NCBI GenBank assembly: GCA_019634385.1
Contig: JAHQVK010000069.1
Coordinates: forward strand, 22,182-86,181
Direction of reading: 5' to 3'
Origin: Myxococcales bacterium
GTDB lineage: Bacteria > Myxococcota > Kuafuiibacteriia > Kuafuiibacteriales > Kuafuiibacteriaceae
Length of the DNA: 64,000 nt
The translations under genes and the position numbers were made by a program. Positions 1 through 64,000 of this stretch are shown piece by piece (within the stretch, counting starts at the first letter, position 1; the number at the start of each line of letters is the position of its first letter). Below the pieces are notes generated by a model. The model had not been told where the DNA came from. It ran no database searches and was given only the letters and a program-made list of their open reading frames with translations.

Positions 1-540
1 AAATACCGTAAAGTACCCAAAGATCATGTTTACTGGGCCACGGGCCATCCTATACAGGAGTCGCTGAAAACTGGATGCTTTACGCCACATTCGGACGGTG
101 AGAATCGGAAAAGAGCCTATGGAAGCACCTACGATTTTTGCGTTATGTGAGTGGTGATAGTTGTGGGAGTCTTTCCACACTCGGTCGGGAACTAAGATCA
201 AAAGTCCGTACAGTCTCATGACTAGCTTCCCGAGTGGGGAATCACGAAACAATGCGCCATGCATCGTGTCGTGATAGAAGATAAACAGTCGAACGTTCGT
301 GAGGCCTAAAACGATGGCACCGATGTACCTAAAGGGGCCAGCAGGTTTCCATGCGGCAGCCCAAAAACAGACCGCTGCAACCGCAACGGTGGTTATGAAC
401 AATCGCCAGGTTGTCCAAGAGTCTTCTTCGCTAAAGGGCTTAGAGGCCCGAATGAGCTCCGGACCACTGCGGGGATGACCACTAAGACGGGGCGAGCCGG
501 GAATATCCGAGACTGTACCACGCTCCATGTCCACACTCAT
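1..540 (-). CDS. Membrane fatty-acid desaturase family protein (N-terminal part; gene continues past window start)
   Basis: Not in the ORF track because it runs off the window. Manual translation from ATG at 540 on the minus strand gives MSVDMERGTVSDIPG...FIFYHDTMHGALF...VWKDSHNYHHSHNAK. The His boxes HDxxH and HxxHH plus hydrophobic segments fit a desaturase. The frame stays open to base 1. Confidence 0.7.
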   Translation of the reverse strand, partial: MSVDMERGTVSDIPGSPRLSGHPRSGPELIRASKPFSEEDSWTTWRLFITTVAVAAVCFWAAAWKPAGPFRYIGAIVLGLTNVRLFIFYHDTMHGALFRDSPLGKLVMRLYGLLILVPDRVWKDSHNYHHSHNAKIVGASIGSFPILTVRMWRKASSFQRLLYRMARGPVNMIFGYFTVF

Positions 541-815
541 GGGGGCTTCAATGACACTGATTACCTCGGTTTGGAAGTCAATGTATGCTGGATCAGCGAT
601 GTCGGTGAAGGTGTAAATAGCACTGTGGGGAGTGTGTTAGCCCTTAGTTTGGGGGCTGTATAGGGTAAGAATTTGATAATAAAGACGATATTGACCGAAG
701 ACTCAACCGGATGAGCAACAATATAGTTGATAGGTGTAAACCCGGAATGAGAAAAATAGCTATTCACTCCAAAACCTTAAGAGATGATTGACGTAAGACC
801 GTCATGGACAGCGCT

Positions 816-899
816 TACAGCAAACAAGTGGCCGCGCAGCGGGGCATAGTCCGGCGTGGAAGCAGGAACCTGGGTTCAACCCAAGTGATTTCTGCTGTG
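816..899 (+). repeat. Family A repeat, copy A1 (5' hairpin deleted)
   Basis: tacagcaaacaagtggccgcgcagcggggcatagtccggcgtggaagcaggaacctgggttcaacccaagtgatttctgctgt. Lies just downstream of the parE stop. Confidence 0.85.
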
Positions 900-985
900 T
901 ATACCCGCTCTCATTTCTTTGCTGGAGCAGATCCGCGTACACCTTGTTTCTTTGTGCCTGATTTCGGGAGTGTTTGTCTGGCTCG

Positions 986-2908
986 TCAATAGTCGAGCGC
1001 GTCCGCGTCGGCATCCTCAGCCCGCTCCATAATAAAATGGTATCGAGGTTGTGGGTCTTTTCCCATGAGGGATTGCATGACCACCACACTGTCTTCGTCG
1101 AGTTGCACGCGAAGGGCACGGCGGGTTTTTGGAGCGAGTGTAGTAGTTTTTAATTGTGCTGCGTTCATCTCACCCAATCCCTTGAACCGCATGATGCTCG
1201 GTTTTACGTTCTTAGGCAGTTTTTTGAGGATCCGGTCTTTGTCGCCATCATCGAGCGCCCAGAATACTTCTTTGCCGGCCTCGATTTTGTATAGCGGGGG
1301 TTGAGCGAGGTAGATATGTCCGTGCTCCACTAGCTCTGGCATGTGTTTCATGAAAAATGTCAGCACCAGTGTTGCGATATGATGGCCATCGGGGTCTGCA
1401 TCCATGAGCAAGAAGATTCGTTCATATCGCAGTTTAGAAAGATCGAGTTTCGGGCCAATACCGCAGCCCAAGGCAGAGACAATGTTTCCGATTTCCTTGT
1501 TTTCGAGCACCTTTGACAGACTACTTTGCATGGTATTGATGATCTTGCCCCTAAGAGGAAGCACGGCCTGGGTGCTTCGATCTCGTCCTTGCTTTGCGGT
1601 ACCGCCTGCCGAGTCTCCCTCCACAATAAATAGCTCTGAGTTCGCGGGATTGGTGCTTGAGCAGTCGTGGAGTTTGCCGGGTAGATTGAGTCTATGACTG
1701 ACCGCCGACTTTCGTTGCACCTGTGCGGCCGCCGCCCGTGATGCCTCGCGTGCACGGGCGGCGGTTTCGACTCGATAGCAAATCTGGTCCGCGGTGGTTG
1801 GATTATGGAGCAACCATTGTTCCAGGGCGGGGTACACCATGGACTCCACCAAAGGCTGACACTCTGGGTTGTTCAGTCGGCCTTTGGTTTGGCCCTGAAA
1901 TTGAGGTTCGCGGATATATACAGATAGTATGATGATGACACCTTCACGGATATCTTCTGCCGTGATGGTTACGCCTTTGGGGTTCCGCTTGCTTGCCTTC
2001 ATATAGGCTCGTACAGCTTTAACAACAGCTTGTTTGAGACCCAACTCATGGGATCCACCGTCTCCGGTACGGACCCCGTTGGCATAGCTAAGGATATTCT
2101 CGGTAGTGCCATCGGTCCAGCTCAGAATGACTTCGGTCCGAGGATACACCGAATGTGAAAAGATAAATGGCTCCGGGTGAGTAGGGGTACGTTTGGTTTC
2201 ATTAATCACCTTGGGCAGAAAGTCTTTTAGCCCTCCGGGGTGATGATAGATGGCCGTTTCTTCTTCGGCGATACTTTCGTAGTGTATCGTGACTTCTGGG
2301 TGCAGATAAGCCTTGGCGTCTAAGAGGTCCTTAATTTTCTGGGTATCAAATTTTAGTTTGGGCCCAAAAATCTCGGGGTCGGGGCGAAAGTGGACCGAAG
2401 TGCCGTGCTTACGACTCGCTTTACCCTTTTTAAGCGAGGTGATTGGTAGACCTCGGGCATACTGCTGACTCCATTCGTATCCATCACGTCTGATGACGAG
2501 GTTCATTTCTTCACTCAGAGCGTTGACGACAGAGGAGCCAACCCCGTGGAGTCCTCCAGAAACATCATAAGAGCCCCCATCAAACTTTCCCCCTGCGTGT
2601 AGAGTGGTTAAGATGACTTCTAGGGCTGGCTTTTTGTATTTCTTCATCTTGGCGATGGGGATGCCGCGCCCATCGTCTTCAATAGTTACTCCACGATAGT
2701 TTTCATCTAGGGTGACTTGGATAGTGTGAGCGTGGCCGTTAATGACTTCGTCGATGGAGTTGTCCAGAATCTCTCTTAGGAGATGATGATATCCATGACT
2801 GTCGGTGCCACCGATATACATGCCGGGTCGCACTCGTACTGGCTCGAGACCTTCGAGTACCCGGATGTCTTCACTGTCGTATTTCTTGTTTCGGCTGGTG
2901 TGCGCCAC
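986..2908 (-). CDS. parE: Type IIA DNA topoisomerase subunit B (gyrase/topoisomerase IV family; the short 640-aa form suggests ParE-like)
   Basis: 640-aa ORF with an N-terminal GHKL ATPase region (LEGLEPVRVRPGMYIGG, EILDNSIDE), Toprim motifs (ELFIVEGDSAGG, PDGHHI) and KGLGEM. It overlaps the A-subunit gene by 1 nt. Confidence 0.9.
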   Translation of the reverse strand: MAHTSRNKKYDSEDIRVLEGLEPVRVRPGMYIGGTDSHGYHHLLREILDNSIDEVINGHAHTIQVTLDENYRGVTIEDDGRGIPIAKMKKYKKPALEVILTTLHAGGKFDGGSYDVSGGLHGVGSSVVNALSEEMNLVIRRDGYEWSQQYARGLPITSLKKGKASRKHGTSVHFRPDPEIFGPKLKFDTQKIKDLLDAKAYLHPEVTIHYESIAEEETAIYHHPGGLKDFLPKVINETKRTPTHPEPFIFSHSVYPRTEVILSWTDGTTENILSYANGVRTGDGGSHELGLKQAVVKAVRAYMKASKRNPKGVTITAEDIREGVIIILSVYIREPQFQGQTKGRLNNPECQPLVESMVYPALEQWLLHNPTTADQICYRVETAARAREASRAAAAQVQRKSAVSHRLNLPGKLHDCSSTNPANSELFIVEGDSAGGTAKQGRDRSTQAVLPLRGKIINTMQSSLSKVLENKEIGNIVSALGCGIGPKLDLSKLRYERIFLLMDADPDGHHIATLVLTFFMKHMPELVEHGHIYLAQPPLYKIEAGKEVFWALDDGDKDRILKKLPKNVKPSIMRFKGLGEMNAAQLKTTTLAPKTRRALRVQLDEDSVVVMQSLMGKDPQPRYHFIMERAEDADADALDY

Positions 2909-5268
2909 TATGAGTTGTCCTCTACATCTAAGGTAGGAATCGTGATTTTAGGGGCATCGTAGCTGCCAAAGCCGCCGCGCTTAATTAAGGCTTTGCCGCG
3001 TCCTCCACGAGGGCCAGCGATGATTTGGGGATGGAGCTCGAATTTCTTTCCTTTATCCGAGTAGACGACGAGCGGGCTTACGTTGTCCGCAGGCGTAAGA
3101 TGTGCGGCTAGGATTTCGGCACTGGGATCCATTTTCATCAATACCGAGCCTTTTCCTGGACGGGTCAACAGTGACAGTTCTTCTAGTTCCACGGCAAGTG
3201 CGTGTCCGTCGGTAGCAGCTGCTATCAGCCACCCGGGCTCATCCAGCCCCGAAAGCTGATCCTCACCCTGGATGAATACGTGCATCAATGTATCGTTATC
3301 GTTCAGTCTCGCGAACTTTCGGCCGTTACGATTGGAGGGTTCGCGGTGACTGTATAGGGGAAAGCGCAATGCTTGTCCCCGACGGCTGATGGCTACTCCA
3401 TATGGTGGGCAAGGAAGCCCATCCTCATAGACCATTTCTTGTTTGGGGAAGGGAATCTGACGGGGATCAAAGCTTACCGCCCCGACAACCATCTCGCCGT
3501 CACTAAACTTAAATAGTTTTTGAACCGGATCACCATAGCCCGTGGATGCAGGAATGTCAGCCACCCTACATACGTAGCAGTGGCCTTTGCTAGAGAAGAA
3601 TCCAACTGTGCTTCGGGTGGAACCCGTCAAACAGGTGAGGACCTCATCTCCTGGTTTCACCCGGGTTGAGGACAGGTCTTTGATCGTCTGCTGACGCTTC
3701 ACCCACCCCTGACGGGTCAGGATTACATAGGCGTCTTCATCCACGATGAAGTCTTCTGCGGAGTACTCTGAATTGGCTGCTTCCGCGGCGTCCCCGCTCA
3801 GAATGTCGGTTCGACGTTTGTCCGCGTATTTAGACGCTACGTTCACCAGTTCTTGGTCAATATGGTTCCAGAGTCGCTCGGGATCACCTAGTAGCTGTTG
3901 AAGACGATCCACCTCCTTAGCTTTTTGTTCAGCCTCTTCTTGAATGACCAAAATCTCCAGTTTGGCTAAGCGGTACAGGCGAAGCTCTAAGATGGCATTG
4001 GTTTGTTCTTCATCGAGGTCAAACCGAGCCATAATTTGTGCGGCAGCATCCTGCCGTCCATCGCTGGCTCGTATCAGAACGATGATCTCATCGAGCGCGT
4101 CGAAAACGCGAATCAGACCGTCCAAGATATGGAGACGCTTTTCGAGTTGATCTAGCTCGTGGGTGAGTCGCCGGGTGACAACCTCGAGGCGGAAATCGAG
4201 AAAATATTTCAGTACGCTGATTACGTCCAATCGACGAGGTGCAGGTACATCTCCAACTTCAGAAGGGACCAAGCAGGTTAAGTTGACGCTTACGTTGGAC
4301 TGAAACGGGGTGTGTTTCGCGAGGTAGGCCATGATCAGCTCCGGATTTTGGCCTTTTTTTAGTTCTAAGACGATCCGCACGTCGTCGGTGGATTCATCAC
4401 GGACGTCCACGAGACCAGGTAGCTTTCGGCCTACGATAACGTCTGCGATTTTTTCGATAAGCGACTTGGTTTCGACCGCGTACGGGACGGAGGTGATCAC
4501 CACCAACTCGACATTCTTAACTTTCTCTACTTTCCAGGTCCCTCGAACTTTCAAGGTCCCGTGCCCTTCAGTGTAGACCTTACGAATCTCTGTTTTAGTG
4601 CTGACCAACTCTCCGCCAGTTGGGAAGTCTGGTCCTTTTAGCTTGGTCATCACCTTCGAAAGTGGCGCGTCAGGCTCTTTGATGAGCAATCGGCAGGCGT
4701 TGAGGGTTTCACCTAGATTATGGGGAGGAATGCTGGTTGCCATACCTACCGCAATCCCTTGAGCCCCGTTCACCAGCAGGTTTGGAAATGCAGCCGGAAG
4801 GACCACAGGTTCTTTATTTTGCCCGTCGAACGTAGCCCGAAAATCGACGGTGCTTTTGTTGATCTCCTCGAGAAGAGCGAGGGCCACCGGTTGGAGCTTG
4901 GCCTCTGTGTAGCGATATGCGGCCGCTGAATCTCCGTCGATTGAGCCAAAGTTACCTTGGCCTTCGACAAGAGGGGCGCGCATGACCCAATCTTGCGTGA
5001 GTCGCACCAGCGCATCATAGACCGCACCATCCCCGTGTGGGTGGTACTTGCCGATGACGTCTCCGACGATTCTTGCACATTTTGCCGCCTTTGCATCAGG
5101 CAAGACGCGGATCACCGAATGCATGACGTACAAAATGCGGCGCTGCACTGGCTTGAGGCCGTCTCTCACATCGGGAAGGGCCCGGCTCGTGATCACGCTT
5201 AGCGCGTAGTTCATGTACAAGCGTTGGGCTTCTTCGCTGAGGGCCACATTGAGAATTGTACTGTCCAT
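2908..5268 (-). CDS. parC: Type IIA DNA topoisomerase subunit A (GyrA/ParC family)
   Basis: 786-aa ORF with YAMSVI-like [33 protein letters not shown] and the catalytic-Tyr region [11 protein letters not shown]. The gyrase versus topo IV assignment is uncertain (see findings). Confidence 0.88.
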
Positions 5269-5493
5269 ACGTTCAGAAATTTCTCATGGGGACGGCGGGC
5301 TGAAAAGAGCCACACTATCCCCCGTGTTCTACGGAAACGACTTAACGAGCTGGTGAATAAGCGTCAATGCGGCGAGGTCATCCAGCGAAGAGAGGTGTAG
5401 ACGGCTGCACAAGGCCAAGAGCGTACCCTTGGTATACAGTTGATAGGGCAGGTTGGTCTTGTGCCGACCTAAGGCCCGCGTTCAGCTGGCGAC

Positions 5494-6519
5494 ATGAGTA
5501 GTCCGGTTTCCCCGGTAGAACTTCGTTCAGACACGTTTACGCGCCCCACATCGCCAATGATGGTTGCGATGATGGAGGCTGAAGTAGGGGATAATGTATG
5601 GGGGGAAGATCCGAGTGTTGAGGCGTTGGAGGTGCACACAGCCGCAATGTTTGGAAAGGAGGCGGGCTTGTATTGCCCGTCGGGGACGATGTCCAATCAG
5701 GTGTCGCTAGTGGCGCATCTGCGGCCCGGAGAAAGCGTGATATGTGCTGATACTGCACATATTCATCTGTACGAGGGTGGGGGTATTTCAGCGAATGCTG
5801 GAGCTAGTACCCAGTTACTAAGGAGTGACCGGGGTCGATTTACGGCGACTCAGGTAGACGAAGCCATTTACCCTGATGATCCACACGTGCCGATTTCTAC
5901 GGTGGTGGCCATCGAAGACACTGCGAATCGAGGAGGTGGGGCTATCTGGGACACGAGAGAAGTCGGCGCGATCGCGGAGCTATGCCGTCGCCGGGGACTG
6001 AAATTTCACCTGGATGGGGCAAGGGTCATGAACCGACTGGTGGCTACTGGTGAATGCCCTCAGCAGTATGGATCTCATTTTGATTCGATTTCTATCTGCT
6101 TATCGAAGGGCTTGGGGGCACCAATGGGATCGGTGCTCCTTGGCTCAAAAGATTTTATTCACCAAGCTGAACGGATAAGGAAACGAATGGGAGGCGGAAT
6201 GCGCCAGGCGGGCTACATGGCAGCGGCCGGGTTGTACGCGCTGGTTAATCACGTGGACCGACTGAAGGAAGATCATCGCCATGCCACTCAACTAGCGAAG
6301 GCATTGCTGGCTCACTCTGACGTTGTGGAAGTCTTGCCCACCGAGACGAACATTGTTCTGTTTCGACCTGCAGAGGGTGAGCTTCGGCGCTGGATAGACA
6401 CCCTTGCCGAACACGGTGTGAAAGCAGCACCCCTTGGGCCGTGGATCCGGTTCGTTACCCACCTGGGTGTAAGCCAGCAAGATATAGCGAGGGTGGTGAT
6501 GGTGCTAGAGCAGCTCTAG
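5494..6519 (+). CDS. ltaE: Low-specificity L-threonine aldolase (PLP-dependent)
   Basis: 341-aa ORF with LRSDTFTRPT...GDNVWGEDPSV...CPSGTMSNQ and an SxSKGLGAP lysine motif, typical of the beta-eliminating lyase/threonine aldolase family. Confidence 0.85.
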   Translation: MSSPVSPVELRSDTFTRPTSPMMVAMMEAEVGDNVWGEDPSVEALEVHTAAMFGKEAGLYCPSGTMSNQVSLVAHLRPGESVICADTAHIHLYEGGGISANAGASTQLLRSDRGRFTATQVDEAIYPDDPHVPISTVVAIEDTANRGGGAIWDTREVGAIAELCRRRGLKFHLDGARVMNRLVATGECPQQYGSHFDSISICLSKGLGAPMGSVLLGSKDFIHQAERIRKRMGGGMRQAGYMAAAGLYALVNHVDRLKEDHRHATQLAKALLAHSDVVEVLPTETNIVLFRPAEGELRRWIDTLAEHGVKAAPLGPWIRFVTHLGVSQQDIARVVMVLEQL

Positions 6520-6666
6520 TCATGCGGATGGCTGAACTCGGTGAAGGTATTAATGAGTTTCAAAATACCTGAATTTAGTCTGCTTACAGTCCACCAGAGC
6601 TTCTCCGTGAGCTAGCTTATGGTGAGCCGCCTCCGACTCGTTGCCAGCTAACTTTACTAACACGAC

Positions 6667-6713
6667 CAGGGCGTGTCTTTACCCTCCGGTAGCGGAGCTA
6701 AAGGCACTCCCTA
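6667..6713. repeat. Mini family-B palindrome (two B-type termini back to back)
   Basis: agggcgtgtctttaccctccgg-tagc-ggagctaaaggcactcccta. The terminal cta is the TAG stop (minus strand) of the DUF1501-like gene. Confidence 0.6.
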
Positions 6714-8153
6714 AATTACGGCTGGGAAATCACGGCGACCGGGGAAGTCGATATCGCATGCATGACAGATCATAGAATAGATGTCTGCCTCAGTCATATG
6801 AGTCTGTGGGGTGGGTTCACCGGTGGTCGGGTCAAAGCCATACGTCAAGGCAGTGTTGGCATCTACGCCACCATATACTCGGTTACCCTTTATCATTGGG
6901 GATATGCAAACGACTCCGTTATTTAGGTGATGCCCTGAACCCCCAGAGGAGACTTTGTCTCGACCAAATTCAGTGGGCATGTAGATGAAGCTTTGATCCC
7001 ACATCGACTTGCCGTTGCCGTACTCAGTGGCCTTAAGCAGGTCTACTAAGGCATCAGTCACTTGGAACATCCGGCTCCACATCGCATTTTGGCCGGAGCG
7101 GTGGTCAACGTGAGACCAGTCAAAGGCAATCGGCGAATTGAGGGCCCGAGCTTCTTCGCCTTCAACAAATGTTGGGGAAGGAACGGGACTGATGGTTATC
7201 GCACTGGATAGCCCACTTTTGGCCATGAGATAGGCAAGGGCCGCCTGAGCTTCGAAAGGGCTAATTTCGAAGTTTGGCAACTTGGATTGTAGCAGTTGCA
7301 CCTCAGGAGAAGGTTCCAGACCAAAGTTACTTACCGGCTGTCCGCTTGGTGTCGTGGCGGTCATAAGCAGTTTAGATATGAGGCTCTGAGTCTCAATATC
7401 TTGAAGCGCTTGGGCCCGAAGGCTTTGATACCTCATTACCTGGCGAGATTGGCCGAACCGCTTGATGAATGAACTCTGGGCTTCTAGACGGCTTCGTACC
7501 GCTCGAGCGCGGGAGATGGCGGATGCTGAAGGAGCGTTGAGCAGACCTAGATAGCCGTGGGTGGTGAAGGCAAATGATTGAGGATCTGAAATAGATTGCA
7601 CCCGAGCCCAGGCCGGTACACTGGTGTCGTCTCCAACACCGTTGTATGTATCGGCGGCCATGCCCACGGTTGGAATAGCCAAGCCTTGCCCCCACCGCAT
7701 ACTGAATACTTCTTGAAGAGATCGCCCTCCGTTGACACCATTACCCAACACAGCGCGTTTGGCTCCAACGTTGTGGTTTACGCTGCTCACGGTCTGGGTG
7801 AAGGTAGCGGTGTCTGCGGCGTGCTTCGACAGGAAGGTGGCAATCGGGAAATTGTCACCAAGGGCCACCGTATCTAGGATGGAGTTGTCCAATATAATGG
7901 GAGCTCGAAGGTTAGATCCTGATGGCTGCTCGATTTGAGCTTCTGTGTAGGATGCGGGTCCGGTCAACATAGGCATTAGGCTATCAATGATAGATCCTCC
8001 GCCGGCGGCCCCAATAACAAATAGAAATCTCCGTTCACTGTTATTCGTTTGTGCTTGAGACCTACGAGAAAGAAGAGAGCCAGCTCCAAACGCGGCGGTA
8101 GCGGTGGCGGTGGCGCGTAGAAAATTTCGTCGATGATAGACAGAATGGTTCAT
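6711..8153 (-). CDS. Tat-exported DUF1501-like (sulfatase/alkaline-phosphatase superfamily) protein
   Basis: Start chosen at MNHSVYHRRNFLRATATATAAFGAG (twin-arginine signal), preceded by AGGAG with 6-nt spacing. The C-terminal TEFGRD...GSGHHLNNG...KGNRVYGG resembles the DUF1501 signature. The stop codon lies inside a mini family-B palindrome. Confidence 0.65.
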   Translation of the reverse strand: MNHSVYHRRNFLRATATATAAFGAGSLLSRRSQAQTNNSERRFLFVIGAAGGGSIIDSLMPMLTGPASYTEAQIEQPSGSNLRAPIILDNSILDTVALGDNFPIATFLSKHAADTATFTQTVSSVNHNVGAKRAVLGNGVNGGRSLQEVFSMRWGQGLAIPTVGMAADTYNGVGDDTSVPAWARVQSISDPQSFAFTTHGYLGLLNAPSASAISRARAVRSRLEAQSSFIKRFGQSRQVMRYQSLRAQALQDIETQSLISKLLMTATTPSGQPVSNFGLEPSPEVQLLQSKLPNFEISPFEAQAALAYLMAKSGLSSAITISPVPSPTFVEGEEARALNSPIAFDWSHVDHRSGQNAMWSRMFQVTDALVDLLKATEYGNGKSMWDQSFIYMPTEFGRDKVSSGGSGHHLNNGVVCISPMIKGNRVYGGVDANTALTYGFDPTTGEPTPQTHMTEADIYSMICHACDIDFPGRRDFPAVI

Positions 8154-8161
8154 AGCATCTC

Positions 8162-8878
8162 CTAAAGAAAGATAAATTCCACTGATGTTCCAATAGAATA
8201 ACATGATCCAATAGCTACGTCGCGAAAGCTTGTGCCTGGCACAGCTAATTCTCGAAGTTCAACTAGTTCTTCATCTGTAGGATCTCGCGATAGTAGCCGT
8301 TGGTAGAGGGTTCGGTTTTGAGCGTCTAGTTGGGTGATATCTTGGGCGGAACCATTGGTATCGCGACCAAGAGGATACTGGGTAAATATGGTTGGTGGGC
8401 TGGCCGAGTCCTGGTCTACGCGCTGGATGCATGCCATCAACACCACTCTGTCAATAGAGAGGGGGGTGGTTAGAGCTGGCTCAGCAAGAGATGTAAGACG
8501 ACCCTGCATAATAGGGTTGTGGCCACCGAGATTGGAAAGATGTACCTCGTTGATACAGTTTAGTGAGTCCAACTCGGTGCATAGTTGGTTGGTGGGGATT
8601 TCTAACGCCCGAGAAAGATCTTTCTCTACCGCTCGGTATCGTTTCCAAATGACTACTTGGTTGTTCCCAACAATTTCGTCCCCCTCGTTAGGGGGGGGGG
8701 GACTATTGGGAGCGTCGGGGTCAACGGGGTCTCGTGGGGCTTCTGGGGTGTTGGGAGCCGCTGGAGTGGTATCTTGATCATCCGCGTCGGTACGAGGTTG
8801 GAGCTCAGGCACACATGCTGTTGAAAGAAAGAATAAGGTAACAATACATGTGTTGTGGTCGGCCTGAAACCGTTTCAT
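8162..8878 (-). CDS. Hypothetical lipoprotein with a Pro/Asp-rich linker
   Basis: 238-aa ORF with a lipobox-like LFFLSTAC after a basic N-terminus. ATGA overlap with the upstream gene indicates translational coupling in a 3-gene operon. Confidence 0.55.
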   Translation of the reverse strand: MKRFQADHNTCIVTLFFLSTACVPELQPRTDADDQDTTPAAPNTPEAPRDPVDPDAPNSPPPPNEGDEIVGNNQVVIWKRYRAVEKDLSRALEIPTNQLCTELDSLNCINEVHLSNLGGHNPIMQGRLTSLAEPALTTPLSIDRVVLMACIQRVDQDSASPPTIFTQYPLGRDTNGSAQDITQLDAQNRTLYQRLLSRDPTDEELVELRELAVPGTSFRDVAIGSCYSIGTSVEFIFL

Positions 8879-10347
8879 GGTGCACCTCCGAAGAGCGTGG
8901 AGTCGATCATTTTGTGCAGCATTCGATTAACTGAGTAATTATTTGAAGATAGTTCTTGTTGAAGATCTCCAACCATCTCTTTATCAGTGATAGTTGGTTC
9001 TCGGCTAAAGACGAAATTAAACATCGTACCGATAAGTGTTTCTGCAAACTGGGGAGAGTTTGCAGCTACCTGGCACCACTCGCTCAGGTCGCCGACGGGT
9101 TGTCCAAAAATATATCCATCAGCCCCCCAATTTGTTCTCTTCGCGTTGAACTCGCCGAATGGATTGCCGAACAGCAGACCTATGTTACCGAGTAAGTCGA
9201 TCCCGTCTTCATTGGTTGCGACTTGAATGCCATTGTACGTCGAGAATGAATACGCAAGGGGATCTAAAGTACTATGGCAAACGGCACAATCGGGTGCATC
9301 AATATCGATGTTGTCCACATCCCGTGGCTCACCGCCCACGGGGAATAAACCTTCACCGAGTGAGAGGTTCATCCCGAGGTATTCTTTATAAGTATGGGCC
9401 GCAGTGTTACGTGGAACGAGAGCAAACATAGTGTTCCGCACCAAATACCACTGAGTTGTAATCATACCACATCGCTTATCCGCCTGAAGCGGTTGCCCAG
9501 TTCCGAGACTAATACGGTCACCGAACTCAAATCTCTGCTCTTTGGGAATGATGTCCGTGGTTGTGGTTCCATCTTGGTTGACATGATAATCAGCTAGCAG
9601 AAGTTCGCGGGCGTCCCTATCTCCGGTCATGACATAGCTAAATAACCGGTAGTCCCAATCATCATTAGCCAAGCTGACTTCGCCATTTTTATCGATAGCT
9701 TCAAGTGGTCCGATTTTAGGATCGGCTATGCGATACAAAGCTTCGTCTTTCCAGAAACTGGAGTTCAAACACTGCGACAAGTGTTGGTGAACAAGGGCTC
9801 TGGGGTCTGAGGCTGTATTCAGCTCCTGGAGCTCCTCATAAGTTGGTGACTGACCGCAAAACACTACACTGACCCGCTTGAGGGCTGTTTGTGGATCCCA
9901 GTTTAGGTCTTCGGTAGGTGGTGGAACTAGGTTGTCGGCCAGACCGGGGGATGTTCCAGCTAGGAGTTCATCAAAATTGATGGAGCCGTCTTCATCGCTA
10001 TCGAGATCATGTATTTCATTCACGGCTGAGCCTAGATGCAGAGAAAAGTCGTTGAGTGTGTATTCGGGATAGGTCCTAAGCACAGCTAATAGATCTCCAC
10101 CGTAGAGATTCAGCTGTGGGGCCGCAGTGTGACACAGTGAGCAATCGGGGGTAGCGGCTCCTTGACAGATAGCTGCGGCAGGTGAGGCGATACAAAATGC
10201 TGCTGGAGCATTTGGTCGACTTTCGGCGGTACCTCCAAGGAAGAGCATTCCCGCCGCACTTGCGAGTACGAACCCTGAATGAGGTACATTGGAAAATGAG
10301 TGTATGTGTATGTTCACCTTAACTCCTGTTTTTTGGAACATGGTCAT
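8875..10347 (-). CDS. Secreted protein with two CxxCH heme-binding-type motifs (DUF1588/DUF1592-like family)
   Basis: 490-aa ORF with a hydrophobic N-terminal signal. Motifs are PDCSLCHTAAP and PDCAVCHSTLDPLAYSF; the second is the CxxCH..DP pattern of the planctomycete/myxobacterial cytochrome-like DUF families that pair with DUF1501/DUF1552 proteins. Confidence 0.6.
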   Translation of the reverse strand: MTMFQKTGVKVNIHIHSFSNVPHSGFVLASAAGMLFLGGTAESRPNAPAAFCIASPAAAICQGAATPDCSLCHTAAPQLNLYGGDLLAVLRTYPEYTLNDFSLHLGSAVNEIHDLDSDEDGSINFDELLAGTSPGLADNLVPPPTEDLNWDPQTALKRVSVVFCGQSPTYEELQELNTASDPRALVHQHLSQCLNSSFWKDEALYRIADPKIGPLEAIDKNGEVSLANDDWDYRLFSYVMTGDRDARELLLADYHVNQDGTTTTDIIPKEQRFEFGDRISLGTGQPLQADKRCGMITTQWYLVRNTMFALVPRNTAAHTYKEYLGMNLSLGEGLFPVGGEPRDVDNIDIDAPDCAVCHSTLDPLAYSFSTYNGIQVATNEDGIDLLGNIGLLFGNPFGEFNAKRTNWGADGYIFGQPVGDLSEWCQVAANSPQFAETLIGTMFNFVFSREPTITDKEMVGDLQQELSSNNYSVNRMLHKMIDSTLFGGAP

Positions 10348-10879
10348 TAAAGATCACGTTGGGCTATTTGACTATGAGGGGAGGGTGCCAGTTGCAACCT
10401 AAATACTCCCTGCGGTGAGATGCTCCGTCATGCGATTTCTGTCAATGGTGGTACAGGCAAAGCTCAAGGCGGCGACATATGTCATCGGTGATGCTCGCAT
10501 TGAGACTTATGATAAACTAAGTATATATCTACATTCTCCTCTATCTCTATGCATGTAGTTCAACGAAGTTTAGTTGGTGAGTCTAAGTTATTCCGAAGAT
10601 TTTCAACTGGTCGAGCGGTGAGGGAGAGTCGATCGAATCTTCAGAGCTTAAACTCAGTTTAGGCAATTCTGTCACAATGGTAGGGATAGATTATATGATG
10701 ATGAGGCTTGTCCTCAGGTCATGGCGAGGCTAGTCAGTAGGCTGATTTTGTGGGTACATATGAGAAAAGAGACAAACAGGGTTTGGGTGAGTGTATATAA
10801 GGAAACGAGATAGATGTGCTTGAAGATGGAGTGGTGTGTTCTATTGTTGTCGCGCGTTGATTCCAAGCGGAGAGCAAAC

Positions 10880-11063
10880 TAGGGCGTGTCTTTACACTAC
10901 GGACCGCGTTCTGACTTGTTTCCCGCGTATGTGAGGGTTCGGTGGTTTCGCCCCTCTTTCGGGCCTTTCGGCCGGGTACGTCCAGTACCCTCCCTCCGAG
11001 GCCGACTCTTCAACTCCGGCTACGGTGTCATCTCCGCAGCCGGAGTTTGAAGATGCGCCCTAA
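10880..11063 (+). repeat. Family B repeat, copy B1
   Basis: tagggcgtgtctttacactacggaccgcgttctgacttgtttcccgcg...ggagtttgaagatgcgcccta. About 185 bp with imperfect terminal inverted repeats and a long internal hairpin. Confidence 0.85.
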
Positions 11064-11085
11064 ATTGGGCGTATTTGAGCCGCTG

Positions 11086-11199
11086 TACAGCAAAGACCAC
11101 TTGAATTGATTCTGTAAGAATCAACAAGTGGTCGCGCAGCGGAGCATAACCCGGTGTGGAAGCAGGATCTTGGGTTGAACCCAAGTGATTTCCGCTGTA
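11086..11199 (+). repeat. Family A repeat, copy A2 (full length, reference copy)
   Basis: TACAGCAAAGACCACTTGAATTGATTCTGTAAGAATCAACAAGTGGTCGCGCAGCGGAGCATAACCCGGTGTGGAAGCAGGATCTTGGGTTGAACCCAAGTGATTTCCGCTGTA. It has three hairpins and terminal inverted TACAGC..GCTGTA. Confidence 0.9.
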
Positions 11200-11252
11200 A
11201 GTAGGTAGGCTTGAGCATGTTGATAGATTTGGATGTGCATTTATTGTTGAAT

Positions 11253-12044
11253 CTAGCTACGGGATAGGAGCAGGGAAATTGCCTCCTTATGAACTATACC
11301 ATTAGACGCAACAAGTCTTGGTGTTTCAACGTGAATGGGGCTTCCGTCATAAGCAGTCAACCGGCCCCCTGCGGCGGCGACCAGAGCCATGCCGGCGGCA
11401 ATATCCCAAGGTTTCACGCCCCCTTCCCAGTAGAGATCGTAAGTACCATCAGCCACCATACATAGGTCTATGGATGCCGAACCGCAGCGCCGGAGACCGC
11501 GAATATTGAGGAGTAATATAGATGTCTCGTGGAGATTGTTATCTGGATTTGTTTTTCGGTCGTATGGAAAACCAGTTGCGCACAGCGCTTGATTGAGGGT
11601 TTTGGTAACTGAGGGTTGGCAGGCGACGCCATTTCGGTGTGCGCCGATTCCAGCGATACCTGTCCACGTGGTACCTAAAATCGGGGCGTGTACAACGCCG
11701 AGTAGAGGCGTTCGGTTGTGGCAAAGGCCAATGGATACCGAAAAAAACGGGTGCCCATGTGAGAAGTTTGTTGTGCCGTCTAGCGGGTCTATGTACCAAG
11801 TCAGGTCTTGGTCTCCTGACAGCTGGGGAAGTTCTTCACCGATAATATTATGGTGGGGGAAAAGGCTATGGAGCCGTTTCTGTACAAGTTGTTCGACTCT
11901 GAGATCATATTCGGTTACAAGATCAATGGCTCCCTTTAGCGTGATGTCGGGTCTTTTACGGTAGCCTTGGTCTAGTAGTTGACCGGCTTCGAGAGCAATC
12001 GCCTTTACGTGGGGTAGAGCTTTTTGGAGTTCGTCTTGGTTCAT
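11253..12044 (-). CDS. suhB: Inositol monophosphatase family protein
   Basis: 263-aa ORF with the IMPase motifs WYIDPLDGTTNF and WDIAAG. Confidence 0.85.
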   Translation of the reverse strand: MNQDELQKALPHVKAIALEAGQLLDQGYRKRPDITLKGAIDLVTEYDLRVEQLVQKRLHSLFPHHNIIGEELPQLSGDQDLTWYIDPLDGTTNFSHGHPFFSVSIGLCHNRTPLLGVVHAPILGTTWTGIAGIGAHRNGVACQPSVTKTLNQALCATGFPYDRKTNPDNNLHETSILLLNIRGLRRCGSASIDLCMVADGTYDLYWEGGVKPWDIAAGMALVAAAGGRLTAYDGSPIHVETPRLVASNGIVHKEAISLLLSRS

Positions 12045-12089
12045 GTGACCCTGATAGCCGCAGAAGCTTAGACTCAGTTCAAGCTATAT

Positions 12090-12282
12090 CTGATGAAACT
12101 GGATTTGAAGCGGCTTCCGGCTATGGAGATGACGCCGTATCCCGCGTGTGTGAAGGGTCGTCCCCGGAGGGAGGGTACTGTATGTACCCGGCTGAGGGGC
12201 CCGAAACCGTGGCGAAACCACCGAGCACTCTCAAATGTGGGAAACAAGTCAGAAAACGGTCCGGAGTGTAAAGACACGCCCT
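12090..12282 (-). repeat. Family B repeat, copy B2 (left end divergent, boundary approximate)
   Basis: ...ggagatgacgccgtatcccgcgtgtgtgaagggtcgtccccggagggagggtact...gggaaacaagtcagaaaacggtccggagtgtaaagacacgccct. Confidence 0.8.
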
Positions 12283-12323
12283 CGCTTCCAATCCTTCGAC
12301 AGTCTGTAGTTTGGTAGTGAGAG

Positions 12324-12435
12324 TACATCAAAGACCCCTTGAATTGATTCTGTAAGAATCAACAAGAGGTCGCGCAGCGGGGCATAGCCCGGCGTAGAAG
12401 CAGGAACTTGGGTTCAGTCCACGGGATTCTGCTGG
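12324..12435 (+). repeat. Family A repeat, copy A3
   Basis: tacatcaaagaccccttgaattgattctgtaagaatcaacaagaggtcgcgcagcggggcatagcccggcgtagaagcaggaacttgggttcagtccacgggattctgctgg. The 3' hairpin is degraded. Confidence 0.85.
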
Positions 12436-12461
12436 ACTACCCGTGGTCGACCAGGTTTGAC

Positions 12462-12503
12462 GGGATAAAAGAGAGGCGGATGTTTCCAAAAGAAGCATCC
12501 GCC
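12462..12503 (-). terminator. Rho-independent terminator downstream of the pectate lyase gene
   Basis: The minus strand reads GGCGGATG-cttcttttggaaa-CATCCGCC followed by TCTCTTTTATCCC: an 8-bp GC-rich stem, 13-nt loop and T-rich tail, 34 nt after the stop codon. Confidence 0.6.
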
Positions 12504-12536
12504 TCCGGAGAATTCACCGCTAAAACGGCGAATTAA

Positions 12537-15263
12537 CTAATTAACATTACACGAAGCGTATTTGCCTTTTGAGTAGCAAACTTCAGGAACGCCACTGAGA
12601 TCTACGTTCCTAAGGGCGAACCGACTGCTTGAGCAGTCAGAGCGGAACACAGCTTCCTTCACGTTGCTAATGCTCGAGTTTTCGATCGTCCAATTGACTG
12701 GATAGCATCTTCCACCGTTTTCCCTCAGGACCTTACCTGCGTTGGTGATGATCGCGTTTCTCACAACTACTGTTGATCGAGCATTGGACTGGAAGACTTT
12801 GTCTGCTGCGTCTCGGGCAGTGATGTTACTGATAGTTACGTTGGCAGAGGACTTGATCGTGAGGGCATCCTCACAGACATTGGGCCAGTGAATATTGGTG
12901 ATGGTGGCGTTGCCGTACACATGGATGCCGTCACCACGTGGCCCAACGATCACATTTTTCAGCGTTCCGCCGTTTACGCGGAAGACCGGATCCTGCCCTT
13001 CACCCTGAGTGCAATCCCCCCAAGTTGGGGTATAGGTCTTACAGCCGCCATCAAAGGTGCCATTGACCTGGATTGTGCTTGAAACTCGCACGTTACCTTG
13101 GGAGCTTGTACAGGACGAACCACGACCTGAAGGACTGGGACTTGGCTCTGGGTTCGGTTCGGGCGTAGAGTTGTTGAAGTCGCTGCAATCACTTGCAGTT
13201 CCAACACCTGGTCCCGTGACTTCGAGATAGTCGATGTTAGCGAGACCAGAGCCTTGGTTTGCTGTGAGGGTCACGCGCTTGGTGCCGCTACCAAGATTGA
13301 GCGTCACTGCTCCCGTGTTGTTCCAAGAGTCCCAGCCACCAGTCCCGGAGAAGTTTTGGGTTCTAACGTTGCTACCATTGATGCGGACATTACCCGAGCG
13401 ATTGTCGGAGGTACCATTGGCATACTGCCATCGGAAGGTATACGAGCCCGATTGACCGGAAATACTCCAACCAACACTGGCCCCATTCGTGTTGTCGGTA
13501 TTCGCGAAGCCATCGCCGGAAAACCCACCGTTGTTGTTATCGACTGAGCCGTTGACACCACAGAACCCTGGAGAGTTCTCCTGGATTCGGATGGTTGGGT
13601 TGGGGCTTGGTGCTGGAGCGGGCTCCGGTTCTGGAGCGGGCTCTGGATCTGGTTCCGGAGCGGGCTCTGGATCTGGGTTAGGACCCCCACAACTACTGGG
13701 CGTCACGACACCCGGTCCGGATACTTCGAGGTAGTCAATGTTTGCGAGGCCGGAACCTTGATTTGCTACCAGGCGCACCGTCTTGGTTCCCCCGCTGAGA
13801 TTGAGCGTAACTGAAGTTGTTGTCCACGACTCCCATCCCCCGGTCCCCGGGAAATCCTCAGTGGAAAAGTTGCTGCCATTGACTAGAACCTGCCCAGAGC
13901 GGTTTGCGGTGGACCCATTTGCGTACCGCCACCGGAGGGTGTACGCCCCTGAGGGACCAGTAATGCTCCAGGTCACGCCTTGGCCATTGGCGTTTTCAGT
14001 GTTGGCAAAGCCATTCCCAGTGAAATTGCCGTTGTTGTTATCTACCGAACCGTCAACACCACAGAAACCGGAGGCATTCTCTTGAATCCGAGTGGTTGGC
14101 CCGCCGGGGCTTGGATCCGGGTCTATTGGATCTGGTTCCGGAGCGGGCTCTGGATCTGGTTCCGGAGCGGGCTCTGGATCTGGTTCTGCGGGGTTGGAGC
14201 AGTTACCACTCGATCTGCGCATACCGGTATTTGCACCTGCGGTGCTGCGAACAATCGATGGGACACAACTAGCTTGGTCCACTCTATAGCTATAGGGCAC
14301 ATTCACACTGCCGGTCGACCGGACATTTGGACCAGCCGGACGTTGGCTGCTGCTCGATTGCCATTCAACGTTGGAGAAAATATTGCCGCTGACCTCCCAG
14401 GTTCCGTTAGTATCGGTATAGAAGGTTCCAAGCGGATTGCGAGAATCAACAAAGTAGTTACCTTGAACGAGGGCTCGACCGCCAGCGCGGACGTTGATAC
14501 CGGTTTCGTTGATGCCATCATAAAAATTGTTGAAAATATGCCCGGTCCCGTACCGAAAAAGAGGGGTTCGGGTGTTAATGTTTTCCCACCAGTTGTGGTG
14601 GTAAGTTATGTAGTTGTTTTGGTCGCTCTCGCTTGAACCTACCAAACCACCACGGCCAGAATTTCGGAAACGGTTATAAGATATAGTTACATACTGGGTG
14701 TTGTTCTTCATGTCGAGCAACCCGTCGTAACCTTCATTCTCTCCCCCAAAAGCCTCTAGGGTGCAGTGGTCAATCCAGACATTTCGAACATCCTTCTCCA
14801 TCCCGATGGCGTCTCCGCCATTTGAGGTGGTGCCTCCGGATTTCTTAACATCACGAACATGAACATTCTGAATAATGATATTCGAGGAGTCTCGGATATG
14901 AATACCAATCTCATCAAAAACGGCACGACCCGAGCCCCGGATGGTGACGTTACTAACTTCCTTAATCTCAATCACGTTATCAGCGGTGTTGCAGCTATCG
15001 CCACTGACTTTTGAAGTGTTAGATGGGGTAATAGTCCCCGACACCTCGATGATAACCGGGGAGCTGCTCGACGAGCGGTTGCACAGTGCCTGGTGAATCT
15101 GGGTACCAGTACTCGCACGGACAACGGGGCCACCAGCACCGCCATCGGTGCCACCGTAGCCGACGATTTGTGCGTTGGCTTCGCCTGTCATGAAAAGAGC
15201 AAGTGCTACACCGACTGTTGCTTTCAGTCCTACGTAGCCTGCCTTAATATATAAAAATCTCAC
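12537..15263 (-). CDS. Secreted multidomain pectate lyase: PL1 domain, two CBM6/35-like modules, PL3 domain
   Basis: 908-aa ORF with a signal peptide (ALALFMTGEANA). PL1 motifs are VWIDHCT, RSGRGGLVGSSESD and RYGTGHIFNNFY. Two about 130-aa repeats each end in GLANIDYLEV. The C-terminal PL3-type region reads FRVNGGTLKNVIVG..DGIHVYG..NVCEDALTIKS. Domains are joined by PEPAPEPDP linkers. GGAGGA lies upstream of the GTG start. Confidence 0.85.
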   Translation of the reverse strand: MRFLYIKAGYVGLKATVGVALALFMTGEANAQIVGYGGTDGGAGGPVVRASTGTQIHQALCNRSSSSSPVIIEVSGTITPSNTSKVSGDSCNTADNVIEIKEVSNVTIRGSGRAVFDEIGIHIRDSSNIIIQNVHVRDVKKSGGTTSNGGDAIGMEKDVRNVWIDHCTLEAFGGENEGYDGLLDMKNNTQYVTISYNRFRNSGRGGLVGSSESDQNNYITYHHNWWENINTRTPLFRYGTGHIFNNFYDGINETGINVRAGGRALVQGNYFVDSRNPLGTFYTDTNGTWEVSGNIFSNVEWQSSSSQRPAGPNVRSTGSVNVPYSYRVDQASCVPSIVRSTAGANTGMRRSSGNCSNPAEPDPEPAPEPDPEPAPEPDPIDPDPSPGGPTTRIQENASGFCGVDGSVDNNNGNFTGNGFANTENANGQGVTWSITGPSGAYTLRWRYANGSTANRSGQVLVNGSNFSTEDFPGTGGWESWTTTSVTLNLSGGTKTVRLVANQGSGLANIDYLEVSGPGVVTPSSCGGPNPDPEPAPEPDPEPAPEPEPAPAPSPNPTIRIQENSPGFCGVNGSVDNNNGGFSGDGFANTDNTNGASVGWSISGQSGSYTFRWQYANGTSDNRSGNVRINGSNVRTQNFSGTGGWDSWNNTGAVTLNLGSGTKRVTLTANQGSGLANIDYLEVTGPGVGTASDCSDFNNSTPEPNPEPSPSPSGRGSSCTSSQGNVRVSSTIQVNGTFDGGCKTYTPTWGDCTQGEGQDPVFRVNGGTLKNVIVGPRGDGIHVYGNATITNIHWPNVCEDALTIKSSANVTISNITARDAADKVFQSNARSTVVVRNAIITNAGKVLRENGGRCYPVNWTIENSSISNVKEAVFRSDCSSSRFALRNVDLSGVPEVCYSKGKYASCNVN
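13200..14192 (-). repeat. Internal tandem duplication (linker plus CBM unit, two copies) within the pectate lyase gene
   Basis: Unit 1 is about 13704-14192 and unit 2 about 13200-13685. The linker DNA (tggttccggagcgggctctggatctgg) is near-identical in both, and the CBM peptides are clearly paralogous (TRIQENASGFCGVDGSVDNNNG versus TIRIQENSPGFCGVNGSVDNNNG). Confidence 0.8.
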
Positions 15264-15455
15264 TTTTCTCCTCCAAAATTGGAACTCGAGCTGGTCTCTA
15301 AGGGCCTCCCATAGAGCATAGTTGCTGGTTGTTCCTCCGAGGCTCCCTAGACAAAATATAATGGAGCTCGAGTTTGCTTACATACATAAGCTCATTCAGG
15401 CTCCGCAAAAATCCAACCGACGTCAATGTGAGATTCGCTGATGAGATAGGAGGCA

Positions 15456-15477
15456 AGAATGCTCTGCAGAGCATTCT
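15456..15477. promoter_or_regulatory. Perfect 22-bp palindrome upstream of the pectate lyase gene (possible operator)
   Basis: AGAATGCTCTG|CAGAGCATTCT, about 195 bp upstream of the GTG start at 15263. Confidence 0.2.
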
Positions 15478-15841
15478 CCACCCTGCGACGGCAAACCATC
15501 TAACTCATTATTTTGAAGTATGATTACAAAGTTTGAAGTTAATGGTCCTGAATTTGGGCAATAATTTACGCTTGATAAGAATTTATGCAGAGACATTCAC
15601 GAAGAGTGACAAGCTTGGTTCTACCTAAGAACAGCGAAAACTATGCTCTGCGGGCTCGGATAAAATAACGCGTATCTCCAGAAAATCCCAAATACCCTGA
15701 TGTTTCATAGGGGGTATTACGGTACTTGGGGCCAAAATATTTATGACTCAAGGGATCAGAGTCTAAGTAACAAGTATGATTGTCATCATAATGGGCAATC
15801 TTGACCTCATTCGAGTTTAACTTCGCTCTCACATAATTTCT

Positions 15842-15859
15842 TAGAATGTATACATTCTA
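15842..15859. promoter_or_regulatory. 18-bp palindrome sharing the AGAATG/CATTCT half-sites
   Basis: TAGAATGTA|TACATTCTA. It has the same outer half-site as the 15456 palindrome. Confidence 0.15.
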
Positions 15860-15928
15860 GATGTTATTGATGAACTGAAGCGAGTTGAGGTTCTGATTTT
15901 ATGGTCTGCAGGCTGGGTATCTGCGTAA

Positions 15929-16043
15929 TAGAGCAGAAATCCCTTGGGTTGAACCCAAGTTCCCGCTTCTCCGCTGGGGCTATGCCCCGCTGCGCGACCC
16001 CTTGCTGATTCTAAGAGAATCAATTCAAGTGGTCTTTGCGGTA
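15929..16043 (-). repeat. Family A repeat, copy A4
   Basis: Reverse orientation: tagagcagaaatcccttgggttgaacccaagttcccgcttct...gcgcgaccccttgctgattctaagagaatcaattcaagtggtctttgcggta. Confidence 0.85.
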
Positions 16044-16191
16044 TTAGATGTTTGTATAACGAGGTGTTGATTGTTTGGGAGGGTTGGTATGCCCTTCGTT
16101 AAGATAATGTATACATAATTGATTCTTAGCACTCTACCCGTTGATGCAGAGGTGAGGGTTGGCTTAGCACATAAGCCGTCTGTTTCGTTAG

Positions 16192-16364
16192 CAGCCGGTT
16201 GATTTGGCCATGTGTGTAGCTGTCGAGCCCGGCTTTTCGTGAAACGCTCTGACGACGAGGCGAGCGTACCCGGCGGTACGTGACCGAGGAGAGACTTTTC
16301 GTGGTCAGGACGTTTCACGGAAAGACCGGCCGACAGATGCGTGCAGGGCTAGATCAACCGGCTG
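16192..16364 (+). mobile_element. Family C MITE-like element, copy C1, flanked by a 4-bp direct duplication TTAG
   Basis: cagccggttgatttggcc...gggctagatcaaccggctg. It has roughly 19-nt terminal inverted repeats, and the whole 173 bp folds as a long hairpin. The flanks read cgTTAG|cagcc...ggctg|TTAGgg. Confidence 0.85.
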
Positions 16365-16518
16365 TTAGGGCCATCATGCCCTCTCGGATGTATCGGTTGT
16401 ATTACTAATTGTAGTGGTCTTTACTGCAGAAGTTGGTTGGCTTGAATCCAAGGACCAGCGACTGCGCTTGCTATTGCTCTGCTGCATCAAGACCACTGGG
16501 CAGGAAACAGCAGGGATA

Positions 16519-16632
16519 TACAGCAGAAATCCCCTGGGTTGAACCCGAGTTCCTGCTTCTTTGCGGGGCAATGCCCCGTTGCGCGACCCCTTGTTGATTC
16601 TTGGAGAATCAATTCAAGTGGTCCTTGCTGTA
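16519..16632 (-). repeat. Family A repeat, copy A5
   Basis: Reverse orientation: tacagcagaaatcccctgggttgaacccgagttcctgcttct...gcgcgaccccttgttgattcttggagaatcaattcaagtggtccttgctgta. Confidence 0.9.
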
Positions 16633-16650
16633 ATCTTGGAGTTTCCAGCC

Positions 16651-16830
16651 ACTAGCAGGCCATCTGAAAAGTGAGTTAGGCGCTTCGCGGGTCCTTTTTC
16701 CGTGAACGTCCGGACCGGCTTCGCCTTTCATCGGTTGCATACGCCCGGTATGCGCCCTCTTCATCCGGAGCGTTCCCCGGAAAAGAACCTTCGCGGATCA
16801 CCCATCCCACTTCTCCGATGGCCAGCTAGT
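16651..16830 (+). repeat. Family D repeat, copy D1
   Basis: actagcaggccatctgaaaagtgagttaggcgcttcgcgggtc...cgcggatcacccatcccacttctccgatggccagctagt. It has terminal inverted repeats, and its interior is related to the core of family C. Confidence 0.8.
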
Positions 16831-16958
16831 TCGCGCTACGTAGCAGCAGGGAGTCCTGGATACGTAGGGGGTAGGCTTTGCTGTGTAGGAAATAGCTCTT
16901 GCTTGTAAACGCCGACGAAATCTATGTGCCGAGTAGCTGGTTCATCGGATTCGTTCGT

Positions 16959-17534
16959 CTATTCAGGTTTTTGGACGAAGAGTTTAAAGCTCCCGTATTC
17001 TGCCCGGCCAGCAGTGTATAAGATCTTGAAGAGAGTTCGGTACGCGGTGCTTCGGTCGGCGATGATCGCAACGCGCCCGTGAAATTGTGCTCCTCCGTAC
17101 TCCTGCACATCTTTGAAATATTGGGCCCGTTTCTCTAAGGCGTTATATAGTGGTTGCACTAAATAACTATTGGGCCCATCGGGAAGATCTTCGGTACGTA
17201 TGTGGCTGTTGACGTCGAGTTGGGCCACAACCTCCTGGTCCACGAGAATAGCATTGGAGGTCACCATCAGTTGAAGCGCTTCTTGTACGTTTAGGTGGGT
17301 TGTTGAATGAGGTAAATTAAGGTTGGCTACGTTGACGTTGGATGACGAGGACGCAAAGCTTTGGATCAAAAAAACCAAAATAATGGTCATCATGTCCAGC
17401 ATGGGCGTGATGTTGAGATAGGTGACGTCTTCCGAATGATCGCGCTTACGGCGCCCGGTACGCCGGCGCTTGCGGGTGGCATCATACATTGCCTGGGACG
17501 TTGGCCCGCCGGTGAATTGGATAGATTGGGTCAT
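16959..17534 (-). CDS. ExbD/TolR-family biopolymer transport protein
   Basis: 191-aa ORF with a basic N-terminus and then NITPMLDMMTIILVFLI, the conserved TM Asp segment of the ExbD/TolR family. Confidence 0.8.
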   Translation of the reverse strand: MTQSIQFTGGPTSQAMYDATRKRRRTGRRKRDHSEDVTYLNITPMLDMMTIILVFLIQSFASSSSNVNVANLNLPHSTTHLNVQEALQLMVTSNAILVDQEVVAQLDVNSHIRTEDLPDGPNSYLVQPLYNALEKRAQYFKDVQEYGGAQFHGRVAIIADRSTAYRTLFKILYTAGRAEYGSFKLFVQKPE

Positions 17535-17548
17535 TCGGTATCTCCTGA

Positions 17549-18184
17549 TTAGTTGATTTGAGTGAATGCCACGGCAGGAAAGAGTTGGCCTTGGTCATCC
17601 TCTCGGGTGGAATCTAAGGTCGCGACGATGACTTCGTAGGGAATGTTGTCATCAGCAGCAATATAGATCGCCTTAGTATCCGGAAATGCATTCTTGATGC
17701 CTCGCATTTTCACCGCGAGGCTGCGGAAGTTGTAGGCGCCGTCACCGAGGAGCGGAACGGTGGGAGGAGCTTTGGATACCCCTTCCGCCGTGACTTTTTG
17801 TTGAGCAGTGGCTGCGGTTTCGCCAGGGAGAACGCCTCCGACAGCTGCGATGTAAAAGCCGGATTGTGCGACACCTACCGTTAAGCGATCCAGCTTTGAC
17901 GTATTCTTTTCGAATTGTTGGGCCGCTCCTTTGGTGTCTAGCGAAGCGTAGGTAGGGGCAGTGATGTCGATCATACCTAGGGACACCACTGCGGTTTGTG
18001 CCACGAGCATGAACATGATCAGGTTGATCATGATGTCGAGGTACGGAACGATGTTGAGCTCACCCTCCTCCTCACCCCCGGCCTTGACGGTCATTCGACC
18101 CCGCTGACGGCGAACGTAGGTTAGGTCGTTGTGACTGTAAGCGCCGGTGCCCGAGGGGACGTTTGGGGCCTGACGGTTGTTCAT
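17549..18184 (-). CDS. ExbD/TolR-family biopolymer transport protein
   Basis: 211-aa ORF containing LNIVPYLDIMINLIMFMLV (the ExbD/TolR TM Asp motif). Second paralog in the same operon. Confidence 0.8.
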   Translation of the reverse strand: MNNRQAPNVPSGTGAYSHNDLTYVRRQRGRMTVKAGGEEEGELNIVPYLDIMINLIMFMLVAQTAVVSLGMIDITAPTYASLDTKGAAQQFEKNTSKLDRLTVGVAQSGFYIAAVGGVLPGETAATAQQKVTAEGVSKAPPTVPLLGDGAYNFRSLAVKMRGIKNAFPDTKAIYIAADDNIPYEVIVATLDSTREDDQGQLFPAVAFTQIN

Positions 18185-18195
18185 GGTTACCTGGC

Positions 18196-19008
18196 TCAGC
18201 GTCCTTCGGGTAGTTCAGCAACTGCTCGACGGGCGAGCATGTTTTCTAACTTCAAGCTGAAGAACTCGATCTCTTCAACAATTCGCTTCGCCTGTGAGCT
18301 GATAACCAAGTGGAAGAAGATGCAGAAGACGGCGATCACCAATCCGAATAAGGTGTTGTACATCGCCTCGGAGATGCCTTCCGTTAGGAGTGCTGATTTC
18401 TTTTCTGGAGCGGCAAATGATAATGCCTTGAAAGCGTTGATAAGTCCCAACACCGTACCCGCCAGACCAACCAACACCGTGATGTTGGCCATGGACCAAA
18501 GAGCTGCGATCCGTTTCATGATCGTAGGCGTCACGCTCAGTGTCTCCTCCTCGATAGCGTTACCTATTTCGAGAACGCCGCGGTTGGCACGCGTGAGTCC
18601 CGCTCGGAGAACCCGAGCGAGGGCGGACTTAGGAGCGGCATTACACAGCTTTACCGCCTTATCGATGTTGTCACTGACCACCAGTTTTTCGACCTGGGCC
18701 ATGAAGCGTTCACCGTTGAGGTTTAACTGAAAAAACACTGCAATCATGCGGTCGATGACGATCGCTATCGAGACCAGCAGGAAGATGATGTTGATCATCA
18801 TCGGTGTGCCGCCAAGTTTGATAATGTGGCCAAGTTCTGCCATAATGAGTATCAGTCCTTCCAATCCTGAGTGGGCTTGCGCCGCGCTTAACAAACCCAT
18901 GTCGGCCAGCATAAAACCCGATAGGCTATCGATCGACGTACTATGTCCAAATACCGTGCGCCTGAGCCGAAAAGGTCCAGGCGTTTCTTGAGGTTGATGT
19001 TCGGACAC
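18196..19008 (-). CDS. MotA/TolQ/ExbB-family proton channel
   Basis: 270-aa ORF with three predicted TM segments and the conserved C-terminal EGISEAMYNTLFGLVIAV region of ExbB/TolQ. Confidence 0.8.
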   Translation of the reverse strand: MSEHQPQETPGPFRLRRTVFGHSTSIDSLSGFMLADMGLLSAAQAHSGLEGLILIMAELGHIIKLGGTPMMINIIFLLVSIAIVIDRMIAVFFQLNLNGERFMAQVEKLVVSDNIDKAVKLCNAAPKSALARVLRAGLTRANRGVLEIGNAIEEETLSVTPTIMKRIAALWSMANITVLVGLAGTVLGLINAFKALSFAAPEKKSALLTEGISEAMYNTLFGLVIAVFCIFFHLVISSQAKRIVEEIEFFSLKLENMLARRAVAELPEGR

Positions 19009-19594
19009 GCGCGAAAAGCATTCTTCGCTACTTTTTGCCGCCGAGACTCTATGGTCGGGTCCAAAGGCGAAGTATTAACGATCATAGATGCTTAGAACCG
19101 AGAAAGCCCCGTAACGAGACCGTACCCTCGTATAGCCCTCTCAAGGCGCTCGAAGCATCAAGGACTACCGTTCACCCCCCTTATTTCCTGGGGATATGCA
19201 TCCCATGCGCCGATACAACTGGGTCGTGACAGCGGGGACGGAAGATAGCGGTTTTGTGGGAATACCGAATGACAAACTCTTTGACATCATCCGACGCACG
19301 CACATACCGTCGACTTGCCGACGAGCAAATCGTCTCCGGCTTTCCTCCGACCACTGAGATTCAGGGCCTGGACATCGCTGACTGATGACTTCGAACAAAC
19401 GGAGTCGGCCAGGGCTGTCAGCTGAGGTAGAAGTGGTGGCGGTGTGCGGCTTCATAGCTCAGCCGCAGATAAGGGGCTAAGCTCGAGTCCTCGGTTTGCA
19501 AGGTTGTTGATACGGTCGTTTGCGTCTGTAGGTAAGGGGCAAGAGGTGTGCCCACAGAATGCAAGGTAAGCGGCTCGTCGGTCAGAAGGTACTG

Positions 19595-21190
19595 ATGTCC
19601 AAACCCACTCAAGCCAGCAGCGAAGAGATGTCCTTTGGCGATCTCCTCGAGCAGTCGTTCGCACAGGACGAAGTTCGTGAAGGAGAAATAGTCGACGGGG
19701 AAGTCGTTCAGATTCGTAAAGACCAAGTAATTATTGATTTCGGATTTAAATCCGAAGGTGTCGTGCAGCTCGCCGAGTTCCCCGTAGCCGGGGGGCAATC
19801 CCAGGTTCGGGTAGGCGACCGAGTCAGTGTTGTCATCGAGAGCAAGCGTGAGAACGCAGACGGTTTATGTGTGCTCTCTAAAGAGAAGGCTGACCGGATG
19901 CGGGTCTGGGATGACATCGCCAAAGCTCACGATAGCGAAGGAACGGTCGAAGGCACGGTCTTGGCGCGGGTCAAGGGCGGACTCCAGGTGGATATTGGCG
20001 TAAAAGCTTTTCTACCTGGTTCTCAAGTTGATCTTCGCCCTATTCGGAATCTCGACAAGCTCATTGGCGAACGTTTTAAGTTCAAGGTCATCAAGTTCAA
20101 CCGGCGTAGAAACAATATTGTTCTCTCGCGGCGTTTGGTTCTTGAAAAGGAGCGGGAAGAACAAAAAAGCAAGACCCTCGAGCGGCTTCAAGAAGGAGCC
20201 ATCCTCGACGGTCAGGTAAAAAATATTACTGAATATGGGGCGTTTATAGATCTCGGTGGTATCGATGGTCTGCTCCACATCACGGATATGAGCTGGGGCC
20301 GGCTCAATCATCCCTCTGACATGTTTAAGGTCAGTGATGATGTTCGTGTAAAGGTCCTGAAGTTTGATGCCAACACAGAACGGGTCAGCTTGGGTCTCAA
20401 GCAGATTCAAGATGATCCCTGGATGGAAGCGGACAATAAGTACGCCGTAGGCACGAAGGTTTCGGGAGTGGTGGTATCTCTCACTGACTATGGTGCGTTT
20501 ATCGAGTTGGAGCCGGGTATCGAGGGGCTTGTGCATGTGACCGAGATGTCTTGGACAAAACGGGTGAAGCATCCCTCCAAGCTCTACGCCATTGGGGACG
20601 AAGTTTCGGCGCTTGTCTTGGATATTGATATCTCGCAGAAGCGCATTTCTTTGGGGATAAAGCAGACAGAACCCAATCCATGGACCCTATTGGCGAAGAA
20701 GTATCCGGTGGGTACAGTCATCCGCGGCCCCATCAAAAACATCACGGACTTTGGGGTGTTTGTAGGGGTGGAAGATGGCATTGATGGTTTGGTCCATGTG
20801 TCTGATTTGACTTGGTCTGGCCGCATTACCCACCCGAGTGAGATGTTTGAAGAAGACCTCGATGTGGAAGCCGTGGTGCTTAATATCGATGTTGAGCAAG
20901 AACGTTTCAGCTTGGGCATTAAGCAACTGACCGATGACCCGTGGCGGGCCATGCCGGACTGGCTGGAGCCAGGTAACCTCCTGGATGTACGTGCGCTAAA
21001 AGTGTCTCGTGAAGAAGTCTTTGTGGAAATTGCTCCGGGTATTGAGGCTATTTTACCGTGGAACGAGTGGAGCTCAGACCCCACTGATCTCACTACGGTA
21101 GTACGGACTGGAGAAGACGTTCGGGTGGTGGTCTATGATGTCGACCCTCGGGCTCGTATCATTTATGTAAGCCGCACCCGCGCTCAGTAG
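19595..21190 (+). CDS. rpsA: 30S ribosomal protein S1
   Basis: Six S1 (OB-fold) repeats, for example GAILDGQVKNITEYGAFIDLGGIDGLLHITDMSW. Start moved to ATG 19595 (MSKPTQ...), which has GAAGG 5 nt upstream; the track ORF starts at 19559. Confidence 0.9.
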   Translation: MSKPTQASSEEMSFGDLLEQSFAQDEVREGEIVDGEVVQIRKDQVIIDFGFKSEGVVQLAEFPVAGGQSQVRVGDRVSVVIESKRENADGLCVLSKEKADRMRVWDDIAKAHDSEGTVEGTVLARVKGGLQVDIGVKAFLPGSQVDLRPIRNLDKLIGERFKFKVIKFNRRRNNIVLSRRLVLEKEREEQKSKTLERLQEGAILDGQVKNITEYGAFIDLGGIDGLLHITDMSWGRLNHPSDMFKVSDDVRVKVLKFDANTERVSLGLKQIQDDPWMEADNKYAVGTKVSGVVVSLTDYGAFIELEPGIEGLVHVTEMSWTKRVKHPSKLYAIGDEVSALVLDIDISQKRISLGIKQTEPNPWTLLAKKYPVGTVIRGPIKNITDFGVFVGVEDGIDGLVHVSDLTWSGRITHPSEMFEEDLDVEAVVLNIDVEQERFSLGIKQLTDDPWRAMPDWLEPGNLLDVRALKVSREEVFVEIAPGIEAILPWNEWSSDPTDLTTVVRTGEDVRVVVYDVDPRARIIYVSRTRAQ

Positions 21191-21345
21191 TCGGGATGAG
21201 GCCCTAGGATGACTCCCAGCGATTCACTTTACCTACTGTTTTTCAAAACAGCATGAATCATCGGTGCTTAGGTAGAGTGAATCGTGCGGGATAACCAGGA
21301 CGATGCTTGCCAGCCTGGACGTTCTGTGTCTTCGATGCGCCTCCG

Positions 21346-24114
21346 ATGGGCAAGAGACTGGTCATAACCGAGAAACCGAGTGTAGCTAGAGACATTGTCG
21401 GTGCGCTCGGTGGCTTCTCGGAAGAGGACGGATACTGGGAGAGCGCGGAGTATCTGGTGACTTTCGCCGTCGGCCATTTGTTCGAGTTACCTGCACCCGA
21501 TGATATCGACCCCAAGTACAAACGGTGGACGCTCGATACGCTCCCGATTCTGCCGGAAAGTTTCCCACTCAAAGCGAAGTCCGGCACCCGTGAGCGAGTT
21601 TCGGTTCTAAAGAGGCTTCTGAAGCGAGACGACATCGACACGCTTGTGAATGCCTGTGATGCGGGGCGGGAAGGTGAGCTGATCTTTCGCGAGATTACCG
21701 AGTTTTTTGAGGCGAAGCACCCGATCGAACGATTATGGCTCCAGTCTATGACCAAGCGGGCGATCAATGAGGGCTTCAGGTCTCTTCAAGACGGTCACCG
21801 CTTCGACGGGCTTTCGGATGCAGCCCATTGTAGAAACTATTCCGATTGGCTGATCGGTATGAATGCAACTCGGGCTCTCACTCGTCGGCTAAAATCGCGG
21901 AGTGAGAATGCGGCTTGGAGTGCTGGACGGGTGCAAACCCCCACGCTGGCGATGCTGGTTGATAGGGAGTTTGATATTCTCAAGCACGTGCCGGTGCCTT
22001 TTTGGCGGGTGTACGCTGATTTTGCGCACAAAGGGCTTAGCTATCGAGGGACATGGTTCGATCCAAATTTCAAACCTAAGTCGGGTGAAGGTGATGAGGC
22101 ACTTAAGGATGATCACATCCTATCTGAAACCCGCGCTCAGGAGATTCTGGCGAAGATTTCTGGTCAAGCCGGTACCGCCAGAGAAACGAGAAAGCCATCC
22201 AAAGAGGCTGCGCCACTGTTGTTCGACTTAACCTCGCTTCAGCGGGAGGCTAATCGTCGTTTTGGTTGGTCAGCACGCCGAACGCTTAATGCTGCCCAAC
22301 GCTGCTACGAAGCGCATAAGGTTCTTACTTATCCACGTACAGATACAAAGTTTTTACCTGATGAATATCGATCGGTTGTGACTGAGGTGATCGATCAACT
22401 GGGTGAGGATGAGAGGTTTCGTCAGGCAGCTGCGACGCTTCGGAACAAGGGATTACTCAACGAGAAAAAGATCTTTGATGATGCGAAGATCACTGACCAC
22501 TTTGCGATTGTTCCTACTGGAGCGCTCGTCAACGACCTCGGGGGGGATGACGGGCGGATATTTGATCTTGTTACTCGCCGTTTCTTAGCCGCTTTTTTCC
22601 CGCCGGCAATCTGGTCTCGGGTCGAACGTGTTACTGAGGTTGAAGGGGAGTCTTTCAGATCACGAGCTCGAACCCTTCAGGTCCCTGGTTGGCGGTCGGT
22701 GCTGGGGGATGAAGCTTCCGAAGGTGCGGAGCGGTTGCCCCCCCTTGTAGATGGACAAGATGAAGCGAGCGGGGTTTCGGTGGAACTAACCTCGGGGGAA
22801 TTGGAAGAGGATGAGACCAAAGCTCCGTCGCGAATTTCTGAAGCCCGACTACTCTCGCTGATGGAGAATGCGGGTCGCTACGTGGATGATGACGAGGCTG
22901 CAGAGGCCATGAAAGCCTCGGGCATTGGTACTCCGGCCACCCGCGCGGACATTATCGAAAACCTGATCACCAAAGGCTATGTTGCGCGAGTAGGACGAGG
23001 CCTAAAACCGTCCGTTAAAGGTATCCGCCTGATAGATATCCTGCGCCGGATGAACGCGGAACGTCTGGCTTCCCCATCACTGACTGGAGAACTGGAAGCG
23101 CATTTAGGTAGGGTCGAACGAGGGGGATCCACTCGTGACGCATTTATGGAGGAGGTCTATGGCTACGCTCGGGAGATTGTCGAGCTCGCCAAGAGTTTTG
23201 AGTTTGAGGATCTATATCCCAACCAAGATACTCTCGGAACCTGTCCCTGCGGTAAGAAAAAGGCGGTCTACGAACGTTCGTGGTTCTATCGATGTGAAGA
23301 GCCGGAGGGTCTCGATTGGCAGACTATTAAGGCGATGAAGAAGGCAGGAGAGGAGCCTCCAGAAGACTGTTCGTTTCGGGTTTGGAAGGATAAGTCAGGC
23401 CGGTACATCGATCGCAAAACGGTTAGCGAACTCTTGGAGACCCGTCAATCACGTGTGCTTGACGGGTTTGTGGGTCGAAACGGCCGTACGTTTAAGGGCG
23501 TGTTGGAACTTACGGAGGAGGGTGTGGAACTCCGTCCGATCGAAGGGAGCTCCAGTGACGAAGAAGTCGCAGAGACCCCGGAATACGAGGTCAACGAGAC
23601 TCCTCTTTTGCAATGTCCTGTGTGTAGTGAGGGACAGATTGTTGAGACCCGCTCTACCTTTGTCTGCACCCAAGGTCTCCGCGTTCTTAAGGCGCTTGAG
23701 CGGGATGAAGCAAGTGTGATGCCGGTCAAGAAAAAGGCCATCCCCGAGAATATGGTCTATTGTTCGGCGCTACTACCGCGGACGGTCTGTAAACGGGAGG
23801 TCACCAGAGATGAGGCCTTAGCGTTTTTTCAGGAGGAGAAGACACCCATTCTTGAGGGTTTTACATCTCGTCGAGGGCGTCCTTTCTCCGCGCAATTATT
23901 TCTGAAGGAAGAAACCGGTCGACATGGTTTTGAGTTTCCTCCGCGGGGGGGAAGTGACGGAGAAAAAACGGACTCCAAGGGCGTAAAAAAGAAGACGGCG
24001 ACCAAGAAGAAAGCGGCAACCAAGAAGAAAGCGGTCGTAACAAAAGCGGTGGCGACCAAGAAGAAAACGGTTGTGAGAAAGCGGGTGGATTCAGCCCCTG
24101 CGCTAGAGTCATAG
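21346..24114 (+). CDS. topB: DNA topoisomerase III with C-terminal zinc-ribbon/Toprim_Crpt-like repeats and a Lys-rich tail
   Basis: MGKRLVITEKPSVARDI...TFAVGHLFEL is a Toprim N-terminus of TopB type. LTYPRTDTKFL carries the catalytic Tyr. C-terminal CxxC pairs are followed by repeated GFVGRNGRTFKG and GFTSRRGRPFSA units, and the tail reads KKKTATKKKAATKKKAVV. Start chosen at ATG 21346. Confidence 0.85.
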   Translation: MGKRLVITEKPSVARDIVGALGGFSEEDGYWESAEYLVTFAVGHLFELPAPDDIDPKYKRWTLDTLPILPESFPLKAKSGTRERVSVLKRLLKRDDIDTLVNACDAGREGELIFREITEFFEAKHPIERLWLQSMTKRAINEGFRSLQDGHRFDGLSDAAHCRNYSDWLIGMNATRALTRRLKSRSENAAWSAGRVQTPTLAMLVDREFDILKHVPVPFWRVYADFAHKGLSYRGTWFDPNFKPKSGEGDEALKDDHILSETRAQEILAKISGQAGTARETRKPSKEAAPLLFDLTSLQREANRRFGWSARRTLNAAQRCYEAHKVLTYPRTDTKFLPDEYRSVVTEVIDQLGEDERFRQAAATLRNKGLLNEKKIFDDAKITDHFAIVPTGALVNDLGGDDGRIFDLVTRRFLAAFFPPAIWSRVERVTEVEGESFRSRARTLQVPGWRSVLGDEASEGAERLPPLVDGQDEASGVSVELTSGELEEDETKAPSRISEARLLSLMENAGRYVDDDEAAEAMKASGIGTPATRADIIENLITKGYVARVGRGLKPSVKGIRLIDILRRMNAERLASPSLTGELEAHLGRVERGGSTRDAFMEEVYGYAREIVELAKSFEFEDLYPNQDTLGTCPCGKKKAVYERSWFYRCEEPEGLDWQTIKAMKKAGEEPPEDCSFRVWKDKSGRYIDRKTVSELLETRQSRVLDGFVGRNGRTFKGVLELTEEGVELRPIEGSSSDEEVAETPEYEVNETPLLQCPVCSEGQIVETRSTFVCTQGLRVLKALERDEASVMPVKKKAIPENMVYCSALLPRTVCKREVTRDEALAFFQEEKTPILEGFTSRRGRPFSAQLFLKEETGRHGFEFPPRGGSDGEKTDSKGVKKKTATKKKAATKKKAVVTKAVATKKKTVVRKRVDSAPALES

Positions 24115-24195
24115 AGACAGAAAACGATGATTCAGTTTCTCTGATATGTACTGAACTTGACCGTCTGGTGGCGGGTGGGTACCTCCCTAAGCTCT

Positions 24196-24480
24196 ATGCA
24201 AGCCAAGGTGTTGGTCACGCTTCGAGCCGGGGTATTAGACCCTGCCGGCGAGGCTGTGGCTGACGGTCTTCGCCAGCTCGGCTTCGACGAAGTACGAAGT
24301 GTCCGCGTGGGTAAAGTCATCGAAGTTGAACTCGACGATGAAATCGATGCGTCGCTGGCGAAAGAGCGTCTTGGACAAATGGCGGGTCAATTGCTCGCTA
24401 ACCTGGTTATCGAAGACTACGACATTGAGTTCGTGGAGTCTCCTCCGGATAAAGATGCCGGTCCGTCGGGTTGTGCATGA
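24196..24480 (+). CDS. purS: Phosphoribosylformylglycinamidine synthase subunit PurS
   Basis: MQAKVLVTLRAGVLDPAGEAVADGLRQLGF is typical PurS. ATGA overlap with purQ. Confidence 0.85.
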   Translation: MQAKVLVTLRAGVLDPAGEAVADGLRQLGFDEVRSVRVGKVIEVELDDEIDASLAKERLGQMAGQLLANLVIEDYDIEFVESPPDKDAGPSGCA

Positions 24481-25160
24481 AAGTCGCCGTGATTACGTTT
24501 CCCGGTTCCAATTGCGACTCGGATGCCATTTCGGTCATGCGGGTGATGCTGGGGCTTGATACGAAGGCGGTGTGGCACAAGGAAGCCCGACTTCCGGACC
24601 AGGTGCGTTTGGTCATCATCCCCGGTGGTTTTTCCTATGGCGATGCGCTTCGCTCCGGGGCTATCGCCCGGTTTTCCCCCATTATGGCAGACATTAAGCG
24701 ATTTGCTGATGCTGGTGGTTTGGTTATCGGCATCTGCAATGGCTTTCAGATTTTGCTCGAATCTGGCTTGTTGCCAGGGGCGATGCTACAGAACGCATCC
24801 CAAAAATTCGTATGCCGAATGGTCCAGGTGGAGGCGGTCTCGAACACCACGCCTTTTACCTCCGACTACCAACGCCACGAGTGGTTACGGATCCCTGTGG
24901 CTCATCATGAAGGTCGGTATCACGCGGACGAGGAGACTTATCGACAGCTGCAGCGAGACGATCGCATTGCCTTTCGGTATGGTTGCCGAGACAATCCCAA
25001 CGGCTCTTTGGGGGATGTTGCTGGGATAGTGAATGCCCAGCGTAATGTTCTGGGCATGATGCCCCACCCGGAACGGGCCGTGGAGTCGCTATTGGGCTCT
25101 GATGATGGGTTGCGGCTGTTTAGGTCCGCGGTCCGCTTTGCCAAATCACGAGAAGGTTAA
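24477..25160 (+). CDS. purQ: Phosphoribosylformylglycinamidine synthase I (glutaminase subunit)
   Basis: MKVAVITFPGSNCDSD, GICNGFQIL (catalytic Cys) and MPHPER. Confidence 0.9.
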   Translation: MKVAVITFPGSNCDSDAISVMRVMLGLDTKAVWHKEARLPDQVRLVIIPGGFSYGDALRSGAIARFSPIMADIKRFADAGGLVIGICNGFQILLESGLLPGAMLQNASQKFVCRMVQVEAVSNTTPFTSDYQRHEWLRIPVAHHEGRYHADEETYRQLQRDDRIAFRYGCRDNPNGSLGDVAGIVNAQRNVLGMMPHPERAVESLLGSDDGLRLFRSAVRFAKSREG

Positions 25161-25167
25161 GTCACCT

Positions 25168-27411
25168 GTGGATAACGCCAAAGTTGATTTCGAGGCCGCT
25201 GTTGACCACGGTCTTAGCGAAGGAGAATGGAACAAAGTACTGAGCTCTCTCGGGCGCACCCCTACGTGGAGTGAGCTGGGGGTTATCTCAGTGATGTGGA
25301 GTGAGCACTGTTCCTACAAGAGTTCGCGGGTTCACCTACGAAAGTTTCCCACTGAAGCCCCTTGGGTCTTGCAGGGACCCGGTGAGAACGCCGGTGTGAT
25401 CGATATTGGAGATGGCCTGGCGGCCTGTTTCAAGATGGAGTCGCACAACCATCCTTCATTCATTGAGCCCTATCAAGGAGCAGCTACGGGGGTGGGGGGT
25501 ATCATGCGGGATATCTTCACCATGGGGGCGAGACCGGTGGCCAACCTCAATTCGTTGCGCTTTGGCCGGCCAGAGGCTCCTCGGATGCGGTTTTTGCTGG
25601 AAGGGGTTGTTGCGGGTATCGCCAACTACGGCAACTGTATGGGGGTGCCAACGGTCGGAGGTGAGGTGGCCTTTGACGAACAGTACGATGGCAACATCTT
25701 AGTAAACGCTTTCACGTTGGGGGTGATGCCTAGTTCTAGGATTTTCCGCAGTGGGGCAACGGGATCAGGAAATCCCGTAATGTATGTGGGGAGCAAAACG
25801 GGCCGGGATGGGATTCATGGGGCTACGATGGCTTCGGAAGAGTTTGGCGACAATGATGACGCCAAGCGTCCCAGGGTCCAAGTAGGGGATCCGTTTACGG
25901 AGAAGAAGCTCCTGGAAGCATGCTTGGAGCTCATGAAAGAGGATGCGGTCTTAGCTATCCAAGACATGGGGGCGGCCGGACTGACCAGTTCCACCTGCGA
26001 GATGGCAGCTAAAGGTGGCTCTGGCATTGAGATCGATGTGACAAAGGTCCCGCAGCGAGAATTAGGGATGACACCCTACGAGATCTTACTTTCGGAGAGC
26101 CAAGAGCGGATGTTGATGGTGGTTAAACCGGGGGCCGAAGCCCGGGTGACCGAGATTTTCACCAAATGGGATCTGGATGCAGCGGTTATTGGTCTCGTTA
26201 CCAATTCTGGCCAGGTAGTGGTGCGAGAGGGTGACCAGGAGGTGGTGCGGTTGCCCACCGAACTTTTGGTGGATGATGCTCCAAAGTACGATCGTCCGAC
26301 GCGTCGTCCGAATCTCGAGCAGGTGTGGCATCAATTGCCTCAGCTGTCCGATTTGCGGGCCGAAGGAACAACATCTGCTGAGGCCCGGTTGTTGCGGTTG
26401 CTCGCCCGGCCCACTATTGCCTCCAAGCGGTGGGTTTTTGAACAATATGATTGGAGCGTTCGGACCAGTACTGTGCGAGGACCCGGTGAGGCGGATGCGG
26501 CGGTAATTCGTCTTCCAAACGTGCAATCGGAACCAAATCCCCATACTTGCCGAGGGCTGGCAATGACGGTGGATATGAACGCGCGCTTTGTGCATTTGGA
26601 CCCCCGTCGAGGTGCGTATCTTGGGGTACTCGAGGCGGCGCGTAACTTAGTATGTGTGGGAGCGAGGCCAATGGCGCTTACGGACTGCCTCAATTTCGGT
26701 AACCCCGAGAAGCCGGAGGTGATGTGGTCGTTGGTGGAGGCGATTGAGGGCATGAGCCAAGCCTGTAGAGATCTCGACACCCCGGTGGTTTCTGGGAACG
26801 TCAGTCTCTATAACGAAACCAACGGACGGGCCATTTTACCGACGCCGACGGTGGGCATGGTGGGGCTTGTTGATGACGTAACGAAGAGCCCAGGTATGGC
26901 TTTTCAGCGAGAGGGTGATGAAGTGTTGCTACTCGGAGAGCCAGCGGATGCGGTTCTCGGGGGCAGCGAGTTGGTGCTGATGGAAGCGGGAGGGCTATTG
27001 GGTCAACCGGCGGAGCCGAACATTGACCGGGCTAGACGTCTTCATACTACTGTGCTGGAGGCGATACGCAGCGGGTACATTTCCAGCGCTCATGATGCTG
27101 CTGAGGGTGGACTTTTGGTCGCGATTGCCGAAAGTGTGGTAAACGGACGTATCGGGGCTAAACTAGGTCTGCCGTTTGAAGTATCGCTAGCCTCGTTGTT
27201 TGGCGAGGGAGCGAGTATCATACTGGTGAGTACATCACACGGTGAGAGCGTTCGTACCTTGGCTGAAACCCACGGATGTCCAGTGTACAATCTGGGGGTT
27301 GTGGGCGGTCAGGCCCTTGTCGTCGATCAGTTGTGTGAGGTACGGGTTGAGATACTGGCGAACGTCTGGGAAGACGGCTTACGTCAGGCTTTTGATCTAA
27401 GCAGGACATAA
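25168..27411 (+). CDS. purL: Phosphoribosylformylglycinamidine synthase II
   Basis: SEHCSYKSS, FKMESHNHPS and repeated AIR-synthase-like domains. The in-frame GTG at 25168, just after the purQ stop with AGAAGG upstream, is preferred over the overlapping track start at 25102. Confidence 0.9.
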   Translation: MDNAKVDFEAAVDHGLSEGEWNKVLSSLGRTPTWSELGVISVMWSEHCSYKSSRVHLRKFPTEAPWVLQGPGENAGVIDIGDGLAACFKMESHNHPSFIEPYQGAATGVGGIMRDIFTMGARPVANLNSLRFGRPEAPRMRFLLEGVVAGIANYGNCMGVPTVGGEVAFDEQYDGNILVNAFTLGVMPSSRIFRSGATGSGNPVMYVGSKTGRDGIHGATMASEEFGDNDDAKRPRVQVGDPFTEKKLLEACLELMKEDAVLAIQDMGAAGLTSSTCEMAAKGGSGIEIDVTKVPQRELGMTPYEILLSESQERMLMVVKPGAEARVTEIFTKWDLDAAVIGLVTNSGQVVVREGDQEVVRLPTELLVDDAPKYDRPTRRPNLEQVWHQLPQLSDLRAEGTTSAEARLLRLLARPTIASKRWVFEQYDWSVRTSTVRGPGEADAAVIRLPNVQSEPNPHTCRGLAMTVDMNARFVHLDPRRGAYLGVLEAARNLVCVGARPMALTDCLNFGNPEKPEVMWSLVEAIEGMSQACRDLDTPVVSGNVSLYNETNGRAILPTPTVGMVGLVDDVTKSPGMAFQREGDEVLLLGEPADAVLGGSELVLMEAGGLLGQPAEPNIDRARRLHTTVLEAIRSGYISSAHDAAEGGLLVAIAESVVNGRIGAKLGLPFEVSLASLFGEGASIILVSTSHGESVRTLAETHGCPVYNLGVVGGQALVVDQLCEVRVEILANVWEDGLRQAFDLSRT

Positions 27412-27549
27412 CGCACCCCTGCTTGTCACAGGATCGCGCACCACGGGCTCAGTGTGCCCGGCGTCCAGTACGGACAGAGTACGCGAAAGGCCGCTCGCGA
27501 ACAGCGAACGCGGCGCTCGCATGAAACGACATAGTGTGAAGAGGTGAAC

Positions 27550-28740
27550 ATGAGCGCGAGAAGCGCCAATGCGAAGCGACAGCAACGCGTCTATGATGGG
27601 TATCAAAGTGCGGACATATCCGCAGGACTCGGTTCTTCAATGAGGAAAAAGTCTGCGGCCAAATCCACGGCCGCCTCACCAACGCGCAACAGCGCAGCCA
27701 CTCGTAAGAAGTCGTCGGCGGCTGCCAAAACGAAGGCGCAAGGGGTGGTATCAACCCCACCGATTACGGAAGGGAGAAAAGTTGCCCCTAAGAAAACGGC
27801 GACCACTCGAAAGAAAATGAGTGGGCAAAAGTGGGCAGTGGTCCGAAAAAAGACGGTAACCACGATGCTGGGCAATCTTGAACCGAGTCGGGAGCCGGCT
27901 CCGGTTGTGGCCGCCCCCAAGCGACAGGTCCAGACTAAGGTGGAAAAGGCCCCGCCTGCACCAGAAAAGGTGACCGCGGAGGCAGTGACAAAGGTTGCTA
28001 GTGTAGCAACCGATGTGCGTACGGCCCCTCCTCCTAAGGCTGCCAAATCGACGAAGGCTCTGACGAACCAGGGCTCGATCAGTGCCCGTACGGATTCGGC
28101 TCCATTGGCTTCGGCGGCAACTAAGGAAGCGCCGGCTAAACCTAAGGTATTGCGGTATGCCCGAGGTGAAGGGCGAAAGGCTGACCGCCAGCGATTGGGG
28201 ACAAACGGTTCAACACCGCGGGTGGCATCTGCACCAAGCCCCCTGGCTGGTACAATGCCTCGAGAAAAAATGAGTGTCGCGGCGCACCAAAGAGCCATGG
28301 CTGAGGAGGCGTTCTCTCGTATTGCTCCTGGGTTGAGTGCAGCGTCATCGGCTGAGGAGGAGCCTTCCATGGACAAACCTCAGCATCGAGGGGGACCGCC
28401 AGCTTTTCACCGGTCGGAATTCCAAATTCGTTACAGTCAGCAAGATCAGCTTGCGACTGCGATTCGTCTTGGGAAAACCAAGCGGGATGTGAGGATGGCG
28501 GCCTCAGAGCTTGTGGAGCAGTTTGGCAAGTTACCTCCAGACCAGGCGGTCTTGATAAGAGTTCTGGAGATACCGAACGATGCTCTGCTCGAGAAAGCGC
28601 TCGATGAACTCTTGGAGTTGGATGGTCGAGGCAAGGTCCGGCAAAGCCCGGAGCTCATGAAGGCTATTCGCGGTATTCAGAGCAAAAGCGCAGTTGTGCG
28701 AGAGTTGGTAGAGCTGCTTGATGAGAAATTAGGTTCGTAG
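27550..28740 (+). CDS. Hypothetical protein with a Lys/Ala/Thr-rich (histone H1-like) N-terminal half and a helical C-terminal domain
   Basis: GAAGAGG lies 6 nt before ATG 27550, on the same strand as purL. Low-complexity KKSAAKSTAAS..RKKSSAAAKTKAQ..KKTATTRKK. I recognise no family for the C-terminal roughly 120 aa. Confidence 0.5.
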   Translation: MSARSANAKRQQRVYDGYQSADISAGLGSSMRKKSAAKSTAASPTRNSAATRKKSSAAAKTKAQGVVSTPPITEGRKVAPKKTATTRKKMSGQKWAVVRKKTVTTMLGNLEPSREPAPVVAAPKRQVQTKVEKAPPAPEKVTAEAVTKVASVATDVRTAPPPKAAKSTKALTNQGSISARTDSAPLASAATKEAPAKPKVLRYARGEGRKADRQRLGTNGSTPRVASAPSPLAGTMPREKMSVAAHQRAMAEEAFSRIAPGLSAASSAEEEPSMDKPQHRGGPPAFHRSEFQIRYSQQDQLATAIRLGKTKRDVRMAASELVEQFGKLPPDQAVLIRVLEIPNDALLEKALDELLELDGRGKVRQSPELMKAIRGIQSKSAVVRELVELLDEKLGS

Positions 28741-28774
28741 TTAGCTTTTCAGGACAACACCTAACGAGTACATC

Positions 28775-29377
28775 GTGGGTGTGGCGCGATGGTGGGCACC
28801 CTTAGGGCTTATTTGGCTGGAGTGGTTGCTCAGCGCGTACGTGATAGAGAAAAAGCTCCCCAGAGAGCTGCGGGATACGGCTTCGCCGGTCCTTACGGGG
28901 GCGATGATCACGCTTCCGCTACTGTCTATGCTGTTGTTAGCCGTCCTACGTCGGATCGACCGGAGGGGGGATGGGTACCTGATCGTTCTATGGGGAATGA
29001 CGTTCTTTTTTGTGGTCCATGCCTTGGTTCTATCGGTGGTGAGTGGCATCCTACCTGAACTTCATCCCTCTCTGATGGTGGCTACGGGGATTTGGCTCCT
29101 TGGCATGGGAATACTCCTGCCTCTTCTTCCCGTAGGAAGTCCGATGGGACTACATTGTCGGGCGCTTGTGACCAATCCTGGGCGTTGGTGCCATATCCAT
29201 CGTTGGCTGGGTGCTGGGGTCGTGGTATCTGGCGTGGGTTTAGTGGGGAGCGGTTGCTTCGATCAGCGATCAGCGATAGCGGTGATTGTGGCATTGCTTC
29301 CCGCCTTGGCTGCGGGCATTTACGCCGCTCACACGGTAAGAACGCTGACCTCGTTATTGAACAAATCCACTGAGTGA
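28775..29377 (+). CDS. Integral membrane protein (possibly SdpI/YhfL-like)
   Basis: 200-aa ORF with 5-6 hydrophobic helices. The loop GLHCRALVTNPGRWCHIHRWLG loosely resembles the SdpI-family motif. Weak assignment. Confidence 0.45.
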   Translation: MGVARWWAPLGLIWLEWLLSAYVIEKKLPRELRDTASPVLTGAMITLPLLSMLLLAVLRRIDRRGDGYLIVLWGMTFFFVVHALVLSVVSGILPELHPSLMVATGIWLLGMGILLPLLPVGSPMGLHCRALVTNPGRWCHIHRWLGAGVVVSGVGLVGSGCFDQRSAIAVIVALLPALAAGIYAAHTVRTLTSLLNKSTE

Positions 29378-29459
29378 GCGTCATAGCCTTCGAAGAAGGG
29401 CTACGACCACCCGCCTTGACGTGGTAGCGTTCGGTTCGTTAGCCCACAGAGACTACATC

Positions 29460-30029
29460 ATGATGACGACTCATAAGATGATACCTGCGCTGGTTTTTTT
29501 TCTGACGGCCACGTCTGCGCTGCCCGCGCTGGCCGCTAAGGATGATCTCATTGGTTATGTAGACATCCGGCGCGCCATGGCTGAAGTTGAAGACGGTAAA
29601 CGGGCCAAGAAAGAACTGGAGACGACCTTTAATAGTAAGCAGACTGCTCTTAGGAAGCAAGAGGCTGAGTTGGAGGCGATGAAAAAGCGCCTTGAAGGTC
29701 CTAGTGTTGATCAGGATGACCCCGCGGTTCGTGAACAGATTCTCGAGTTTCAAAGGAAATTCAATGCGCTTCGTCAGCGGTTGGTCAAGGAACAGCAGGA
29801 GTTCGAAACCCTACAGTCGAAGGCGTTCTCTGAAATCACGACCAAACTGCAGGCCATCATCAAGACCATAGGCAAAAGCCAAGGATATACCATGATAATG
29901 GAAGTTCAAGGCTCCAGTCTGCTTTTTGCCAAGCCGCACTTAGATCTGACCAACGAAGTTATTCGTCGCTACAACCAAGGTGAGAAATCGGGCTCTAAGC
30001 GCAGAAGAGGTCGAAAAAGAAAAAAATAG
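29460..30029 (+). CDS. skp: OmpH/Skp-family periplasmic chaperone
   Basis: Signal peptide ALVFFLTATSALPALAA followed by a coiled-coil region, IGYVDIRRAMAEVEDGKRAKKELE...FQRKFNALRQRLVKEQQE, typical of OmpH. Start chosen at ATG 29460. Confidence 0.75.
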   Translation: MMTTHKMIPALVFFLTATSALPALAAKDDLIGYVDIRRAMAEVEDGKRAKKELETTFNSKQTALRKQEAELEAMKKRLEGPSVDQDDPAVREQILEFQRKFNALRQRLVKEQQEFETLQSKAFSEITTKLQAIIKTIGKSQGYTMIMEVQGSSLLFAKPHLDLTNEVIRRYNQGEKSGSKRRRGRKRKK

Positions 30030-30135
30030 AAGCCTGACCAACCTGTTGTCTTCTTCCTCGCGAATCCCGCAAATTTTTTGGTTTCCTAGTGAGTTCTGGA
30101 TCGAATGCAAACTGCCGAACGAGGCAAGTATTTTC

Positions 30136-30264
30136 ATGAACAACGATGGTGCCGAAATCTCAGGGGCAGAAATGGATATCAGACTAGAAATCTACGACTT
30201 TCTGAATGAAGATGAAATTCTGAACCATGCGGACATTGTAATTAAAAAGATCGCTGGAAAATGA
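30136..30264 (+). CDS. Possible small acidic protein (42 aa)
   Basis: ATG 30136 opens MNNDGAEISGAEMDIRLEIYDFLNEDEILNHADIVIKKIAGK. ATGA overlap with the next ORF. Weak RBS, lower G+C than the surroundings. Confidence 0.2.
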   Translation: MNNDGAEISGAEMDIRLEIYDFLNEDEILNHADIVIKKIAGK

Positions 30265-30533
30265 GGAGAAAATCACAAAGCCATCACCTCGTTATCGATG
30301 ACTCAGAAAACTGTGTGACATTGAGGGTCGATGACTGGGAGCTATTTGATTTCATAGAGGATCACCTGACCGCTCACGACCTCGAACAGGAGCACCATAC
30401 GGAAGAACAGGTTGGCGGCGTCCGTTGGTATGTTCTGCATTTCTGCAGCAGTGTAGATCCTGCCCGCCTGAAGAAAGTTTTGGATTTACTCGATCCTGAA
30501 GAGATTGAGCGGATTTGGCTAATTAACAACTGA
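30261..30533 (+). CDS. Hypothetical acidic protein (90 aa)
   Basis: Track ORF with no recognisable family. Overlaps the preceding small ORF by 4 nt. Confidence 0.35.
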   Translation: MRRKSQSHHLVIDDSENCVTLRVDDWELFDFIEDHLTAHDLEQEHHTEEQVGGVRWYVLHFCSSVDPARLKKVLDLLDPEEIERIWLINN

Positions 30534-30595
30534 GCTTTGCTCCTGGCCCCTGGCAGAAACTCGAAGGCCAATCCGTTTAGTTTGAGTGTCGTCCA

Positions 30596-30803
30596 AAATA
30601 GCTAATGACTGAAGGTGGCACGACCTTTCCGCCAGCCTTATGGCAGAAAACGGCGCAAAAGCGGGAGCGCCAGGCGATCACAGGCAGGCGTGGCCGGTTT
30701 CGGGCGCATTGCCCGCGCTACAGGACGAGGCCGTTCCTTCCGGACCTGGCGAGTAGCCCAGACCCGCGAAGCGCCTAACTCACTTTTCCGATGGCCTGCT
30801 AGT
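30596..30803 (-). repeat. Family D repeat, copy D2 (one terminus nearly identical to D1 (one mismatch); interior different; far end degenerate)
   Basis: The reverse complement of 30761-30803 is actagcaggccatcggaaaagtgagttaggcgcttcgcgggtc, matching the D1 5' end with one mismatch. The remaining sequence is not alignable to D1 by eye. Confidence 0.65.
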
Positions 30804-30948
30804 GTCCTTTAGTCCGCAAAGGCTACAGAAACAGGCCCCGTTAGACGTGAATCCGTGGTTAGCTGATATTTTTTGGGCTCGGCGATACGCTCGCTGCCCG
30901 AGAGGCTCCCTTCGAGGCGGACCGAAGATCACCTGATATTGAGGCGAA

Positions 30949-31005
30949 TACAGCAGAAATCCCTTGGGTAGAACCCAAATTCCTGCTCTCCGCGCGGCTA
31001 TGCCT
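30949..31005 (-). repeat. Family A repeat, copy A6 (truncated; abuts the stop codon of the RlmN/Cfr paralog)
   Basis: tacagcagaaatcccttgggtagaacccaaattcctgctctccgcgcggctatgcc, after which similarity is lost at the gene's TAG (31009-31011). Confidence 0.7.
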
Positions 31006-31008
31006 AAG

Positions 31009-32043
31009 CTAGATGATTCCTCGCTTTGTGGGCAGTCTACTGGTGGCAAGCTGGCCGCAGGCTGCTTGCTCGTCTTGGCCCCGAGCCGTGCGAACTTTCG
31101 TAAAATACCCAGCTTGTTGAAGATGTTGGGCAAAGTTCTGCACTTTGGTCTCCGAAGCTCGAGCTAATCCCCGCTGGGTAGGATTGAGGGGTAGAAGATT
31201 AAAACGAACCTCCGTAGGGAAGTCCCGAAGAAGTAGAGCGGCTGCCTCTGCATCGTCAGGTTGGTCATTGAATCCTTCGATGAGGGCCATTTCAACAAAT
31301 ATAGGGTCTTTCCGATGCTGAAACAGACTCCGGAAGGCCCCCAGGAGCTCAATAACTGAGTGTTGTTGGGTCGGCACCAAAGCTCGCCGAACGTCATCTC
31401 GTGCGGCATGGAGAGACCAGGCTACCCGGGTTGAGCATTGGTCCAGTAAACCAACGGCCTTTGGACTAGGTGCAACGGTAGATACCGTGATGTGTTTCGG
31501 GCCGAAACCAAAGCCTCGGCCATCGGTCAACGTGATGAGCGAGGAGTGGACTGCAGTCCAGTTGTCTAGGGGCTCGCCCATGCCCATAAAAACGAGGTTG
31601 CGAAGGTTGGGGAGGCCTTCCTCATGGACCACCTGAAGGCCGTGATACACTTGAGCGATAATGTGCTCAATCGGCAGCTGGGCTTGAAGTCCCATGGTTG
31701 CAGTGAGGCAGAATCGACAGCCTCGAGCACATCCGACCTGGGTAGACAGACATAGGGTAGTCCGACTGGGATTGGGAATGAGCACACATTCCACCGCATA
31801 CCCCCTAGTAAAATGGAGCAGCATCTTGATGGTCCCGTCTCGTGCGCTTCGTCGATCGGTCTCACGAAAGTCGGGTGGATGCACGGTCTCTAGGAGTTTT
31901 TTACGTACCTTCTGGGAAAGACTGGGATCTTTAAATGGATCGACCCCCTGGGCTAGGCGAGAAAAGACCATGCGTGCCCGCCCGGTTCCTTCAAGGAGTT
32001 CGGCTAGGCGACGGGGAGCTAAGCTCAGAAGGGGGGATCTCAT
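31009..32043 (-). CDS. RlmN/Cfr-family radical-SAM RNA methyltransferase, divergent second paralog
   Basis: 344-aa ORF with TLCLSTQVGCARGCRFCLTATMG (upstream Cys plus CxxxCxxC), FMGMGEPLDN and C-terminal AACGQL, all hallmarks of RlmN/Cfr methyl synthases. Confidence 0.8.
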   Translation of the reverse strand: MRSPLLSLAPRRLAELLEGTGRARMVFSRLAQGVDPFKDPSLSQKVRKKLLETVHPPDFRETDRRSARDGTIKMLLHFTRGYAVECVLIPNPSRTTLCLSTQVGCARGCRFCLTATMGLQAQLPIEHIIAQVYHGLQVVHEEGLPNLRNLVFMGMGEPLDNWTAVHSSLITLTDGRGFGFGPKHITVSTVAPSPKAVGLLDQCSTRVAWSLHAARDDVRRALVPTQQHSVIELLGAFRSLFQHRKDPIFVEMALIEGFNDQPDDAEAAALLLRDFPTEVRFNLLPLNPTQRGLARASETKVQNFAQHLQQAGYFTKVRTARGQDEQAACGQLATSRLPTKRGII

Positions 32044-32160
32044 GGGTATTTCTGGATGAAGGTCTTGGAGGTGGTGGTCAAGATGGCTTGTATTGCTAGT
32101 GGCGAGGTTGGAGTTCGACCGCTGAATGCTAGGTAAACCTGCGATGAAGAGAGAACAAGG

Positions 32161-34893
32161 ATGAGTACTAACTATAAAATATGCCCCGCTGTTGCCATGA
32201 TTACCACCAATTGGATGGGGCTAAGCCTCTTGCTTGGCGGGTTGGGGCCTTATTTGTGGGGTGGACAGCCGGTGGGGGATCTGAGCTGGCTCAAGCTGGT
32301 GCCAAGAGCACAAGCGCAGCCCACGGTATCTTCATCGCAAGGTGTCTCAAACAAACAGCCGCAGACTACGGTTGCTCCACCCGGTCATCGAGCGTTGACT
32401 ATCGAGGCCTCAGCCGACGGTCAGTTGGCAGCAGGACGGAAAGCAGCGAAGAACAAGGTTGTGCGAGCTGCATCCCCTTTTACCTGTCCAGTAAATGAGT
32501 CGAGGGTCTATTTTTGTGATGACTTCGAAGATGGCGTATTCAGGGATACTTGGGATGACCGTATTTCTACTTATGGACTTTCTAATCCTGGGATATGGGA
32601 TGTGCTAGACGAGGGTGAAGCAGGACGTTCACTTCGTTTTACGGCTGGTGCCCGGGGTAGTGAGCTTCACCAAGGTGAGCTTCTTGTGGTGAGAGCATCA
32701 GCCTTTGATTCTATTCCCGATAACTATTACTTGGAATACAAAATTCGGCCCAGAGCTAATAGTAATACCGGAAACAAGTATGTTTTTGCTATGCTTCGCT
32801 ACCAGGAACCCATGGCGTGGTATTTTGGGGGGCTAAACTTACAAAATCAAACAGAGCTAACCCAGATAGAATCTGGGCGCGCGGTGTTTGGTGGTGTTGA
32901 GCAAAAATTCATAGTAAAAAAACCGATTGAGATGGGTACTGTAAATGATATTGATGGCCGTTGGTATACCGTACGCATAGATGTGTTTGGTAATAAACTT
33001 ACTACGTATCTCGATGGGATCGAGCTAGGATCTTGGGAAGACGACGCCTCAACCTATAGTGGCGCCGGTCAGATCGGATTTTTTACCTACAACCGATCAT
33101 TTGAGCTCGCATATGTGAAAGTTGGGGATCCGAAGTACAAGCCGGTTCAGTTGATTCTCGATGACCCTCGTTCCCGCTGGGTTATGGCTGCGGACCATGA
33201 TCCTTTGGTGTTCCATGTGACTGCGATCCAAAGTGACCGGATAACCAACGACACCTTTAGCGCGGTATCGAGTGATGAATCGGTGGTGTCTGTTGTTCAA
33301 GAGGGAGATATATTGACGTTGACCCCAGTTGCTAAGGGGAAGGCTAAGGTGCAGGTCATTGCTGGTTCGGACCCCAGTGTGGTGCGGACCATCGAGATAG
33401 AGATCGAAGCACCGTGGGTGATGCCCAAGGTGGACTATGGGCGAATTCGTCATCGGGTCTCGCCGCGACCTCCTCGTTGGTGGTGGCCGCAGTCCGGTGA
33501 GAATCCGGATGTCCGATTGTCAGTGATATTTGATAACGAGCCCACGTTAGGCAGTTCTGGTGACGTCCGGATCTATGAGGCTAACTCGGGTGTCTTAGTG
33601 GATAGGATCCGCGTCGGACAAGAAACAGAAAAGGTTGGATATCTAGGGCAGTCCTCCCTGCGGGAGCTCAAGACGTCGCTCATCTTTTTGGAGGGCAAGC
33701 AACTTACCATTGCACCTCATAGCCAAGCCCTGGGATACAATACTCGGTACGTGGTGGCGATCGGCGAAGATGTTGTTTTGGGAGCAAAACTGAATGACGT
33801 AGACTTCAGGGGGTTGGGCAAGAATGCGGGCTGGTACTTTAACACCAAAAAACACGGCCCCTCAGTGATGAAGACTCATGTAGAGGTAGATGCCTCTTCT
33901 GCGCAAGCTGACTTTGCCACTGTTCAGGGAGCTTTAGACTGGATGATGGAGCATAAGACCGAAGATGAAAAAGTCACGGTAAATGTGAGGGATGGTATCT
34001 ATCATGAACTTCTTTACCTGAGCGGCAAAAATAATGTTGATATTGTGGGCCAAAGTCGGGATGGGACCATTGTCCAAGGGATCAACTATGACGGTCTTAA
34101 TGGAGGAACTACCGCTCGTCCTCTGTTTCTGGTTGAACAGGTGGATATGTTGACCCTCGACTCGTTGACTATTCGAAACCTACACGTTCGAAGTGGAGCG
34201 GGTGATCAGGCAGAGACACTATATTTTAACTCCGATAAACGTTTGGTAGTGATAAACTCCGCCTTTTATTCCGAGCAAGACACGCTAAATCTTAGGGGCT
34301 ATGCGTGGTTTTATAAGTCCCTAGTTGTGGGTAACGTTGATTTTATTTGGGGAAGTAGTGTGGCTGCACTTTTTGAGCGAGTAGAGATTCGAACGGTTGG
34401 TGATTCTAAGAGTGCCTTGTCGACCAGTCGCGGGGGATATGTTCTTCAAGCTAGGGTGCAGCACGCATCAGATCCTGGATATATATTTCTACATTGTAAA
34501 TTGACCCATGGGGCGGGCCCGAAAGGGGTAACGGTTGAGCCCGGTACCACTTATCTAGCCCGATCTTCAGGACGTAAATCTTACTTTGACAATATTGCGT
34601 TTATATATACTGCGATGGATTCACATATTGCTTCCATCGGTTGGGCTGAAGAAGGAGTTGAGGGGCAGCCGGCACCTCATCCTGCGAAAGCCACACCGGA
34701 CGGGGGCTGGCGGGAGTTTGGCACCATGAATATTGAAGGTCGTCCGCTAGATGTGGCAGGCCGATGTGGAGATGGTAGCAGTTGTAGTCTTTTGTCGGAG
34801 CAGGAAGTGGAGGAGCGTTACAGTGATCGGTCCAAGATCTTTGCTGGTTTTAACGATGGCGAGGGCTGGAATCCGTCTCCAGCTAAAAAATAG
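32161..34893 (+). CDS. Large secreted pectin methylesterase (CE8) with N-terminal LamG/DUF1080-like and Big_2-like domains
   Basis: 910-aa ORF. The C-terminal half carries the pectinesterase motifs DGIYHE, QDTLNLRG and GNVDFIWG. The N-terminal part has a concanavalin-like segment (GRWYTVRIDVFGNKLTTYLDG) and an Ig-like segment (SVVSVVQEGDILTLTPVAKGKAKVQV). Confidence 0.8.
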   Translation: MSTNYKICPAVAMITTNWMGLSLLLGGLGPYLWGGQPVGDLSWLKLVPRAQAQPTVSSSQGVSNKQPQTTVAPPGHRALTIEASADGQLAAGRKAAKNKVVRAASPFTCPVNESRVYFCDDFEDGVFRDTWDDRISTYGLSNPGIWDVLDEGEAGRSLRFTAGARGSELHQGELLVVRASAFDSIPDNYYLEYKIRPRANSNTGNKYVFAMLRYQEPMAWYFGGLNLQNQTELTQIESGRAVFGGVEQKFIVKKPIEMGTVNDIDGRWYTVRIDVFGNKLTTYLDGIELGSWEDDASTYSGAGQIGFFTYNRSFELAYVKVGDPKYKPVQLILDDPRSRWVMAADHDPLVFHVTAIQSDRITNDTFSAVSSDESVVSVVQEGDILTLTPVAKGKAKVQVIAGSDPSVVRTIEIEIEAPWVMPKVDYGRIRHRVSPRPPRWWWPQSGENPDVRLSVIFDNEPTLGSSGDVRIYEANSGVLVDRIRVGQETEKVGYLGQSSLRELKTSLIFLEGKQLTIAPHSQALGYNTRYVVAIGEDVVLGAKLNDVDFRGLGKNAGWYFNTKKHGPSVMKTHVEVDASSAQADFATVQGALDWMMEHKTEDEKVTVNVRDGIYHELLYLSGKNNVDIVGQSRDGTIVQGINYDGLNGGTTARPLFLVEQVDMLTLDSLTIRNLHVRSGAGDQAETLYFNSDKRLVVINSAFYSEQDTLNLRGYAWFYKSLVVGNVDFIWGSSVAALFERVEIRTVGDSKSALSTSRGGYVLQARVQHASDPGYIFLHCKLTHGAGPKGVTVEPGTTYLARSSGRKSYFDNIAFIYTAMDSHIASIGWAEEGVEGQPAPHPAKATPDGGWREFGTMNIEGRPLDVAGRCGDGSSCSLLSEQEVEERYSDRSKIFAGFNDGEGWNPSPAKK

Positions 34894-35116
34894 GCCCCGT
34901 AAGTGGCATAGATAGAGGTTCTATGTCATTGTCAACCAACAGCTCCTGTAAGCATGCACTTGGAGTTCTTGGGTTAAAGGCGTGTCTTTAATTCGTCCTG
35001 GCTGAACTTGAATGTTCAGTGATCGAGGGGAGTCCTCATGTAACCGATGGCCTCTCAGTCAGGGGGCTATGACTAGCCGTTCGAGTTCGAATGTTTAGTT
35101 AAAACAGAATTTTAAC

Positions 35117-35229
35117 TAAAGCATAAATCCCTTAGGTTGAACCCAAGTTTCTGCTTCGCAGCGGGGCTATGCCCGGGTGCGCGACCCCTTGTTGATTCTT
35201 ATAGAATCAATTCAAGTGGTGTTTGTTGT
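35117..35229 (-). repeat. Family A repeat, copy A7
   Basis: taaagcataaatcccttaggttgaacccaagtttctgcttcgcagcggggctatgcccgggtgcgcgaccccttgttgattcttatagaatcaattcaagtggtgtttgttgt. Confidence 0.85.
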
Positions 35230-35247
35230 GAACAGGGGAGATGAATC

Positions 35248-35430
35248 TAGGGTGTGTCTTTACTCTTCGGCGTCGGAGATGACGCGGTCTCCCGCGTGTG
35301 TGAGGGTTCGACCCCGGAGGGAAGGTACCGGATGTACTTGGGCGGGGGGCCCGAAAGGGTGGCGAAGCCACCCCCTCACAAACGCAGGATACAAGTCAGA
35401 ACGCGGTCCGGAGGTTAAAGACTCGCCCTA
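35248..35430 (-). repeat. Family B repeat, copy B3
   Basis: tagggtgtgtctttactcttcggcgtcggagatgacgcggtctcccgcgtgtgtgagggttcgaccccggaggg...caagtcagaacgcggtccggaggttaaagactcgcccta. Confidence 0.85.
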
Positions 35431-35611
35431 GAGTGCCTATTTTGATTGCAGAGAACGTCTCAGCTAGGAAGCCTGCCGAGGAGCCGAGCGCGGGATCTAA
35501 CCGTGCGGCGTTGGTATTCAAACCTCTCTCTGGTAGCCGCAGCTTGGTTGGGGACCTTAGCCATAGCTAGACGGTTTCGAGGGCATAGCTAACTGACCGA
35601 CAGATCCCTAA

Positions 35612-35723
35612 TCCAGCAAAGGCCCCTTGTTGATTCTGTAAGAAACACCAAGGGGTCGCGCCGCGGGGCATGGCGTGGCGTAGAAGCAGGAACTTGGGTT
35701 CAACCCAAGTGATTTCTGCTGTG
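35612..35723 (+). repeat. Family A repeat, copy A8
   Basis: tccagcaaaggccccttgttgattctgtaagaaacaccaaggggtcgcgccgcggggcatggcgtggcgtagaagcaggaacttgggttcaacccaagtgatttctgctgtg. Confidence 0.85.
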
Positions 35724-35889
35724 AGAGGAGTGATCGCAGATCATGGGTATTCGCCGAAAAAAGGGAGCGTTATGGACCGTGTCCGAGGGTAAAGACCCGC
35801 TCTCTTCAGTGAAGAGTCATAGATCACGTTTGATGGTAAGAACCGCTCCAAAATAGGTTCTTTCGTAGAGCTAGGAGATCAGTCTCCGC

Positions 35890-35978
35890 TACAGCAAACC
35901 CGGTTGGGTTGAACAGAAGCTCCTGCGGCTATGCATAGCTTTGCCGTGCTTAGCGACCATTTAAGAGTTTGTTTGTGA
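35890..35978 (-). repeat. Family A repeat, copy A9 (degenerate)
   Basis: tacagcaaacccggttgggttgaacagaagctcctgcggctatgcatagc...gcgaccatttaagagtttgtttgtg. Only partial similarity; ends approximate. Confidence 0.5.
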
Positions 35979-36153
35979 TGCGGCTGGTTCCATTCAACTA
36001 GCTTGTCCGATCTGCTTGCTGGAGTGCAGCATGGTTTGAGTCTATTTCGTGTTGTGTACTTCCGTAGCTTGACTCAGAGAACCACTTTGCAAAGTATGAA
36101 GATGTCAGTAGGGATTGCCTACGATTGTGACAATAAAAGATTGGAGGTAACCA

Positions 36154-36225
36154 ATGTGGATTGCACCTAAGGCTAAAAAGTTACGATTTGGTTTTGAAGC
36201 CAAGATGTACGTAGCTACACGATAA
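36154..36225 (+). CDS. pqqA: Coenzyme PQQ precursor peptide PqqA (23 aa)
   Basis: Too short for the ORF track. GGAGG lies 6 nt upstream of the ATG. The peptide MWIAPKAKKLRFGFEAKMYVATR matches the PqqA pattern MWxxPxxxxLRxGFExxMYxxxR, with the cross-linked Glu and Tyr spaced E-x-x-x-Y. Located directly upstream of pqqB. Confidence 0.9.
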   Translation: MWIAPKAKKLRFGFEAKMYVATR

Positions 36226-36382
36226 ATCGGCAAATTATTTGTCATTAGACTGCCGGTCGTAAGGGAGGACATCTTCGGAATGTACATGGCCTATACTCCC
36301 GGCAGTTTTTTTGTGGGCCGGTTACAGCTCAAGATCTTCGCCGTGTTGTGTTGATCTCTATGGAGAGTTAATCAAGAGGCAC

Positions 36383-37297
36383 ATGCAAATTTGTGTTTTG
36401 GGGTCAGCAGCAGGGGGAGGTTTTCCGCAGTGGAATTGCAATTGTGAAAACTGCCAAGGCGTTCGAAGCGGTCGTCTGCGAGCCCAATCGCGAACCCAGT
36501 CTTCTATAGCTGTCAGCGAAGACGGTGAGCATTGGTTACTGATTAATGCTTCACCCGATATTCTCACCCAGTTGGCTGCTTGCCCTCAGCTGCAGCCTCG
36601 TCATGGTCTGCGGGGTACTCCTATCGTTGGCGTCTTGTTGATGGATGCACAGATCGATCACGTTGCGGGGTTGATGATGCTGAGGGAAGGGTGTCCCCTG
36701 GACTTGTACCTTACGCAGGAGGTGAATGAGGCTCTCAACAACCATTTGCCGCTACTGCGGGTGTTGGAACACTGGAACGGTGGTTTTGATACGCAGCTGA
36801 TTCCCGATGCATCCACCTCCTTTGGGGTGGATGCGTTGCCCAACCTTGTTTTTCAGAGGGTGCCGCTAACAAGTAACGCTCCACCGTACTCGCCTCGTCG
36901 TCATCGTCCAGCGCCCGGCGATAGCATTGGGCTCTTTGTTACCGATAGGCGAAGTCAACGTTCGGTGTTGTATGCACCAGGGCTTGGTGAACCACTGGCG
37001 CAAACCATGTCGTTTATGGCGCAGGCGGACGTGATCATGGTAGATGGAACATTTTGGACTGACGACGAAATGGGTAAGACCGGTTTAGGACATCGTACTG
37101 CGCGATCCATGGGTCACCTCCCGGTATCGGGCGAAGGAGGGATTTTGTCCCTCCTTCGCCCGCTCAAAGCGGAAAGAAAGGTACTCATCCACATCAACAA
37201 CACCAATCCCATTCTTGATGAAGATTCTCCGGCTCGCAAAGAGGTGAAAAATCAGGGGATCGAAGTAGCATTCGACGGCATGATGATCGAGGTGTGA
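36383..37297 (+). CDS. pqqB: PQQ biosynthesis protein B (metallo-beta-lactamase fold)
   Basis: MQICVLGSAAGGGFPQWNCNCENCQ is the conserved PqqB N-terminus. AAGAGG lies 5 nt before ATG 36383; the track ORF starts earlier at a TTG. Confidence 0.9.
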   Translation: MQICVLGSAAGGGFPQWNCNCENCQGVRSGRLRAQSRTQSSIAVSEDGEHWLLINASPDILTQLAACPQLQPRHGLRGTPIVGVLLMDAQIDHVAGLMMLREGCPLDLYLTQEVNEALNNHLPLLRVLEHWNGGFDTQLIPDASTSFGVDALPNLVFQRVPLTSNAPPYSPRRHRPAPGDSIGLFVTDRRSQRSVLYAPGLGEPLAQTMSFMAQADVIMVDGTFWTDDEMGKTGLGHRTARSMGHLPVSGEGGILSLLRPLKAERKVLIHINNTNPILDEDSPARKEVKNQGIEVAFDGMMIEV

Positions 37298-37369
37298 GCA
37301 TGGGTGGCTATACGCTTAGGTGTTTTGGTGGGGCTAGAGAGTTTCGATTCTCGTCAAGGAGTACGCGGC

Positions 37370-37654
37370 ATGAGTATTTACTTACATTCAATCATCACCC
37401 GGAATTCCATGTATCGGTTCCAGTGGGAAGAGACCCAAGGTTGCCATGTGTTATTATACCCAGAGGGTTTGGTGCAACTTAATCAGACGGCAGCTACCGT
37501 GCTCGAGTTGTGTGGGGAGGAAACGACGGCCGCGGCGTTAATCGAAACCCTCCAGGAACGATATCCTCAGGCTGATACCTTGGTTGAAGATGTGATGAGC
37601 TTTCTCCACGAGGCTCGAGACGAAAACTGGATCGTGGTCCGGGATACGGAGTGA
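37370..37654 (+). CDS. pqqD: PQQ biosynthesis peptide chaperone PqqD
   Basis: YRFQWEETQGCHVLLYPEGLVQLNQTAATVLELCGEE fits the PqqD pattern. The start is uncertain (ATG 37370 chosen; the track ORF starts at GTG 37304). Confidence 0.8.
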   Translation: MSIYLHSIITRNSMYRFQWEETQGCHVLLYPEGLVQLNQTAATVLELCGEETTAAALIETLQERYPQADTLVEDVMSFLHEARDENWIVVRDTE

Positions 37655-37657
37655 ACA

Positions 37658-38806
37658 ATGATGAGCGAAGAATCCGGCGTCAGCGGACCCCTGTGGTTGC
37701 TGGCCGAATTGACCTACCGGTGCCCCCTGCAATGTCCGTATTGCTCAAATCCTAGTAACTACGAGGAGTCGCTGAGCCACGAGCTAACCACCGAAGAGTG
37801 GATAAGTGCGCTGCGGCAGGCGCGAGCTATGGGAGCGGTCCAACTAGGCTTATCGGGAGGTGAGCCCTGTCTACGTACCGATTTGGAGGAAATTGTTGCT
37901 GAAGCCCATAAGTTAGGTTTTTATACCAATCTCATTACTTCCGCCTATAATTTATCTTCCGAGCGAATTAGTAATCTCAAAGAGGCGGGTTTAGACCATA
38001 TCCAAGTTAGTATTCAGGGGGCGGATAAGCGTACTAATGACCTGTTGGCGGGTACTGCATGCTTCGATCGGAAAATTGCTGCTCTCTATCATATAAAAGA
38101 GCAAGGTTACCCACTTGTATTTAACTTTGTTGTTCATCGATTTAATATTCATCAAGTTTGGGACTTACTTACCTTGGCGAATATGGTTGAGGCAGATTTT
38201 GTAGAAGTTGCTAACTGTCAGTACCACGGCTTTGCTTTTCTTAATAAGGAAGCACTACTTCCGACCCCCTTGCAGATACGACAGGCGGAAGAAGAGGTGG
38301 CTCGCTTCCGCTCCCAACTAAGCCGAAAAATGGAGATCTTCTTTGTGGTACCGGACTACTTCGAAGAGCACATAAGTCCGTGCGTCAATGGCTGGGGGAC
38401 CACGATGGTCAATGTATCACCAAACGGTCGTGTGTTGCCTTGTCATGGTGCGGGTGAGATGAAGCATCTTCCCATACCGAACATTCGGGAACAGAGCCTC
38501 CAGGATATCTGGTATCACTCCACATTGTTCAATCAATATCGAGGCACTTCATGGATGAAGGAGCCATGTGCTTCTTGCCCGGAGAAAGAAAAGGACTTTG
38601 GGGGGTGCCGGTGCCAAGCGCTGGCATGGACACAGGATGCTGCAAATACAGATCCGTGTTGCCCTAAGTCTCCTCATCACGGCTTGATCGAGAAGCTGGT
38701 AGACCCAGCCAGTCAACGTCAACCATTGGTACAGTTACGGAACACCCGGGGCACGAAGATGGAGTTTGGTGAGCTAGTGTTTAGAGGCGCAGCAAAGGCC
38801 ACTTGA
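37658..38806 (+). CDS. pqqE: PQQ biosynthesis radical-SAM/SPASM enzyme PqqE
   Basis: LLAELTYRCPLQCPYCSNP (CxxxCxxC) plus a C-terminal Cys-rich SPASM region (CASCPEKEKDFGGCRCQA). The last codons and the TGA stop lie inside a family-A repeat. Confidence 0.9.
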   Translation: MMSEESGVSGPLWLLAELTYRCPLQCPYCSNPSNYEESLSHELTTEEWISALRQARAMGAVQLGLSGGEPCLRTDLEEIVAEAHKLGFYTNLITSAYNLSSERISNLKEAGLDHIQVSIQGADKRTNDLLAGTACFDRKIAALYHIKEQGYPLVFNFVVHRFNIHQVWDLLTLANMVEADFVEVANCQYHGFAFLNKEALLPTPLQIRQAEEEVARFRSQLSRKMEIFFVVPDYFEEHISPCVNGWGTTMVNVSPNGRVLPCHGAGEMKHLPIPNIREQSLQDIWYHSTLFNQYRGTSWMKEPCASCPEKEKDFGGCRCQALAWTQDAANTDPCCPKSPHHGLIEKLVDPASQRQPLVQLRNTRGTKMEFGELVFRGAAKAT

Positions 38807-38890
38807 ATTGATTCTGTAAGAATCAACAAGTGGCCCATAGCCCGGCGTAGAAGCAGGAACTTCGGTTCAACCCAAGTGATTTCTGCTGTA
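38788..38890 (+). repeat. Family A repeat, copy A10 (fills the pqqE-pqqC junction; contains the pqqE stop)
   Basis: cgcagcaaaggccacttgaattgattctgtaagaatcaacaagtggcccatagcccggcgtagaagcaggaacttcggttcaacccaagtgatttctgctgta. The TGA of pqqE is the 'cacTTGAatt' TGA at 38804-38806. There is a small internal deletion relative to the consensus. Confidence 0.9.
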
Positions 38891-38902
38891 TCGGATTAAG
38901 AT

Positions 38903-39625
38903 ATGAACAACGAGACCAGCGCGTGGACCCGCAGTGAGTTTGAACAACAACTACGAGGAATGGGGCGATATTATCACATTTATCACCCGTTTCATCGTCG
39001 TATGAACTCTGGAAACTGTACCCGTGAGGAGATACAATGTTGGGTGGCGAATAGGTATTATTATCAGCGATCAATTCCCATCAAAGACGCTGCGATTATG
39101 GCCAATTGTGATGATCCCGCAACCCGGCGGTTGTGGGTGCAGCGTATTCTTGATCATGATGGAACCACGGACATGTTGGGTGGTCTTGAGGCCTGGGTAC
39201 GTCTCGGCGAGGCGGTGGGCCTTTTACGGAGCGATCTAGTTGAGAATAGATATTTGCTCCCCGGCGTTCAATTTGCTTGTGATGCTTATGTCAATTTCGC
39301 TCGCCGCGCTACTTGGCAGGAAGCGGCATGTTCATCCCTGACGGAGTTATTTGCTCCCCGGATTCATCAACAGCGTTTGGAGGCTTGGCCTCAGTTTTAC
39401 CCGTGGATAGAACTAGAGGGGTATACATACTTCCAAAAGCGTCTGTCTGAAGCTCGCAGGGATGTCGAACATGGCTTGTCCGTTACCCTTGACTATTTTT
39501 GTACTCGGGCAGAGCAGGAGAAGGCACTGGATATCTTACGCTTTAAGCTTCAAGTATTATGGTCTATGCTGGATGCTATGCAGATGGCGACAGAATATGG
39601 TCATCCGCCGTTTTATAATTGTTAG
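38903..39625 (+). CDS. pqqC: Pyrroloquinoline-quinone synthase PqqC
   Basis: 240-aa ORF with [45 protein letters not shown], the conserved PqqC core. Confidence 0.9.
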
Positions 39626-39724
39626 GTTGAATGATGATACAACCATCATCACCATGCACAGCTTGCCGGAGACCTCGCTCGACATCTTCTTTTGAGCCGC
39701 TGGATGATAGAGATCTTCAGCAGA

Positions 39725-39839
39725 TACAGCAAAGACCCCTTGAATTGCTTCTGTAAGAATTACCAAGTGGTCGCGCAGGGGGCATAGCCCCCAACGGAGA
39801 AGCAGGAACTTGGGTTCAACCCAAGTGATTTCTGCTATA
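39725..39839 (+). repeat. Family A repeat, copy A11
   Basis: tacagcaaagaccccttgaattgcttctgtaagaattaccaagtggtcgcgcagggggcatagcccccaacggagaagcaggaacttgggttcaacccaagtgatttctgctata. Lies between the convergent pqqC and cupin genes. Confidence 0.9.
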
Positions 39840-39876
39840 TTGTTGAGTTTGCTTGTCAGAGGTTGGAATAGTGAGG

Positions 39877-40284
39877 CTACGCAATTTCTAGCGGGAAGGT
39901 ATCAGTGTCTTTAGGGTCATAGGGTTTGTCAGCGAGGGCCATCATCAACAGATCCTCGGTACCGACCGAGCAAATAGCATGAGCAACTCCGGGCGGGATT
40001 TTTACACACACCTGGTGGCATCCGCCCATAGGAATTGTCCGGCGTTTATTAGGAAACTCAGCGTCAGCGAGAGTCAGCACCCCCTCTCCACGAACGACCA
40101 CAAACCACTCGGTGGTAACTTTGTGGAAGTGGTTGGCACGGACTGTGCCCGAGCTTGCACTGACGAAGTAGATCTCTCCAAAGGGACGCTCGTCAGTGTA
40201 CGCCTTTTGGACCGCCTTCAGCAAAAACCCTCGTTCGTCTTCGTGTTTAAATAAATCAAATACTTGAATATCGTTCATCACCAT
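39877..40284 (-). CDS. Cupin-fold sugar nucleotide epimerase/isomerase (RmlC-like or WxcM/FdtA-like)
   Basis: 135-aa ORF with HEDERGFLLK...VRANHFHKVTTEWFVVVRGEG, a cupin motif typical of small sugar 3,5-epimerase/3,4-ketoisomerase proteins. Last gene of the CDP-sugar operon. Confidence 0.6.
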   Translation of the reverse strand: MVMNDIQVFDLFKHEDERGFLLKAVQKAYTDERPFGEIYFVSASSGTVRANHFHKVTTEWFVVVRGEGVLTLADAEFPNKRRTIPMGGCHQVCVKIPPGVAHAICSVGTEDLLMMALADKPYDPKDTDTFPLEIA

Positions 40285-40332
40285 ACTCAGACCTCTCTGG
40301 GTATCTATCTGTTGTCGGCTTGTGTTTCTCGT

Positions 40333-41295
40333 TCAGAGGGCCTCTACTACTTCTGGATGAGCACGGTACCAGTCTATGGTACGCGTGAGGCCCTCTCGGA
40401 GGGATACTTTGGGGGTGTATCCTAGGAGCTCCTGGGCTTTTTTGTTGGAGCAATAGAAGTGCCAGGTTTCACCGGGCCGGTATGGGAGGGCACCGAGTTC
40501 TACGCGGAGTTGGCCGTCAAAAAGCTCCATCACCAGCCGGGCCATGTCCGCGATTTTGACTTCATCTCCGCAACCGATGTTGATGATCTGGCCGTCAGCC
40601 GCCGGAGTTTGGGCAGCCTGGATAAAACCCTCAACAACGTCATCCACATAGTTGAACTCTCGCGTTTGCTCCGCGGAGGTCATTTCGAGCGATTCCCCCT
40701 TGAGGCCGGCCTTGATAAGCATTGTGGTTAACATGCGGTTTCGAAGATGGGGTCCGTAGGTGAGAAAGGGGCGAAGCACAGTCACTGGCAGCTTTTGGGT
40801 TTTGTGCAGCATTTGAAAGAAGTAGGTGGCGGCTACTTTGGATGCGGAGTAGGGCGATACCGGGTTTGGAACCTGATCTTCAGTAAACGGCGTGGGATTG
40901 TCTCCATATTCTTCACACGTGCCGATGTGCACAAAACTTTCAAACCCTTCAGCAGCGCAAGCGGTCACTAAGTTGATGGGTCCTTGGGTATTTACCGCGA
41001 ACAACGAGGAGGCTAGATTTAGGTCGCGGCCTACGTTCACCATTGCTGCCAGGTTGAATATAATCTCTGGTCGAATCTCTTTGATCGCCGCAGTGACTGC
41101 CTCGGGTTGAGTTAGATCTACTTCGCGCAACTCAAGGTCTAGTCCCTCTACGAGCGACGTTTCCCGAAGATATAGACCATAGATAGACGAAGCTTTGGTT
41201 CTGAGGAGACGCCGAATTAGATGGGATCCCATAAACCCATTAGCCCCGGTGACCAGGATGCGCTTGCCATTTAAGCTTCGGTTCGCTTGAATCAT
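40333..41295 (-). CDS. NAD-dependent nucleotide-sugar epimerase/dehydratase (extended SDR)
   Basis: ILVTGANGFMGSHL Rossmann motif and the YSASK catalytic motif. 4-nt overlap with the upstream GT2 gene. Confidence 0.8.
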   Translation of the reverse strand: MIQANRSLNGKRILVTGANGFMGSHLIRRLLRTKASSIYGLYLRETSLVEGLDLELREVDLTQPEAVTAAIKEIRPEIIFNLAAMVNVGRDLNLASSLFAVNTQGPINLVTACAAEGFESFVHIGTCEEYGDNPTPFTEDQVPNPVSPYSASKVAATYFFQMLHKTQKLPVTVLRPFLTYGPHLRNRMLTTMLIKAGLKGESLEMTSAEQTREFNYVDDVVEGFIQAAQTPAADGQIINIGCGDEVKIADMARLVMELFDGQLRVELGALPYRPGETWHFYCSNKKAQELLGYTPKVSLREGLTRTIDWYRAHPEVVEAL

Positions 41296-42290
41296 GGTTC
41301 CACCACCATACCCTTTGATAGATCTTTCGTGCGGTCGTCTGAGGAGTCGATAGATGCCTCAATGACCGTAAGTGGACCACGTTTCACCTGCTTATAGATT
41401 CTTCCTAGGTACTCTCCGATGATGCCGAGAAATAGTGCGTTCAAGGACATGCTAGCGAGGATAAGTGTGGCGAGGGTCGCGAAGCCTGCGGGCCAGGTGG
41501 CGCCAGCAGCGACCTTAGCGACTACAAACACGCCTACCCCAAAGAGGGTACAGGCAGCTACGAACATACCAATGAAGGTAGCTACTCGGAGGGGCACTGT
41601 GGAGTGATTCAGGATGCCATCCAGAGCAAGTCCAAACAGATCTTTGACAGAAAACTTGCTTGTGCCTGCTTCCCGATTGCGACGCTCGTAAGGAATGCCC
41701 AGCTGACTAAACCCCATGGCGCTTATTGCCCCTCTTAGGTATGGCTGCGAATCATTCATCAAACCCAAGGTTCGTACGATTTTGCGGTCCGCGAGTCGAA
41801 AATCACCCGCGTCGACTGGGAGCGGGTCTTCAGAGAGAAAGTTTGCTAGTCGATAGAAAACCTTTCGAATGGTTTCCATGAGAAAGTGCTCGTCCCGCTT
41901 TTTACGGATCCCGTAGACCACATCATATCCCTCTTCCCATTTTGTTAAGAATTCAAAGATGAGTTCAGGAGGGTCTTGAAGATCACAATCGAGCTGAACG
42001 ACTGCGTCACCTCGAGATTTAAGATAGGCGGTAAGAATAGAGCGTTGATAACCGAAGTTTCGTGAGAATCGGAATACTCGCACCCGAGGGTCTTTTTGAG
42101 CAAGGATATGCAGTTTCTCGAAAGTTTGGTCGGTGCTGTGGTTGTCGGTAAAGATGAGCTCGAACTCATATTTCGCTTCATGCTGGGCGAGGAGAATCTC
42201 TAAGGTCTCATAGAGAGTGTCGAGCGTGTCCTCTTCATTGAGAACGGGAATACATATAGAGATGAGTTTCTTAGGCTTGGGCGCACTCAT
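41292..42290 (-). CDS. Family 2 glycosyltransferase, polyprenyl-phosphate sugar transferase type (GtrB/ArnC/DPM1-like)
   Basis: ISICIPVLNEEDTL, QLDCDLQDPP (DxD region) and two C-terminal TM helices, the usual architecture of bactoprenol-phosphate glycosyltransferases. Confidence 0.8.
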   Translation of the reverse strand: MSAPKPKKLISICIPVLNEEDTLDTLYETLEILLAQHEAKYEFELIFTDNHSTDQTFEKLHILAQKDPRVRVFRFSRNFGYQRSILTAYLKSRGDAVVQLDCDLQDPPELIFEFLTKWEEGYDVVYGIRKKRDEHFLMETIRKVFYRLANFLSEDPLPVDAGDFRLADRKIVRTLGLMNDSQPYLRGAISAMGFSQLGIPYERRNREAGTSKFSVKDLFGLALDGILNHSTVPLRVATFIGMFVAACTLFGVGVFVVAKVAAGATWPAGFATLATLILASMSLNALFLGIIGEYLGRIYKQVKRGPLTVIEASIDSSDDRTKDLSKGMVVEP

Positions 42291-43417
42291 AGTGACTCGT
42301 GTCTCTGTGAGGGGTTAACAGTAGATAAATAGGCGCTAGAACCCTCATATGCCTCAATTTGTTTTAGGCTCAGGGCCTGCATAGTTTGACAGTCAGCGCC
42401 CGCATAAAATGTCTGGTACCAGCGGGTAGACTCTTCAAGGGCCCGCTGGACGTTCCATCGGGGGGCCCAACCCAGCTGGAAATGAGCTTTGGAACAATCC
42501 AACTTGAGCCAATGGGCCTCATGGAGTTGGCGGCTAGCATCAACGGTGTAGTGGCCGTCACCCCATTGCCGGCATAATTCGTTGACAATAGCCTGAACGT
42601 TCCAGTCGTCGCCAGCAGCGGGGCCAAAGTTCCAACCACCACCATATTTTTGAGGATCGGTCATTAAGCGGGCACCGACCTCCAGATATCCAGATAGAGG
42701 CTCTAGAACATGCTGCCAGGGGCGGATCGCGCTCGGGGAGCGGATCACAATAGGCTCGTTTTGAGCCAAGGACCGGAAGCAGTCGGGGATGAGACGATCT
42801 TTCCCCCAATCGCCTCCTCCAATGACATTTCCAGCTCGGACCGATGCGGCTGCAATATGGTGGGTAGTACCATAGCTTTTGGGATTGAAGTAGGAACGAA
42901 ACCAAGCGGAGAATAGGAGCTCAGCGCAACCTTTGCTGGCTGAATACGGGTCGTAGCCGCCCATAGGATCATTTTCACGGTAACCCCAGACCCATTCTTG
43001 GTTTTCGTAACATTTGTCGGAGGTGATGTTGATGAGAGTTCGTACTGAGTCACATTGCCTAGCCACTTCAAAAACTCTCAAAGTGCCCATCACGTTAGTT
43101 TCAAACGTGTCATCGGGCTGTTCGTAAGACAGCCGTACCAATGGCTGAGCCGCGGCATGAAACACAATCTCCGGTTTGTATTCAGCGAATACTTCTTCTA
43201 ATTTCTGCTTATTGCGGATGTCGCCATGGATGTGGTGCAGCATGTCGGCGACTGAGGACGCGGTATACATACTGGGTTGGCTTGGGGCGTCAAGAGCAAA
43301 CCCAACCACGTTAGCACCCAATCGCTTTAGCCAAAGAGCAAGCCATCCCCCTTTAAATCCGGTATGGCCGGTGAGTAGTACCTTTTTGCCTCGATAGGCG
43401 TCGGTGAAGGTCGTCAA
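42287..43417 (-). CDS. rfbG: CDP-glucose 4,6-dehydratase
   Basis: YRGKKVLLTGHTGFKGGWLALWL and YSASKGCAEL. Start set to the in-frame TTG at 43417 (AAGGGG upstream, just after the rfbF stop) because the track ATG at 43522 would overlap rfbF by 95 nt. Confidence 0.85.
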   Translation of the reverse strand: MTTFTDAYRGKKVLLTGHTGFKGGWLALWLKRLGANVVGFALDAPSQPSMYTASSVADMLHHIHGDIRNKQKLEEVFAEYKPEIVFHAAAQPLVRLSYEQPDDTFETNVMGTLRVFEVARQCDSVRTLINITSDKCYENQEWVWGYRENDPMGGYDPYSASKGCAELLFSAWFRSYFNPKSYGTTHHIAAASVRAGNVIGGGDWGKDRLIPDCFRSLAQNEPIVIRSPSAIRPWQHVLEPLSGYLEVGARLMTDPQKYGGGWNFGPAAGDDWNVQAIVNELCRQWGDGHYTVDASRQLHEAHWLKLDCSKAHFQLGWAPRWNVQRALEESTRWYQTFYAGADCQTMQALSLKQIEAYEGSSAYLSTVNPSQRHESL

Positions 43418-43427
43418 TAGTTGCCCC

Positions 43428-44207
43428 TTACTCCGACCACTGCTTCCAAGGGGCGGTGGTGCTCCATAAGTTTTCAAGGGTGTATCTGTCGCGCAAGGTG
43501 TCCATGGATTGCCAAAAGCCATCGTGCTTATAAGCTGTTAGTTGTCCATCACTTGCGAGGTTCTCCAGAGGTTTTTGCTCGAAAACGGTTGAGTCACCTT
43601 CAGTGATATAGTCGAAAATCTTAGGAGAGAGCACAAAGAATCCACCGTTTATCCACGCTTTGTCCCCTTTGGGCTTTTCCATGAACTTGTGAATGGTATT
43701 GTGGTCGTCGAGATCAAGCGCACCAAATCGTCCCGGTGGTTGTATAGCGGTAAGAGTGGCTAATTTCTGACGCTCGCGATGGTATTCAAGTAGCGTTCGA
43801 ATATTTACGTTTGAAACGCCATCTCCATAAGTCATAAAAAAGTCTTCGTTGCCTACATAAGGTTGAATTCTTTTAATACGCCCCCCAGTCATGGTGTTGA
43901 GACCAGTTTCAACCAGAGTGACCCGCCAAGGCTCCGCCTTGGTCGAGTTCATCTCGATATGTTTTTCACGGACGTCTACGGTTACTTCTGCGGCCTGATG
44001 CAACATGTAATTGGTGAAGTACTCTTTGAGTACATAGCCCTTGTATCCCAGACATATGACAAAGTCATGAAATCCATAATGGCTATAGATTTTCATGATA
44101 TGCCAGATGATCGGCTGTCCACCGATCTCTACCATAGGTTTAGGACGAACATCCGTAACCTCACTTAAGCGAGTGCCGAATCCACCGGCGAGTAATACGA
44201 CTTTCAT
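43428..44207 (-). CDS. rfbF: Glucose-1-phosphate cytidylyltransferase
   Basis: MKVVLLAGGFGTRLSEVTDVRPKPMVEIGGQPIIWHIMKIY is a near-consensus RfbF N-terminus. Start at ATG 44207 rather than the track start at 44387. Confidence 0.9.
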   Translation of the reverse strand: MKVVLLAGGFGTRLSEVTDVRPKPMVEIGGQPIIWHIMKIYSHYGFHDFVICLGYKGYVLKEYFTNYMLHQAAEVTVDVREKHIEMNSTKAEPWRVTLVETGLNTMTGGRIKRIQPYVGNEDFFMTYGDGVSNVNIRTLLEYHRERQKLATLTAIQPPGRFGALDLDDHNTIHKFMEKPKGDKAWINGGFFVLSPKIFDYITEGDSTVFEQKPLENLASDGQLTAYKHDGFWQSMDTLRDRYTLENLWSTTAPWKQWSE

Positions 44208-44591
44208 GTGATATATTCTCTTGCGTTGTACAATTATGGCAAGCTGTACAAGTAAGCAAAATGCTATGAGCTTTGACCGAAAGGACTGTGAGGTCTGGTC
44301 TGCAGAAGTCAGATGCGACGCGCTTTTTGCAGAAGTTGCAAAGAGTAGTCCCACTCCCTTTCTCGCTAAGAAGATTCTCCGAGTCACAACAGGGTATCAA
44401 ACTTATCGGTGCTCTGGTTTCCGAAGAAGTCAGTGTTGAGCCATCTTTTCGTCTTTCGGCGTTTCTTGAGGCAGTATTGGCCTTTGGGATGATCAGTTTT
44501 GCGTTCATTATTCTCAACAACCGTAGATAGCGGCCCGACTGCTCATGAACAAACTCAGGCAATCTGAAACAAGAAAGTGGCTCATGGATTA

Positions 44592-44771
44592 TAGGGCGTT
44601 TCTTTAACCTCCGGACCGCGTTCTAACTTGTTTCCCCCATGTGTGAGGGGTCGGTGGCTTCGACACCCTTTCGGGCCCCTCGGCCCGGTACATCCAGCCT
44701 CCCTCCGGGGCTGACCACTCACAAACACGGGCTATGCATCTACGTGGCCGGAGTTTAAAGAGATGGCCGAG
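44592..44771 (+). repeat. Family B repeat, copy B4
   Basis: tagggcgtttctttaacctccggaccgcgttctaacttgtttccccc...ggccggagtttaaagagatggccg. Confidence 0.8.
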
Positions 44772-44873
44772 AAGCTTGTGCAGTGTCTTACGGGTGTGAA
44801 TAGTGTGGAGGGCGTGTTGCTGAAGTCGGTAGGGAACTATCGTTGAGGGCCCGAAGTGCCAGAATGTTCGGGT

Positions 44874-45107
44874 TACAGCAAAGACCCCTTGCTGATTCTT
44901 ACAGAGTCCATTCAACAGCCTGTTGATTTAGCCCTGTGTATAGCTATCGAGCCAGGCTTTTCGTGAAACGTTCTGACGACGAGGCGAGCGTACCTGGCGG
45001 TACGCGACCGAGGAGAGACTTTTTGTGGTCAGGATGTTTCACGGAAAGACCGGCCGATAGATGCCTGCAGGGCTAGATCAACAGGCTGTCAAGTGGTCTT
45101 TGCTGTA
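44874..45107. repeat. Family A-derived mini-palindrome (A12), split by insertion of family C copy C2
   Basis: The left part, 44874-44915, is tacagcaaagaccccttgctgattcttacagagtccattcaa. The right part, 45089-45107, is tcaagtggtctttgctgta. Joined with one tcaa removed, they restore the A terminal hairpin ..attcaagtggtctttgctgta. Confidence 0.75.
44916..45088 (+). mobile_element. Family C MITE-like element, copy C2, flanked by a 4-bp direct duplication TCAA, inserted in an A-type palindrome
   Basis: cagcctgttgatttagccc...gggctagatcaacaggctg, closely similar to C1 over its full length. Flanks are atTCAA|cagcc...ggctg|TCAAgtgg. It contains the TAG stop of the GNAT gene (45073-45075). Confidence 0.85.
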
Positions 45108-45582
45108 TACGCCCTATCAGTTGGGATAGGTGGATAGAATAGCAGGTGGGTGAACACGCATAAAAACCCAGAGCCTCCCAGAATGGAGCGGCGGGGGAGT
45201 TAGGTTTCAGAAGATAAGCTCGAATATGCTCAAGGTACGGATCTCGCTGGTACGCTCGGTTGGCACATACTCTAATAAGTTGTGACCCGATCTGCCGGCG
45301 TCGAACCTTTTCGGAGACGACTATTTGGCTTATTGTCATCGCATCTGACTCTGGATAGCCGAGCGTTACATCTGCAATAGCAAAGGGTTGCTCGTTGATC
45401 CAGGCCACCATAATGAGGCGCTGGGGATCAGATGCTGCGGACCATGCGCGTTCCTGGCAGTTTTCGAGTTTACCGTTTGCGGGTAGTAAGAGGGGGTGGG
45501 CTTGATGGAGGAGTCGATCCATGGCTTGAAGGTGAGCCATTGAGGTCGTGAGCTTTAGCTCTTTGAAACGTACCACAGGCAT
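45073..45582 (-). CDS. GNAT-family N-acetyltransferase (putative)
   Basis: 169-aa ORF. IVVSEKVRRRQIGSQLI resembles GNAT motif A (Q/RxxGxG/A). The last roughly 11 codons and the TAG stop are encoded by repeat elements A and C. Confidence 0.55.
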   Translation of the reverse strand: MPVVRFKELKLTTSMAHLQAMDRLLHQAHPLLLPANGKLENCQERAWSAASDPQRLIMVAWINEQPFAIADVTLGYPESDAMTISQIVVSEKVRRRQIGSQLIRVCANRAYQRDPYLEHIRAYLLKPNSPAAPFWEALGFYACSPTCYSIHLSQLIGRIQQRPLDSLLI

Positions 45583-45588
45583 GCGGTC

Positions 45589-46305
45589 TCAGTTGAGGAT
45601 ACGGAGTAGCTCCAAACGAATCGGATCACCGTCTATAAGAACACCTTCGTAGGTTCGTGGGGGGCCTACGACTGGGGGGGTGCATACTGACGGAGCGCAA
45701 TCTTGTTGGACACACTCGACAGTCACGGCCTCCGTGCATGAGCTAGCTACGAGTAGAATGTTGTCGACCCACAGGGGCGTACGGCACAGGGGACAACACG
45801 GTTCCTGTTCGCAGTTGTCAGGGCTACAACTTTGTTCTCCGAGCGAAATACTTGCATTCGTTAGTTGCACAAGCTGGCCGTTGAGGCGTTTAGCTTGAGT
45901 TACTGCGGCCTCCACCGGTAACACTTCGGGTGGCTTGAGGAGATCGCAATTGTCGGGCTCCTCCTCAGTCGGCGTATCATCGTCGTCCACCGGTTCGGGG
46001 TTGGGGCCTTCGTTGGATGGAGGTGGGGGTTCAATCTTTCGGTCTGGGGTTTCGTCGGATGGCTCGAGGTCAATCACCCCACGGCCGCGGAGGATTACCG
46101 GCTGATCATCCTCTTCATTCATTGAGCCGGCACAGCCAGAAAAGAGAATGCTGAGAATGAGTACCCCCCGGATCCAGAATGTCTTTACATGAGTGTCTGC
46201 TTTGAACAGATATTCAGAAGTTGGTTGAGGTACCGTAGTCATCCCCCTAAGCCTGTTGAGAGGTGTTGAGCGCGAAGAGTGTTCGCCCCGCACGGTTTTG
46301 ACCAT
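45589..46305 (-). CDS. Hypothetical Cys-rich lipoprotein
   Basis: Lipobox ILFSGCAG, an acidic/Pro-rich linker, then a roughly 110-aa domain with about 12 Cys (CSPDNCEQEPCCPLC...). Start ambiguous (46305 or ATG 46242). Confidence 0.5.
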   Translation of the reverse strand: MVKTVRGEHSSRSTPLNRLRGMTTVPQPTSEYLFKADTHVKTFWIRGVLILSILFSGCAGSMNEEDDQPVILRGRGVIDLEPSDETPDRKIEPPPPSNEGPNPEPVDDDDTPTEEEPDNCDLLKPPEVLPVEAAVTQAKRLNGQLVQLTNASISLGEQSCSPDNCEQEPCCPLCRTPLWVDNILLVASSCTEAVTVECVQQDCAPSVCTPPVVGPPRTYEGVLIDGDPIRLELLRILN

Positions 46306-46317
46306 GTCGTTTTGATC

Positions 46318-47598
46318 TCATAACCTAATTCCGATGGACAGTGTAAAGCGATGGGTCCAACTATCGTCAAATGAGCCTCCCTTAGGTTCGAGGAGGGCTC
46401 GGTTGGTTGGAACAGCACGTGTGGCGCCGATGGCGCCAACGTAGCCTACATCAGTTCGAAGTAGGCTAAAGTCGTATCCCAAACCTAGAGCGAGCCGAAG
46501 CTCGTCCGCGGCAGCGGTTGTCCAATCGAGGGTTGCACTTGGTACAGGGCTGGCTGCCCACGCGGCGCCAAGCCGACCGGCAATTTTCTGAAATCGATAT
46601 TCAAGGCCGCTTTGGACGGTAAAGGTCGTGTGCCAGTTCCGTGTGATCTCTAGCGTTGTAGATGGGGTGAACTCGAGGTTTGTGTCGTTGAATGTATCCC
46701 AAAAAAGGATGTTGCCACTCACTTCGATGGTGAATGCTCCTTGTTCCCATGCGATCCCTGTCGAAAGCACGTGCGGAACGGAGACGTCGGTGATGACCTG
46801 GTTGGGTACCAGGGATAGCTCATCTAACGTAAGTTCTCGCTCGAACTCGAAGTCAACATCGCCTGTAAACGAAAGTTCCACGCCGGAGTGGAAGCTCGCT
46901 CCCAGTTTGATATGCCGCAGAACTTCAAGCTGGAGACCGAAGGTAGCCGCTACTCCGAAAGCGGAACTTTCTAAGGTCATTATACCCTCAGAAGGTAAAT
47001 CGGTAGCAGGAGCACCAATTTCTGCCAGGGGTTGGGTAATATTAAGCGTGGCGGGGATAATTGAGATTCCCAAGGCGACCGATATATTGTGATTGAGCTT
47101 CAGGGCGACAGTGGGGGCGAAGCTATACGCAACGAACTCATACCTGCGATCTGGCTCTGGTGATGAGGCTTCCCACTGGTATCGGTGGCTATAGGGTTGG
47201 TAGAATCCGAATCCTACAAAAGCTTTTTCAGAAAGACTACGAGATAGAAAGATATGGGGTAGCAATTCGGGGCTATTGGAGATTGCTTGGGCTCCAAACC
47301 CACTAAGGTCAGCAGAGCTGCCGGGAGAATATTTGGTGTCAGGTATTCGGGTTGTAAGTCCGACCAAGACTTCCGTGCCCTTGGTTGAGGCTAAGCCAGC
47401 AGGGTTGTAATAAATGGCTGATGGATCATCCACGGTGGCGGTCACAGCCCCAGCCCTAGCCATGTGACGGGCTGAAGGGGTGCCGCGCGGAAAGCCGGTG
47501 GCCCCGGCGATGGGACTGAAACAACAGCCAATTAGTAGGTAAATGGCAACGTAGTTTGCGCTGCGCGAATGAATACGTACATTCTTCCCGAAGATCAC
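46318..47598 (-). CDS. FadL/OmpP1 (Toluene_X)-family outer-membrane channel
   Basis: Signal peptide AIYLLIGCCFSPIAGA, then ARAGAVTATVDDPSAIYYNPAGLA (the family N-terminal motif) and alternating beta-strand pattern to the C-terminus. Start guessed at GTG 47598, because the track start at 47838 overlaps the upstream gene by about 200 nt. Confidence 0.65.
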   Translation of the reverse strand: MIFGKNVRIHSRSANYVAIYLLIGCCFSPIAGATGFPRGTPSARHMARAGAVTATVDDPSAIYYNPAGLASTKGTEVLVGLTTRIPDTKYSPGSSADLSGFGAQAISNSPELLPHIFLSRSLSEKAFVGFGFYQPYSHRYQWEASSPEPDRRYEFVAYSFAPTVALKLNHNISVALGISIIPATLNITQPLAEIGAPATDLPSEGIMTLESSAFGVAATFGLQLEVLRHIKLGASFHSGVELSFTGDVDFEFERELTLDELSLVPNQVITDVSVPHVLSTGIAWEQGAFTIEVSGNILFWDTFNDTNLEFTPSTTLEITRNWHTTFTVQSGLEYRFQKIAGRLGAAWAASPVPSATLDWTTAAADELRLALGLGYDFSLLRTDVGYVGAIGATRAVPTNRALLEPKGGSFDDSWTHRFTLSIGIRL

Positions 47599-47630
47599 TC
47601 GAGCATCGGGCTCTAGCACTTTGCGTGTGC

Positions 47631-48419
47631 TTAGACCACCCGATAGGCGTATTGGAGAACCAGGGCGAGAACATTGCAAAATGCATGAAAGATGACCGGA
47701 GCAATGAGTGATCCAGTGTGGGCATAGAGAGTGCCGAAAACTAGGCTGGGAAAGAAGGTTAATAGCCGGTTGGGATTGTACTCGCCTACGAAGTGAGCGA
47801 GGGCAAATATCCCGGAGCTGAGTGCGATAGCCAACCATGTCTTACGAGGACCAAAGGCGCGGGTGAACCGTTCCTGAAGATAGCCCCGAAAATAGAGTTC
47901 CTCGGGGCCGGCGATGATCGCAAATTCTGTGATCGCCCGTTCTAAGCCGTAAGGAGGGAGAGTGCCCATCCACGTTGCTCCCTGCTCAGTCATGGCGTAG
48001 TGGATCGCAAGGGTGTACCCAATTCCAAAGAGGAGGATGGCTGTACCTAGTGATGACCAAACCCGGCGCCATGTGTCGGGATTTAGGCCTAGTGATGTCC
48101 AACTCACCTTGTTGTGACCCAGTAGCCATAGTGGGCTGTACAACTGAAAAGCGGTGGCGAGCACAAGAATATGTCCAGACCACTCAGGCACCGCTTGTGC
48201 GGCGTGTTTAACAATGGTCAGCACCGTCAATATGGCGGCAGACGCCCACAATGCCTCTGTTAAGGGGGAAAAGGCAGGTACGGTGAGGGTGACTGATGTG
48301 TGGGGATCGTCACTCATTGCTCCCTCCATCCCTGAGCGTGAGCGGTTCGCAAGCCCGGTTGTTGGCTGGCTTCTGTCCATAAGGTGCACGTGTCTTGGGG
48401 CCGGCGGCCGGGCCGACAA
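47631..48419 (-). CDS. CPBP-family intramembrane glutamic endopeptidase (CAAX protease-like)
   Basis: Multiple TM segments with the family motifs EELYFRGYL, FALAHF and HAFCN. Confidence 0.75.
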   Translation of the reverse strand: MSARPPAPRHVHLMDRSQPTTGLANRSRSGMEGAMSDDPHTSVTLTVPAFSPLTEALWASAAILTVLTIVKHAAQAVPEWSGHILVLATAFQLYSPLWLLGHNKVSWTSLGLNPDTWRRVWSSLGTAILLFGIGYTLAIHYAMTEQGATWMGTLPPYGLERAITEFAIIAGPEELYFRGYLQERFTRAFGPRKTWLAIALSSGIFALAHFVGEYNPNRLLTFFPSLVFGTLYAHTGSLIAPVIFHAFCNVLALVLQYAYRVV

Positions 48420-48549
48420 CCCCGCTTGAATGTCTTTTCTTGAGTAACGTCCGAACTAGAGGGCTGCTCAAGGTTGCTATCATGGCCGCCGAGATGATGA
48501 CGATGACAACAGTGACGTTAGCTCATTCCATCAGCGGTTCCAAACCGGC

Positions 48550-49443
48550 ATGATAAGATCTGTACCGAGGACGAAACCAATGATGAAGCTGCTTACAAGC
48601 TTAGTAATGTTATGGGGTTCAACCTCAGCCTACGCTGCTGGGGTGGCGGCGAAGGATGTGTTTTGTAACGGGGTGTTACCCATGGATGACCATCCCAGTA
48701 CCGAACTTCGTGCTGGTGAGCGGCTTGAGTATAAGCTGAGCTTTAGTGGTATGTATCTCGGTAGGTTAGAACTTGCAGTAGGGGCCTTACGAAAGGTCGA
48801 AGGGCAGTTGGCGCTGCCCTTGGTGGGGCGACTTCGTACGAACTCGTTCGTTTCTGCTATTCGTCCGGTCGAGGGACGTTATATGGCCATGGTTGACCCC
48901 GGATCTCTCCAGCCATTCGGTGTCCGTGTGGAGTCTCAAGTGGGTGATGATCCCCGATGGGAGAAGATTCGGTTCACGAGCAATGGTCGACGGGTGGACA
49001 TAAGTTATTTGTACCAAGGTCAAGAAAGGCGGCGGGTCTACACTGGGGATCACACAATTGTTGAAGGGTTGTCGCTACTGCATATCGCACGACGGGTTCC
49101 GCTGCGCCCCGGCCTCACTGGGTGCCAAGACATTCTGTCTACTCGTCGGATGTGGCGGGTAAGAGCAAAAGTTCTGGCAATGGAGACGGTGGCTACACCG
49201 GCGGGGCCGAAGCGAGCCTATCGGGTCCGGGCGACGATGACCCAGCGTCGGCTTCGGCAAGGGAAGAAAAAGCCATTTTCGGTCGATATGGATATTCTTA
49301 TTGGGGACCTACCAGGCCGTCCGCCCCTGGCCTTCGAGATGCGTAGTACGAAGAGTCAAAAGGTTTCGGGCAAGGCTGACCTCATTCGGTGGAAACGGGG
49401 ACGTCGGACCACCGCTAAACGATCCCTAACTGGTCAGCTGTAG
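48550..49443 (+). CDS. Secreted hypothetical protein (DUF3108-like)
   Basis: Signal peptide LVMLWGSTSAYAAG. GERLEYKLSFSGMYLGRLELAVG resembles the start of DUF3108 beta-barrel proteins. Weak assignment. Confidence 0.45.
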   Translation: MIRSVPRTKPMMKLLTSLVMLWGSTSAYAAGVAAKDVFCNGVLPMDDHPSTELRAGERLEYKLSFSGMYLGRLELAVGALRKVEGQLALPLVGRLRTNSFVSAIRPVEGRYMAMVDPGSLQPFGVRVESQVGDDPRWEKIRFTSNGRRVDISYLYQGQERRRVYTGDHTIVEGLSLLHIARRVPLRPGLTGCQDILSTRRMWRVRAKVLAMETVATPAGPKRAYRVRATMTQRRLRQGKKKPFSVDMDILIGDLPGRPPLAFEMRSTKSQKVSGKADLIRWKRGRRTTAKRSLTGQL

Positions 49444-49477
49444 AAGACTATCAAACGGTCTTGGATTCCAAGTTTGG

Positions 49478-50635
49478 CTATCCACCCATGAGGATGACTA
49501 GGCACGAGCGGTTTGGGGACTGCACCCATCCGAATCCTACATGGGTGGTCGAGTCATCGAGTAAGCCATGGAGGTGAATAGGGCTTTCCATTAGCTGTTT
49601 CCAGGCTTTACCTAAGGTGGAGCCTATAGCGAGATTTTCCACCAGTTGCCCTTCAAAGCCCGCTCGGCGGGCTCGTTGCTCGGGATGAGTGCCCCCTGGA
49701 AGCTTGTGCAAAGCCCATCCCGCTCGACAGATGGTTTGAGCATGTTTGGTGGCTGCGTTGTGAAGGCGAGCATCTGGGAGTAGCCGAGGTTCCCCATAAT
49801 GCCGTCGAAGTTCCTTCAGCCAGCACATGGGGGGGGCAGAAGTGCGGCATGTAGGGGTGCTGATCTTGGGCCATCGACCAAGGGGTCGTTGTTCGCCAGC
49901 TCCGGCCCATATGCGCCGAATCATGGCTACCTCGGGGCCTAATCCTATGTCAGCGGTGAGTTCTAAGGTCCACCATCCGGCTTTTTGAGTGGCGAAAGTG
50001 GCGACGAACTGGTCTTGAGAACCTCTTTGGACATCTGCCTGCAAGGGGCGAGCGGAGCATTCTCCATGTTCTTCGGAGCAGGGTCCCATTTGCCACGCTT
50101 GAATTTCAATATTGGGGACCAAGGAGCGTCCCCGAATGCGAACCAGTGGTTGCCCGAGGCTGGTGGGGGGGGGAATGATCGAGAGAAGGCGGCGACCAAG
50201 GAGGACCACCACCCCTTTTGCGTTTTCTGCTACGCCGAAGTGGGTGAAACCTTGGTGCCGGCTGCTCGCGAGCACTTCCTTGAGCAGCCTTTTTCTACGC
50301 TGTTTGGCGTTGGTACCCAAAAGAGCGATCGGTTTGAGTCGGGTGACGTTGTCTCCATGACGTATGAGTGTCGCTCGGACAACATCGATTCGAGCAGCTG
50401 ATGGATTGTCGAGGATTTCTCTGAGATGGGTGGTGGCCACGACATCCATCGCTCGGTCTGGCCGTAGACCGGAGCTGGCCCGAACGATGGCAGAACTCAG
50501 CGAAAGGGCTTCGATGGGCAAGGTGTCGGCCTGGGCATGACAGTCTGTCAAAACGCTGACCACCAAGAGAGAGCTTAAGCACTCCCACCAGCCAGGGAGC
50601 GATGCGACCCACTTTTTTTTGACAAAGTTTAGCAT
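49478..50635 (-). CDS. Secreted protein with a C-terminal CAP/SCP (PR-1-like) domain
   Basis: 385-aa ORF with an N-terminal signal. The C-terminal LHNAATKHAQ...GTHPEQRARRAGF...ENLAIG...SPIHLHGLLD...HVGFG matches the bacterial CAP/YkwD-type pattern. Confidence 0.55.
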   Translation of the reverse strand: MLNFVKKKWVASLPGWWECLSSLLVVSVLTDCHAQADTLPIEALSLSSAIVRASSGLRPDRAMDVVATTHLREILDNPSAARIDVVRATLIRHGDNVTRLKPIALLGTNAKQRRKRLLKEVLASSRHQGFTHFGVAENAKGVVVLLGRRLLSIIPPPTSLGQPLVRIRGRSLVPNIEIQAWQMGPCSEEHGECSARPLQADVQRGSQDQFVATFATQKAGWWTLELTADIGLGPEVAMIRRIWAGAGEQRPLGRWPKISTPTCRTSAPPMCWLKELRRHYGEPRLLPDARLHNAATKHAQTICRAGWALHKLPGGTHPEQRARRAGFEGQLVENLAIGSTLGKAWKQLMESPIHLHGLLDDSTTHVGFGWVQSPNRSCLVILMGG

Positions 50636-50920
50636 CCAGTAGCTTCCATAGCCGTATTACCACTGTTGTTGGTGTTTTGACTGGTGACAGCGACGGGTTA
50701 GGATACATCGTAGATGGGTGTAAGTGACCACAAATGCTTGGGGTACCTTGAGCCCAATACCCGCGAATGTTGCCGAGAAGGTACATTATCGATTGATGGT
50801 TTTTCTGGCCTATAGCTTGCTGGGTACTTGAAGTGACCTCCAGAGCCTGTCAGATTCTAACCGCAGTCGAAGAAAGCGAAGCGAAGAACTGACTCGCTCA
50901 CAAGGCCAACAGGGAGACTA

Positions 50921-51580
50921 ATGATGTTCGGATTCACACGGGCGAAACGAAAGGGTGAGCGGTCAGACTTTGAGGCGCTGACTCTTGAGCACATGGATGC
51001 GCTGTACGGGGCGGCTCTACGCCTGACACGGAGCGCTAAAGACGCGGAAGATCTAGTTCAGGACACGTTCCTGAAGGCGTTTCGGTTCTTTGATAGCTTC
51101 GAGCAGGGTACGAACATCAAAGCCTGGCTGTTTAAGATCCAGACCAACACTTTCATCAACAAATACCGGCGTAAGGTCAAAGAGCGGGAGATCGCTGACT
51201 CTCCGGCGGAAGATTTGGTCATCGATCGGTTTGTCTCCGCGGATCAGGTGCGCGCACTCCAGGATCCGGAGGGCGATTTCTTTGGGCAATTGCTGTCGGA
51301 TGAAGTGGTTGGGGCCTTAGAGCAGGTGCCGGTCGATTTCCGCATGGTGGTGATCCTGGCCGACATCCAAGGATTCTCCTACAAGGAAATTGCTGATATT
51401 GTGGGGTGTCCAGTCGGGACGGTGATGTCGCGTTTGTTTCGCGGGCGACGGGTGCTGCAGAAACACCTCTATGACTATGCCGTTCGAGAAGGCGTCATAG
51501 ATCCAGGCGCCGACGAAGATGGAAATCCGGTGAGCTTAGAGGCATTCCGAGAACGTAAGAAATTGGCTGGTGGTCAATGA
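50921..51580 (+). CDS. ECF-subfamily RNA polymerase sigma-70 factor
   Basis: Region 2 is DLVQDTFLKAFRFFDSFEQGTNIKAWLFKIQTNTFINKYRR. The region 4 HTH is GFSYKEIADIVGCPVGTVMSRLFRGR. Confidence 0.9.
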   Translation: MMFGFTRAKRKGERSDFEALTLEHMDALYGAALRLTRSAKDAEDLVQDTFLKAFRFFDSFEQGTNIKAWLFKIQTNTFINKYRRKVKEREIADSPAEDLVIDRFVSADQVRALQDPEGDFFGQLLSDEVVGALEQVPVDFRMVVILADIQGFSYKEIADIVGCPVGTVMSRLFRGRRVLQKHLYDYAVREGVIDPGADEDGNPVSLEAFRERKKLAGGQ

Positions 51581-51918
51581 GGAGATAGTTGATACGAAAC
51601 CAGGTGCACTCAGCGTACGCTGTGTTCCTATTTGAGACTCAGACACCTGGTAATATGGGTTTCCCGCCCTGCTTGGTTGTACGGCGCCCCGGTTAGAACC
51701 CCACACGGCTCGGGTGGACCAATAAAATGTTCCATTGGTGGGTGTAATCGATAATCACTGTTGCCGGTCTGAGGCTCGGAATGTGCCGACTCATGTCGTA
51801 AATTCGGACTAACCGCTTGTCATGCGCTGGTTTGGTTGCTCAACTCTTAGATATACCAACGTTCCTTCGCGGGAAGGATTATTTTGCCTCGGAGATACGT
51901 TGGTTTGCCGTTACTTCC

Positions 51919-52683
51919 ATGAAGTGTCGTGAAGTCGATAGCTACGCTGAACTCAGCTTCGACGGAGAGCTTGATGCAAACGATCGAGCGGAGCTTGAAG
52001 AACACCTTCATCGGTGTCCTGCATGTCGCCGACGGAGTGAGTTGTCAGGGTGGCTTCACAGTCAGTTGAGAGTACGCCTAAGGGAGCAGGGCTTTACGGC
52101 TACGTTACCTCTGGGGCTAAAGACGCGAATTACTTCTCGTATCCGAGCGGATAGGGGTAGTGCTTTGCGGTGGAGTCATGCTGCGCCGCTAGTCCTGGGC
52201 ATGATGGCCTTCGGGATATTGGCTGCCGCTAATCAAGGCAATACAACGCCCTTGGATCCGGATGCGTCCGTGGAGCGTCACGCCGCGCAACTACCACTCG
52301 AGGTGCGAGCGTTTGGGGATGTACGGAGTGTGCGGAGGTTTCTTCGACAAAATTTTCGTCATCCGGTAGATTTTCCGAGGATCGAACGAACGTTACCGCA
52401 GCTGCGGCTTGTGGGGGCTCGTCTTGACCATGTGTCTAATCGAGAGGCTGCTTTGCTTATGTATGATAACCGAGGCGCTCGAGTTTCGTTGATGGTTTTT
52501 CCCTCACACCGGGTGCTAAGGCCCCCTCCTCGCTTTGAAGAAAAGCTTATCCATGGACACTCGGTGATTACCGGTCGCCATCGGGGATACAATGTTATGG
52601 CGTGGACCCGAGGCTCATTGGTCTATTCGGTTGTATCTGACGTCGACGAGCACGAGCTCGTGCATATGGTTCACGCTTTTTAA
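51919..52683 (+). CDS. Anti-sigma factor (zf-HC2 type)
   Basis: MKCREVDSYAELSFDGELDANDRAELEEHLHRCPACRRR is the Hx3Cx2C zinc anti-sigma motif, followed by one TM helix (APLVLGMMAFGILAAA). Start set to ATG 51919. Confidence 0.7.
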   Translation: MKCREVDSYAELSFDGELDANDRAELEEHLHRCPACRRRSELSGWLHSQLRVRLREQGFTATLPLGLKTRITSRIRADRGSALRWSHAAPLVLGMMAFGILAAANQGNTTPLDPDASVERHAAQLPLEVRAFGDVRSVRRFLRQNFRHPVDFPRIERTLPQLRLVGARLDHVSNREAALLMYDNRGARVSLMVFPSHRVLRPPPRFEEKLIHGHSVITGRHRGYNVMAWTRGSLVYSVVSDVDEHELVHMVHAF

Positions 52684-52737
52684 GTCATTGTTTAGCCTCT
52701 TGTGAAACCTTGATAAGTGTCCGTTTGACAGCTTGAA

Positions 52738-54477
52738 ATGGCCCACGTAGCTTCCTCAGAGATAATGTCCGGTCGGGCGCTCATTATTGATAGGGACACC
52801 ACTTTTGCAGACCAGCTTGCAGATGAGCTCAGTCGCGAGGGCTACGATGTACAAACGTGCGATACTGGTCGAGAAGGCATAGAGCATGCGAAGACTGATG
52901 AGCCTGACCTGATCGTGCTCTGTGTCGAGTTGGAGGATACTTCAGGATACTCAATCTGTGCCAAGATCAAGAAAGATATCCGACTCAAAAACATCCCACT
53001 GATAATAACCAGCGAGAGAGCTACCCAAGAGACTTTCGACCACCACAGAAAGTTAAAAACCCGTGCTCAGGCCTATCTTATGAAACCGTTCGAGCCATCT
53101 GAATTAATTGCTGAACTTAGGGGTTCGACGAGCACCGCTAAAGCTCTATCTTCATCGAATATGCCCCCTCCGTTGCCTCCTACAACCGGGAGTGTTGAGT
53201 TACCCGAAGTAGGTTTGGAACCCCTCGACGTAGACCCGGAGATGACCACGGATGGGGATGATATTGACTCCGATTTTGAGCGGACTCTGGCTTCGTATTC
53301 CAAAACCCTCCCGCGACCCATGGAGACCGAGGGCATTGGCTCCGGTATTAATCTGCGAGAAGAGTTCGATGAAGATGAGGTGCGAACGACCATTGGTACC
53401 CTTCCAGCGACCGTTCTTGAGCAGCCGGTAGTGCCTACGGACTACGATGACTCGTTGGATTCCGCTGATGACAGTGCCCTCGGAGAGTTAAAAAGCCGCC
53501 TATTCGATGTCGAACGGGAGCGGGATGATGCTCTTGCTGGAGAGCGCGCTCTCCAGGCACAGCTTGAGGCATTAACTGCAGGCCAGCAGCAGCTACCTAA
53601 CGGTGAAGCAAACCGAGAGCTGATCGCTACCAAAAAAGAGCTGAACGCCAAGGAACGTGAGCTTCTTGAGCTGCGAGACAATCTCCAGCAGCGAGATCGA
53701 CAACTGTTGGTAGCCAAAGAGAAAGAAGCTGAGCTGGAAGAGCAAATCTTTCAGGCCGATGAAGAACGATCGAAAGCTGATCAAGCTAGGTTAGAAGCTG
53801 AGGGACGCATCGCTGGAGCGGAAGCGAGGGCAGAGCAGATTGATCTGACTTCCAAGGCGACGATTAATGGCCTCCGAGAAGAACTAACCTCAGTTCGGGG
53901 CTCTCTTGACGATAGTGAAATGAACCTCAATTCGGCTCGTGAATTGGGTGAGCGCCTAAACGCTGATCTGGATGAGGCTCACGAGGTTATGGCCCAACGA
54001 GCTCAAACGATTGAGGAGCGCGACCAACAAATTGCCGAATTACGCTCAGAGCTCGATCAAACTCGTTCTGAGTACGAACAAACTAGTGCCGAACTAGAGC
54101 AAGTTCGAGGCGAACTTGATCAAACACGCACGCAGTTGACGCGCCGAGAGAACGAGCTCGAGGATTTCAAGGAACAGCAAGAGGGATTGATACGACGTCT
54201 GGAGGCGTCGGAGTTAGAGGGACGCAATCAGGCGCAGGTCATTGAATCGATGCGCCGGCAAATCTCGGGTCTCGAACGTCAACTAAACGAAGCTCGTCAG
54301 CGTCATCATGATGAGGCGGATATTAGAGACAAGGCGCGACGGGCGGTGGAGATAGGACTAAATCTCCTGAATGAAGCTGATTACCCGGAAAGTAGTTCCG
54401 ATTTAGCTAAAGATGTAGATGAACCGTCTACCGGTGAGACACTCTCTGAAAGTATTCACACAGACGAGCCCCTTTAA
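52738..54477 (+). CDS. Receiver-domain protein with a long C-terminal coiled coil (FrzS-like architecture)
   Basis: The N-terminal roughly 125 aa is CheY-like (RALIIDRD..., PLIITS, YLMKPF), then a Pro/acidic linker and about 300 aa of heptad-rich E/L/R/Q sequence. Cys62 sits where the phospho-acceptor Asp is expected. Confidence 0.75.
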   Translation: MAHVASSEIMSGRALIIDRDTTFADQLADELSREGYDVQTCDTGREGIEHAKTDEPDLIVLCVELEDTSGYSICAKIKKDIRLKNIPLIITSERATQETFDHHRKLKTRAQAYLMKPFEPSELIAELRGSTSTAKALSSSNMPPPLPPTTGSVELPEVGLEPLDVDPEMTTDGDDIDSDFERTLASYSKTLPRPMETEGIGSGINLREEFDEDEVRTTIGTLPATVLEQPVVPTDYDDSLDSADDSALGELKSRLFDVERERDDALAGERALQAQLEALTAGQQQLPNGEANRELIATKKELNAKERELLELRDNLQQRDRQLLVAKEKEAELEEQIFQADEERSKADQARLEAEGRIAGAEARAEQIDLTSKATINGLREELTSVRGSLDDSEMNLNSARELGERLNADLDEAHEVMAQRAQTIEERDQQIAELRSELDQTRSEYEQTSAELEQVRGELDQTRTQLTRRENELEDFKEQQEGLIRRLEASELEGRNQAQVIESMRRQISGLERQLNEARQRHHDEADIRDKARRAVEIGLNLLNEADYPESSSDLAKDVDEPSTGETLSESIHTDEPL

Positions 54478-54478
54478 T

Positions 54479-54593
54479 GTGCAGTAAAGACCCCTTGAAT
54501 GGATTCTGTAAGAATCAACAAGTGGTCCGCAGTTGGGGCATAGCCCGGCGTAGAGGCAGGAACTTGGGTTCAATCCAAGTGATTTCTGCTGTA
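54479..54593 (+). repeat. Family A repeat, copy A13
   Basis: gtgcagtaaagaccccttgaatggattctgtaagaatcaacaagtggtccgcagttggggcatagcccggcgtagaggcaggaacttgggttcaatccaagtgatttctgctgta. Lies between two convergent genes. Confidence 0.9.
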
Positions 54594-54613
54594 AAGGCTG
54601 CCGGGGAGTTGTG

Positions 54614-55741
54614 TTAATTCCTTCCGCGGCTGCTGGCTAACTTGCTGGCGAGAGTACGGACGCCAGCGGGAATGTTTCTCGACCGGGCAAGTAGTTTTAT
54701 ATCCTTGGTATTCAACAACGGGACTAACCGCATGGCCACAGGGAGCGGGGTTTTCGGGTTTTTAACGAGCCCAAGTTTTACTTGATAGATACGGATCCAA
54801 TTATTCTTCTTATCCTTAGCGATATGAGCAATGACGTCTTGATGAGTGACCTTGGACTGTGATGCTTCTATGACCTCTGGCTCCTGAATCATAGGAGACG
54901 TAACCGCGGCTAAAGCCACAATTCGGCTAGTATGCCTCATGAGGGTTTTTCTGATTTGCTTATTGCCTTTGGTCGCATAAGCGATAAGCGCTGGGAGCGA
55001 CAATCGGCGCAGTCTCTCGTCGATAGGTAGGTTATTAAGATCCTCATTCGGAGTTTGTTCATCAATGATGGCCCGAGTGGGGGGAGCTTCTGCGAGAAGC
55101 TTGTCGTCCAGCAGTTCCGGGGGGACTGCGATCTGACTCACCGCTTCGATGCGGTCCTTGGCGTCCAAACGTAAGAGCGCGTGCTCAAACTCCCGTAGTC
55201 CTTCAAGGATAATCCCGCTTCGGATCAAAAAGTCGATACACCGATCAATGGTGGACTTTAGAGCGTGGGGGTTTTTGAGCAGGCCACGAACAATATCTGG
55301 GTATTCGAGGAGGCGGGCTTGGTTCCGAGCGATCAGTTCAACTATCGACTCGGTACACACGGCGGCCACATCTTCAAATACGTGACCTGGTGTGCTCGGG
55401 TTGAGGAGTAGGGGTTCGATATATGCGTCGCGGGAGGCGGCAAACAGTAGGCTTAAGTGACCTAATATCGCCTCATCGACCTGAGAATCAGAGAGAACCG
55501 ACTTTGCTATACGGGGATCCAGTGCCGCTAAGGATGCGCTGGCCGCTTGGGCGATCTTCGGTTGTTCGTCAAAGCTTAGAATAAATTGTGCGGTCACCAG
55601 GTCTCGTGGAGGCAGCGGGGCGAGACCTTTGGCAGCCATCATGCGTAGGGGTGGAGGGGCGGAGATACCAGTGTGCCGCTGCACAGCCGCGCTGGTTTGC
55701 TCAAGAGGTATCGGGCACGGAGGCTGACTGGGGTTGTTCAT
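54614..55741 (-). CDS. Hypothetical alpha-helical repeat protein (LRV/HEAT-like)
   Basis: 375-aa ORF with a recurring L(L/V)xNPxxP helical-repeat signature (LLLNPSTP, LLKNPHAL, LVKNPKTP). No confident family. Confidence 0.45.
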   Translation of the reverse strand: MNNPSQPPCPIPLEQTSAAVQRHTGISAPPPLRMMAAKGLAPLPPRDLVTAQFILSFDEQPKIAQAASASLAALDPRIAKSVLSDSQVDEAILGHLSLLFAASRDAYIEPLLLNPSTPGHVFEDVAAVCTESIVELIARNQARLLEYPDIVRGLLKNPHALKSTIDRCIDFLIRSGIILEGLREFEHALLRLDAKDRIEAVSQIAVPPELLDDKLLAEAPPTRAIIDEQTPNEDLNNLPIDERLRRLSLPALIAYATKGNKQIRKTLMRHTSRIVALAAVTSPMIQEPEVIEASQSKVTHQDVIAHIAKDKKNNWIRIYQVKLGLVKNPKTPLPVAMRLVPLLNTKDIKLLARSRNIPAGVRTLASKLASSRGRN

Positions 55742-55757
55742 AGTGGTCAGGGTGTTT

Positions 55758-56528
55758 TCAGGGACAACTGCGCTGGTAGATGAGGCGTAGACCCTCCAAT
55801 GTCAGGTGCTCATCTACGACCTCAATGGTCGTAGCGTCACGAGCAATGGTTGTAGCCAGCCCACCGGTACCAATGACCCGGATGGTCGTGGCCTCGAGCT
55901 CCGACCGAATCCGGGTAACCAGTCCGTCGACCATCGCTACGTGCCCAAAGTACGTACCAGACTGGATAGATTCGATTGTGTTGCGACCGGTGGCCCGCTC
56001 AGGTCGTCCGAAATCCACTTTTGGCAACTTTGCAGCTCGCGACAATAGAGCACCCATCGACACATGGACGCCAGGGACAATAGCACCTCCAGCATAGGTA
56101 CCGTCTTCAAGAACTGTGTCGATGGTAGTGGCGGTTCCAAAATCAACAATGATGCAAGCGCACTTAAATCGAGTGTATGCGGCTATGGCGTTAACAATGC
56201 GGTCCGCCCCAACATCTTTGGGTGGATCGTACCTGATAGGCATCCCCGTTTTTGTGCCTGGACCAACAACTAGGGCCGGCTGGTCAAAGACCTGCTGACA
56301 TAGCCTGACGAAGGTGCGGGTGAGAATAGGCACTACAGATGCGAGGACGATAGCCCTCACCATGTCTGGCTGGAGCTTTGCGAATGCAAATAGTTGACGA
56401 ATCATCAGCCCGTACTCGTCTTCGGTACGGGTATGTACGGTCTCTAGTCGCCAGCTGTGGATCAGCTGCTCATCGTTGTAGACGCCGATAACGAGGTTGG
56501 AATTGCCCAGGTCGAGAGCCAAAAGCAT
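55758..56528 (-). CDS. coaX: Type III pantothenate kinase
   Basis: MLLALDLGNSNLVIGVY, DFGTATT and GTGGLA motifs of the CoaX/Bvg accessory factor family. Start at ATG 56528. Confidence 0.85.
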   Translation of the reverse strand: MLLALDLGNSNLVIGVYNDEQLIHSWRLETVHTRTEDEYGLMIRQLFAFAKLQPDMVRAIVLASVVPILTRTFVRLCQQVFDQPALVVGPGTKTGMPIRYDPPKDVGADRIVNAIAAYTRFKCACIIVDFGTATTIDTVLEDGTYAGGAIVPGVHVSMGALLSRAAKLPKVDFGRPERATGRNTIESIQSGTYFGHVAMVDGLVTRIRSELEATTIRVIGTGGLATTIARDATTIEVVDEHLTLEGLRLIYQRSCP

Positions 56529-56708
56529 CGTCGTATCACTACAGTCCGGGTGCTCATTTAACCAGATGGCACTTGCCGCTACGAACAAGCGCACGGAGCG
56601 TCCTCGGCAGTAGGTTTGCGGTATGCCGGTTGTAGATACCTTGATCCGGTATAAAAAGGTCGATACCACCCCCTGACGTACCCGGCGGCGGAGGCCTCTT
56701 GCGGGGGG

Positions 56709-57248
56709 GTGCTAGAACCTATGCTCGGTAAAGAGGTTATGACCACAACTACGCGGGCTGCGGAGCGTTACCTACGACAGTGGTTAGCCCGCAACCCCTC
56801 AGTGGAAAAAGCGGTTGGATGGGGCAGAAAATTGTCCCTACAGCCGTATGTGTTTGCCACCAGCTGCTGTGGGCTCGAAGTTCAATCGGCTCGAGTCCAG
56901 CCCTATGACGCCCGACTTGGGGTAGGGTTCCCGGTGGTGGCTCCTCAGCAAGCGGATCTGCTGGTCGTGGCGGGTTCGATCAGTTGGAAGCAGTTGCCGA
57001 TTCTTCAATCGGTGTACAGGCATATGCCGGACCCGAAACATGTTTTGGCTTTTGGTGTCTGTGCCTCATCGGGGGGACTCTATCAAAACTACGCGACGGC
57101 CAAGAGCATCGAGAAGTTTCTTCCAGTGGATATCCACGTTCCTGGGTGTCCTCCTCGACCGGAAGCCTTGCTTGACGCTCTGCGGATGCTCGGTCGCTCA
57201 GGAGGGCGCAAAGACGCCATCAAGTTGGAGGAACGGAATGAGTATTGA
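56709..57248 (+). CDS. nuoB: NADH-quinone oxidoreductase subunit B
   Basis: FATSCCGLE, GVCASSGG and VPGCPPRPEALL, the N2 cluster ligand motifs. ATG 56721 is an alternative start. Confidence 0.9.
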   Translation: MLEPMLGKEVMTTTTRAAERYLRQWLARNPSVEKAVGWGRKLSLQPYVFATSCCGLEVQSARVQPYDARLGVGFPVVAPQQADLLVVAGSISWKQLPILQSVYRHMPDPKHVLAFGVCASSGGLYQNYATAKSIEKFLPVDIHVPGCPPRPEALLDALRMLGRSGGRKDAIKLEERNEY

Positions 57249-57696
57249 AGTGGTCGAATACATCTGTGAGCAAAAGCCGGAGCTAGTTGTTCGCACGGAA
57301 AGTGCTCATCGGGATGAGACGGTGGTGATTAGGGCACCGGATGTTGATAATTTTATGACCTTTGTTCGACGGGACACATCCACATCTTTCGAGATGCTCA
57401 TGGACATAACCAGTGTGGATCACGGGGAGCAACGTTCACCTCGATTTGAGGTGGTGTATCATCTATATTCGCTCACGAAGAATCATCGACTTCGCGTGAA
57501 GGTTCCCCTTGAGGAGCAAGCTCTGAGACTTTCGACGGTAAGCCACATTTGGCATGCCGCGACGTGGATGGAGCGGGAAGTTTTTGATCTCTATGGTGTT
57601 GTCTTCCAAGGAAACCCAGATCTACGGCGATTGTTGATGTTCTCAGATTTTGAAGGACATCCACTGCGTAAGGACTACCCTTTAGAGGGACGCTGA
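57238..57696 (+). CDS. nuoC: NADH-quinone oxidoreductase subunit C
   Basis: MSIEVV...FEVVYHLYS...HIWHAATWMEREVFDLYGVVFQGNPDLRRLLM...HPLRKDYP is the NuoC (30 kDa) signature. Start at ATG 57238, overlapping nuoB by 11 nt; the track ORF start at 57040 is an out-of-gene extension. Confidence 0.85.
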   Translation: MSIEVVEYICEQKPELVVRTESAHRDETVVIRAPDVDNFMTFVRRDTSTSFEMLMDITSVDHGEQRSPRFEVVYHLYSLTKNHRLRVKVPLEEQALRLSTVSHIWHAATWMEREVFDLYGVVFQGNPDLRRLLMFSDFEGHPLRKDYPLEGR

Positions 57697-57853
57697 GCAT
57701 TACTGCTCGTAGGTGAGGTTTTGTCTTAAATCCAACGTGGTGAACGGCTGACAACCGTTTCCGGAGCGGGTAGTGACTCCCCCGAAGGCTGACCGCCACC
57801 AACGCCAGCTTGTAGAAGGCAATGGCCCATGAGCCTGCCGCATAGAGTTCAAT

Positions 57854-59668
57854 ATGGCCGCTGATTTCCCTATCGAAAGAATTCGAAATTTCTCCATCAT
57901 CGCCCACATCGACCATGGAAAATCGACACTTGCGGACCGTATTTTAGAGTTTACGGGAGCGCTATCCGAACGAGAGAGTGAAGCTCAGTTTCTCGATAAA
58001 ATGGATCTTGAGAGGGAGCGAGGCATCACGATCAAAGCCCAGGCGGTTCGTCTAGCCTATACCTCGAAGGCGGGAGATGTGTATCAACTCAATCTGATTG
58101 ATACCCCCGGGCACGTGGATTTTGCCTACGAGGTCTCCCGGTCCTTGGCGGCCTGTGAAGGCGCTCTGCTTGTGGTTGATGCTGCGCAAGGGGTGGAAGC
58201 GCAAACCCTAGCTAATGTGTACCTTGCGCTTGAGCAGGATCTTGAAATTGTTCCGGTTATCAACAAGATAGACTTGCCATCAGCAAGACCAGACGAAATT
58301 CGTGAAGAAATTGAAGAGGTTGTGGGCCTACCGGCCGATGAAGCGGTACTGACTTCAGCCAAAACGGGCATTGGCATTGAGGATGTCCTCGAAGCGGTTG
58401 TACATCAGATGTTGCCACCGGAAGGTGACCGTGAGGCTTCTATGAAAGCACTCGTGATGGATTCTTGGTATGATCCATATCGAGGAGTGATCTGCCTGAT
58501 TCGGGTTGTCTCCGGACGTCTACGAGTACGCGAGGCGATCCAGTTTGGTACCAATTGGCAAAAATCTTTTGAAGTGCTGGAGATCGGCTGTTTTACACCT
58601 CACTCCAAAGGGTTAGATGTTCTTAGGGCGGGGGAGGTCGGGTTTTTTGCGGCCTCTATTAAAGATGTTCGAGATGCGAGGGTGGGAGATACGGTATTTG
58701 CCGCCGAAGCGGAGGACAAAGAGCCACTCCCGGGATTTCGTGATGTAAAGCCGATGGTGTACGCGGGGTTCTTTCCTATCCATAACTCCGGTTACGAAGC
58801 ACTTCGTGATGCGCTCGAAAAGCTCCGCCTCAACGACGCTGCATTTTCGTTTGAGCTGGAGAGTTCGCAGGCTCTCGGATTTGGTTTTCGGTGTGGGTTC
58901 TTGGGCCTGCTGCATATGAACATCGTGCAGGAACGACTGGAGCGAGAGTTTGGGGCTGAGCTGATCACAACCTCGCCCACGACGGTGTACCGAGCCACGC
59001 TGGCGGATGGTGCGGTGATTATGATCCACAATCCGGCGGAGCTACCAGCCAGTGATGTCCTCGAAACCCTTGAGGAGCCGGTGGTGATGTCTCGAGTTCA
59101 CACTCCTGCGGAATATGTAGGCGCGATCATGAAGTTGTGTGAGGATAGACGAGGCATCCAGAAGGGACTGGAATACATCGGTGAGAAGCGGGTCTTGTTG
59201 AGCTACGAATTGCCATTTGCAGAAGTGGTTTACGATTTCTTTGATAAAATGAAGACGGTGAGTAGGGGATATGCCTCGCTCGACTACGAGCCTACGGGGT
59301 ATAACCACGCACCGTTGGTTCGGCTAGATGTGCTGCTAAATGGTGACCGCGTGGATGCACTCAGTATCATAGTGCACCGGGACCGCGCTTACGAACGGGG
59401 GAAGATTCTCACGCAAAAATTGCGGCAAATTATCCCTCGTCAGCAGTTCGATGTCGCGATTCAGGCGGCGATCGGCGCTAAGATTATTGCCCGGGAAACC
59501 GTGAAAGCGTACCGCAAAGATGTGACCGCAAAGTGCTACGGTGGGGACATTTCACGTAAGCGAAAGCTTTTGGAGCGGCAGAAGGAAGGCAAGAAGCGGA
59601 TGAAGCAGGTGGGAGCGATTGAGGTACCGCAGGAGGCGTTCCTGTCCGTCTTGAAGGTAGACGAATGA
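57854..59668 (+). CDS. lepA: Translation elongation factor 4
   Basis: [32 protein letters not shown] and the conserved LepA C-terminal domain. Confidence 0.95.
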
Positions 59669-60744
59669 AACGAGCACGGGCAGTAAAGGTTGGGGCTGGC
59701 GGTAAACAGACGGTGGCTTTGGACAAAACGACGGCTAGAACCGCTGATCGCGGCATTCGCGAGGTAGAGCGCTTGATGAAGCGTTACCGGCGGCGCATTT
59801 CTGAGGATGATCAGCGACGTTGTCGAGAGCGAATCCAGGCTGTTCAAGAAGGCATGGTTGCCAACAGCCAAAAGCAGACGGTACGTGCCTTAGAAACCTT
59901 AGAATCGTGCCGGGATGGAGTCTTTGGGTTCGCCCAAAAGAGTACGTCCAGGGAGTACGTTGAATCTATTGTTTTTGCGGTAGCTATCGCACTCATTCTC
60001 CGAGCCTTTGTTATTGAGGCGTTCAAGATTCCCACTGGGTCAATGGTTCCTACGCTGGCGGTGGGTGACCATATCTTTGTCAATAAGTTTATCTATGGTC
60101 TTCGAGTACCATTCACTAGTTCGTGGTTTGTGCAATGGGGTGAGCCCGAACGGGGAGATGTTATCGTTTTTCGATACCCTCCAGATCCTTCTAAGGATTA
60201 CATCAAACGGGTGGTGGCTACCGCTGGCGATCGTATATCTGTTCGAGAAGGGGTGGTGTACCTTAATGATGAGGCACTTACCCGTCAAAACTTGGGAGAC
60301 CAAGCATATGTTGACGAGAGTGAGGATGAAGCAGGACGCTGGCATTCAGGGCGCGTAGCGCTTCCTATGCGAGCGTTTAAGGAGACGAGTTCACAGCAAG
60401 AAGCGACGTACACGATTCTTGAGGACCCGAATGCCCACGCTTATTTTCCGGGTCGAAGTCCGGTCCGATTTCAGTGGGATGGTCCCGAACGAGGTCTTCG
60501 ATTGCCGGAGCAAGTTGGGTTGCATTGTGAACAGCGGGAGCAGAATAGTCTTTCTGGGTATTGCGACGTACTCCCAGGATACGTATTCGTAATGGGAGAT
60601 AACCGAGATAACTCTGCGGACAGTCGTCGGTGGGGTGCTGCCCCGATAAACCACGTCAAAGGTAAGGCTATGTTTGTCTGGGGTTCATGGGGCGCATCTT
60701 GGTTAGACTTTAGATTTGAGCGGTTGGGGCACGTCATCGAATAG
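59665..60744 (+). CDS. lepB: Signal peptidase I with a long basic N-terminal extension
   Basis: [18 protein letters not shown] (catalytic Ser box), KRVVATAGD (Lys box) and [14 protein letters not shown]. 4-nt overlap with lepA. Confidence 0.85.
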
Positions 60745-60835
60745 GCGGAAGTCATAAGCTTCCGGATTCTCTTTGACACCTGAGACAGGGTGGCCCAATA
60801 GGTCGTCACGCGAAGCCGCGTGACGGAGGAGCAAA

Positions 60836-61372
60836 GTGGTGGACAGAAAAGAGGTTCGTCTGGCGGGAGCAGGTACCCATGGTATGATCGAGGCTGGCCT
60901 CATCTTGCAGGTAGCTGCGGCAATTTACGACGACAAGAATGCGCACCACGTTCAAAGTTACGGACCAGAGGCCCGCAGCGAGGCTGCACGATCGGAAGTC
61001 CTTATCTCCGACGGAGATATTGATTACCCGAAAGCCACTCAGGTTGATGCCTTGGTAGCGACTACGCAAGCAGCGCTGGAGCGATACTCCAATGATCTAA
61101 AGCCCGGAGCTTTGGTTATTTTGGACAAAGAGGTGGACTCCGCGAGTCTAGTGAATGCGACGGTACACCACCTTCCGCTGCTAGAAACTGCGGAACGCTC
61201 CCTTGGGAAGCCTTCATTGTTGCCAATAGTGGCGCTTGGGGTCTTGGTAGAGTTGACGGGTGTCGTGACCAAACCAGCGTTGGAGTCGGCGGTTCGTGAT
61301 CATGTTCCGCGCGGTGGAGAAGAGCTACATATCCAGGCCTTAGAGGCTGGGTACAAGCTCGCAAGAGTTTGA
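60836..61372 (+). CDS. 2-oxoacid:ferredoxin oxidoreductase gamma-subunit-like protein (orphan, divergent)
   Basis: 178-aa ORF whose layout resembles the POR-gamma domain ([18 protein letters not shown]...[11 protein letters not shown]...DALVA...GALVILD). The usual GGQG and RGG motifs read GTHG and RSE, and no alpha/beta subunit genes are adjacent. Confidence 0.5.
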
Positions 61373-61415
61373 GGCTTCGCAAGAGTCGGGCCACAAAGCT
61401 CCCAGGAGATTAAGC

Positions 61416-61841
61416 ATGGCGAACGAGCGCACTCTCAGCATTATCAAACCCGATGCAGTAGCAAAGAATGTCATTGGCGGTATTTTTTCGATGATCGAAG
61501 CTGCCGATCTCAAGGTTGTTGCTACTCGAATGATTCACCTTACTGAGGATCAAGCAAAGGCCTTCTATGCGGTGCACCGCGAACGGCCTTTTTATAACGA
61601 TTTGGTGTCTTTTATGACCGCGGGGCCAGTGGTTGTTTCGGTTCTGGAAGGCCAAGATGCCATCGCGAAATACCGGAAAGTCATGGGTGCGACCAACCCG
61701 GCACAAGCGGACAACGGTACGATCCGCAAGGCGTTTGCGGAGAATATTGAGCGGAACGCAGTTCATGGGTCGGATGCTCCGGAAACAGCGGCGATGGAGG
61801 TGGCTTTTTTCTTCCCCGAAAGCGAGATACGTTCTCGATAA
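61416..61841 (+). CDS. ndk: Nucleoside diphosphate kinase
   Basis: [15 protein letters not shown]...NAVHGSD, with the active-site His. Confidence 0.95.
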
Positions 61842-61915
61842 GCGTTTTCTGGGAAGACCAATCCCATTGGGTCGTCAGCCCATTGTTGAGGTGACGACCA
61901 CGAGGCTGTTGAGCT

Positions 61916-63067
61916 ATGTTCGATATCCGTAACGCTTCTTTAGTCTCGCTTGAGGCTTGGCTAAGTTCCTTGGGAGAGTCTCCGTATAGGGCTAAGCAAA
62001 TCTTTCGGTGGCTTCATCAACGAGGCGCTCGGTCTTTCAACGAGATGACGGATCTTTCAAAGGAGCTACGACAGCGCCTTGGTCAGCAAGCTGTTATCAA
62101 CTGCCTTGAAATTTCCTCAAGGGAGATCGCAAGGGACGGTACTCGCAAGTATGCTCTTCGTGGTCATCGAAGTGATACCATCGAAGCGGTTTTTATCCCC
62201 GATGCCTCATCTTCGGGGCGAAACACCCTTTGTATTTCCTCCCAGGTAGGGTGTGCGATCGATTGCCAGTTTTGTTTGACCGCTTCCTTGGGGTTGATTC
62301 GCAATCTTGAGTCAGGGGAAATGGTTGAACAAATCACACGAGTTAAAGAAGACCTCGAGCACTCAGCTTCATTGGAGGGCAAAGAGCAACACGGTGACTA
62401 TCTCCCTGCTAGCCTCTCCCGGTCCGGTCGGGTCCCTAGCATTGGTAATATAGTCTTTATGGGGATGGGTGAGCCGCTACAGAACTACTCCCGCCTTGTT
62501 GAGGCGGTGGGTATAATTACCCATAGCTTGGGACATCACATTTCCCCCCGACGAATCACTGTTAGTACCTCCGGTATAGTTCCTAAAATAGAACAACTGG
62601 GCCGTGATACGTCTGTACAGCTTGCGATCAGTTTGAATGCAACAACCGATGATATTCGTGATCAGATCATGCCCATTAACCGTCGATGGAATATTCAGGC
62701 TCTATTGAGAGCTTGTCGACAGTATCCTCTGAAAGAACGGCGCCGTATTACTTTTGAGTACGTGATGCTTGCTGGTTTGAACGATACGGACGAAGACGCT
62801 TACCGGTTAGTGAAGTTGCTCCGAGGACTCCGGGCAAAGGTCAACCTCATTCCTTTCAACGAACATCCTTACAGCCCTTACCAGCGACCATCAGCTTCGC
62901 GTACAGCCAAGTTCCAAGCAATCTTACGAAGTCGGGGCTATACTGTGCTCATTCGCACCCCTCGGGGCGACGATATTTCTGCGGCGTGTGGTCAATTGGG
63001 CGTAGAAGTACAGGCACCTAGAACATCGGCAACGGAACGGGGCCAACGACTGCGGGTCGTAAGTTAG
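61916..63067 (+). CDS. rlmN: 23S rRNA/tRNA (adenine-C2)-methyltransferase RlmN (canonical copy)
   Basis: N-terminal YRAKQIFRWLHQRG, LCISSQVGCAIDCQFCLTASLG, FMGMGEPLQN and C-terminal AACGQL. Confidence 0.9.
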   Translation: MFDIRNASLVSLEAWLSSLGESPYRAKQIFRWLHQRGARSFNEMTDLSKELRQRLGQQAVINCLEISSREIARDGTRKYALRGHRSDTIEAVFIPDASSSGRNTLCISSQVGCAIDCQFCLTASLGLIRNLESGEMVEQITRVKEDLEHSASLEGKEQHGDYLPASLSRSGRVPSIGNIVFMGMGEPLQNYSRLVEAVGIITHSLGHHISPRRITVSTSGIVPKIEQLGRDTSVQLAISLNATTDDIRDQIMPINRRWNIQALLRACRQYPLKERRRITFEYVMLAGLNDTDEDAYRLVKLLRGLRAKVNLIPFNEHPYSPYQRPSASRTAKFQAILRSRGYTVLIRTPRGDDISAACGQLGVEVQAPRTSATERGQRLRVVS

Positions 63068-63168
63068 GGCGGGACTTTAACGGCTGGGCGCGGTCAATGC
63101 CACCGCTGATGAGATCAACTGCGGTCACGGCGATTAGCGGGGATCTATCAGTCAACCAGAGCCCTGGC

Positions 63169-63305
63169 TGGGGCGTGTCTTCAACTCCTGACCGTGTCCT
63201 GACTCGTGCCTCACATATCCGGTGCCCTCCCCCACCGGGGCCGACTGTTCACACTCGCGGGCTACGGCGTCATCTCCGCAGCCGGAGTGTGAAGACACGC
63301 CTTAG
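63169..63305 (+). repeat. Family B repeat, copy B5 (shorter, internal deletion)
   Basis: tggggcgtgtcttcaactcctgaccgtgtcctgactcgtgcc...gctacggcgtcatctccgcagccggagtgtgaagacacgccttag. Sits at the boundary between rlmN and the GC-rich dehydrogenase gene. Confidence 0.8.
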
Positions 63306-63369
63306 TCTCCCGCCGAGTCTGAAGATTCAGGCAGCCAGATGCTAGGTAAGAGTTTCACGTCCATGTTAG

Positions 63370-64000
63370 ATGAAGGCAGAGATGGATCGGGAGACGTCGA
63401 GCTGCTCAGCGAAGTGGAGGTGCCGGCAAAAAGGGCCGCGCTTCGGCGCGCGTTGGGCCGCGTTTGTGGCGGCGTGTTGGTTGGGTGTGAGCTCAGTGGA
63501 AACCGCTCGAGCGCACGGTCCACGGCGGGAGACTTCCGAGCAGCCGGCGAGCAGCGAGTTCCAAAAAGTCACTCTGAATGGCGCCCCGGGAGAGCCCATG
63601 GGCCTGGCGGTGCTGCCTGATGGTCGGGTACTCCACACCACCCGAGCGGGGCGGGTGTGGTTGCATTCTCCGGTGACGGGCTTCAACACCGTGGCGGCCG
63701 ATATCCCCGTCTACTCTCACGACGAGGAAGGCCTCCAGGGCATAGCGGTGGACCCCGATTTCGAAAAAAACGGATGGGTGTACCTGTACTACTCTCCGCA
63801 GCTTGGCACCCCGCGTGACGACGCGGAGACGCCCTCATTCAATGAGGGCGACTCCCCCGCATTCGGCAGCGTGGCTGAGTTTGCGCTGTTTCGCGGGCAC
63901 ATGCAGCTTTCTCGCTTCCAGTTACGCGGCGACCGTCTCGATCTGGGCAGTGAGCAGCGGATCTTGCAGGTGGAGTCAGACCGAGGCATTTGTTGCCACG
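63370..64000 (+). CDS. PQQ-dependent sugar dehydrogenase (soluble glucose/sorbosone dehydrogenase family), 5' part; runs off the window end
   Basis: Not in the track because the ORF is open-ended. Manual translation from ATG 63370 gives a signal-like RWAAFVAACWLGVSS, then FQKVTLNGAPGEPMGLAVLPDGRVLHTTRAGRVW...EEGLQGIAVDPDFEKNGWVYLYYSP...DRGICCH, the characteristic beta-propeller N-terminal motifs of this family. Much higher G+C than neighbouring genes. Confidence 0.7.
   Translation, partial: MKAEMDRETSSCSAKWRCRQKGPRFGARWAAFVAACWLGVSSVETARAHGPRRETSEQPASSEFQKVTLNGAPGEPMGLAVLPDGRVLHTTRAGRVWLHSPVTGFNTVAADIPVYSHDEEGLQGIAVDPDFEKNGWVYLYYSPQLGTPRDDAETPSFNEGDSPAFGSVAEFALFRGHMQLSRFQLRGDRLDLGSEQRILQVESDRGICCH

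Follow-up and report, generated by a model that had tools for sequence, protein, structure and literature searches.

An operational definition of bacterial MITEs was given by Delihas (2008, PMC2229807), and two described families come closest to the repeat studied here. The Correia/NEMIS elements of Neisseria are about 100-155 bp long, have TA at both tips and carry inverted repeats of about 26 nt at their termini. They are intergenic, occur in both orientations, often near gene ends, and give a stem-loop transcript; they reach hundreds of copies and have no cognate transposase known (PMC2229807 and general knowledge). RUP of pneumococcus, mobilised by IS630-Spn1, is a non-coding intergenic element of about 107 bp with TA target sites that tends to land beside or inside other mobile elements (PMC2229807). 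Two further groups share some of these features. ERIC/RU-1 and the Rickettsia palindromic elements (RPE) are palindromic repeats of intergenic DNA, about 105-150 bp in length, which are able to become fused to ORF ends (PMC2229807). REP/BIME sequences are very abundant extragenic palindromes with a species-specific sequence, a conserved hairpin and a GTAG-like core motif; individual REPs are single hairpins of 20-40 nt that lack inverted termini and are often found in alternating arrays.

The repeat described here, family A, is most likely a new family of this known kind and is nearest in behaviour to Correia and RUP. It resembles Correia in size, inverted termini, TA tips, intergenic placement in both orientations near gene ends and stem-loop structure, but the two occur in different phyla, Neisseria on one side and Myxococcota on the other. 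A single long hairpin accounts for essentially the whole Correia element, whose long form has an IHF site, whereas family A consists of three separate hairpins, two of which are formed from the terminal repeats. No promoter-like hexamers were detected in the family A copies, unlike the outward promoters of Correia. Family A is not known to share sequence similarity with the Correia terminal repeat. RUP and family A are likewise unrelated in sequence, and RUP has a known parent IS with matching terminal repeats while none was found for family A. Like RUP, family A keeps company with other mobile elements: its copies lie 17-41 nt from elements of a second family, B, and adjoin elements of two others, D and E. 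The likeness to ERIC and RPE is that family A also forms an ORF end, that of pqqE, to which it contributes the five C-terminal residues and the stop codon; it differs from these single long imperfect palindromes by its three hairpins, and from RPEs, which often lie in frame inside genes, by never occurring in a gene body within the window (the whole 64-kb stretch of DNA analysed). Family A does not belong with the RAYT-associated REP/BIME sequences, given its 114 bp, its inverted termini and three hairpins, the lack of arrays and the lack of a Y1 gene among the ORFs scanned. A literature search returned neither a description of family A nor a paper on myxobacterial MITEs.

Family A occupies 14 sites on both strands of the window, comprising nine full copies, one copy without its 5' hairpin, three fragments and one composite (Table 1). 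The same list was obtained with BLASTN, with an nhmmer profile and with a covariance model. The preliminary description had reported 13 copies or fragments in both orientations; all of these sites are real, and the diverged partial copy at 16420-16497 (-), which it had missed, is new. The 114-mer that it gave as the sequence at 11086-11199 is in fact the family consensus, from which that copy differs at 7 positions. Chance does not account for the hairpin sequences: the 16-mer of the 5' hairpin (CCACTTGAATTGATTC) has 8 matches in the window at no more than 3 mismatches, against 0.53 expected, and the 17-mer of the 3' hairpin has 23 strand-hits where 0.15 are expected. With a length of 103-115 bp, typically about 114 bp, the element is well within the size of bacterial MITEs (<300 bp), and it has no coding capacity of its own, the ORFs that overlap its copies differing in strand and frame from one copy to the next.

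Table 1. Family A sites and neighbouring elements of families B, D and E in the window.
Feature	Position	Strand	Score (bits)	Context
Family A, 5' hairpin deleted (TACAGCAAA/CAAGTGG...)	816..899	+	67	87 nt 3' of parE-like stop, 5' of fatty-acid desaturase gene
Family A, full copy (reported one)	11086..11199	+	126	54 nt 3' of inositol-monophosphatase-family stop; family B element 23 nt away
Family A, full copy	12324..12437	+		100 nt 3' of stop of 908-aa gene; family B element 41 nt away
Family A, full copy	15929..16043	-	127	1.7-kb spacer between 908-aa gene and 191-aa TolR-like gene
Family A, diverged incomplete copy (central portion plus 3' hairpin)	16420..16497	-
Family A, full copy	16519..16632	-	128	family E palindromic element directly after
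Family A, 3' half	30949..31005	-	41	ends 4 nt from stop of RlmN-like gene
Family A, full copy	35117..35230	-		spacer between pectinesterase-like gene and pqqA/B; family B element 17 nt away
Family A, full copy	35612..35723	+		same spacer, orientation opposite to the copy at 35117
Family A, diverged partial copy (3' part)	35894..35962	-		same spacer
Family A, 12 nt of central hairpin deleted	38788..38890	+		between pqqE and pqqC
Family A, full copy	39725..39839	+		between convergent pqqC and cupin genes
Composite, solo family A 5'-hairpin module split by family D element	44874..45107	+
Family A, full copy	54479..54593	+	123	between convergent genes; starts 2 nt after response-regulator stop, ends 20 nt before stop of opposing gene
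Family B	10879-11062	+
Family B	12116-12282	-
Family B	35247-35431	-
Family B	44592-44761	+
Family B, partial	63217-63305
Family D	16192-16365			TTAG/TTAG on flanks
Family D	44916-45089			in loop of solo family A 5' hairpin
Family E	16650-16840			adjoins a family A copy
Family E	about 30700-30810	-		adjoins a family A copy

The terminal inverted repeats of family A are about 27 nt long and start with TACAGCAAAGACCACTTG..., with TACAGCARAGACC...GGTYTYTGCTGTA as the pair of termini. The 5' end of the consensus, TACAGCAAAGACCACTTGAATTGATTC, and the reverse complement of its 3' end, TACAGCAGAAATCACTTGGGTTGAACC, match at 20/27 positions, which bears out the inverted ends noted at the outset. Their outermost 9-13 nt take no part in the hairpins; further in, each terminal repeat supplies the outer arm of the 5' or of the 3' hairpin. 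TA, first pointed out on both sides of several copies, is present at both tips of most of them; deviations are mainly single substitutions (TC, TG), except that the right tip is GA in the copy at 12324 and the left tip CG in that at 38788. Direct repeats longer than TA do not flank the copies. The consensus folds into three hairpins, as RNA with -53.3 kcal/mol against -28.4 +/- 3.3 for shuffled sequences (z = -7.6) and, folded as DNA, with z = -7.2. The assertion that every copy has the three hairpins stands for the consensus and not for the copies at 816, devoid of the 5' hairpin, and at 38788, shortened by 12 nt in the centre.

Such a strong fold raises the hypothesis that family A is a structured RNA selected by the host as a 3'-UTR stabiliser, RNase III target or terminator, which would have spread through its usefulness. 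RNase III processing is known for Correia elements (PMC2229807). We regard this hypothesis as quite unlikely, and the structured RNA or terminator that the preliminary description had kept as a second option is unsupported as the primary nature of family A, with no Rfam match, mixed orientation, little covariation and a weak U-tail. A match to an annotated ncRNA would have spoken against a mobile element; Rfam 15 gave none, either over the whole window at gathering thresholds or at E <= 1 in region 10800-12500. The lax terminator filter is passed by only two copies, through the 3' hairpin followed by GATTTCT (tail GATTTCTGCT), and their U-tail is poor. Terminator-like sites in the scanned region number 19 against 16.6 expected from shuffles, i.e. 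there is no enrichment. Family A thus lacks the attributes of an intrinsic terminator, a GC-rich hairpin with a U-tract oriented with the upstream gene.

ParE, ParC, PqqA-E and other proteins assign the host of the window to an uncultured Myxococcota lineage with a GC content of about 52%. The best named relatives of its ParE are labelled 'MAG: Myxococcota/Myxococcales/Deltaproteobacteria bacterium', and the closest GTDB representative has only 71% ParE identity. Intergenic DNA makes up 14.7% of the window, yet 14/14 family A sites are intergenic; they are spread over 10 spacers and account for 14.5% of the intergenic DNA. The copies occupy co-directional or convergent spacers at a distance of 0-100 nt from a stop codon, in keeping with the preliminary description, and none is in a divergent promoter spacer. 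Proximity to stop codons is what a 3'-end RNA module would show; however, about 6 copies are sense and about 5 antisense relative to the upstream gene, two or three copies of opposite orientation share the spacer in several cases, and a terminator inside the pqq operon, at the pqqE/pqqC junction occupied by one copy, would be deleterious. In line with the earlier reading, no transposase of the window was found with NCBIfam or Pfam among the about 50 ORFs scanned, all of which are housekeeping or of unknown function.

Individual copies are degraded. They have 86-94% identity to the consensus and about 80% to each other, which indicates that they are fairly old and gives no sign of current activity. 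Within the genome a compensatory change is found in 1/34 predicted pairs, the others being invariant or broken on one side only; a single position of the 5' stem reads A:T, C:G, A.G, C.T and C.A across copies. This almost complete lack of compensation argues further against a host-selected RNA. Between lineages the picture of the 3' hairpin is the opposite, so that the covariation proposed as a check on the stems was found there and hardly at all within the genome. Double compensatory changes affect 4/8 pairs of the inner stem (e.g., CTTGGGT/ACCCAAG to CTTGAGC/GCTCAAG to CTTGAAC/GTTCAAG), 10 cells have changed on both sides against 4.2 +/- 1.6 in shuffled data (0/500 shuffles as high), and 87% of cells are paired against 32-53% when the partners are slid. 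Preservation of a hairpin by compensatory changes would suit an RNA function. The combined pattern reads as source elements that have to keep their hairpins and whose copies then decay.

The age of the copies, several of them truncated or internally deleted, together with the failure to find a transposase, is also consistent with dead, immobile relics of an ancient expansion, spread or homogenised only by recombination or gene conversion. We consider this very unlikely, since every related lineage carries a distinct variant whose hairpins are intact, which implies that evolving source copies were amplified anew once the lineages had separated. These relatives were reached only by exact-protein look-ups. 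L003, a 6.05-Mb ENA contig with 52% GC and a ParE 83% identical to that of the window, carries 3 diverged family A homologues in 22 kb. They have the family A architecture and TA-CAGC termini, and the best one has TA at both tips; the core GGTCGCRCAGYGRGSCRTAG with its C(A/G)TAG motifs is conserved between them and family A of the window. Density is about 1 copy per 5 kb in the window and about 1 per 7 kb in L003; hundreds of copies per genome would be an extrapolation from these figures. Two small called genes of L003 (53 and 41 aa; 14114-14275 and 523-648) overlap or abut its family A homologues and are probably annotation artefacts of the repeat.

The Logan contig L002, whose ParE is 87% identical, has no family A copy within 17 kb. 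Its end reads TA-CAGCGATAGTCAGTTGAACTGAT, a family A-like terminus that matches the 5' terminus of the window's family at 18/25 positions. Two contigs of the same strain in Logan, assembled from 31-mers and 100% and 99.94% identical to the window, stop inside family A copies, the mark of a multi-copy sequence: L001 ends 31 nt into the copy at 11086..11199 and L090 ends 30 nt into that at 39725..39839. Since short-read assemblies break at the repeat, its absence from the interior of short-read contigs is weak evidence. Searches with nhmmer, the covariance model and fuzzy terminal-repeat patterns found no copies in relatives with 77-80% ParE identity, nor in 80 ParE-anchored loci of other Myxococcota and of Acidobacteriota (ParE <= 71%, GC 61-67%). 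Exact and degenerate pattern scans for the 3' hairpin gave 0 matches in GTDB representative genomes and 0 in JGI metagenome contigs, collections from which the lineage is absent. BLAST found no match in plasmid and phage collections, and a single match of a viral contig to the 5' terminus was put down to chance after the covariance model did not confirm it. The spacers of L002 and L003 cannot be aligned with those of the window; that between parE and the desaturase gene is 445 bp long in the window and 287 bp in L003, with divergence too great to align.

An insertion polymorphism, the check that the preliminary description had proposed, appears demonstrable at a single site, the pqqE/pqqC junction, from gene coordinates and protein tails rather than from DNA. 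The closest relative that carries pqq genes has a PqqC 84% identical and a PqqE C-terminus 77% identical to those of the window. Its pqqE (33-425) and pqqC (422-1153) overlap by 4 nt, whereas the two genes of the window are separated by 96 nt, with the 103-nt family A copy 38788-38890 between them. PqqE of the relative ends in FDELLFRGQP-stop and that of the window in FGELVFRG-AAKAT-stop. The homology ends at the Gly codon 38786-38788, one nucleotide short of the family A copy, which encodes the last five residues (AAKAT) and the stop of the window's protein. A precise deletion in the relative, as the reading of family A as immobile relics would have it, is much less parsimonious than an insertion, because it would have to remove the element exactly and recreate the 4-nt overlap. 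Restoring the relative's ATGA stop/start overlap requires the removal of 103 nt including both flanking dinucleotides, so that TA would be the element's own and not a duplication; we give little weight to this reconstruction since the PqqE tail is diverged, with indels. An exact look-up of the window's own PqqC protein returned no record.

In the pqq operon itself (36154-39625), pqqA (MWIAPKAKKLRFGFEAKMYVATR, about 36154-36225) is followed by B, D, E and C, an unusual gene order. Upstream of the operon there are three family A copies, within it one and downstream of it another. With the exception of one close relative, the nearest PqqC homologues are about 70% identical and several of them are labelled Gammaproteobacteria, which suggests that the operon may have been acquired horizontally.

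We favour the hypothesis that family A is a MITE, probably a non-coding DNA transposon remnant of about 114 bp mobilised by a transposase whose gene is located elsewhere in the genome. The family displays what the definition of bacterial MITEs lists: it is small and non-coding, with terminal inverted repeats, TA tips, stem-loops and dispersed intergenic copies in both orientations, and presence/absence is seen at one site, the pqqE/pqqC junction. The non-autonomous MITE or Correia-like family that the preliminary description had proposed is the best fit to the termini, TA tips, placement, decay, pqqE/pqqC polymorphism and lineage variants. Movement would be by cut-and-paste, through a trans-acting transposase recognising the terminal repeats of about 27 nt (TA-CAGCAAAGACCACTTGAATTGA... 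and their imperfect 3' mirror). Insertion would most likely occur at TA dinucleotides, which would then be duplicated, as for IS630/Tc1-mariner transposases; it is the TA-CAG... termini that suggest an IS630/Tc1-like enzyme. Only insertions in gene-free spacers, mostly just 3' of stop codons, would survive selection. The copies would thereafter decay neutrally while the active source element keeps its hairpins, leaving lineages with different, equally well-folded variants. Against this reading are the CG at the left tip of the copy at 38788 and the fact that neither a transposase nor a longer parent element with family A termini was found in the window or in about 1.4 Mb of related loci. The conservation of the hairpins across lineages could also reflect a function at the level of the host, and a secondary effect of family A on mRNA 3' ends is possible.

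The structure of the ends also invites comparison with elements moved as single-stranded DNA by an HUH/Y1 transposase. Family A would then be a REP/RAYT-like element or a palindrome-associated (PATE) derivative of IS200/IS605; its terminal hairpins would be what the enzyme recognises, and the TA of the left flank and that of the right end would be cleavage motifs instead of a duplication. Both of its ends are stable hairpins of which the structure, not the sequence, is kept between lineages, the core with its C(A/G)TAG motifs persists in the window and in L003, and the density is very high. A solo-hairpin module exists at 44874-45107, and the pqqE/pqqC reconstruction without the two dinucleotides would fit a mechanism free of target duplication. 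However, the outer 9-13 nt are genuine inverted repeats beyond the hairpins, of a kind absent from IS200/IS605 and REP elements; 114 bp with three hairpins far exceeds the size of REPs; the scan of the window's ORFs revealed no Y1/RAYT gene; and family A does not form BIME-like alternating arrays. We therefore find this origin improbable.

At least three further MITE-like families share the spacers of family A. Of the intergenic DNA, families A, B and D make up about 27%, and A with its companions B, D and E fills roughly a quarter. Family B is about 185 nt long with inverted termini of about 24 nt, (C)TA-GGGCGTGTCTTTAAACTCCGG...CCGGAGTTTAAAGACACGCCC-TA(G), and has no Rfam match. Three of its four full copies are 17-41 nt from a family A copy, one of the three in inverted relative orientation. 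We rejected the idea that A and B form one composite of about 320 bp (10879-11199 vs 35431-35117, 75% match), as the sequence that separates the two shows no conservation and as B has the opposite relative orientation to A at 12116-12437. A family B-like fragment is also present 3' of parE in L002 (12009-12056).

Family D is a palindromic element of 174 bp, CAGCCGGTTGAT...ATCAACCGGCTG, with two copies 92% identical. The second copy explains the site 44874/45089, which had been listed as a copy of family A and is not a split standard copy but a solo 5'-hairpin module with the D element in its loop. The module (44874-44915 and 45090-45107; TACAGCAAAGACC...GGTCTTTGCTGTA) has perfect inverted termini of 18 nt (18/18). 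The alternative of a 234-bp family A variant with new internal sequence was rejected, the interior being an independent repeat also found at 16192-16365. In comparison with intact A hairpins, which serve as a paralogous 'empty site', the nested element is bordered by a duplication of TCAA. This nested insertion implies a 4-bp target duplication for family D and shows that small mobile elements actively land in these spacers. Family E is a long palindrome of about 185 nt, CTAG-CAGGCCATCTG..., also written CTAG-CAGGCCATCTGAAAAGTGAGTTAGGCGCTTCGCGGG...CTGGCCATC..-CTAG, whose two copies share a 44-nt stretch with 98% identity.

These neighbours open the prospect that the lineage was colonised by a whole guild of small elements with hairpin ends, at least four in number, with terminal hairpins rather than sequences being recognised by some enzyme or co-opted as 3'-end RNA structures. 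Its members would be A, B (TA-GGGCG termini) and the pair D and E, both of which have CAG termini and 4-bp repeats on their flanks. Recognition of hairpins would explain their compensatory upkeep between lineages while single copies decay; we nevertheless consider this unlikely. Under the preferred reading of family A as a MITE, no new kind of biology is called for unless the mobilising enzyme proves unusual. The family exemplifies the upkeep of terminal hairpins through compensatory evolution, and with it a deep-branching uncultured myxobacterial group joins the bacteria known for dense MITE populations.

Repeats A, B, D and E matter for annotation and assembly, as they break short-read assemblies of this lineage, spawn spurious ORFs and alter gene ends, the last exemplified by the C-terminus of PqqE and the coupling of pqqE to pqqC. 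Four ORFs of 84-105 aa lie wholly or mostly on repeats A and B, at 12074-12331 (-), 35177-35431 (+), 44604-44915 (-) and 802-1119 (-); their strands and frames are inconsistent and they are probably spurious gene calls. Repetition of another sort is found in the 908-aa ORF at 12537-15263 (-), whose product has no family match. At 13204-14183 this ORF contains an internal duplication of about 480 nt, 72% identical, and tandem units of 12 nt (GGATCTGGTTCCGGAGCGGGCTCT...), which, inferred from the DNA, apparently encode low-complexity repeats rich in Pro, Glu, Ala and Ser.

Follow-up and report, generated by a model that had tools for sequence, protein, structure and literature searches.

Does the 173-bp segment at positions 16192-16364, bounded on each side by TTAG, represent a transposable element, and if so, of what kind and moved by which transposase? 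The first-pass annotation had described it as a member of a repeat family (family C) with clean terminal inverted repeats and a 4-bp target-site duplication, had placed a closely similar second copy with a different flanking tetranucleotide at 44916-45088, and had taken the pair as the footprint of transposase-mediated insertion. We followed these claims through the window, by which we mean the whole 64-kb stretch of DNA analysed, and through metagenome and protein-database sequences.

Direct reading of the sequence confirmed the exact coordinates of the first copy and its TTAG flanks, and the second copy was found at the expected place between two TCAA tetranucleotides. The window contains two family C copies of 173 bp each, which are co-linear and 92% identical over their full length (14 differences). 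The junctions of copy 1 (16192-16364, + strand) read cgTTAG, CAGCCGGTTGATTTGGCC...GGGCTAGATCAACCGGCTG, TTAGgg, with the duplicated TTAG at 16188-16191 and, again by direct reading, at 16365-16368. The junctions of copy 2 (44916-45088, + strand) read atTCAA, CAGCCTGTTGATTTAGCC...GGGCTAGATCAACAGGCTG, TCAAgt, and TCAA was read directly at 44912-44915 and 45089-45092. The terminal inverted repeats of copy 1 lie at 16192-16209 (+, CAGCCGGTTGATTTGGCC), the first 12 nt of which are perfectly complementary to the right end, and at 16347-16364 (-, reverse complement CAGCCGGTTGATCTAGCC); those of copy 2 lie at 44916-44933 (+, CAGCCTGTTGATTTAGCC) and 45071-45088 (-, reverse complement CAGCCTGTTGATCTAGCC). 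The word "clean" applies to the outer 12 bp, which match at 12/12 positions; the match falls to 16/18 over 18 bp, and beyond the outer 12 bp the inverted repeat runs on imperfectly almost to the centre of the element. The 18-mer end had four matches in the window at up to three mismatches (0.07 expected), namely the four ends of the two copies, and the 12-mer end was confined to the same four places. A sensitive blastn search detected no further family C fragments in the window. Both copies are intergenic and lack credible coding capacity, since each of the six frames contains stops or yields spurious ORFs only, and the stop-free runs reach only 40-52 aa. Copy 1 adjoins an ExbD gene, and a terminator-like stem-loop with a T-run is located at 16160-16187 (+), just left of the element and outside it.

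The reality of the duplication could be examined at copy 2, which sits inside, and interrupts, another short repeat (family A). By alignment to seven intact family-A copies in the window, the left part of the interrupted repeat corresponds to 44874-44911 and the right part to 45093-45107; the arms of inverted repeat I8 (44874-44891 and 45090-45107) span this host repeat. The sequence of the seven intact copies is ..AATCAATTCAAGTGG.., and TCAA occurs once in it, at the point where copy 2 is inserted: an intact repeat reads ...GAATCAATTCAAGTGGTCTTTGCTG, containing one TCAA, and the interrupted one reads ...TCAA, element, TCAAGTGG... The same single TCAA was present in 19 contigs of intact family-A copies from run X1 ("plant metagenome"), the only public run holding this genome stretch, in which unique DNA has a depth of 24-29x. 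Because the intact paralogues have one TCAA, the 4 bp at copy 2 were duplicated on insertion. The target-site duplications are therefore genuine, and for copy 2 a paralogous empty site, present both in the window and in X1, provides the verification. The joined empty site of copy 1 had no match in the window, and no orthologous empty site from another strain was seen among the X1 contigs, where copy 2 is fixed at full depth.

Additional copies were recovered by a protein-database search with the translated 52-aa stop-free frame of the element. This search yielded 34 further family C copies, each on a separate contig of one "Myxococcales bacterium" MAG (KTR25_ locus tags). The matches, annotated as "hypothetical proteins" of 45-90 aa, are spurious ORFs that begin within the element and leave it through its left end, so that the flank is encoded in them. 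The codons after ..NQPA are G+N1N2 followed by N3N4+X, and the left-flank 4-mer was read from these. In the 30 readable copies, Ala or Val stood first, or Thr in two of them, followed by Ser, Arg, Lys, or Asn; on the + strand of the element, the left flank was thus Y-T-n-R in 30/30, and assignment by fit gave CTAG in 19 copies, TTAG in 5, TTAA in 5, and CTAA in 1. With random flanks, the probability of a 30/30 fit would be at most (1/8)^30. Two frameshifted copies, with flank codons Leu-Arg and Leu-Gly, are also consistent with YTAR, and protein P0005 spans a tandem dimer with one TTAG common to both copies. In X1, the legible junction flanks were CTAG, TTAG, CTAA, and TTAA, mostly CTAG or TTAG. 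These results indicate that the target choice of family C is non-random: it inserts at YTAR, with CTAG the commonest site, followed by TTAG/CTAA and TTAA. The flanking 4-mers are duplicated, as had been claimed, but they are not arbitrary; the TTAG of copy 1 fits YTAR, and the TCAA of copy 2 is atypical, deviating from it at one position. A 4-bp target duplication of the sequence 5'-(C/T)TA(A/G)-3' is also produced by IS5 (PMC5009759), so duplication length and YTAR target are common to IS5 and family C. It also follows that at least 34 "hypothetical proteins" of a public MAG (P0001-P0034, KTR25_) are translation artefacts of this repeat.

The copy number of family C was assessed in X1, where 735-992 contig pieces mapped on the element. 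The contigs diverged 3-4 nt outside it, and the consensus agreement of the loose ends was only 0.4-0.6; this disagreement among the flanks indicates many different insertion sites. Several contigs contained head-to-tail joints of family C separated by only TTAG or CTAG. The summed k-mer depth on the element was 1.0-1.26e5, compared with 24-29 for unique DNA, which corresponds to approximately 4,000 genome-equivalents; on copy 2, which is nearer than copy 1 to the majority family C sequence in this run, it reached 106,665 against 28 in the flanks. Junction contigs were present at about 25-33x, like the host genome, implying that at least many of the copies belong to this organism. Family C is thus very abundant in this metagenomic genome of a marine member of the Myxococcales. 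The figure of about 4,000 genome-equivalents from k-mer depth is at odds with the two copies per 64 kb in the window, and either long contigs are biased to repeat-poor DNA or a part of the signal comes from elsewhere. If the copy number holds for one genome, few bacteria would be known to carry a heavier load of MITEs. The k-mers of the element also occurred in marine, macroalgae, and seagrass metagenomes (X2-X5), with other flanks and again with CTAG.

Other repeats surround the two copies. Family A, a repeat of about 110 nt with ends CAGCAGAAATC.. and ..GGTCTTTGCTG, is present in at least 11 window copies (785-899, 11085-11199, 12323-12437, 15930-16042, 16517-16631, 30947-30987, 35115-35229, 35609-35723, 38790-38890, 39724-39839, and 54479-54593). 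TA was found on both sides of the two copies that were read, and family A looks like an IS630/mariner-type MITE, separate from family C, which uses it as an insertion site. A 589-bp stretch (window 15974-16563) that includes copy 1 is absent from X1, where both neighbouring genes are at 24-28x: the depth was zero over unique DNA at 16053-16133 and 16377-16457, and one contig joined 15974 to 16583, linking two family-A copies. The gap is best read as a difference between near-identical strains, seemingly a deletion or an insertion, that arose by recombination between two direct family-A repeats, and the absence of copy 1 from X1 is part of this difference rather than a precise excision. At 16652-16830 (element about 16656-16826) lies a MITE-like sequence designated family D, which reads CTAG, CAGGCCATCTGAAAAG...CCGATGGCCAG, CTAG and reaches a summed depth of about 24,000 in X1. 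Another locus, with a related end at 30779-30798 (-), shares only the first ~40 nt with it. In some X1 contigs, a family C copy stops at 16297 and gives way to CTAGCAGGCCAT, the family D end. Family B consists of two inverted 144-nt copies (10869-11012 and 12151-12294; ends like GGGCGTGTCTTTAC) that are 83% complementary and bracket an inositol monophosphatase gene (11253-12044) together with two family-A copies, an arrangement resembling a composite transposon. The window also encodes a secreted-looking protein of 908 aa (12537-15263, -) with pectate lyase domains PF00544 and PF03211, two CBM6/CBM35 modules, and PEPEP-rich linkers, which fits a plant- or algae-associated organism.

Complete insertion sequences (IS) related to family C were found elsewhere. 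They are about 1.47 kb long, with termini CAGCCCGTTGA.., perfect 4-bp YTAR duplications, and one DDE transposase of 438-450 aa. Two JGI metagenome loci (L127 and L130) carry such a complete IS; that in L130 is 1,477 bp long, reads CTAA, CAGCCCGTTGAAAAAGGCC ... CCGGCTAAATCAACGGGCTG, CTAA, and contains one 450-aa ORF with the Pfam domains DUF772, DDE_Tnp_1, and DDE_Tnp_1_6, all passing. The best NCBIfam model for this protein was IS1182 (188.1 bits, cut-off 270), followed by IS5_4 (94.6 bits, cut-off 140); as both scores are below the cut-offs, the transposase was filed only as IS5/IS1182-like. At E < 1e-20, the database contains at least 8,000 relatives of this protein, several of which JGI calls "IS5 family transposase". 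Three further loci were fetched by protein identity and are hence independent of the DNA end pattern. Two of these contain IS of 1,466 bp (L135) and 1,467 bp (L136), each flanked by TTAG/TTAG and with the same termini, and the third (L137) has the same architecture, with CTGCCCGTTGAT next to CTAG. The IS in L135 and L136 have an inner end, CAGCCCGTTGATTTAG, that is identical to the left end of copy 2 at 16/17 bases, and the left end of copy 1, CAGCCGGTTGATTTGGCC, is comparable with the related inner end CAGCCCGTTGATTTAGCC. Plasmid relatives at 49-50% amino-acid identity (Sphingobium pCHQ1 and Methylocystis heyeri) still end in CAGSSCGKTGA, and the Methylocystis relative has a 4-bp duplication, TTTG/TTTG.

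The first-pass annotation had suggested looking for an autonomous IS with these termini elsewhere in the genome. Such elements were found in other organisms, down to the matching inner end, but not in the window or in X1 at host depth. A Pfam scan of 20 window ORFs showed no transposase domains, no long element with family C ends was found in the 64 kb, and tblastn with the L130 transposase gave no match in the window or in the other loci from L118 to L134, apart from an end fragment in L127. No close DNA relative of L130 was present among the X1 contigs at the host depth of ~26x, and only weak pieces at 2-5x were detected. An autonomous partner in the same genome is accordingly no more than a possibility, and the related IS would, judged from sequence, connect with family C at clade level only.

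A sister family extended the comparison. The 34-nt degenerate end pattern gave no matches in a metagenome scan, and the 18-nt degenerate end pattern gave single chance matches only in 596 Gb of genome contigs, its 15 specified bases being too few. A second metagenome scan, with YTAR plus the 18-nt end, returned 17 loci, 14 of which came from the WGS metagenomes PDWJ01 and PDWI01 and carried a sister MITE family, C'. Its members are 158-166 bp long and form a full-length hairpin. The first ~20 nt of the end (CAGCCTGTTGATCTAGCCCT) are the same as in family C, whereas the interior is unrelated and the G+C content of the host is higher. Three of the YTAR duplications of C' were perfect (CTAA/CTAA, CTAG/CTAG, and TTAG/TTAG) and two matched at 3/4 positions. 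Self-nesting was frequent in C': in PDWJ01 (L119, L121, L123, and L129), one copy is inserted exactly at a CTAG in the terminal repeat of another (..GGTGAT, CTAG, CAGCC..). In L123, L126, and L133, C' copies are themselves interrupted, next to CTAA, by a further repeat (GAGCTTCCCCACAC..).

We conclude, with a probability of roughly 85%, that family C is a MITE, a 173-bp non-coding derivative of an insertion sequence with an IS5/IS1182-like DDE transposase. The interpretation of two different perfect 4-bp repeats as a sign of transposase-mediated insertion is supported by the empty site, the additional copies (34 in the MAG, with diverse flanks in X1), and the related IS, and with it the first-pass view of a non-autonomous element mobilised by a transposase with 4-bp duplications. 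The suggestion of recent mobility is unproven, since the two window copies differ by 8%. A transposase of the IS5/IS1182-like clade, supplied in trans, would bind the ~18-bp ends of family C, excise the element, and insert it at YTAR by cuts staggered by 4 nt; repair of the gaps would then yield the 4-bp duplication. Because insertion recreates YTAR to the left and right of the element and a CTAG also lies within its end, later copies tend to settle beside or inside older ones, a process that would build nests of repeats in intergenic DNA. The two MITE ends are both similar to one and the same IS end (GTTGATTTAG / GTTGATCTAG) and not to the other one, GTTGAAAAAGG, and the arms pair nearly to the middle of the element, suggesting that family C may have arisen as a fold-back of one IS end.

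One competing explanation concerns the hairpin. Each window copy folds into a single hairpin along its whole length, for copy 1 with an RNA minimum free energy of -107.5 kcal/mol (z = -11.5 relative to shuffles), and the fold differs between the strands: the minimum free energy of copy 1 is -107.5 kcal/mol on the + strand and -85.3 kcal/mol on the - strand, the + strand is ~22 kcal/mol more stable in both window copies, and the family C hairpin has 8-10 G.U pairs on the + strand versus 2 on the - strand. The hairpins of C' show the same G.U strand asymmetry in the same orientation (L120, L124, L131, L132, and L134). Two stem pairs differ on both sides between copy 1 and copy 2, namely 6/168 (G-C to T-A) and 31/143 (G-C to A-T), and the latter is polymorphic in X1 at matching frequencies (16222 G>A, 86%; 16334 C>T, 82%). 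End position 6 is alike at both ends in each element, being G/G and T/T in the window copies and C/C in the IS of L130, L135, and L136. These paired changes fit any one of three processes: co-evolution of the ends with the transposase, arm-to-arm correction within the hairpin, or selection on the RNA or single-strand fold.

The stable full-length fold, the strand difference with its one-sided G.U pairs, the stem pairs changed on both sides, and the intergenic position of both copies would all be expected of a structural or regulatory palindrome, whether REP/BIME-like or of the IS200/IS605 type moved by Y1/RAYT, or of a structured small-RNA family. We nevertheless consider this explanation very unlikely. 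Elements moved by Y1/RAYT have neither target duplications nor terminal inverted repeats, and family C has both, the duplication being proven by the empty site. No Rfam family matched in the window at gathering thresholds, and the promoter scan found no promoter-like site in or beside the element. Furthermore, the ends of family C match those of a DDE-type IS, and the family behaves as a transposon in its copy number and in its nested or tandem insertions at YTAR. The MITE reading is compatible with a more far-reaching proposal, to which the G.U pairs on one strand, the compensatory changes in the arms, and the same asymmetry in the sister family point: that family C has undergone a burst to thousands of copies, which would make up several percent of the genome, in a marine member of the Myxococcales associated with seagrass or macroalgae, and that its hairpin is perhaps maintained at the RNA or single-strand level. 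The hairpin may then have a role, for example as an RNase III substrate or a transcript-end structure, instead of being a passive by-product. We regard this joint proposal as speculative and rather improbable.

A second alternative accepts transposition and questions the length of the duplication. According to this explanation, family C would be an IS630/Tc1-mariner-type MITE that duplicates only TA in an NTAN target, and the outer base on each side (G..C) would belong to the element. Most flanks are CTAG, the classic IS630 target, and this palindrome cannot separate the two models; the ends of family C start with CAG, and the neighbouring family A looks like a TA-duplicating element. The non-palindromic flanks decide between them. 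Identical 4-mers of this kind were found in the window (TTAG/TTAG and TCAA/TCAA), in C' (CTAA/CTAA and TTAG/TTAG), and in the complete IS (CTAA/CTAA, TTAG/TTAG twice, and TTTG/TTTG), so that under the TA model each case would require the terminal bases of the element to have varied by chance in step with the opposite flank. No TA is present at copy 2 (TCAA) or at the Methylocystis element (TTTG), and the related transposase is of the DUF772/DDE_Tnp_1 type, not the IS630 type. Given the paired identical non-palindromic flanks and the sites that lack TA, we rejected the TA model, which we hold to be extremely improbable. A mere coincidence of two 4-bp matches, with spread by recombination or segmental duplication, has next to no probability. 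In its favour are the presence of just two window copies and the absence of the 589-bp stretch with copy 1 from the X1 strain, apparently by family-A recombination. Against it, chance would produce two independent 4/4 matches with a probability of about 1.5e-5, the flanks beyond the 4 bp differ among copies (loose-end agreement as given above), and the empty site together with 30/30 informative copies in the one YTAR motif in effect refutes it.

MITEs are well known in bacteria, and family C changes no concept. It is chiefly of use for annotation and for defining the ends and target rule of an IS clade, and possibly as a case of a marine myxobacterium with an unusually large expansion of a MITE. 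A full-text literature search retrieved no paper describing MITEs in Myxococcales, and the present analysis documents them there. The intergenic regions of this genome are full of repeats, and short-read assemblies break there; family C accounts for both. In addition, an end sequence and a target rule (CAGCCNGTTGA, 4-bp YTAR) are now available for a very large and poorly classified clade of IS5/IS1182-like transposases.

Among known systems, IS5 of E. coli is closest in several respects. The autonomous elements related to family C are 1.47 kb long and have one ORF with DUF772 and DDE_Tnp_1, the domain pair of IS5 InsH. Members of the IS5 group usually have ends with GG and a transposase of about 330 aa, whereas the ends of the related IS start with CAGCC and their transposase has 438-450 aa and an additional DDE_Tnp_1_6 signal; family C itself, unlike IS5, is non-coding. 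IS1182 is the family of the best NCBIfam model for the related transposase, and the combination of DUF772 with DDE_Tnp_1_6 and the protein length fit this family, although the score is below the cut-off. The IS701 family, which also generates a 4-bp duplication, was rejected, because its terminal consensus, ---YACT-Y--YR (PMC2266710), does not fit the ends of family C, which read CAGCCGGTTGAT. Mechanistically, family C is of the same kind as the Correia elements of Neisseria, ERIC/IRU, and RUP, although it has no sequence similarity to them and matched no Rfam model. These are non-coding MITEs of 100-200 bp with terminal inverted repeats and target duplications, present in hundreds of intergenic copies and giving hairpin-forming transcripts; they duplicate TA and are related to other IS families. 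The Tourist/PIF-Harbinger MITEs of plants are eukaryotic and have a 3-bp duplication (TWA), and they resemble family C by description, being target-specific, fold-back, non-autonomous derivatives of IS5-related DDE transposons.

Follow-up and report, generated by a model that had tools for sequence, protein, structure and literature searches.

Probable nested insertion of one miniature element within another at the 3' end of a GNAT acetyltransferase gene from a Myxococcales bacterium

Organization of the composite locus

The window, i.e. the whole stretch of DNA analysed here, comprises 64,000 nt of contig JAHQVK010000069.1 (positions 22,182-86,181, forward strand) from assembly GCA_019634385.1 of a Myxococcales bacterium. 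Its GC content is ~52%, and its GC skew is positive throughout all 64 kb. At window positions 44874-45107, a 234-bp composite overlaps the 3' end of an ORF assigned to the GNAT acetyltransferases and is made up of C2, a copy of a repeat family designated C, located inside a palindrome derived from a second repeat family, A (hereafter mini-A). The components of the locus, in window coordinates, are the following:

44874-44915, left part of mini-A: TA at 44874-44875, then CAGCAAAGACCCCTTGCTGATTCTTACAGAGTCCATTCAA; includes the left TCAA
44912-44915, left copy of the 4-bp target-site duplication, TCAA; the A consensus has a single TCAA, in AATTCAAGTGG
44916-45088, plus strand, C2, family C: 173 bp, 21-nt terminal inverted repeats, hairpin of almost full length, no coding capacity
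45089-45092, right copy of the 4-bp target-site duplication, TCAA; present too in the Logan contig L087
45093-45107, right part of mini-A: GTGGTCTTTGCTG then TA; identical to the right terminus of the family A consensus
45073-45582, minus strand, GNAT acetyltransferase ORF of 169 aa; Pfam domain over residues 44-148, Acetyltransf_1 match at 44-140 (E = 1e-9)

The left part of mini-A reads TA-CAGCAAAGACCCCTTGCTGATTCTTACAGAGTCCAT-TCAA and closes, immediately ahead of C2, with ...GAGTCCAT-TCAA. C2 itself starts with CAGCCTGTTGATTTAGCCCTG and ends with CAGGGCTAGATCAACAGGCTG, and the segment following the right TCAA (45093-45107) is GTGGTCTTTGCTGTA. The repeat finder reports two inverted repeats, one nested within the other. 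The outer arms (44874-44891 and 45090-45107) are 18 nt long and complementary at 17 of 18 positions (94%), and the inner pair corresponds to the termini of the 173-bp C2. The terminator scan did not return any intrinsic terminator at the composite, and no tRNA gene lies near it.

Family A

Family A is a TA-flanked repeat of ~115 bp with a three-hairpin layout, present in 11 copies in the 64 kb. Alignment of the 11 loci gives the consensus TA-CAGCAGAAATCACTTGGGTTGAACCCAAGTTCCTGCTTC...GCGGGGCTATGCCCCGC...GACCACTTGTTGATTCTTACAGAATCAATTCAAGTGGTCTTTGCTG-TA, and folding yields three hairpins, the A termini each pairing with an internal inverted copy of themselves. The copies are the following:

785-899, minus strand, diverged right-type end
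11086-11199, minus strand, full-length; best match to the rebuilt target described below (91.7% over 48 nt)
12324-12437, minus strand, degenerate left-type end
15929-16043, plus strand, full-length
16519-16632, plus strand, full-length, the reference copy, from left-type TACAGCAGAAATC to right-type GGTCCTTGCTGTA; three hairpins
30949-31000 (end approximate), plus strand, truncated to the left hairpin and part of the centre only
35117-35230, plus strand
35612-35723, minus strand
38788-38890, minus strand, internal deletion
39725-39839, minus strand
54480-54593, minus strand

These copies are mutually 63-87% identical (mean 77-80%). The A terminus, CAAGTGGTCTTTGCTGTA, occurs 13 times in the window at no more than three mismatches (0.02 expected), and none of 100 shuffles of the window reached the observed count. 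A TA dinucleotide lies outside the CAGCAG/CAGCAA ends of A on the left in 8 of 10 cases and on the right in 5 of 8, as well as on both sides of mini-A, and no direct repeat longer than TA was seen outside the ends of the aligned A loci. Judged from these alignments, the TA fits a duplication of the IS630/Tc1 type, but it could equally be the terminal part of the inverted repeat.

The A copies adjoin gene ends. A radical-SAM/SPASM ORF (37658-38806) takes its last 6 codons and its stop from the copy at 38788-38890. The copy at 54480-54593 begins 2 nt past the stop of ORF 52738-54477, and the convergent ORF 54614-55741 has its stop 21 nt away from this copy.

Family C and the duplication at its ends

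Two copies of family C are found in the 64-kb window, C2 and the following one:

16192-16364, plus strand, C1, family C: 173 bp, 92% identical to C2 and in the same orientation

The 21-nt C terminus occurs four times, at both ends of the two copies, when 0 occurrences are expected, and it has no match in 100 shuffles of the window. C1 and C2 differ by 14 substitutions and no indels, and their similarity ends exactly at CAGCC...GGCTG. Outside these boundaries, TTAG stands on either side of C1 (16188-16191 and 16365-16368) and TCAA on either side of C2, as direct rather than inverted repeats at both loci. Two such independent 4-nt flank identities would arise by chance with a frequency of ~(1/256)^2. 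As the flanks match within each copy and differ between C1 and C2, they bear the signature of a 4-bp target-site duplication, and comparison of the two copies (n=2) supports this reading over that of a conserved terminal or cleavage motif. The earlier note, made from the sequence alone, had taken the rebuilt target at C2 as independent support for a 4-bp duplication and had listed, among the observations that would speak against its reading, a TCAA repeat that is not a duplication. C1, with its TTAG flanks, places TCAA outside the element and gives the duplication independent support.

Family C displays several features of a MITE, with a length of 173 bp, no transposase coding capacity, terminal inverted repeats (20 of 21 positions complementary in C2) and a duplication of fixed length and variable sequence (n=2). 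Among the 14 differences between C1 and C2, two are fully compensated across the arms (positions 6/168, G-C to T-A; positions 31/143, G-C to A-T), which argues that the palindrome has been maintained. The fold of the plus strand reaches -107.5 kcal/mol for C1 and -109.6 kcal/mol for C2, versus -85.3 and -87.2 kcal/mol for the minus strand. This gap of ~22 kcal/mol is due to the 8-10 G.U pairs of the plus-strand hairpin, each of which is a C.A mismatch on the other strand; the plus-strand hairpin itself has ~1 C.A mismatch. Both copies are in the same orientation, on the G-rich strand. Selection acting on one of the strands, either as RNA or as single-stranded DNA, might underlie this strand asymmetry, and so might a strand-biased C-to-T mutation. 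The G.U excess is common to both copies and therefore amounts to one observation, which the strand-biased C-to-T mutation behind the GC skew can explain.

Reconstruction of the target and order of events

Deletion of C2 and of one TCAA joins 44874-44915 to 45093-45107 and yields a 57-nt palindrome, TACAGCAAAGACCCCTTGCTGATTCTTACAGAGTCCATTCAAGTGGTCTTTGCTGTA. The expected C-free allele of the locus would read ...CCATTCAAGTGGTC..., and ...GAGTCCATTCAAGTGGTCTTTGCTGTA... across the junction. In eight full A copies, the right end aligns over 36-48 nt with nucleotides 10-57 of the rebuilt target and is 87.5-91.7% identical to it (E values of the 57-mer from 2e-13 to 2e-6). The 57-mer aligns ungapped to all nine full A copies with a recognisable right end (scores of 29-40 out of 48), while retention of both TCAA requires a 4-nt gap and lowers the score in every A alignment. 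The A terminus is therefore rebuilt exactly when the element and a single TCAA are removed, as the earlier note had described, and the coordinates and sequences that it gave for a C copy nested in an A-derived hairpin are those found here.

The left edge of the rebuilt target departs from the full A copies. Its first 13 nt (TACAGCAAAGACC) complement the right terminus exactly, whereas the full A copies have GCTGCGCGACC at this place. The presence of two right-type termini around the right-hand hairpin indicates that the target was a distinct mini-A rather than a truncated full copy. This mini-A folds as DNA at -14.9 kcal/mol (z = -6.9), and C was inserted into the 3' arm of its stem, at the inner end. 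No uninterrupted mini-A was found elsewhere in the window.

Because C interrupts A, A came first and C followed. This order, also claimed in the earlier note, is read from the topology of the locus, and the greater divergence among the A copies (mean 77-80% identical) than within the C pair (92%) is consistent with it.

The 3' end of the GNAT gene

The GNAT ORF takes its 11 final codons and its stop from the composite, in agreement with the earlier reading of this locus. On the minus strand, from 45108 to 45073, these codons are ATA CAG CAA AGA CCA CTT GAC AGC CTG TTG ATC TAG and encode the tail IQQRPLDSLLI followed by the stop. Three sources thus contribute to residues 159-169 and the stop: the A flank encodes IQQRP and the first base of the L codon, the duplication encodes the rest of L and two bases of D, and the C terminus completes the D codon with its last base and adds SLLI and the stop. 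Computing the ORF without C gives a protein of 168 aa that ends ...IQQRPLEWTL, with its stop inside mini-A. Computing it without mini-A and one TA gives 248 aa, running through a family B repeat without restoring a nearby stop; the frame (44604-44915, minus strand) stays open for ~90 further codons through this repeat, B2. The original stop must then have been lost or displaced by earlier events, and the ancestral end of the gene is not recoverable.

In the nearest solved homologue, 3exn, 17 residues follow the aligned block, and in the GNAT query 18 residues that do not derive from MITEs are found at this place. The MITE-derived tail therefore starts where the GNAT fold ends. On this comparison, the enzyme is probably intact, with its 11-residue MITE tail lying outside the fold.

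The right junction in an independent assembly

Exact-protein look-up recovered four contigs of the same organism (L084-L087) in the Logan assembly of SRR12681089, all of them lying inside the window and 99.9% identical to it. One of them, L087 (9436 bp), ends ...GGGCGTATACAGCAAAGACCACTTGACAGCCTGTT, given also as ...TACAGCAAAGACCACTTGACAGCCTGTT, and matches the window exactly from the A flank across TCAA to the ninth nucleotide of C. An artefact of the source assembly can therefore be dismissed as the origin of the right junction. L087, which runs past this junction, gives no sign of a C-free allele in the SRR12681089 sample. The four Logan contigs all break inside A, B or C repeats. C1 and C2 have no 31-mer in common, yet L087 stops 9 nt into C2, which suggests a drop of coverage at a strong hairpin.

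Proposed history of the locus and alternative explanations

The locus very probably results from a nested insertion, in which a mini-A present at the 3' end of the GNAT gene later received a C element with a 4-bp TCAA duplication. In a first step, a TA-flanked mini-A of 57 nt, comprising a right-type A terminus on either side of the A right-hand hairpin, would have come to the 3' end of the gene, giving it the tail ...IQQRPLEWTL and a stop codon of mini-A origin. In a second step, C would have integrated into the 3' arm of mini-A via a staggered 4-bp cut at TCAA, and gap repair of this cut would have left TCAA on both sides of the element. The tail would then have become ...IQQRPLDSLLI, with the stop moved into C. 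Both elements would have been transposed by DDE-type transposases acting in trans. The enzyme mobilizing A was probably IS630/Tc1-like, given that the A copies are TA-flanked, and that mobilizing C would be one that makes 4-bp duplications. The limits of the elements, the duplication, the exact rebuilding of the A terminus, the order of events and the change in the ORF can be seen directly in the sequence, and transposition by these enzymes is an inference. Ordinary DNA transposition of non-autonomous elements is the best-supported process, and the composite leaves the known workings of such elements unchanged.

Other histories can be considered for the same arrangement. The nesting might have taken place elsewhere, C entering another mini-A and the 234-bp composite then being moved here by an A transposase. 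The outer 18-nt termini of the composite are indeed still complementary at 17 of 18 positions with TA on both sides, and the composite retains everything expected to be necessary for an A-type transposase. However, the window contains no second composite and no other A/C junction, and this history costs one event more than insertion in situ, which makes it unlikely. The flanks might also be what remains of a full A copy of 115 bp after loss of its left two thirds, a loss perhaps linked to the arrival of C, as nucleotides 10-57 of the rebuilt target correspond only to the right-hand hairpin of full A and the window offers no other mini-A. A simple deletion, however, makes no second terminus, while the 13 nt of the left edge (TACAGCAAAGACC) exactly complement the right terminus where full A has ...GCTGCGCGACC, and TA is found on both sides of mini-A. 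This origin is accordingly very unlikely. Assembly or coincidence could be invoked as well: the source contig is metagenome-assembled, and short-read assemblies of this organism break inside these very repeats, so that a chimera joined at repeats, or a chance resemblance, might be suspected. Against this stand E values versus A down to 2e-13, terminus counts that 0 of 100 shuffles reach, a Logan contig that crosses the right junction with identical sequence, and a precise 4-bp duplication that is not expected from a misjoin. Such an explanation is scarcely credible.

Two further readings concern the nature of C rather than the nesting. C may be a single-strand hairpin element of the IS200/IS605 type (PATE), or one selected as RNA, its flanks being a recognition motif. 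Its nearly full-length hairpin, better on the plus strand, and the identical orientation of both copies on the G-rich strand speak in this direction. Yet the flanks differ between copies (TTAG versus TCAA) and match within each, as in a duplication and not as in a fixed cleavage motif, the 21-nt terminal inverted repeats are genuine, and the G.U excess counts once for both copies and has a mutational explanation. This leaves the reading highly improbable. A bolder proposal, and a quite unlikely one, is that C is a hairpin selected on one strand that integrates preferentially into the extruded hairpins of other MITEs. If so, the MITEs of this genome would combine into structured composites by which the 3' ends of genes are rewritten again and again, and the modular A together with the lone mini-A would hint at an assembly of MITEs from hairpin modules.

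Mobilization, relatives and host

A Pfam scan of 30 window ORFs of at least 200 aa did not return any transposase domain, including Y1-transposase. Within this size range, only the ORFs at 54614-55741, 55758-56669 and 57040-57696 lack a Pfam result, and most remaining large ORFs belong to non-transposase Pfam families precomputed on the Logan contigs. A and C were therefore most likely mobilized in trans. Neither an autonomous partner for C nor an IS630-like partner for A was found in the window. A partner insertion sequence of C would be expected to have ends reading CAGCCNGTTGAT, and one of A, presumably IS630-like, ends reading TA-CAGCA[GA]A.

Searches with exact and degenerate DNA patterns against one genome per GTDB species returned no A or C relative among the matches listed, and the same kinds of patterns found none in JGI metagenomes; a DNA pattern search of viral contigs was also negative. 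The single C-terminus match listed, in a Thiorhodovibrio MAG (L088), is attributed to chance, being one-sided, located inside coding sequence and devoid of a partner terminus. Plasmid sequences gave no blastn match to the composite or to a full A copy, and Rfam gave no match, either at the gathering score across the window or at E<=1 within 44400-45200. A and C are thus new families, with no relative in the collections searched, of a well-known kind of element and in an equally well-known nested arrangement.

The proteins of the locus are also isolated. A search of 5.8 billion proteins returned no homologue of the GNAT protein other than the protein itself, and its matches in one genome per GTDB species are only 24-36% identical. 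The best match of the neighbouring FadL, in a Myxococcales MAG, is 35% identical. For LepA, the best match is 65% identical, with hits in Myxococcaceae, Vicinamibacterales and Bdellovibrionales MAGs. With protein matches this distant, the host thus belongs to a deep-branching, unsampled Gram-negative lineage, which is uncultured, Myxococcota-like and repeat-rich. No related genome carrying the orthologous locus or an empty site was present in the collections searched.

Comparison with known elements

REP/BIME units are palindromes of 20-40 nt with a conserved GTAG-type head, usually clustered and associated with a RAYT transposase. A and C were not assigned to them, as these two families, of 115 and 173 bp, have terminal repeats as well as duplications at their flanks. 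C was likewise not assigned to the IS200/IS605-derived PATEs, its flanks being variable and duplicated and its terminal inverted repeats true ones. IS5-group elements, considered as possible mobilizers of C, produce a 4-bp duplication at YTAR targets according to ISfinder descriptions. Of the flanks of C (n=2), TTAG fits this pattern and TCAA does not, and the C termini begin with CAG, not GG. In eukaryotes, nested MITEs (plant Stowaway/Tourist, fungal MITEs) are known, and the precise rebuilding of the host element is used to establish the order of events. The present composite differs from them by its bacterial host and by the nature of the interrupted element, a 57-nt mini-derivative at a gene end.

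Turning to bacteria, A resembles Correia/NEMIS of Neisseria and RUP of Streptococcus pneumoniae, the latter linked to IS630-Spn1, in its length of ~100-150 bp, terminal inverted repeats, TA at both ends, long stem-loops and many copies beside gene ends. In contrast with them, A forms three hairpins, both termini being paired with internal copies of themselves, and no sequence similarity was detected in the collections searched. More generally, bacterial MITEs of 100-200 bp have terminal inverted repeats, duplications and long stem-loops, and can fuse with ORFs, and other mobile elements are known targets of RUP insertion (Delihas review, PMC2229807). C is similar in size to ERIC/YPAL (127-168 bp, enterobacterial, versus 173 bp), which is also a near full-length imperfect palindrome; like C, it occurs close to genes in transcribed regions, can continue the reading frame of the upstream gene, and has an orientation-dependent stability (PMC2229807). 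C differs from it by its 21-nt terminal inverted repeats and its 4-bp duplication of variable sequence, with two copies seen, and the two share no sequence similarity.

Fusions of MITEs to ORFs have been described for the Rickettsia RPE, for RU-3 with an acetyltransferase fragment, and for the 107-bp form of Correia (PMC2229807). The GNAT protein likewise carries a translated MITE as its C-terminal tail and ends at a MITE stop codon. Its tail differs from these cases in having been rewritten twice by successive elements, and in being limited to 11 residues outside the fold. The tail and stop of this gene would thus have been replaced two times by mobile DNA with the enzyme fold left untouched. 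As a clear bacterial case of a MITE within a MITE, the composite dates A and C relative to each other and gives an independent measure of the duplication length of C.

Other repeats in the window

A third family, B, comprises GC-rich repeats of ~150-190 nt that are mutually 76-85% identical and have no Rfam match. Its copies are the following:

10880-11062, family B
12117-12222, family B
35268-35430, family B
44592-44780, family B
63240-63304, family B

Family B copies are nearly always located 20-150 nt from an A copy, and one of them precedes the composite on its left side at a distance of 90 nt. Families A, B and C constitute new entries for MITE catalogues and account for the fragmentation of short-read assemblies of this organism. 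Two stacks of repeats, both intergenic, are also found. The first (15927-16632) contains an A copy, C1, a degenerate A-like piece (16406-16500) and a second A copy, and the other (35115-35958) contains A, B, A and an inverted A fragment (35904-35958). Lastly, repeats occur within coding sequences: in-frame 12-nt repeats encoding Gly/Ser-type linkers at 13597-14207, in a pectate-lyase/CBM6 ORF (12537-15263), and Lys-rich 18-nt repeats at 23979-24070, at the C-terminus of the topoisomerase I ORF (21307-24114).
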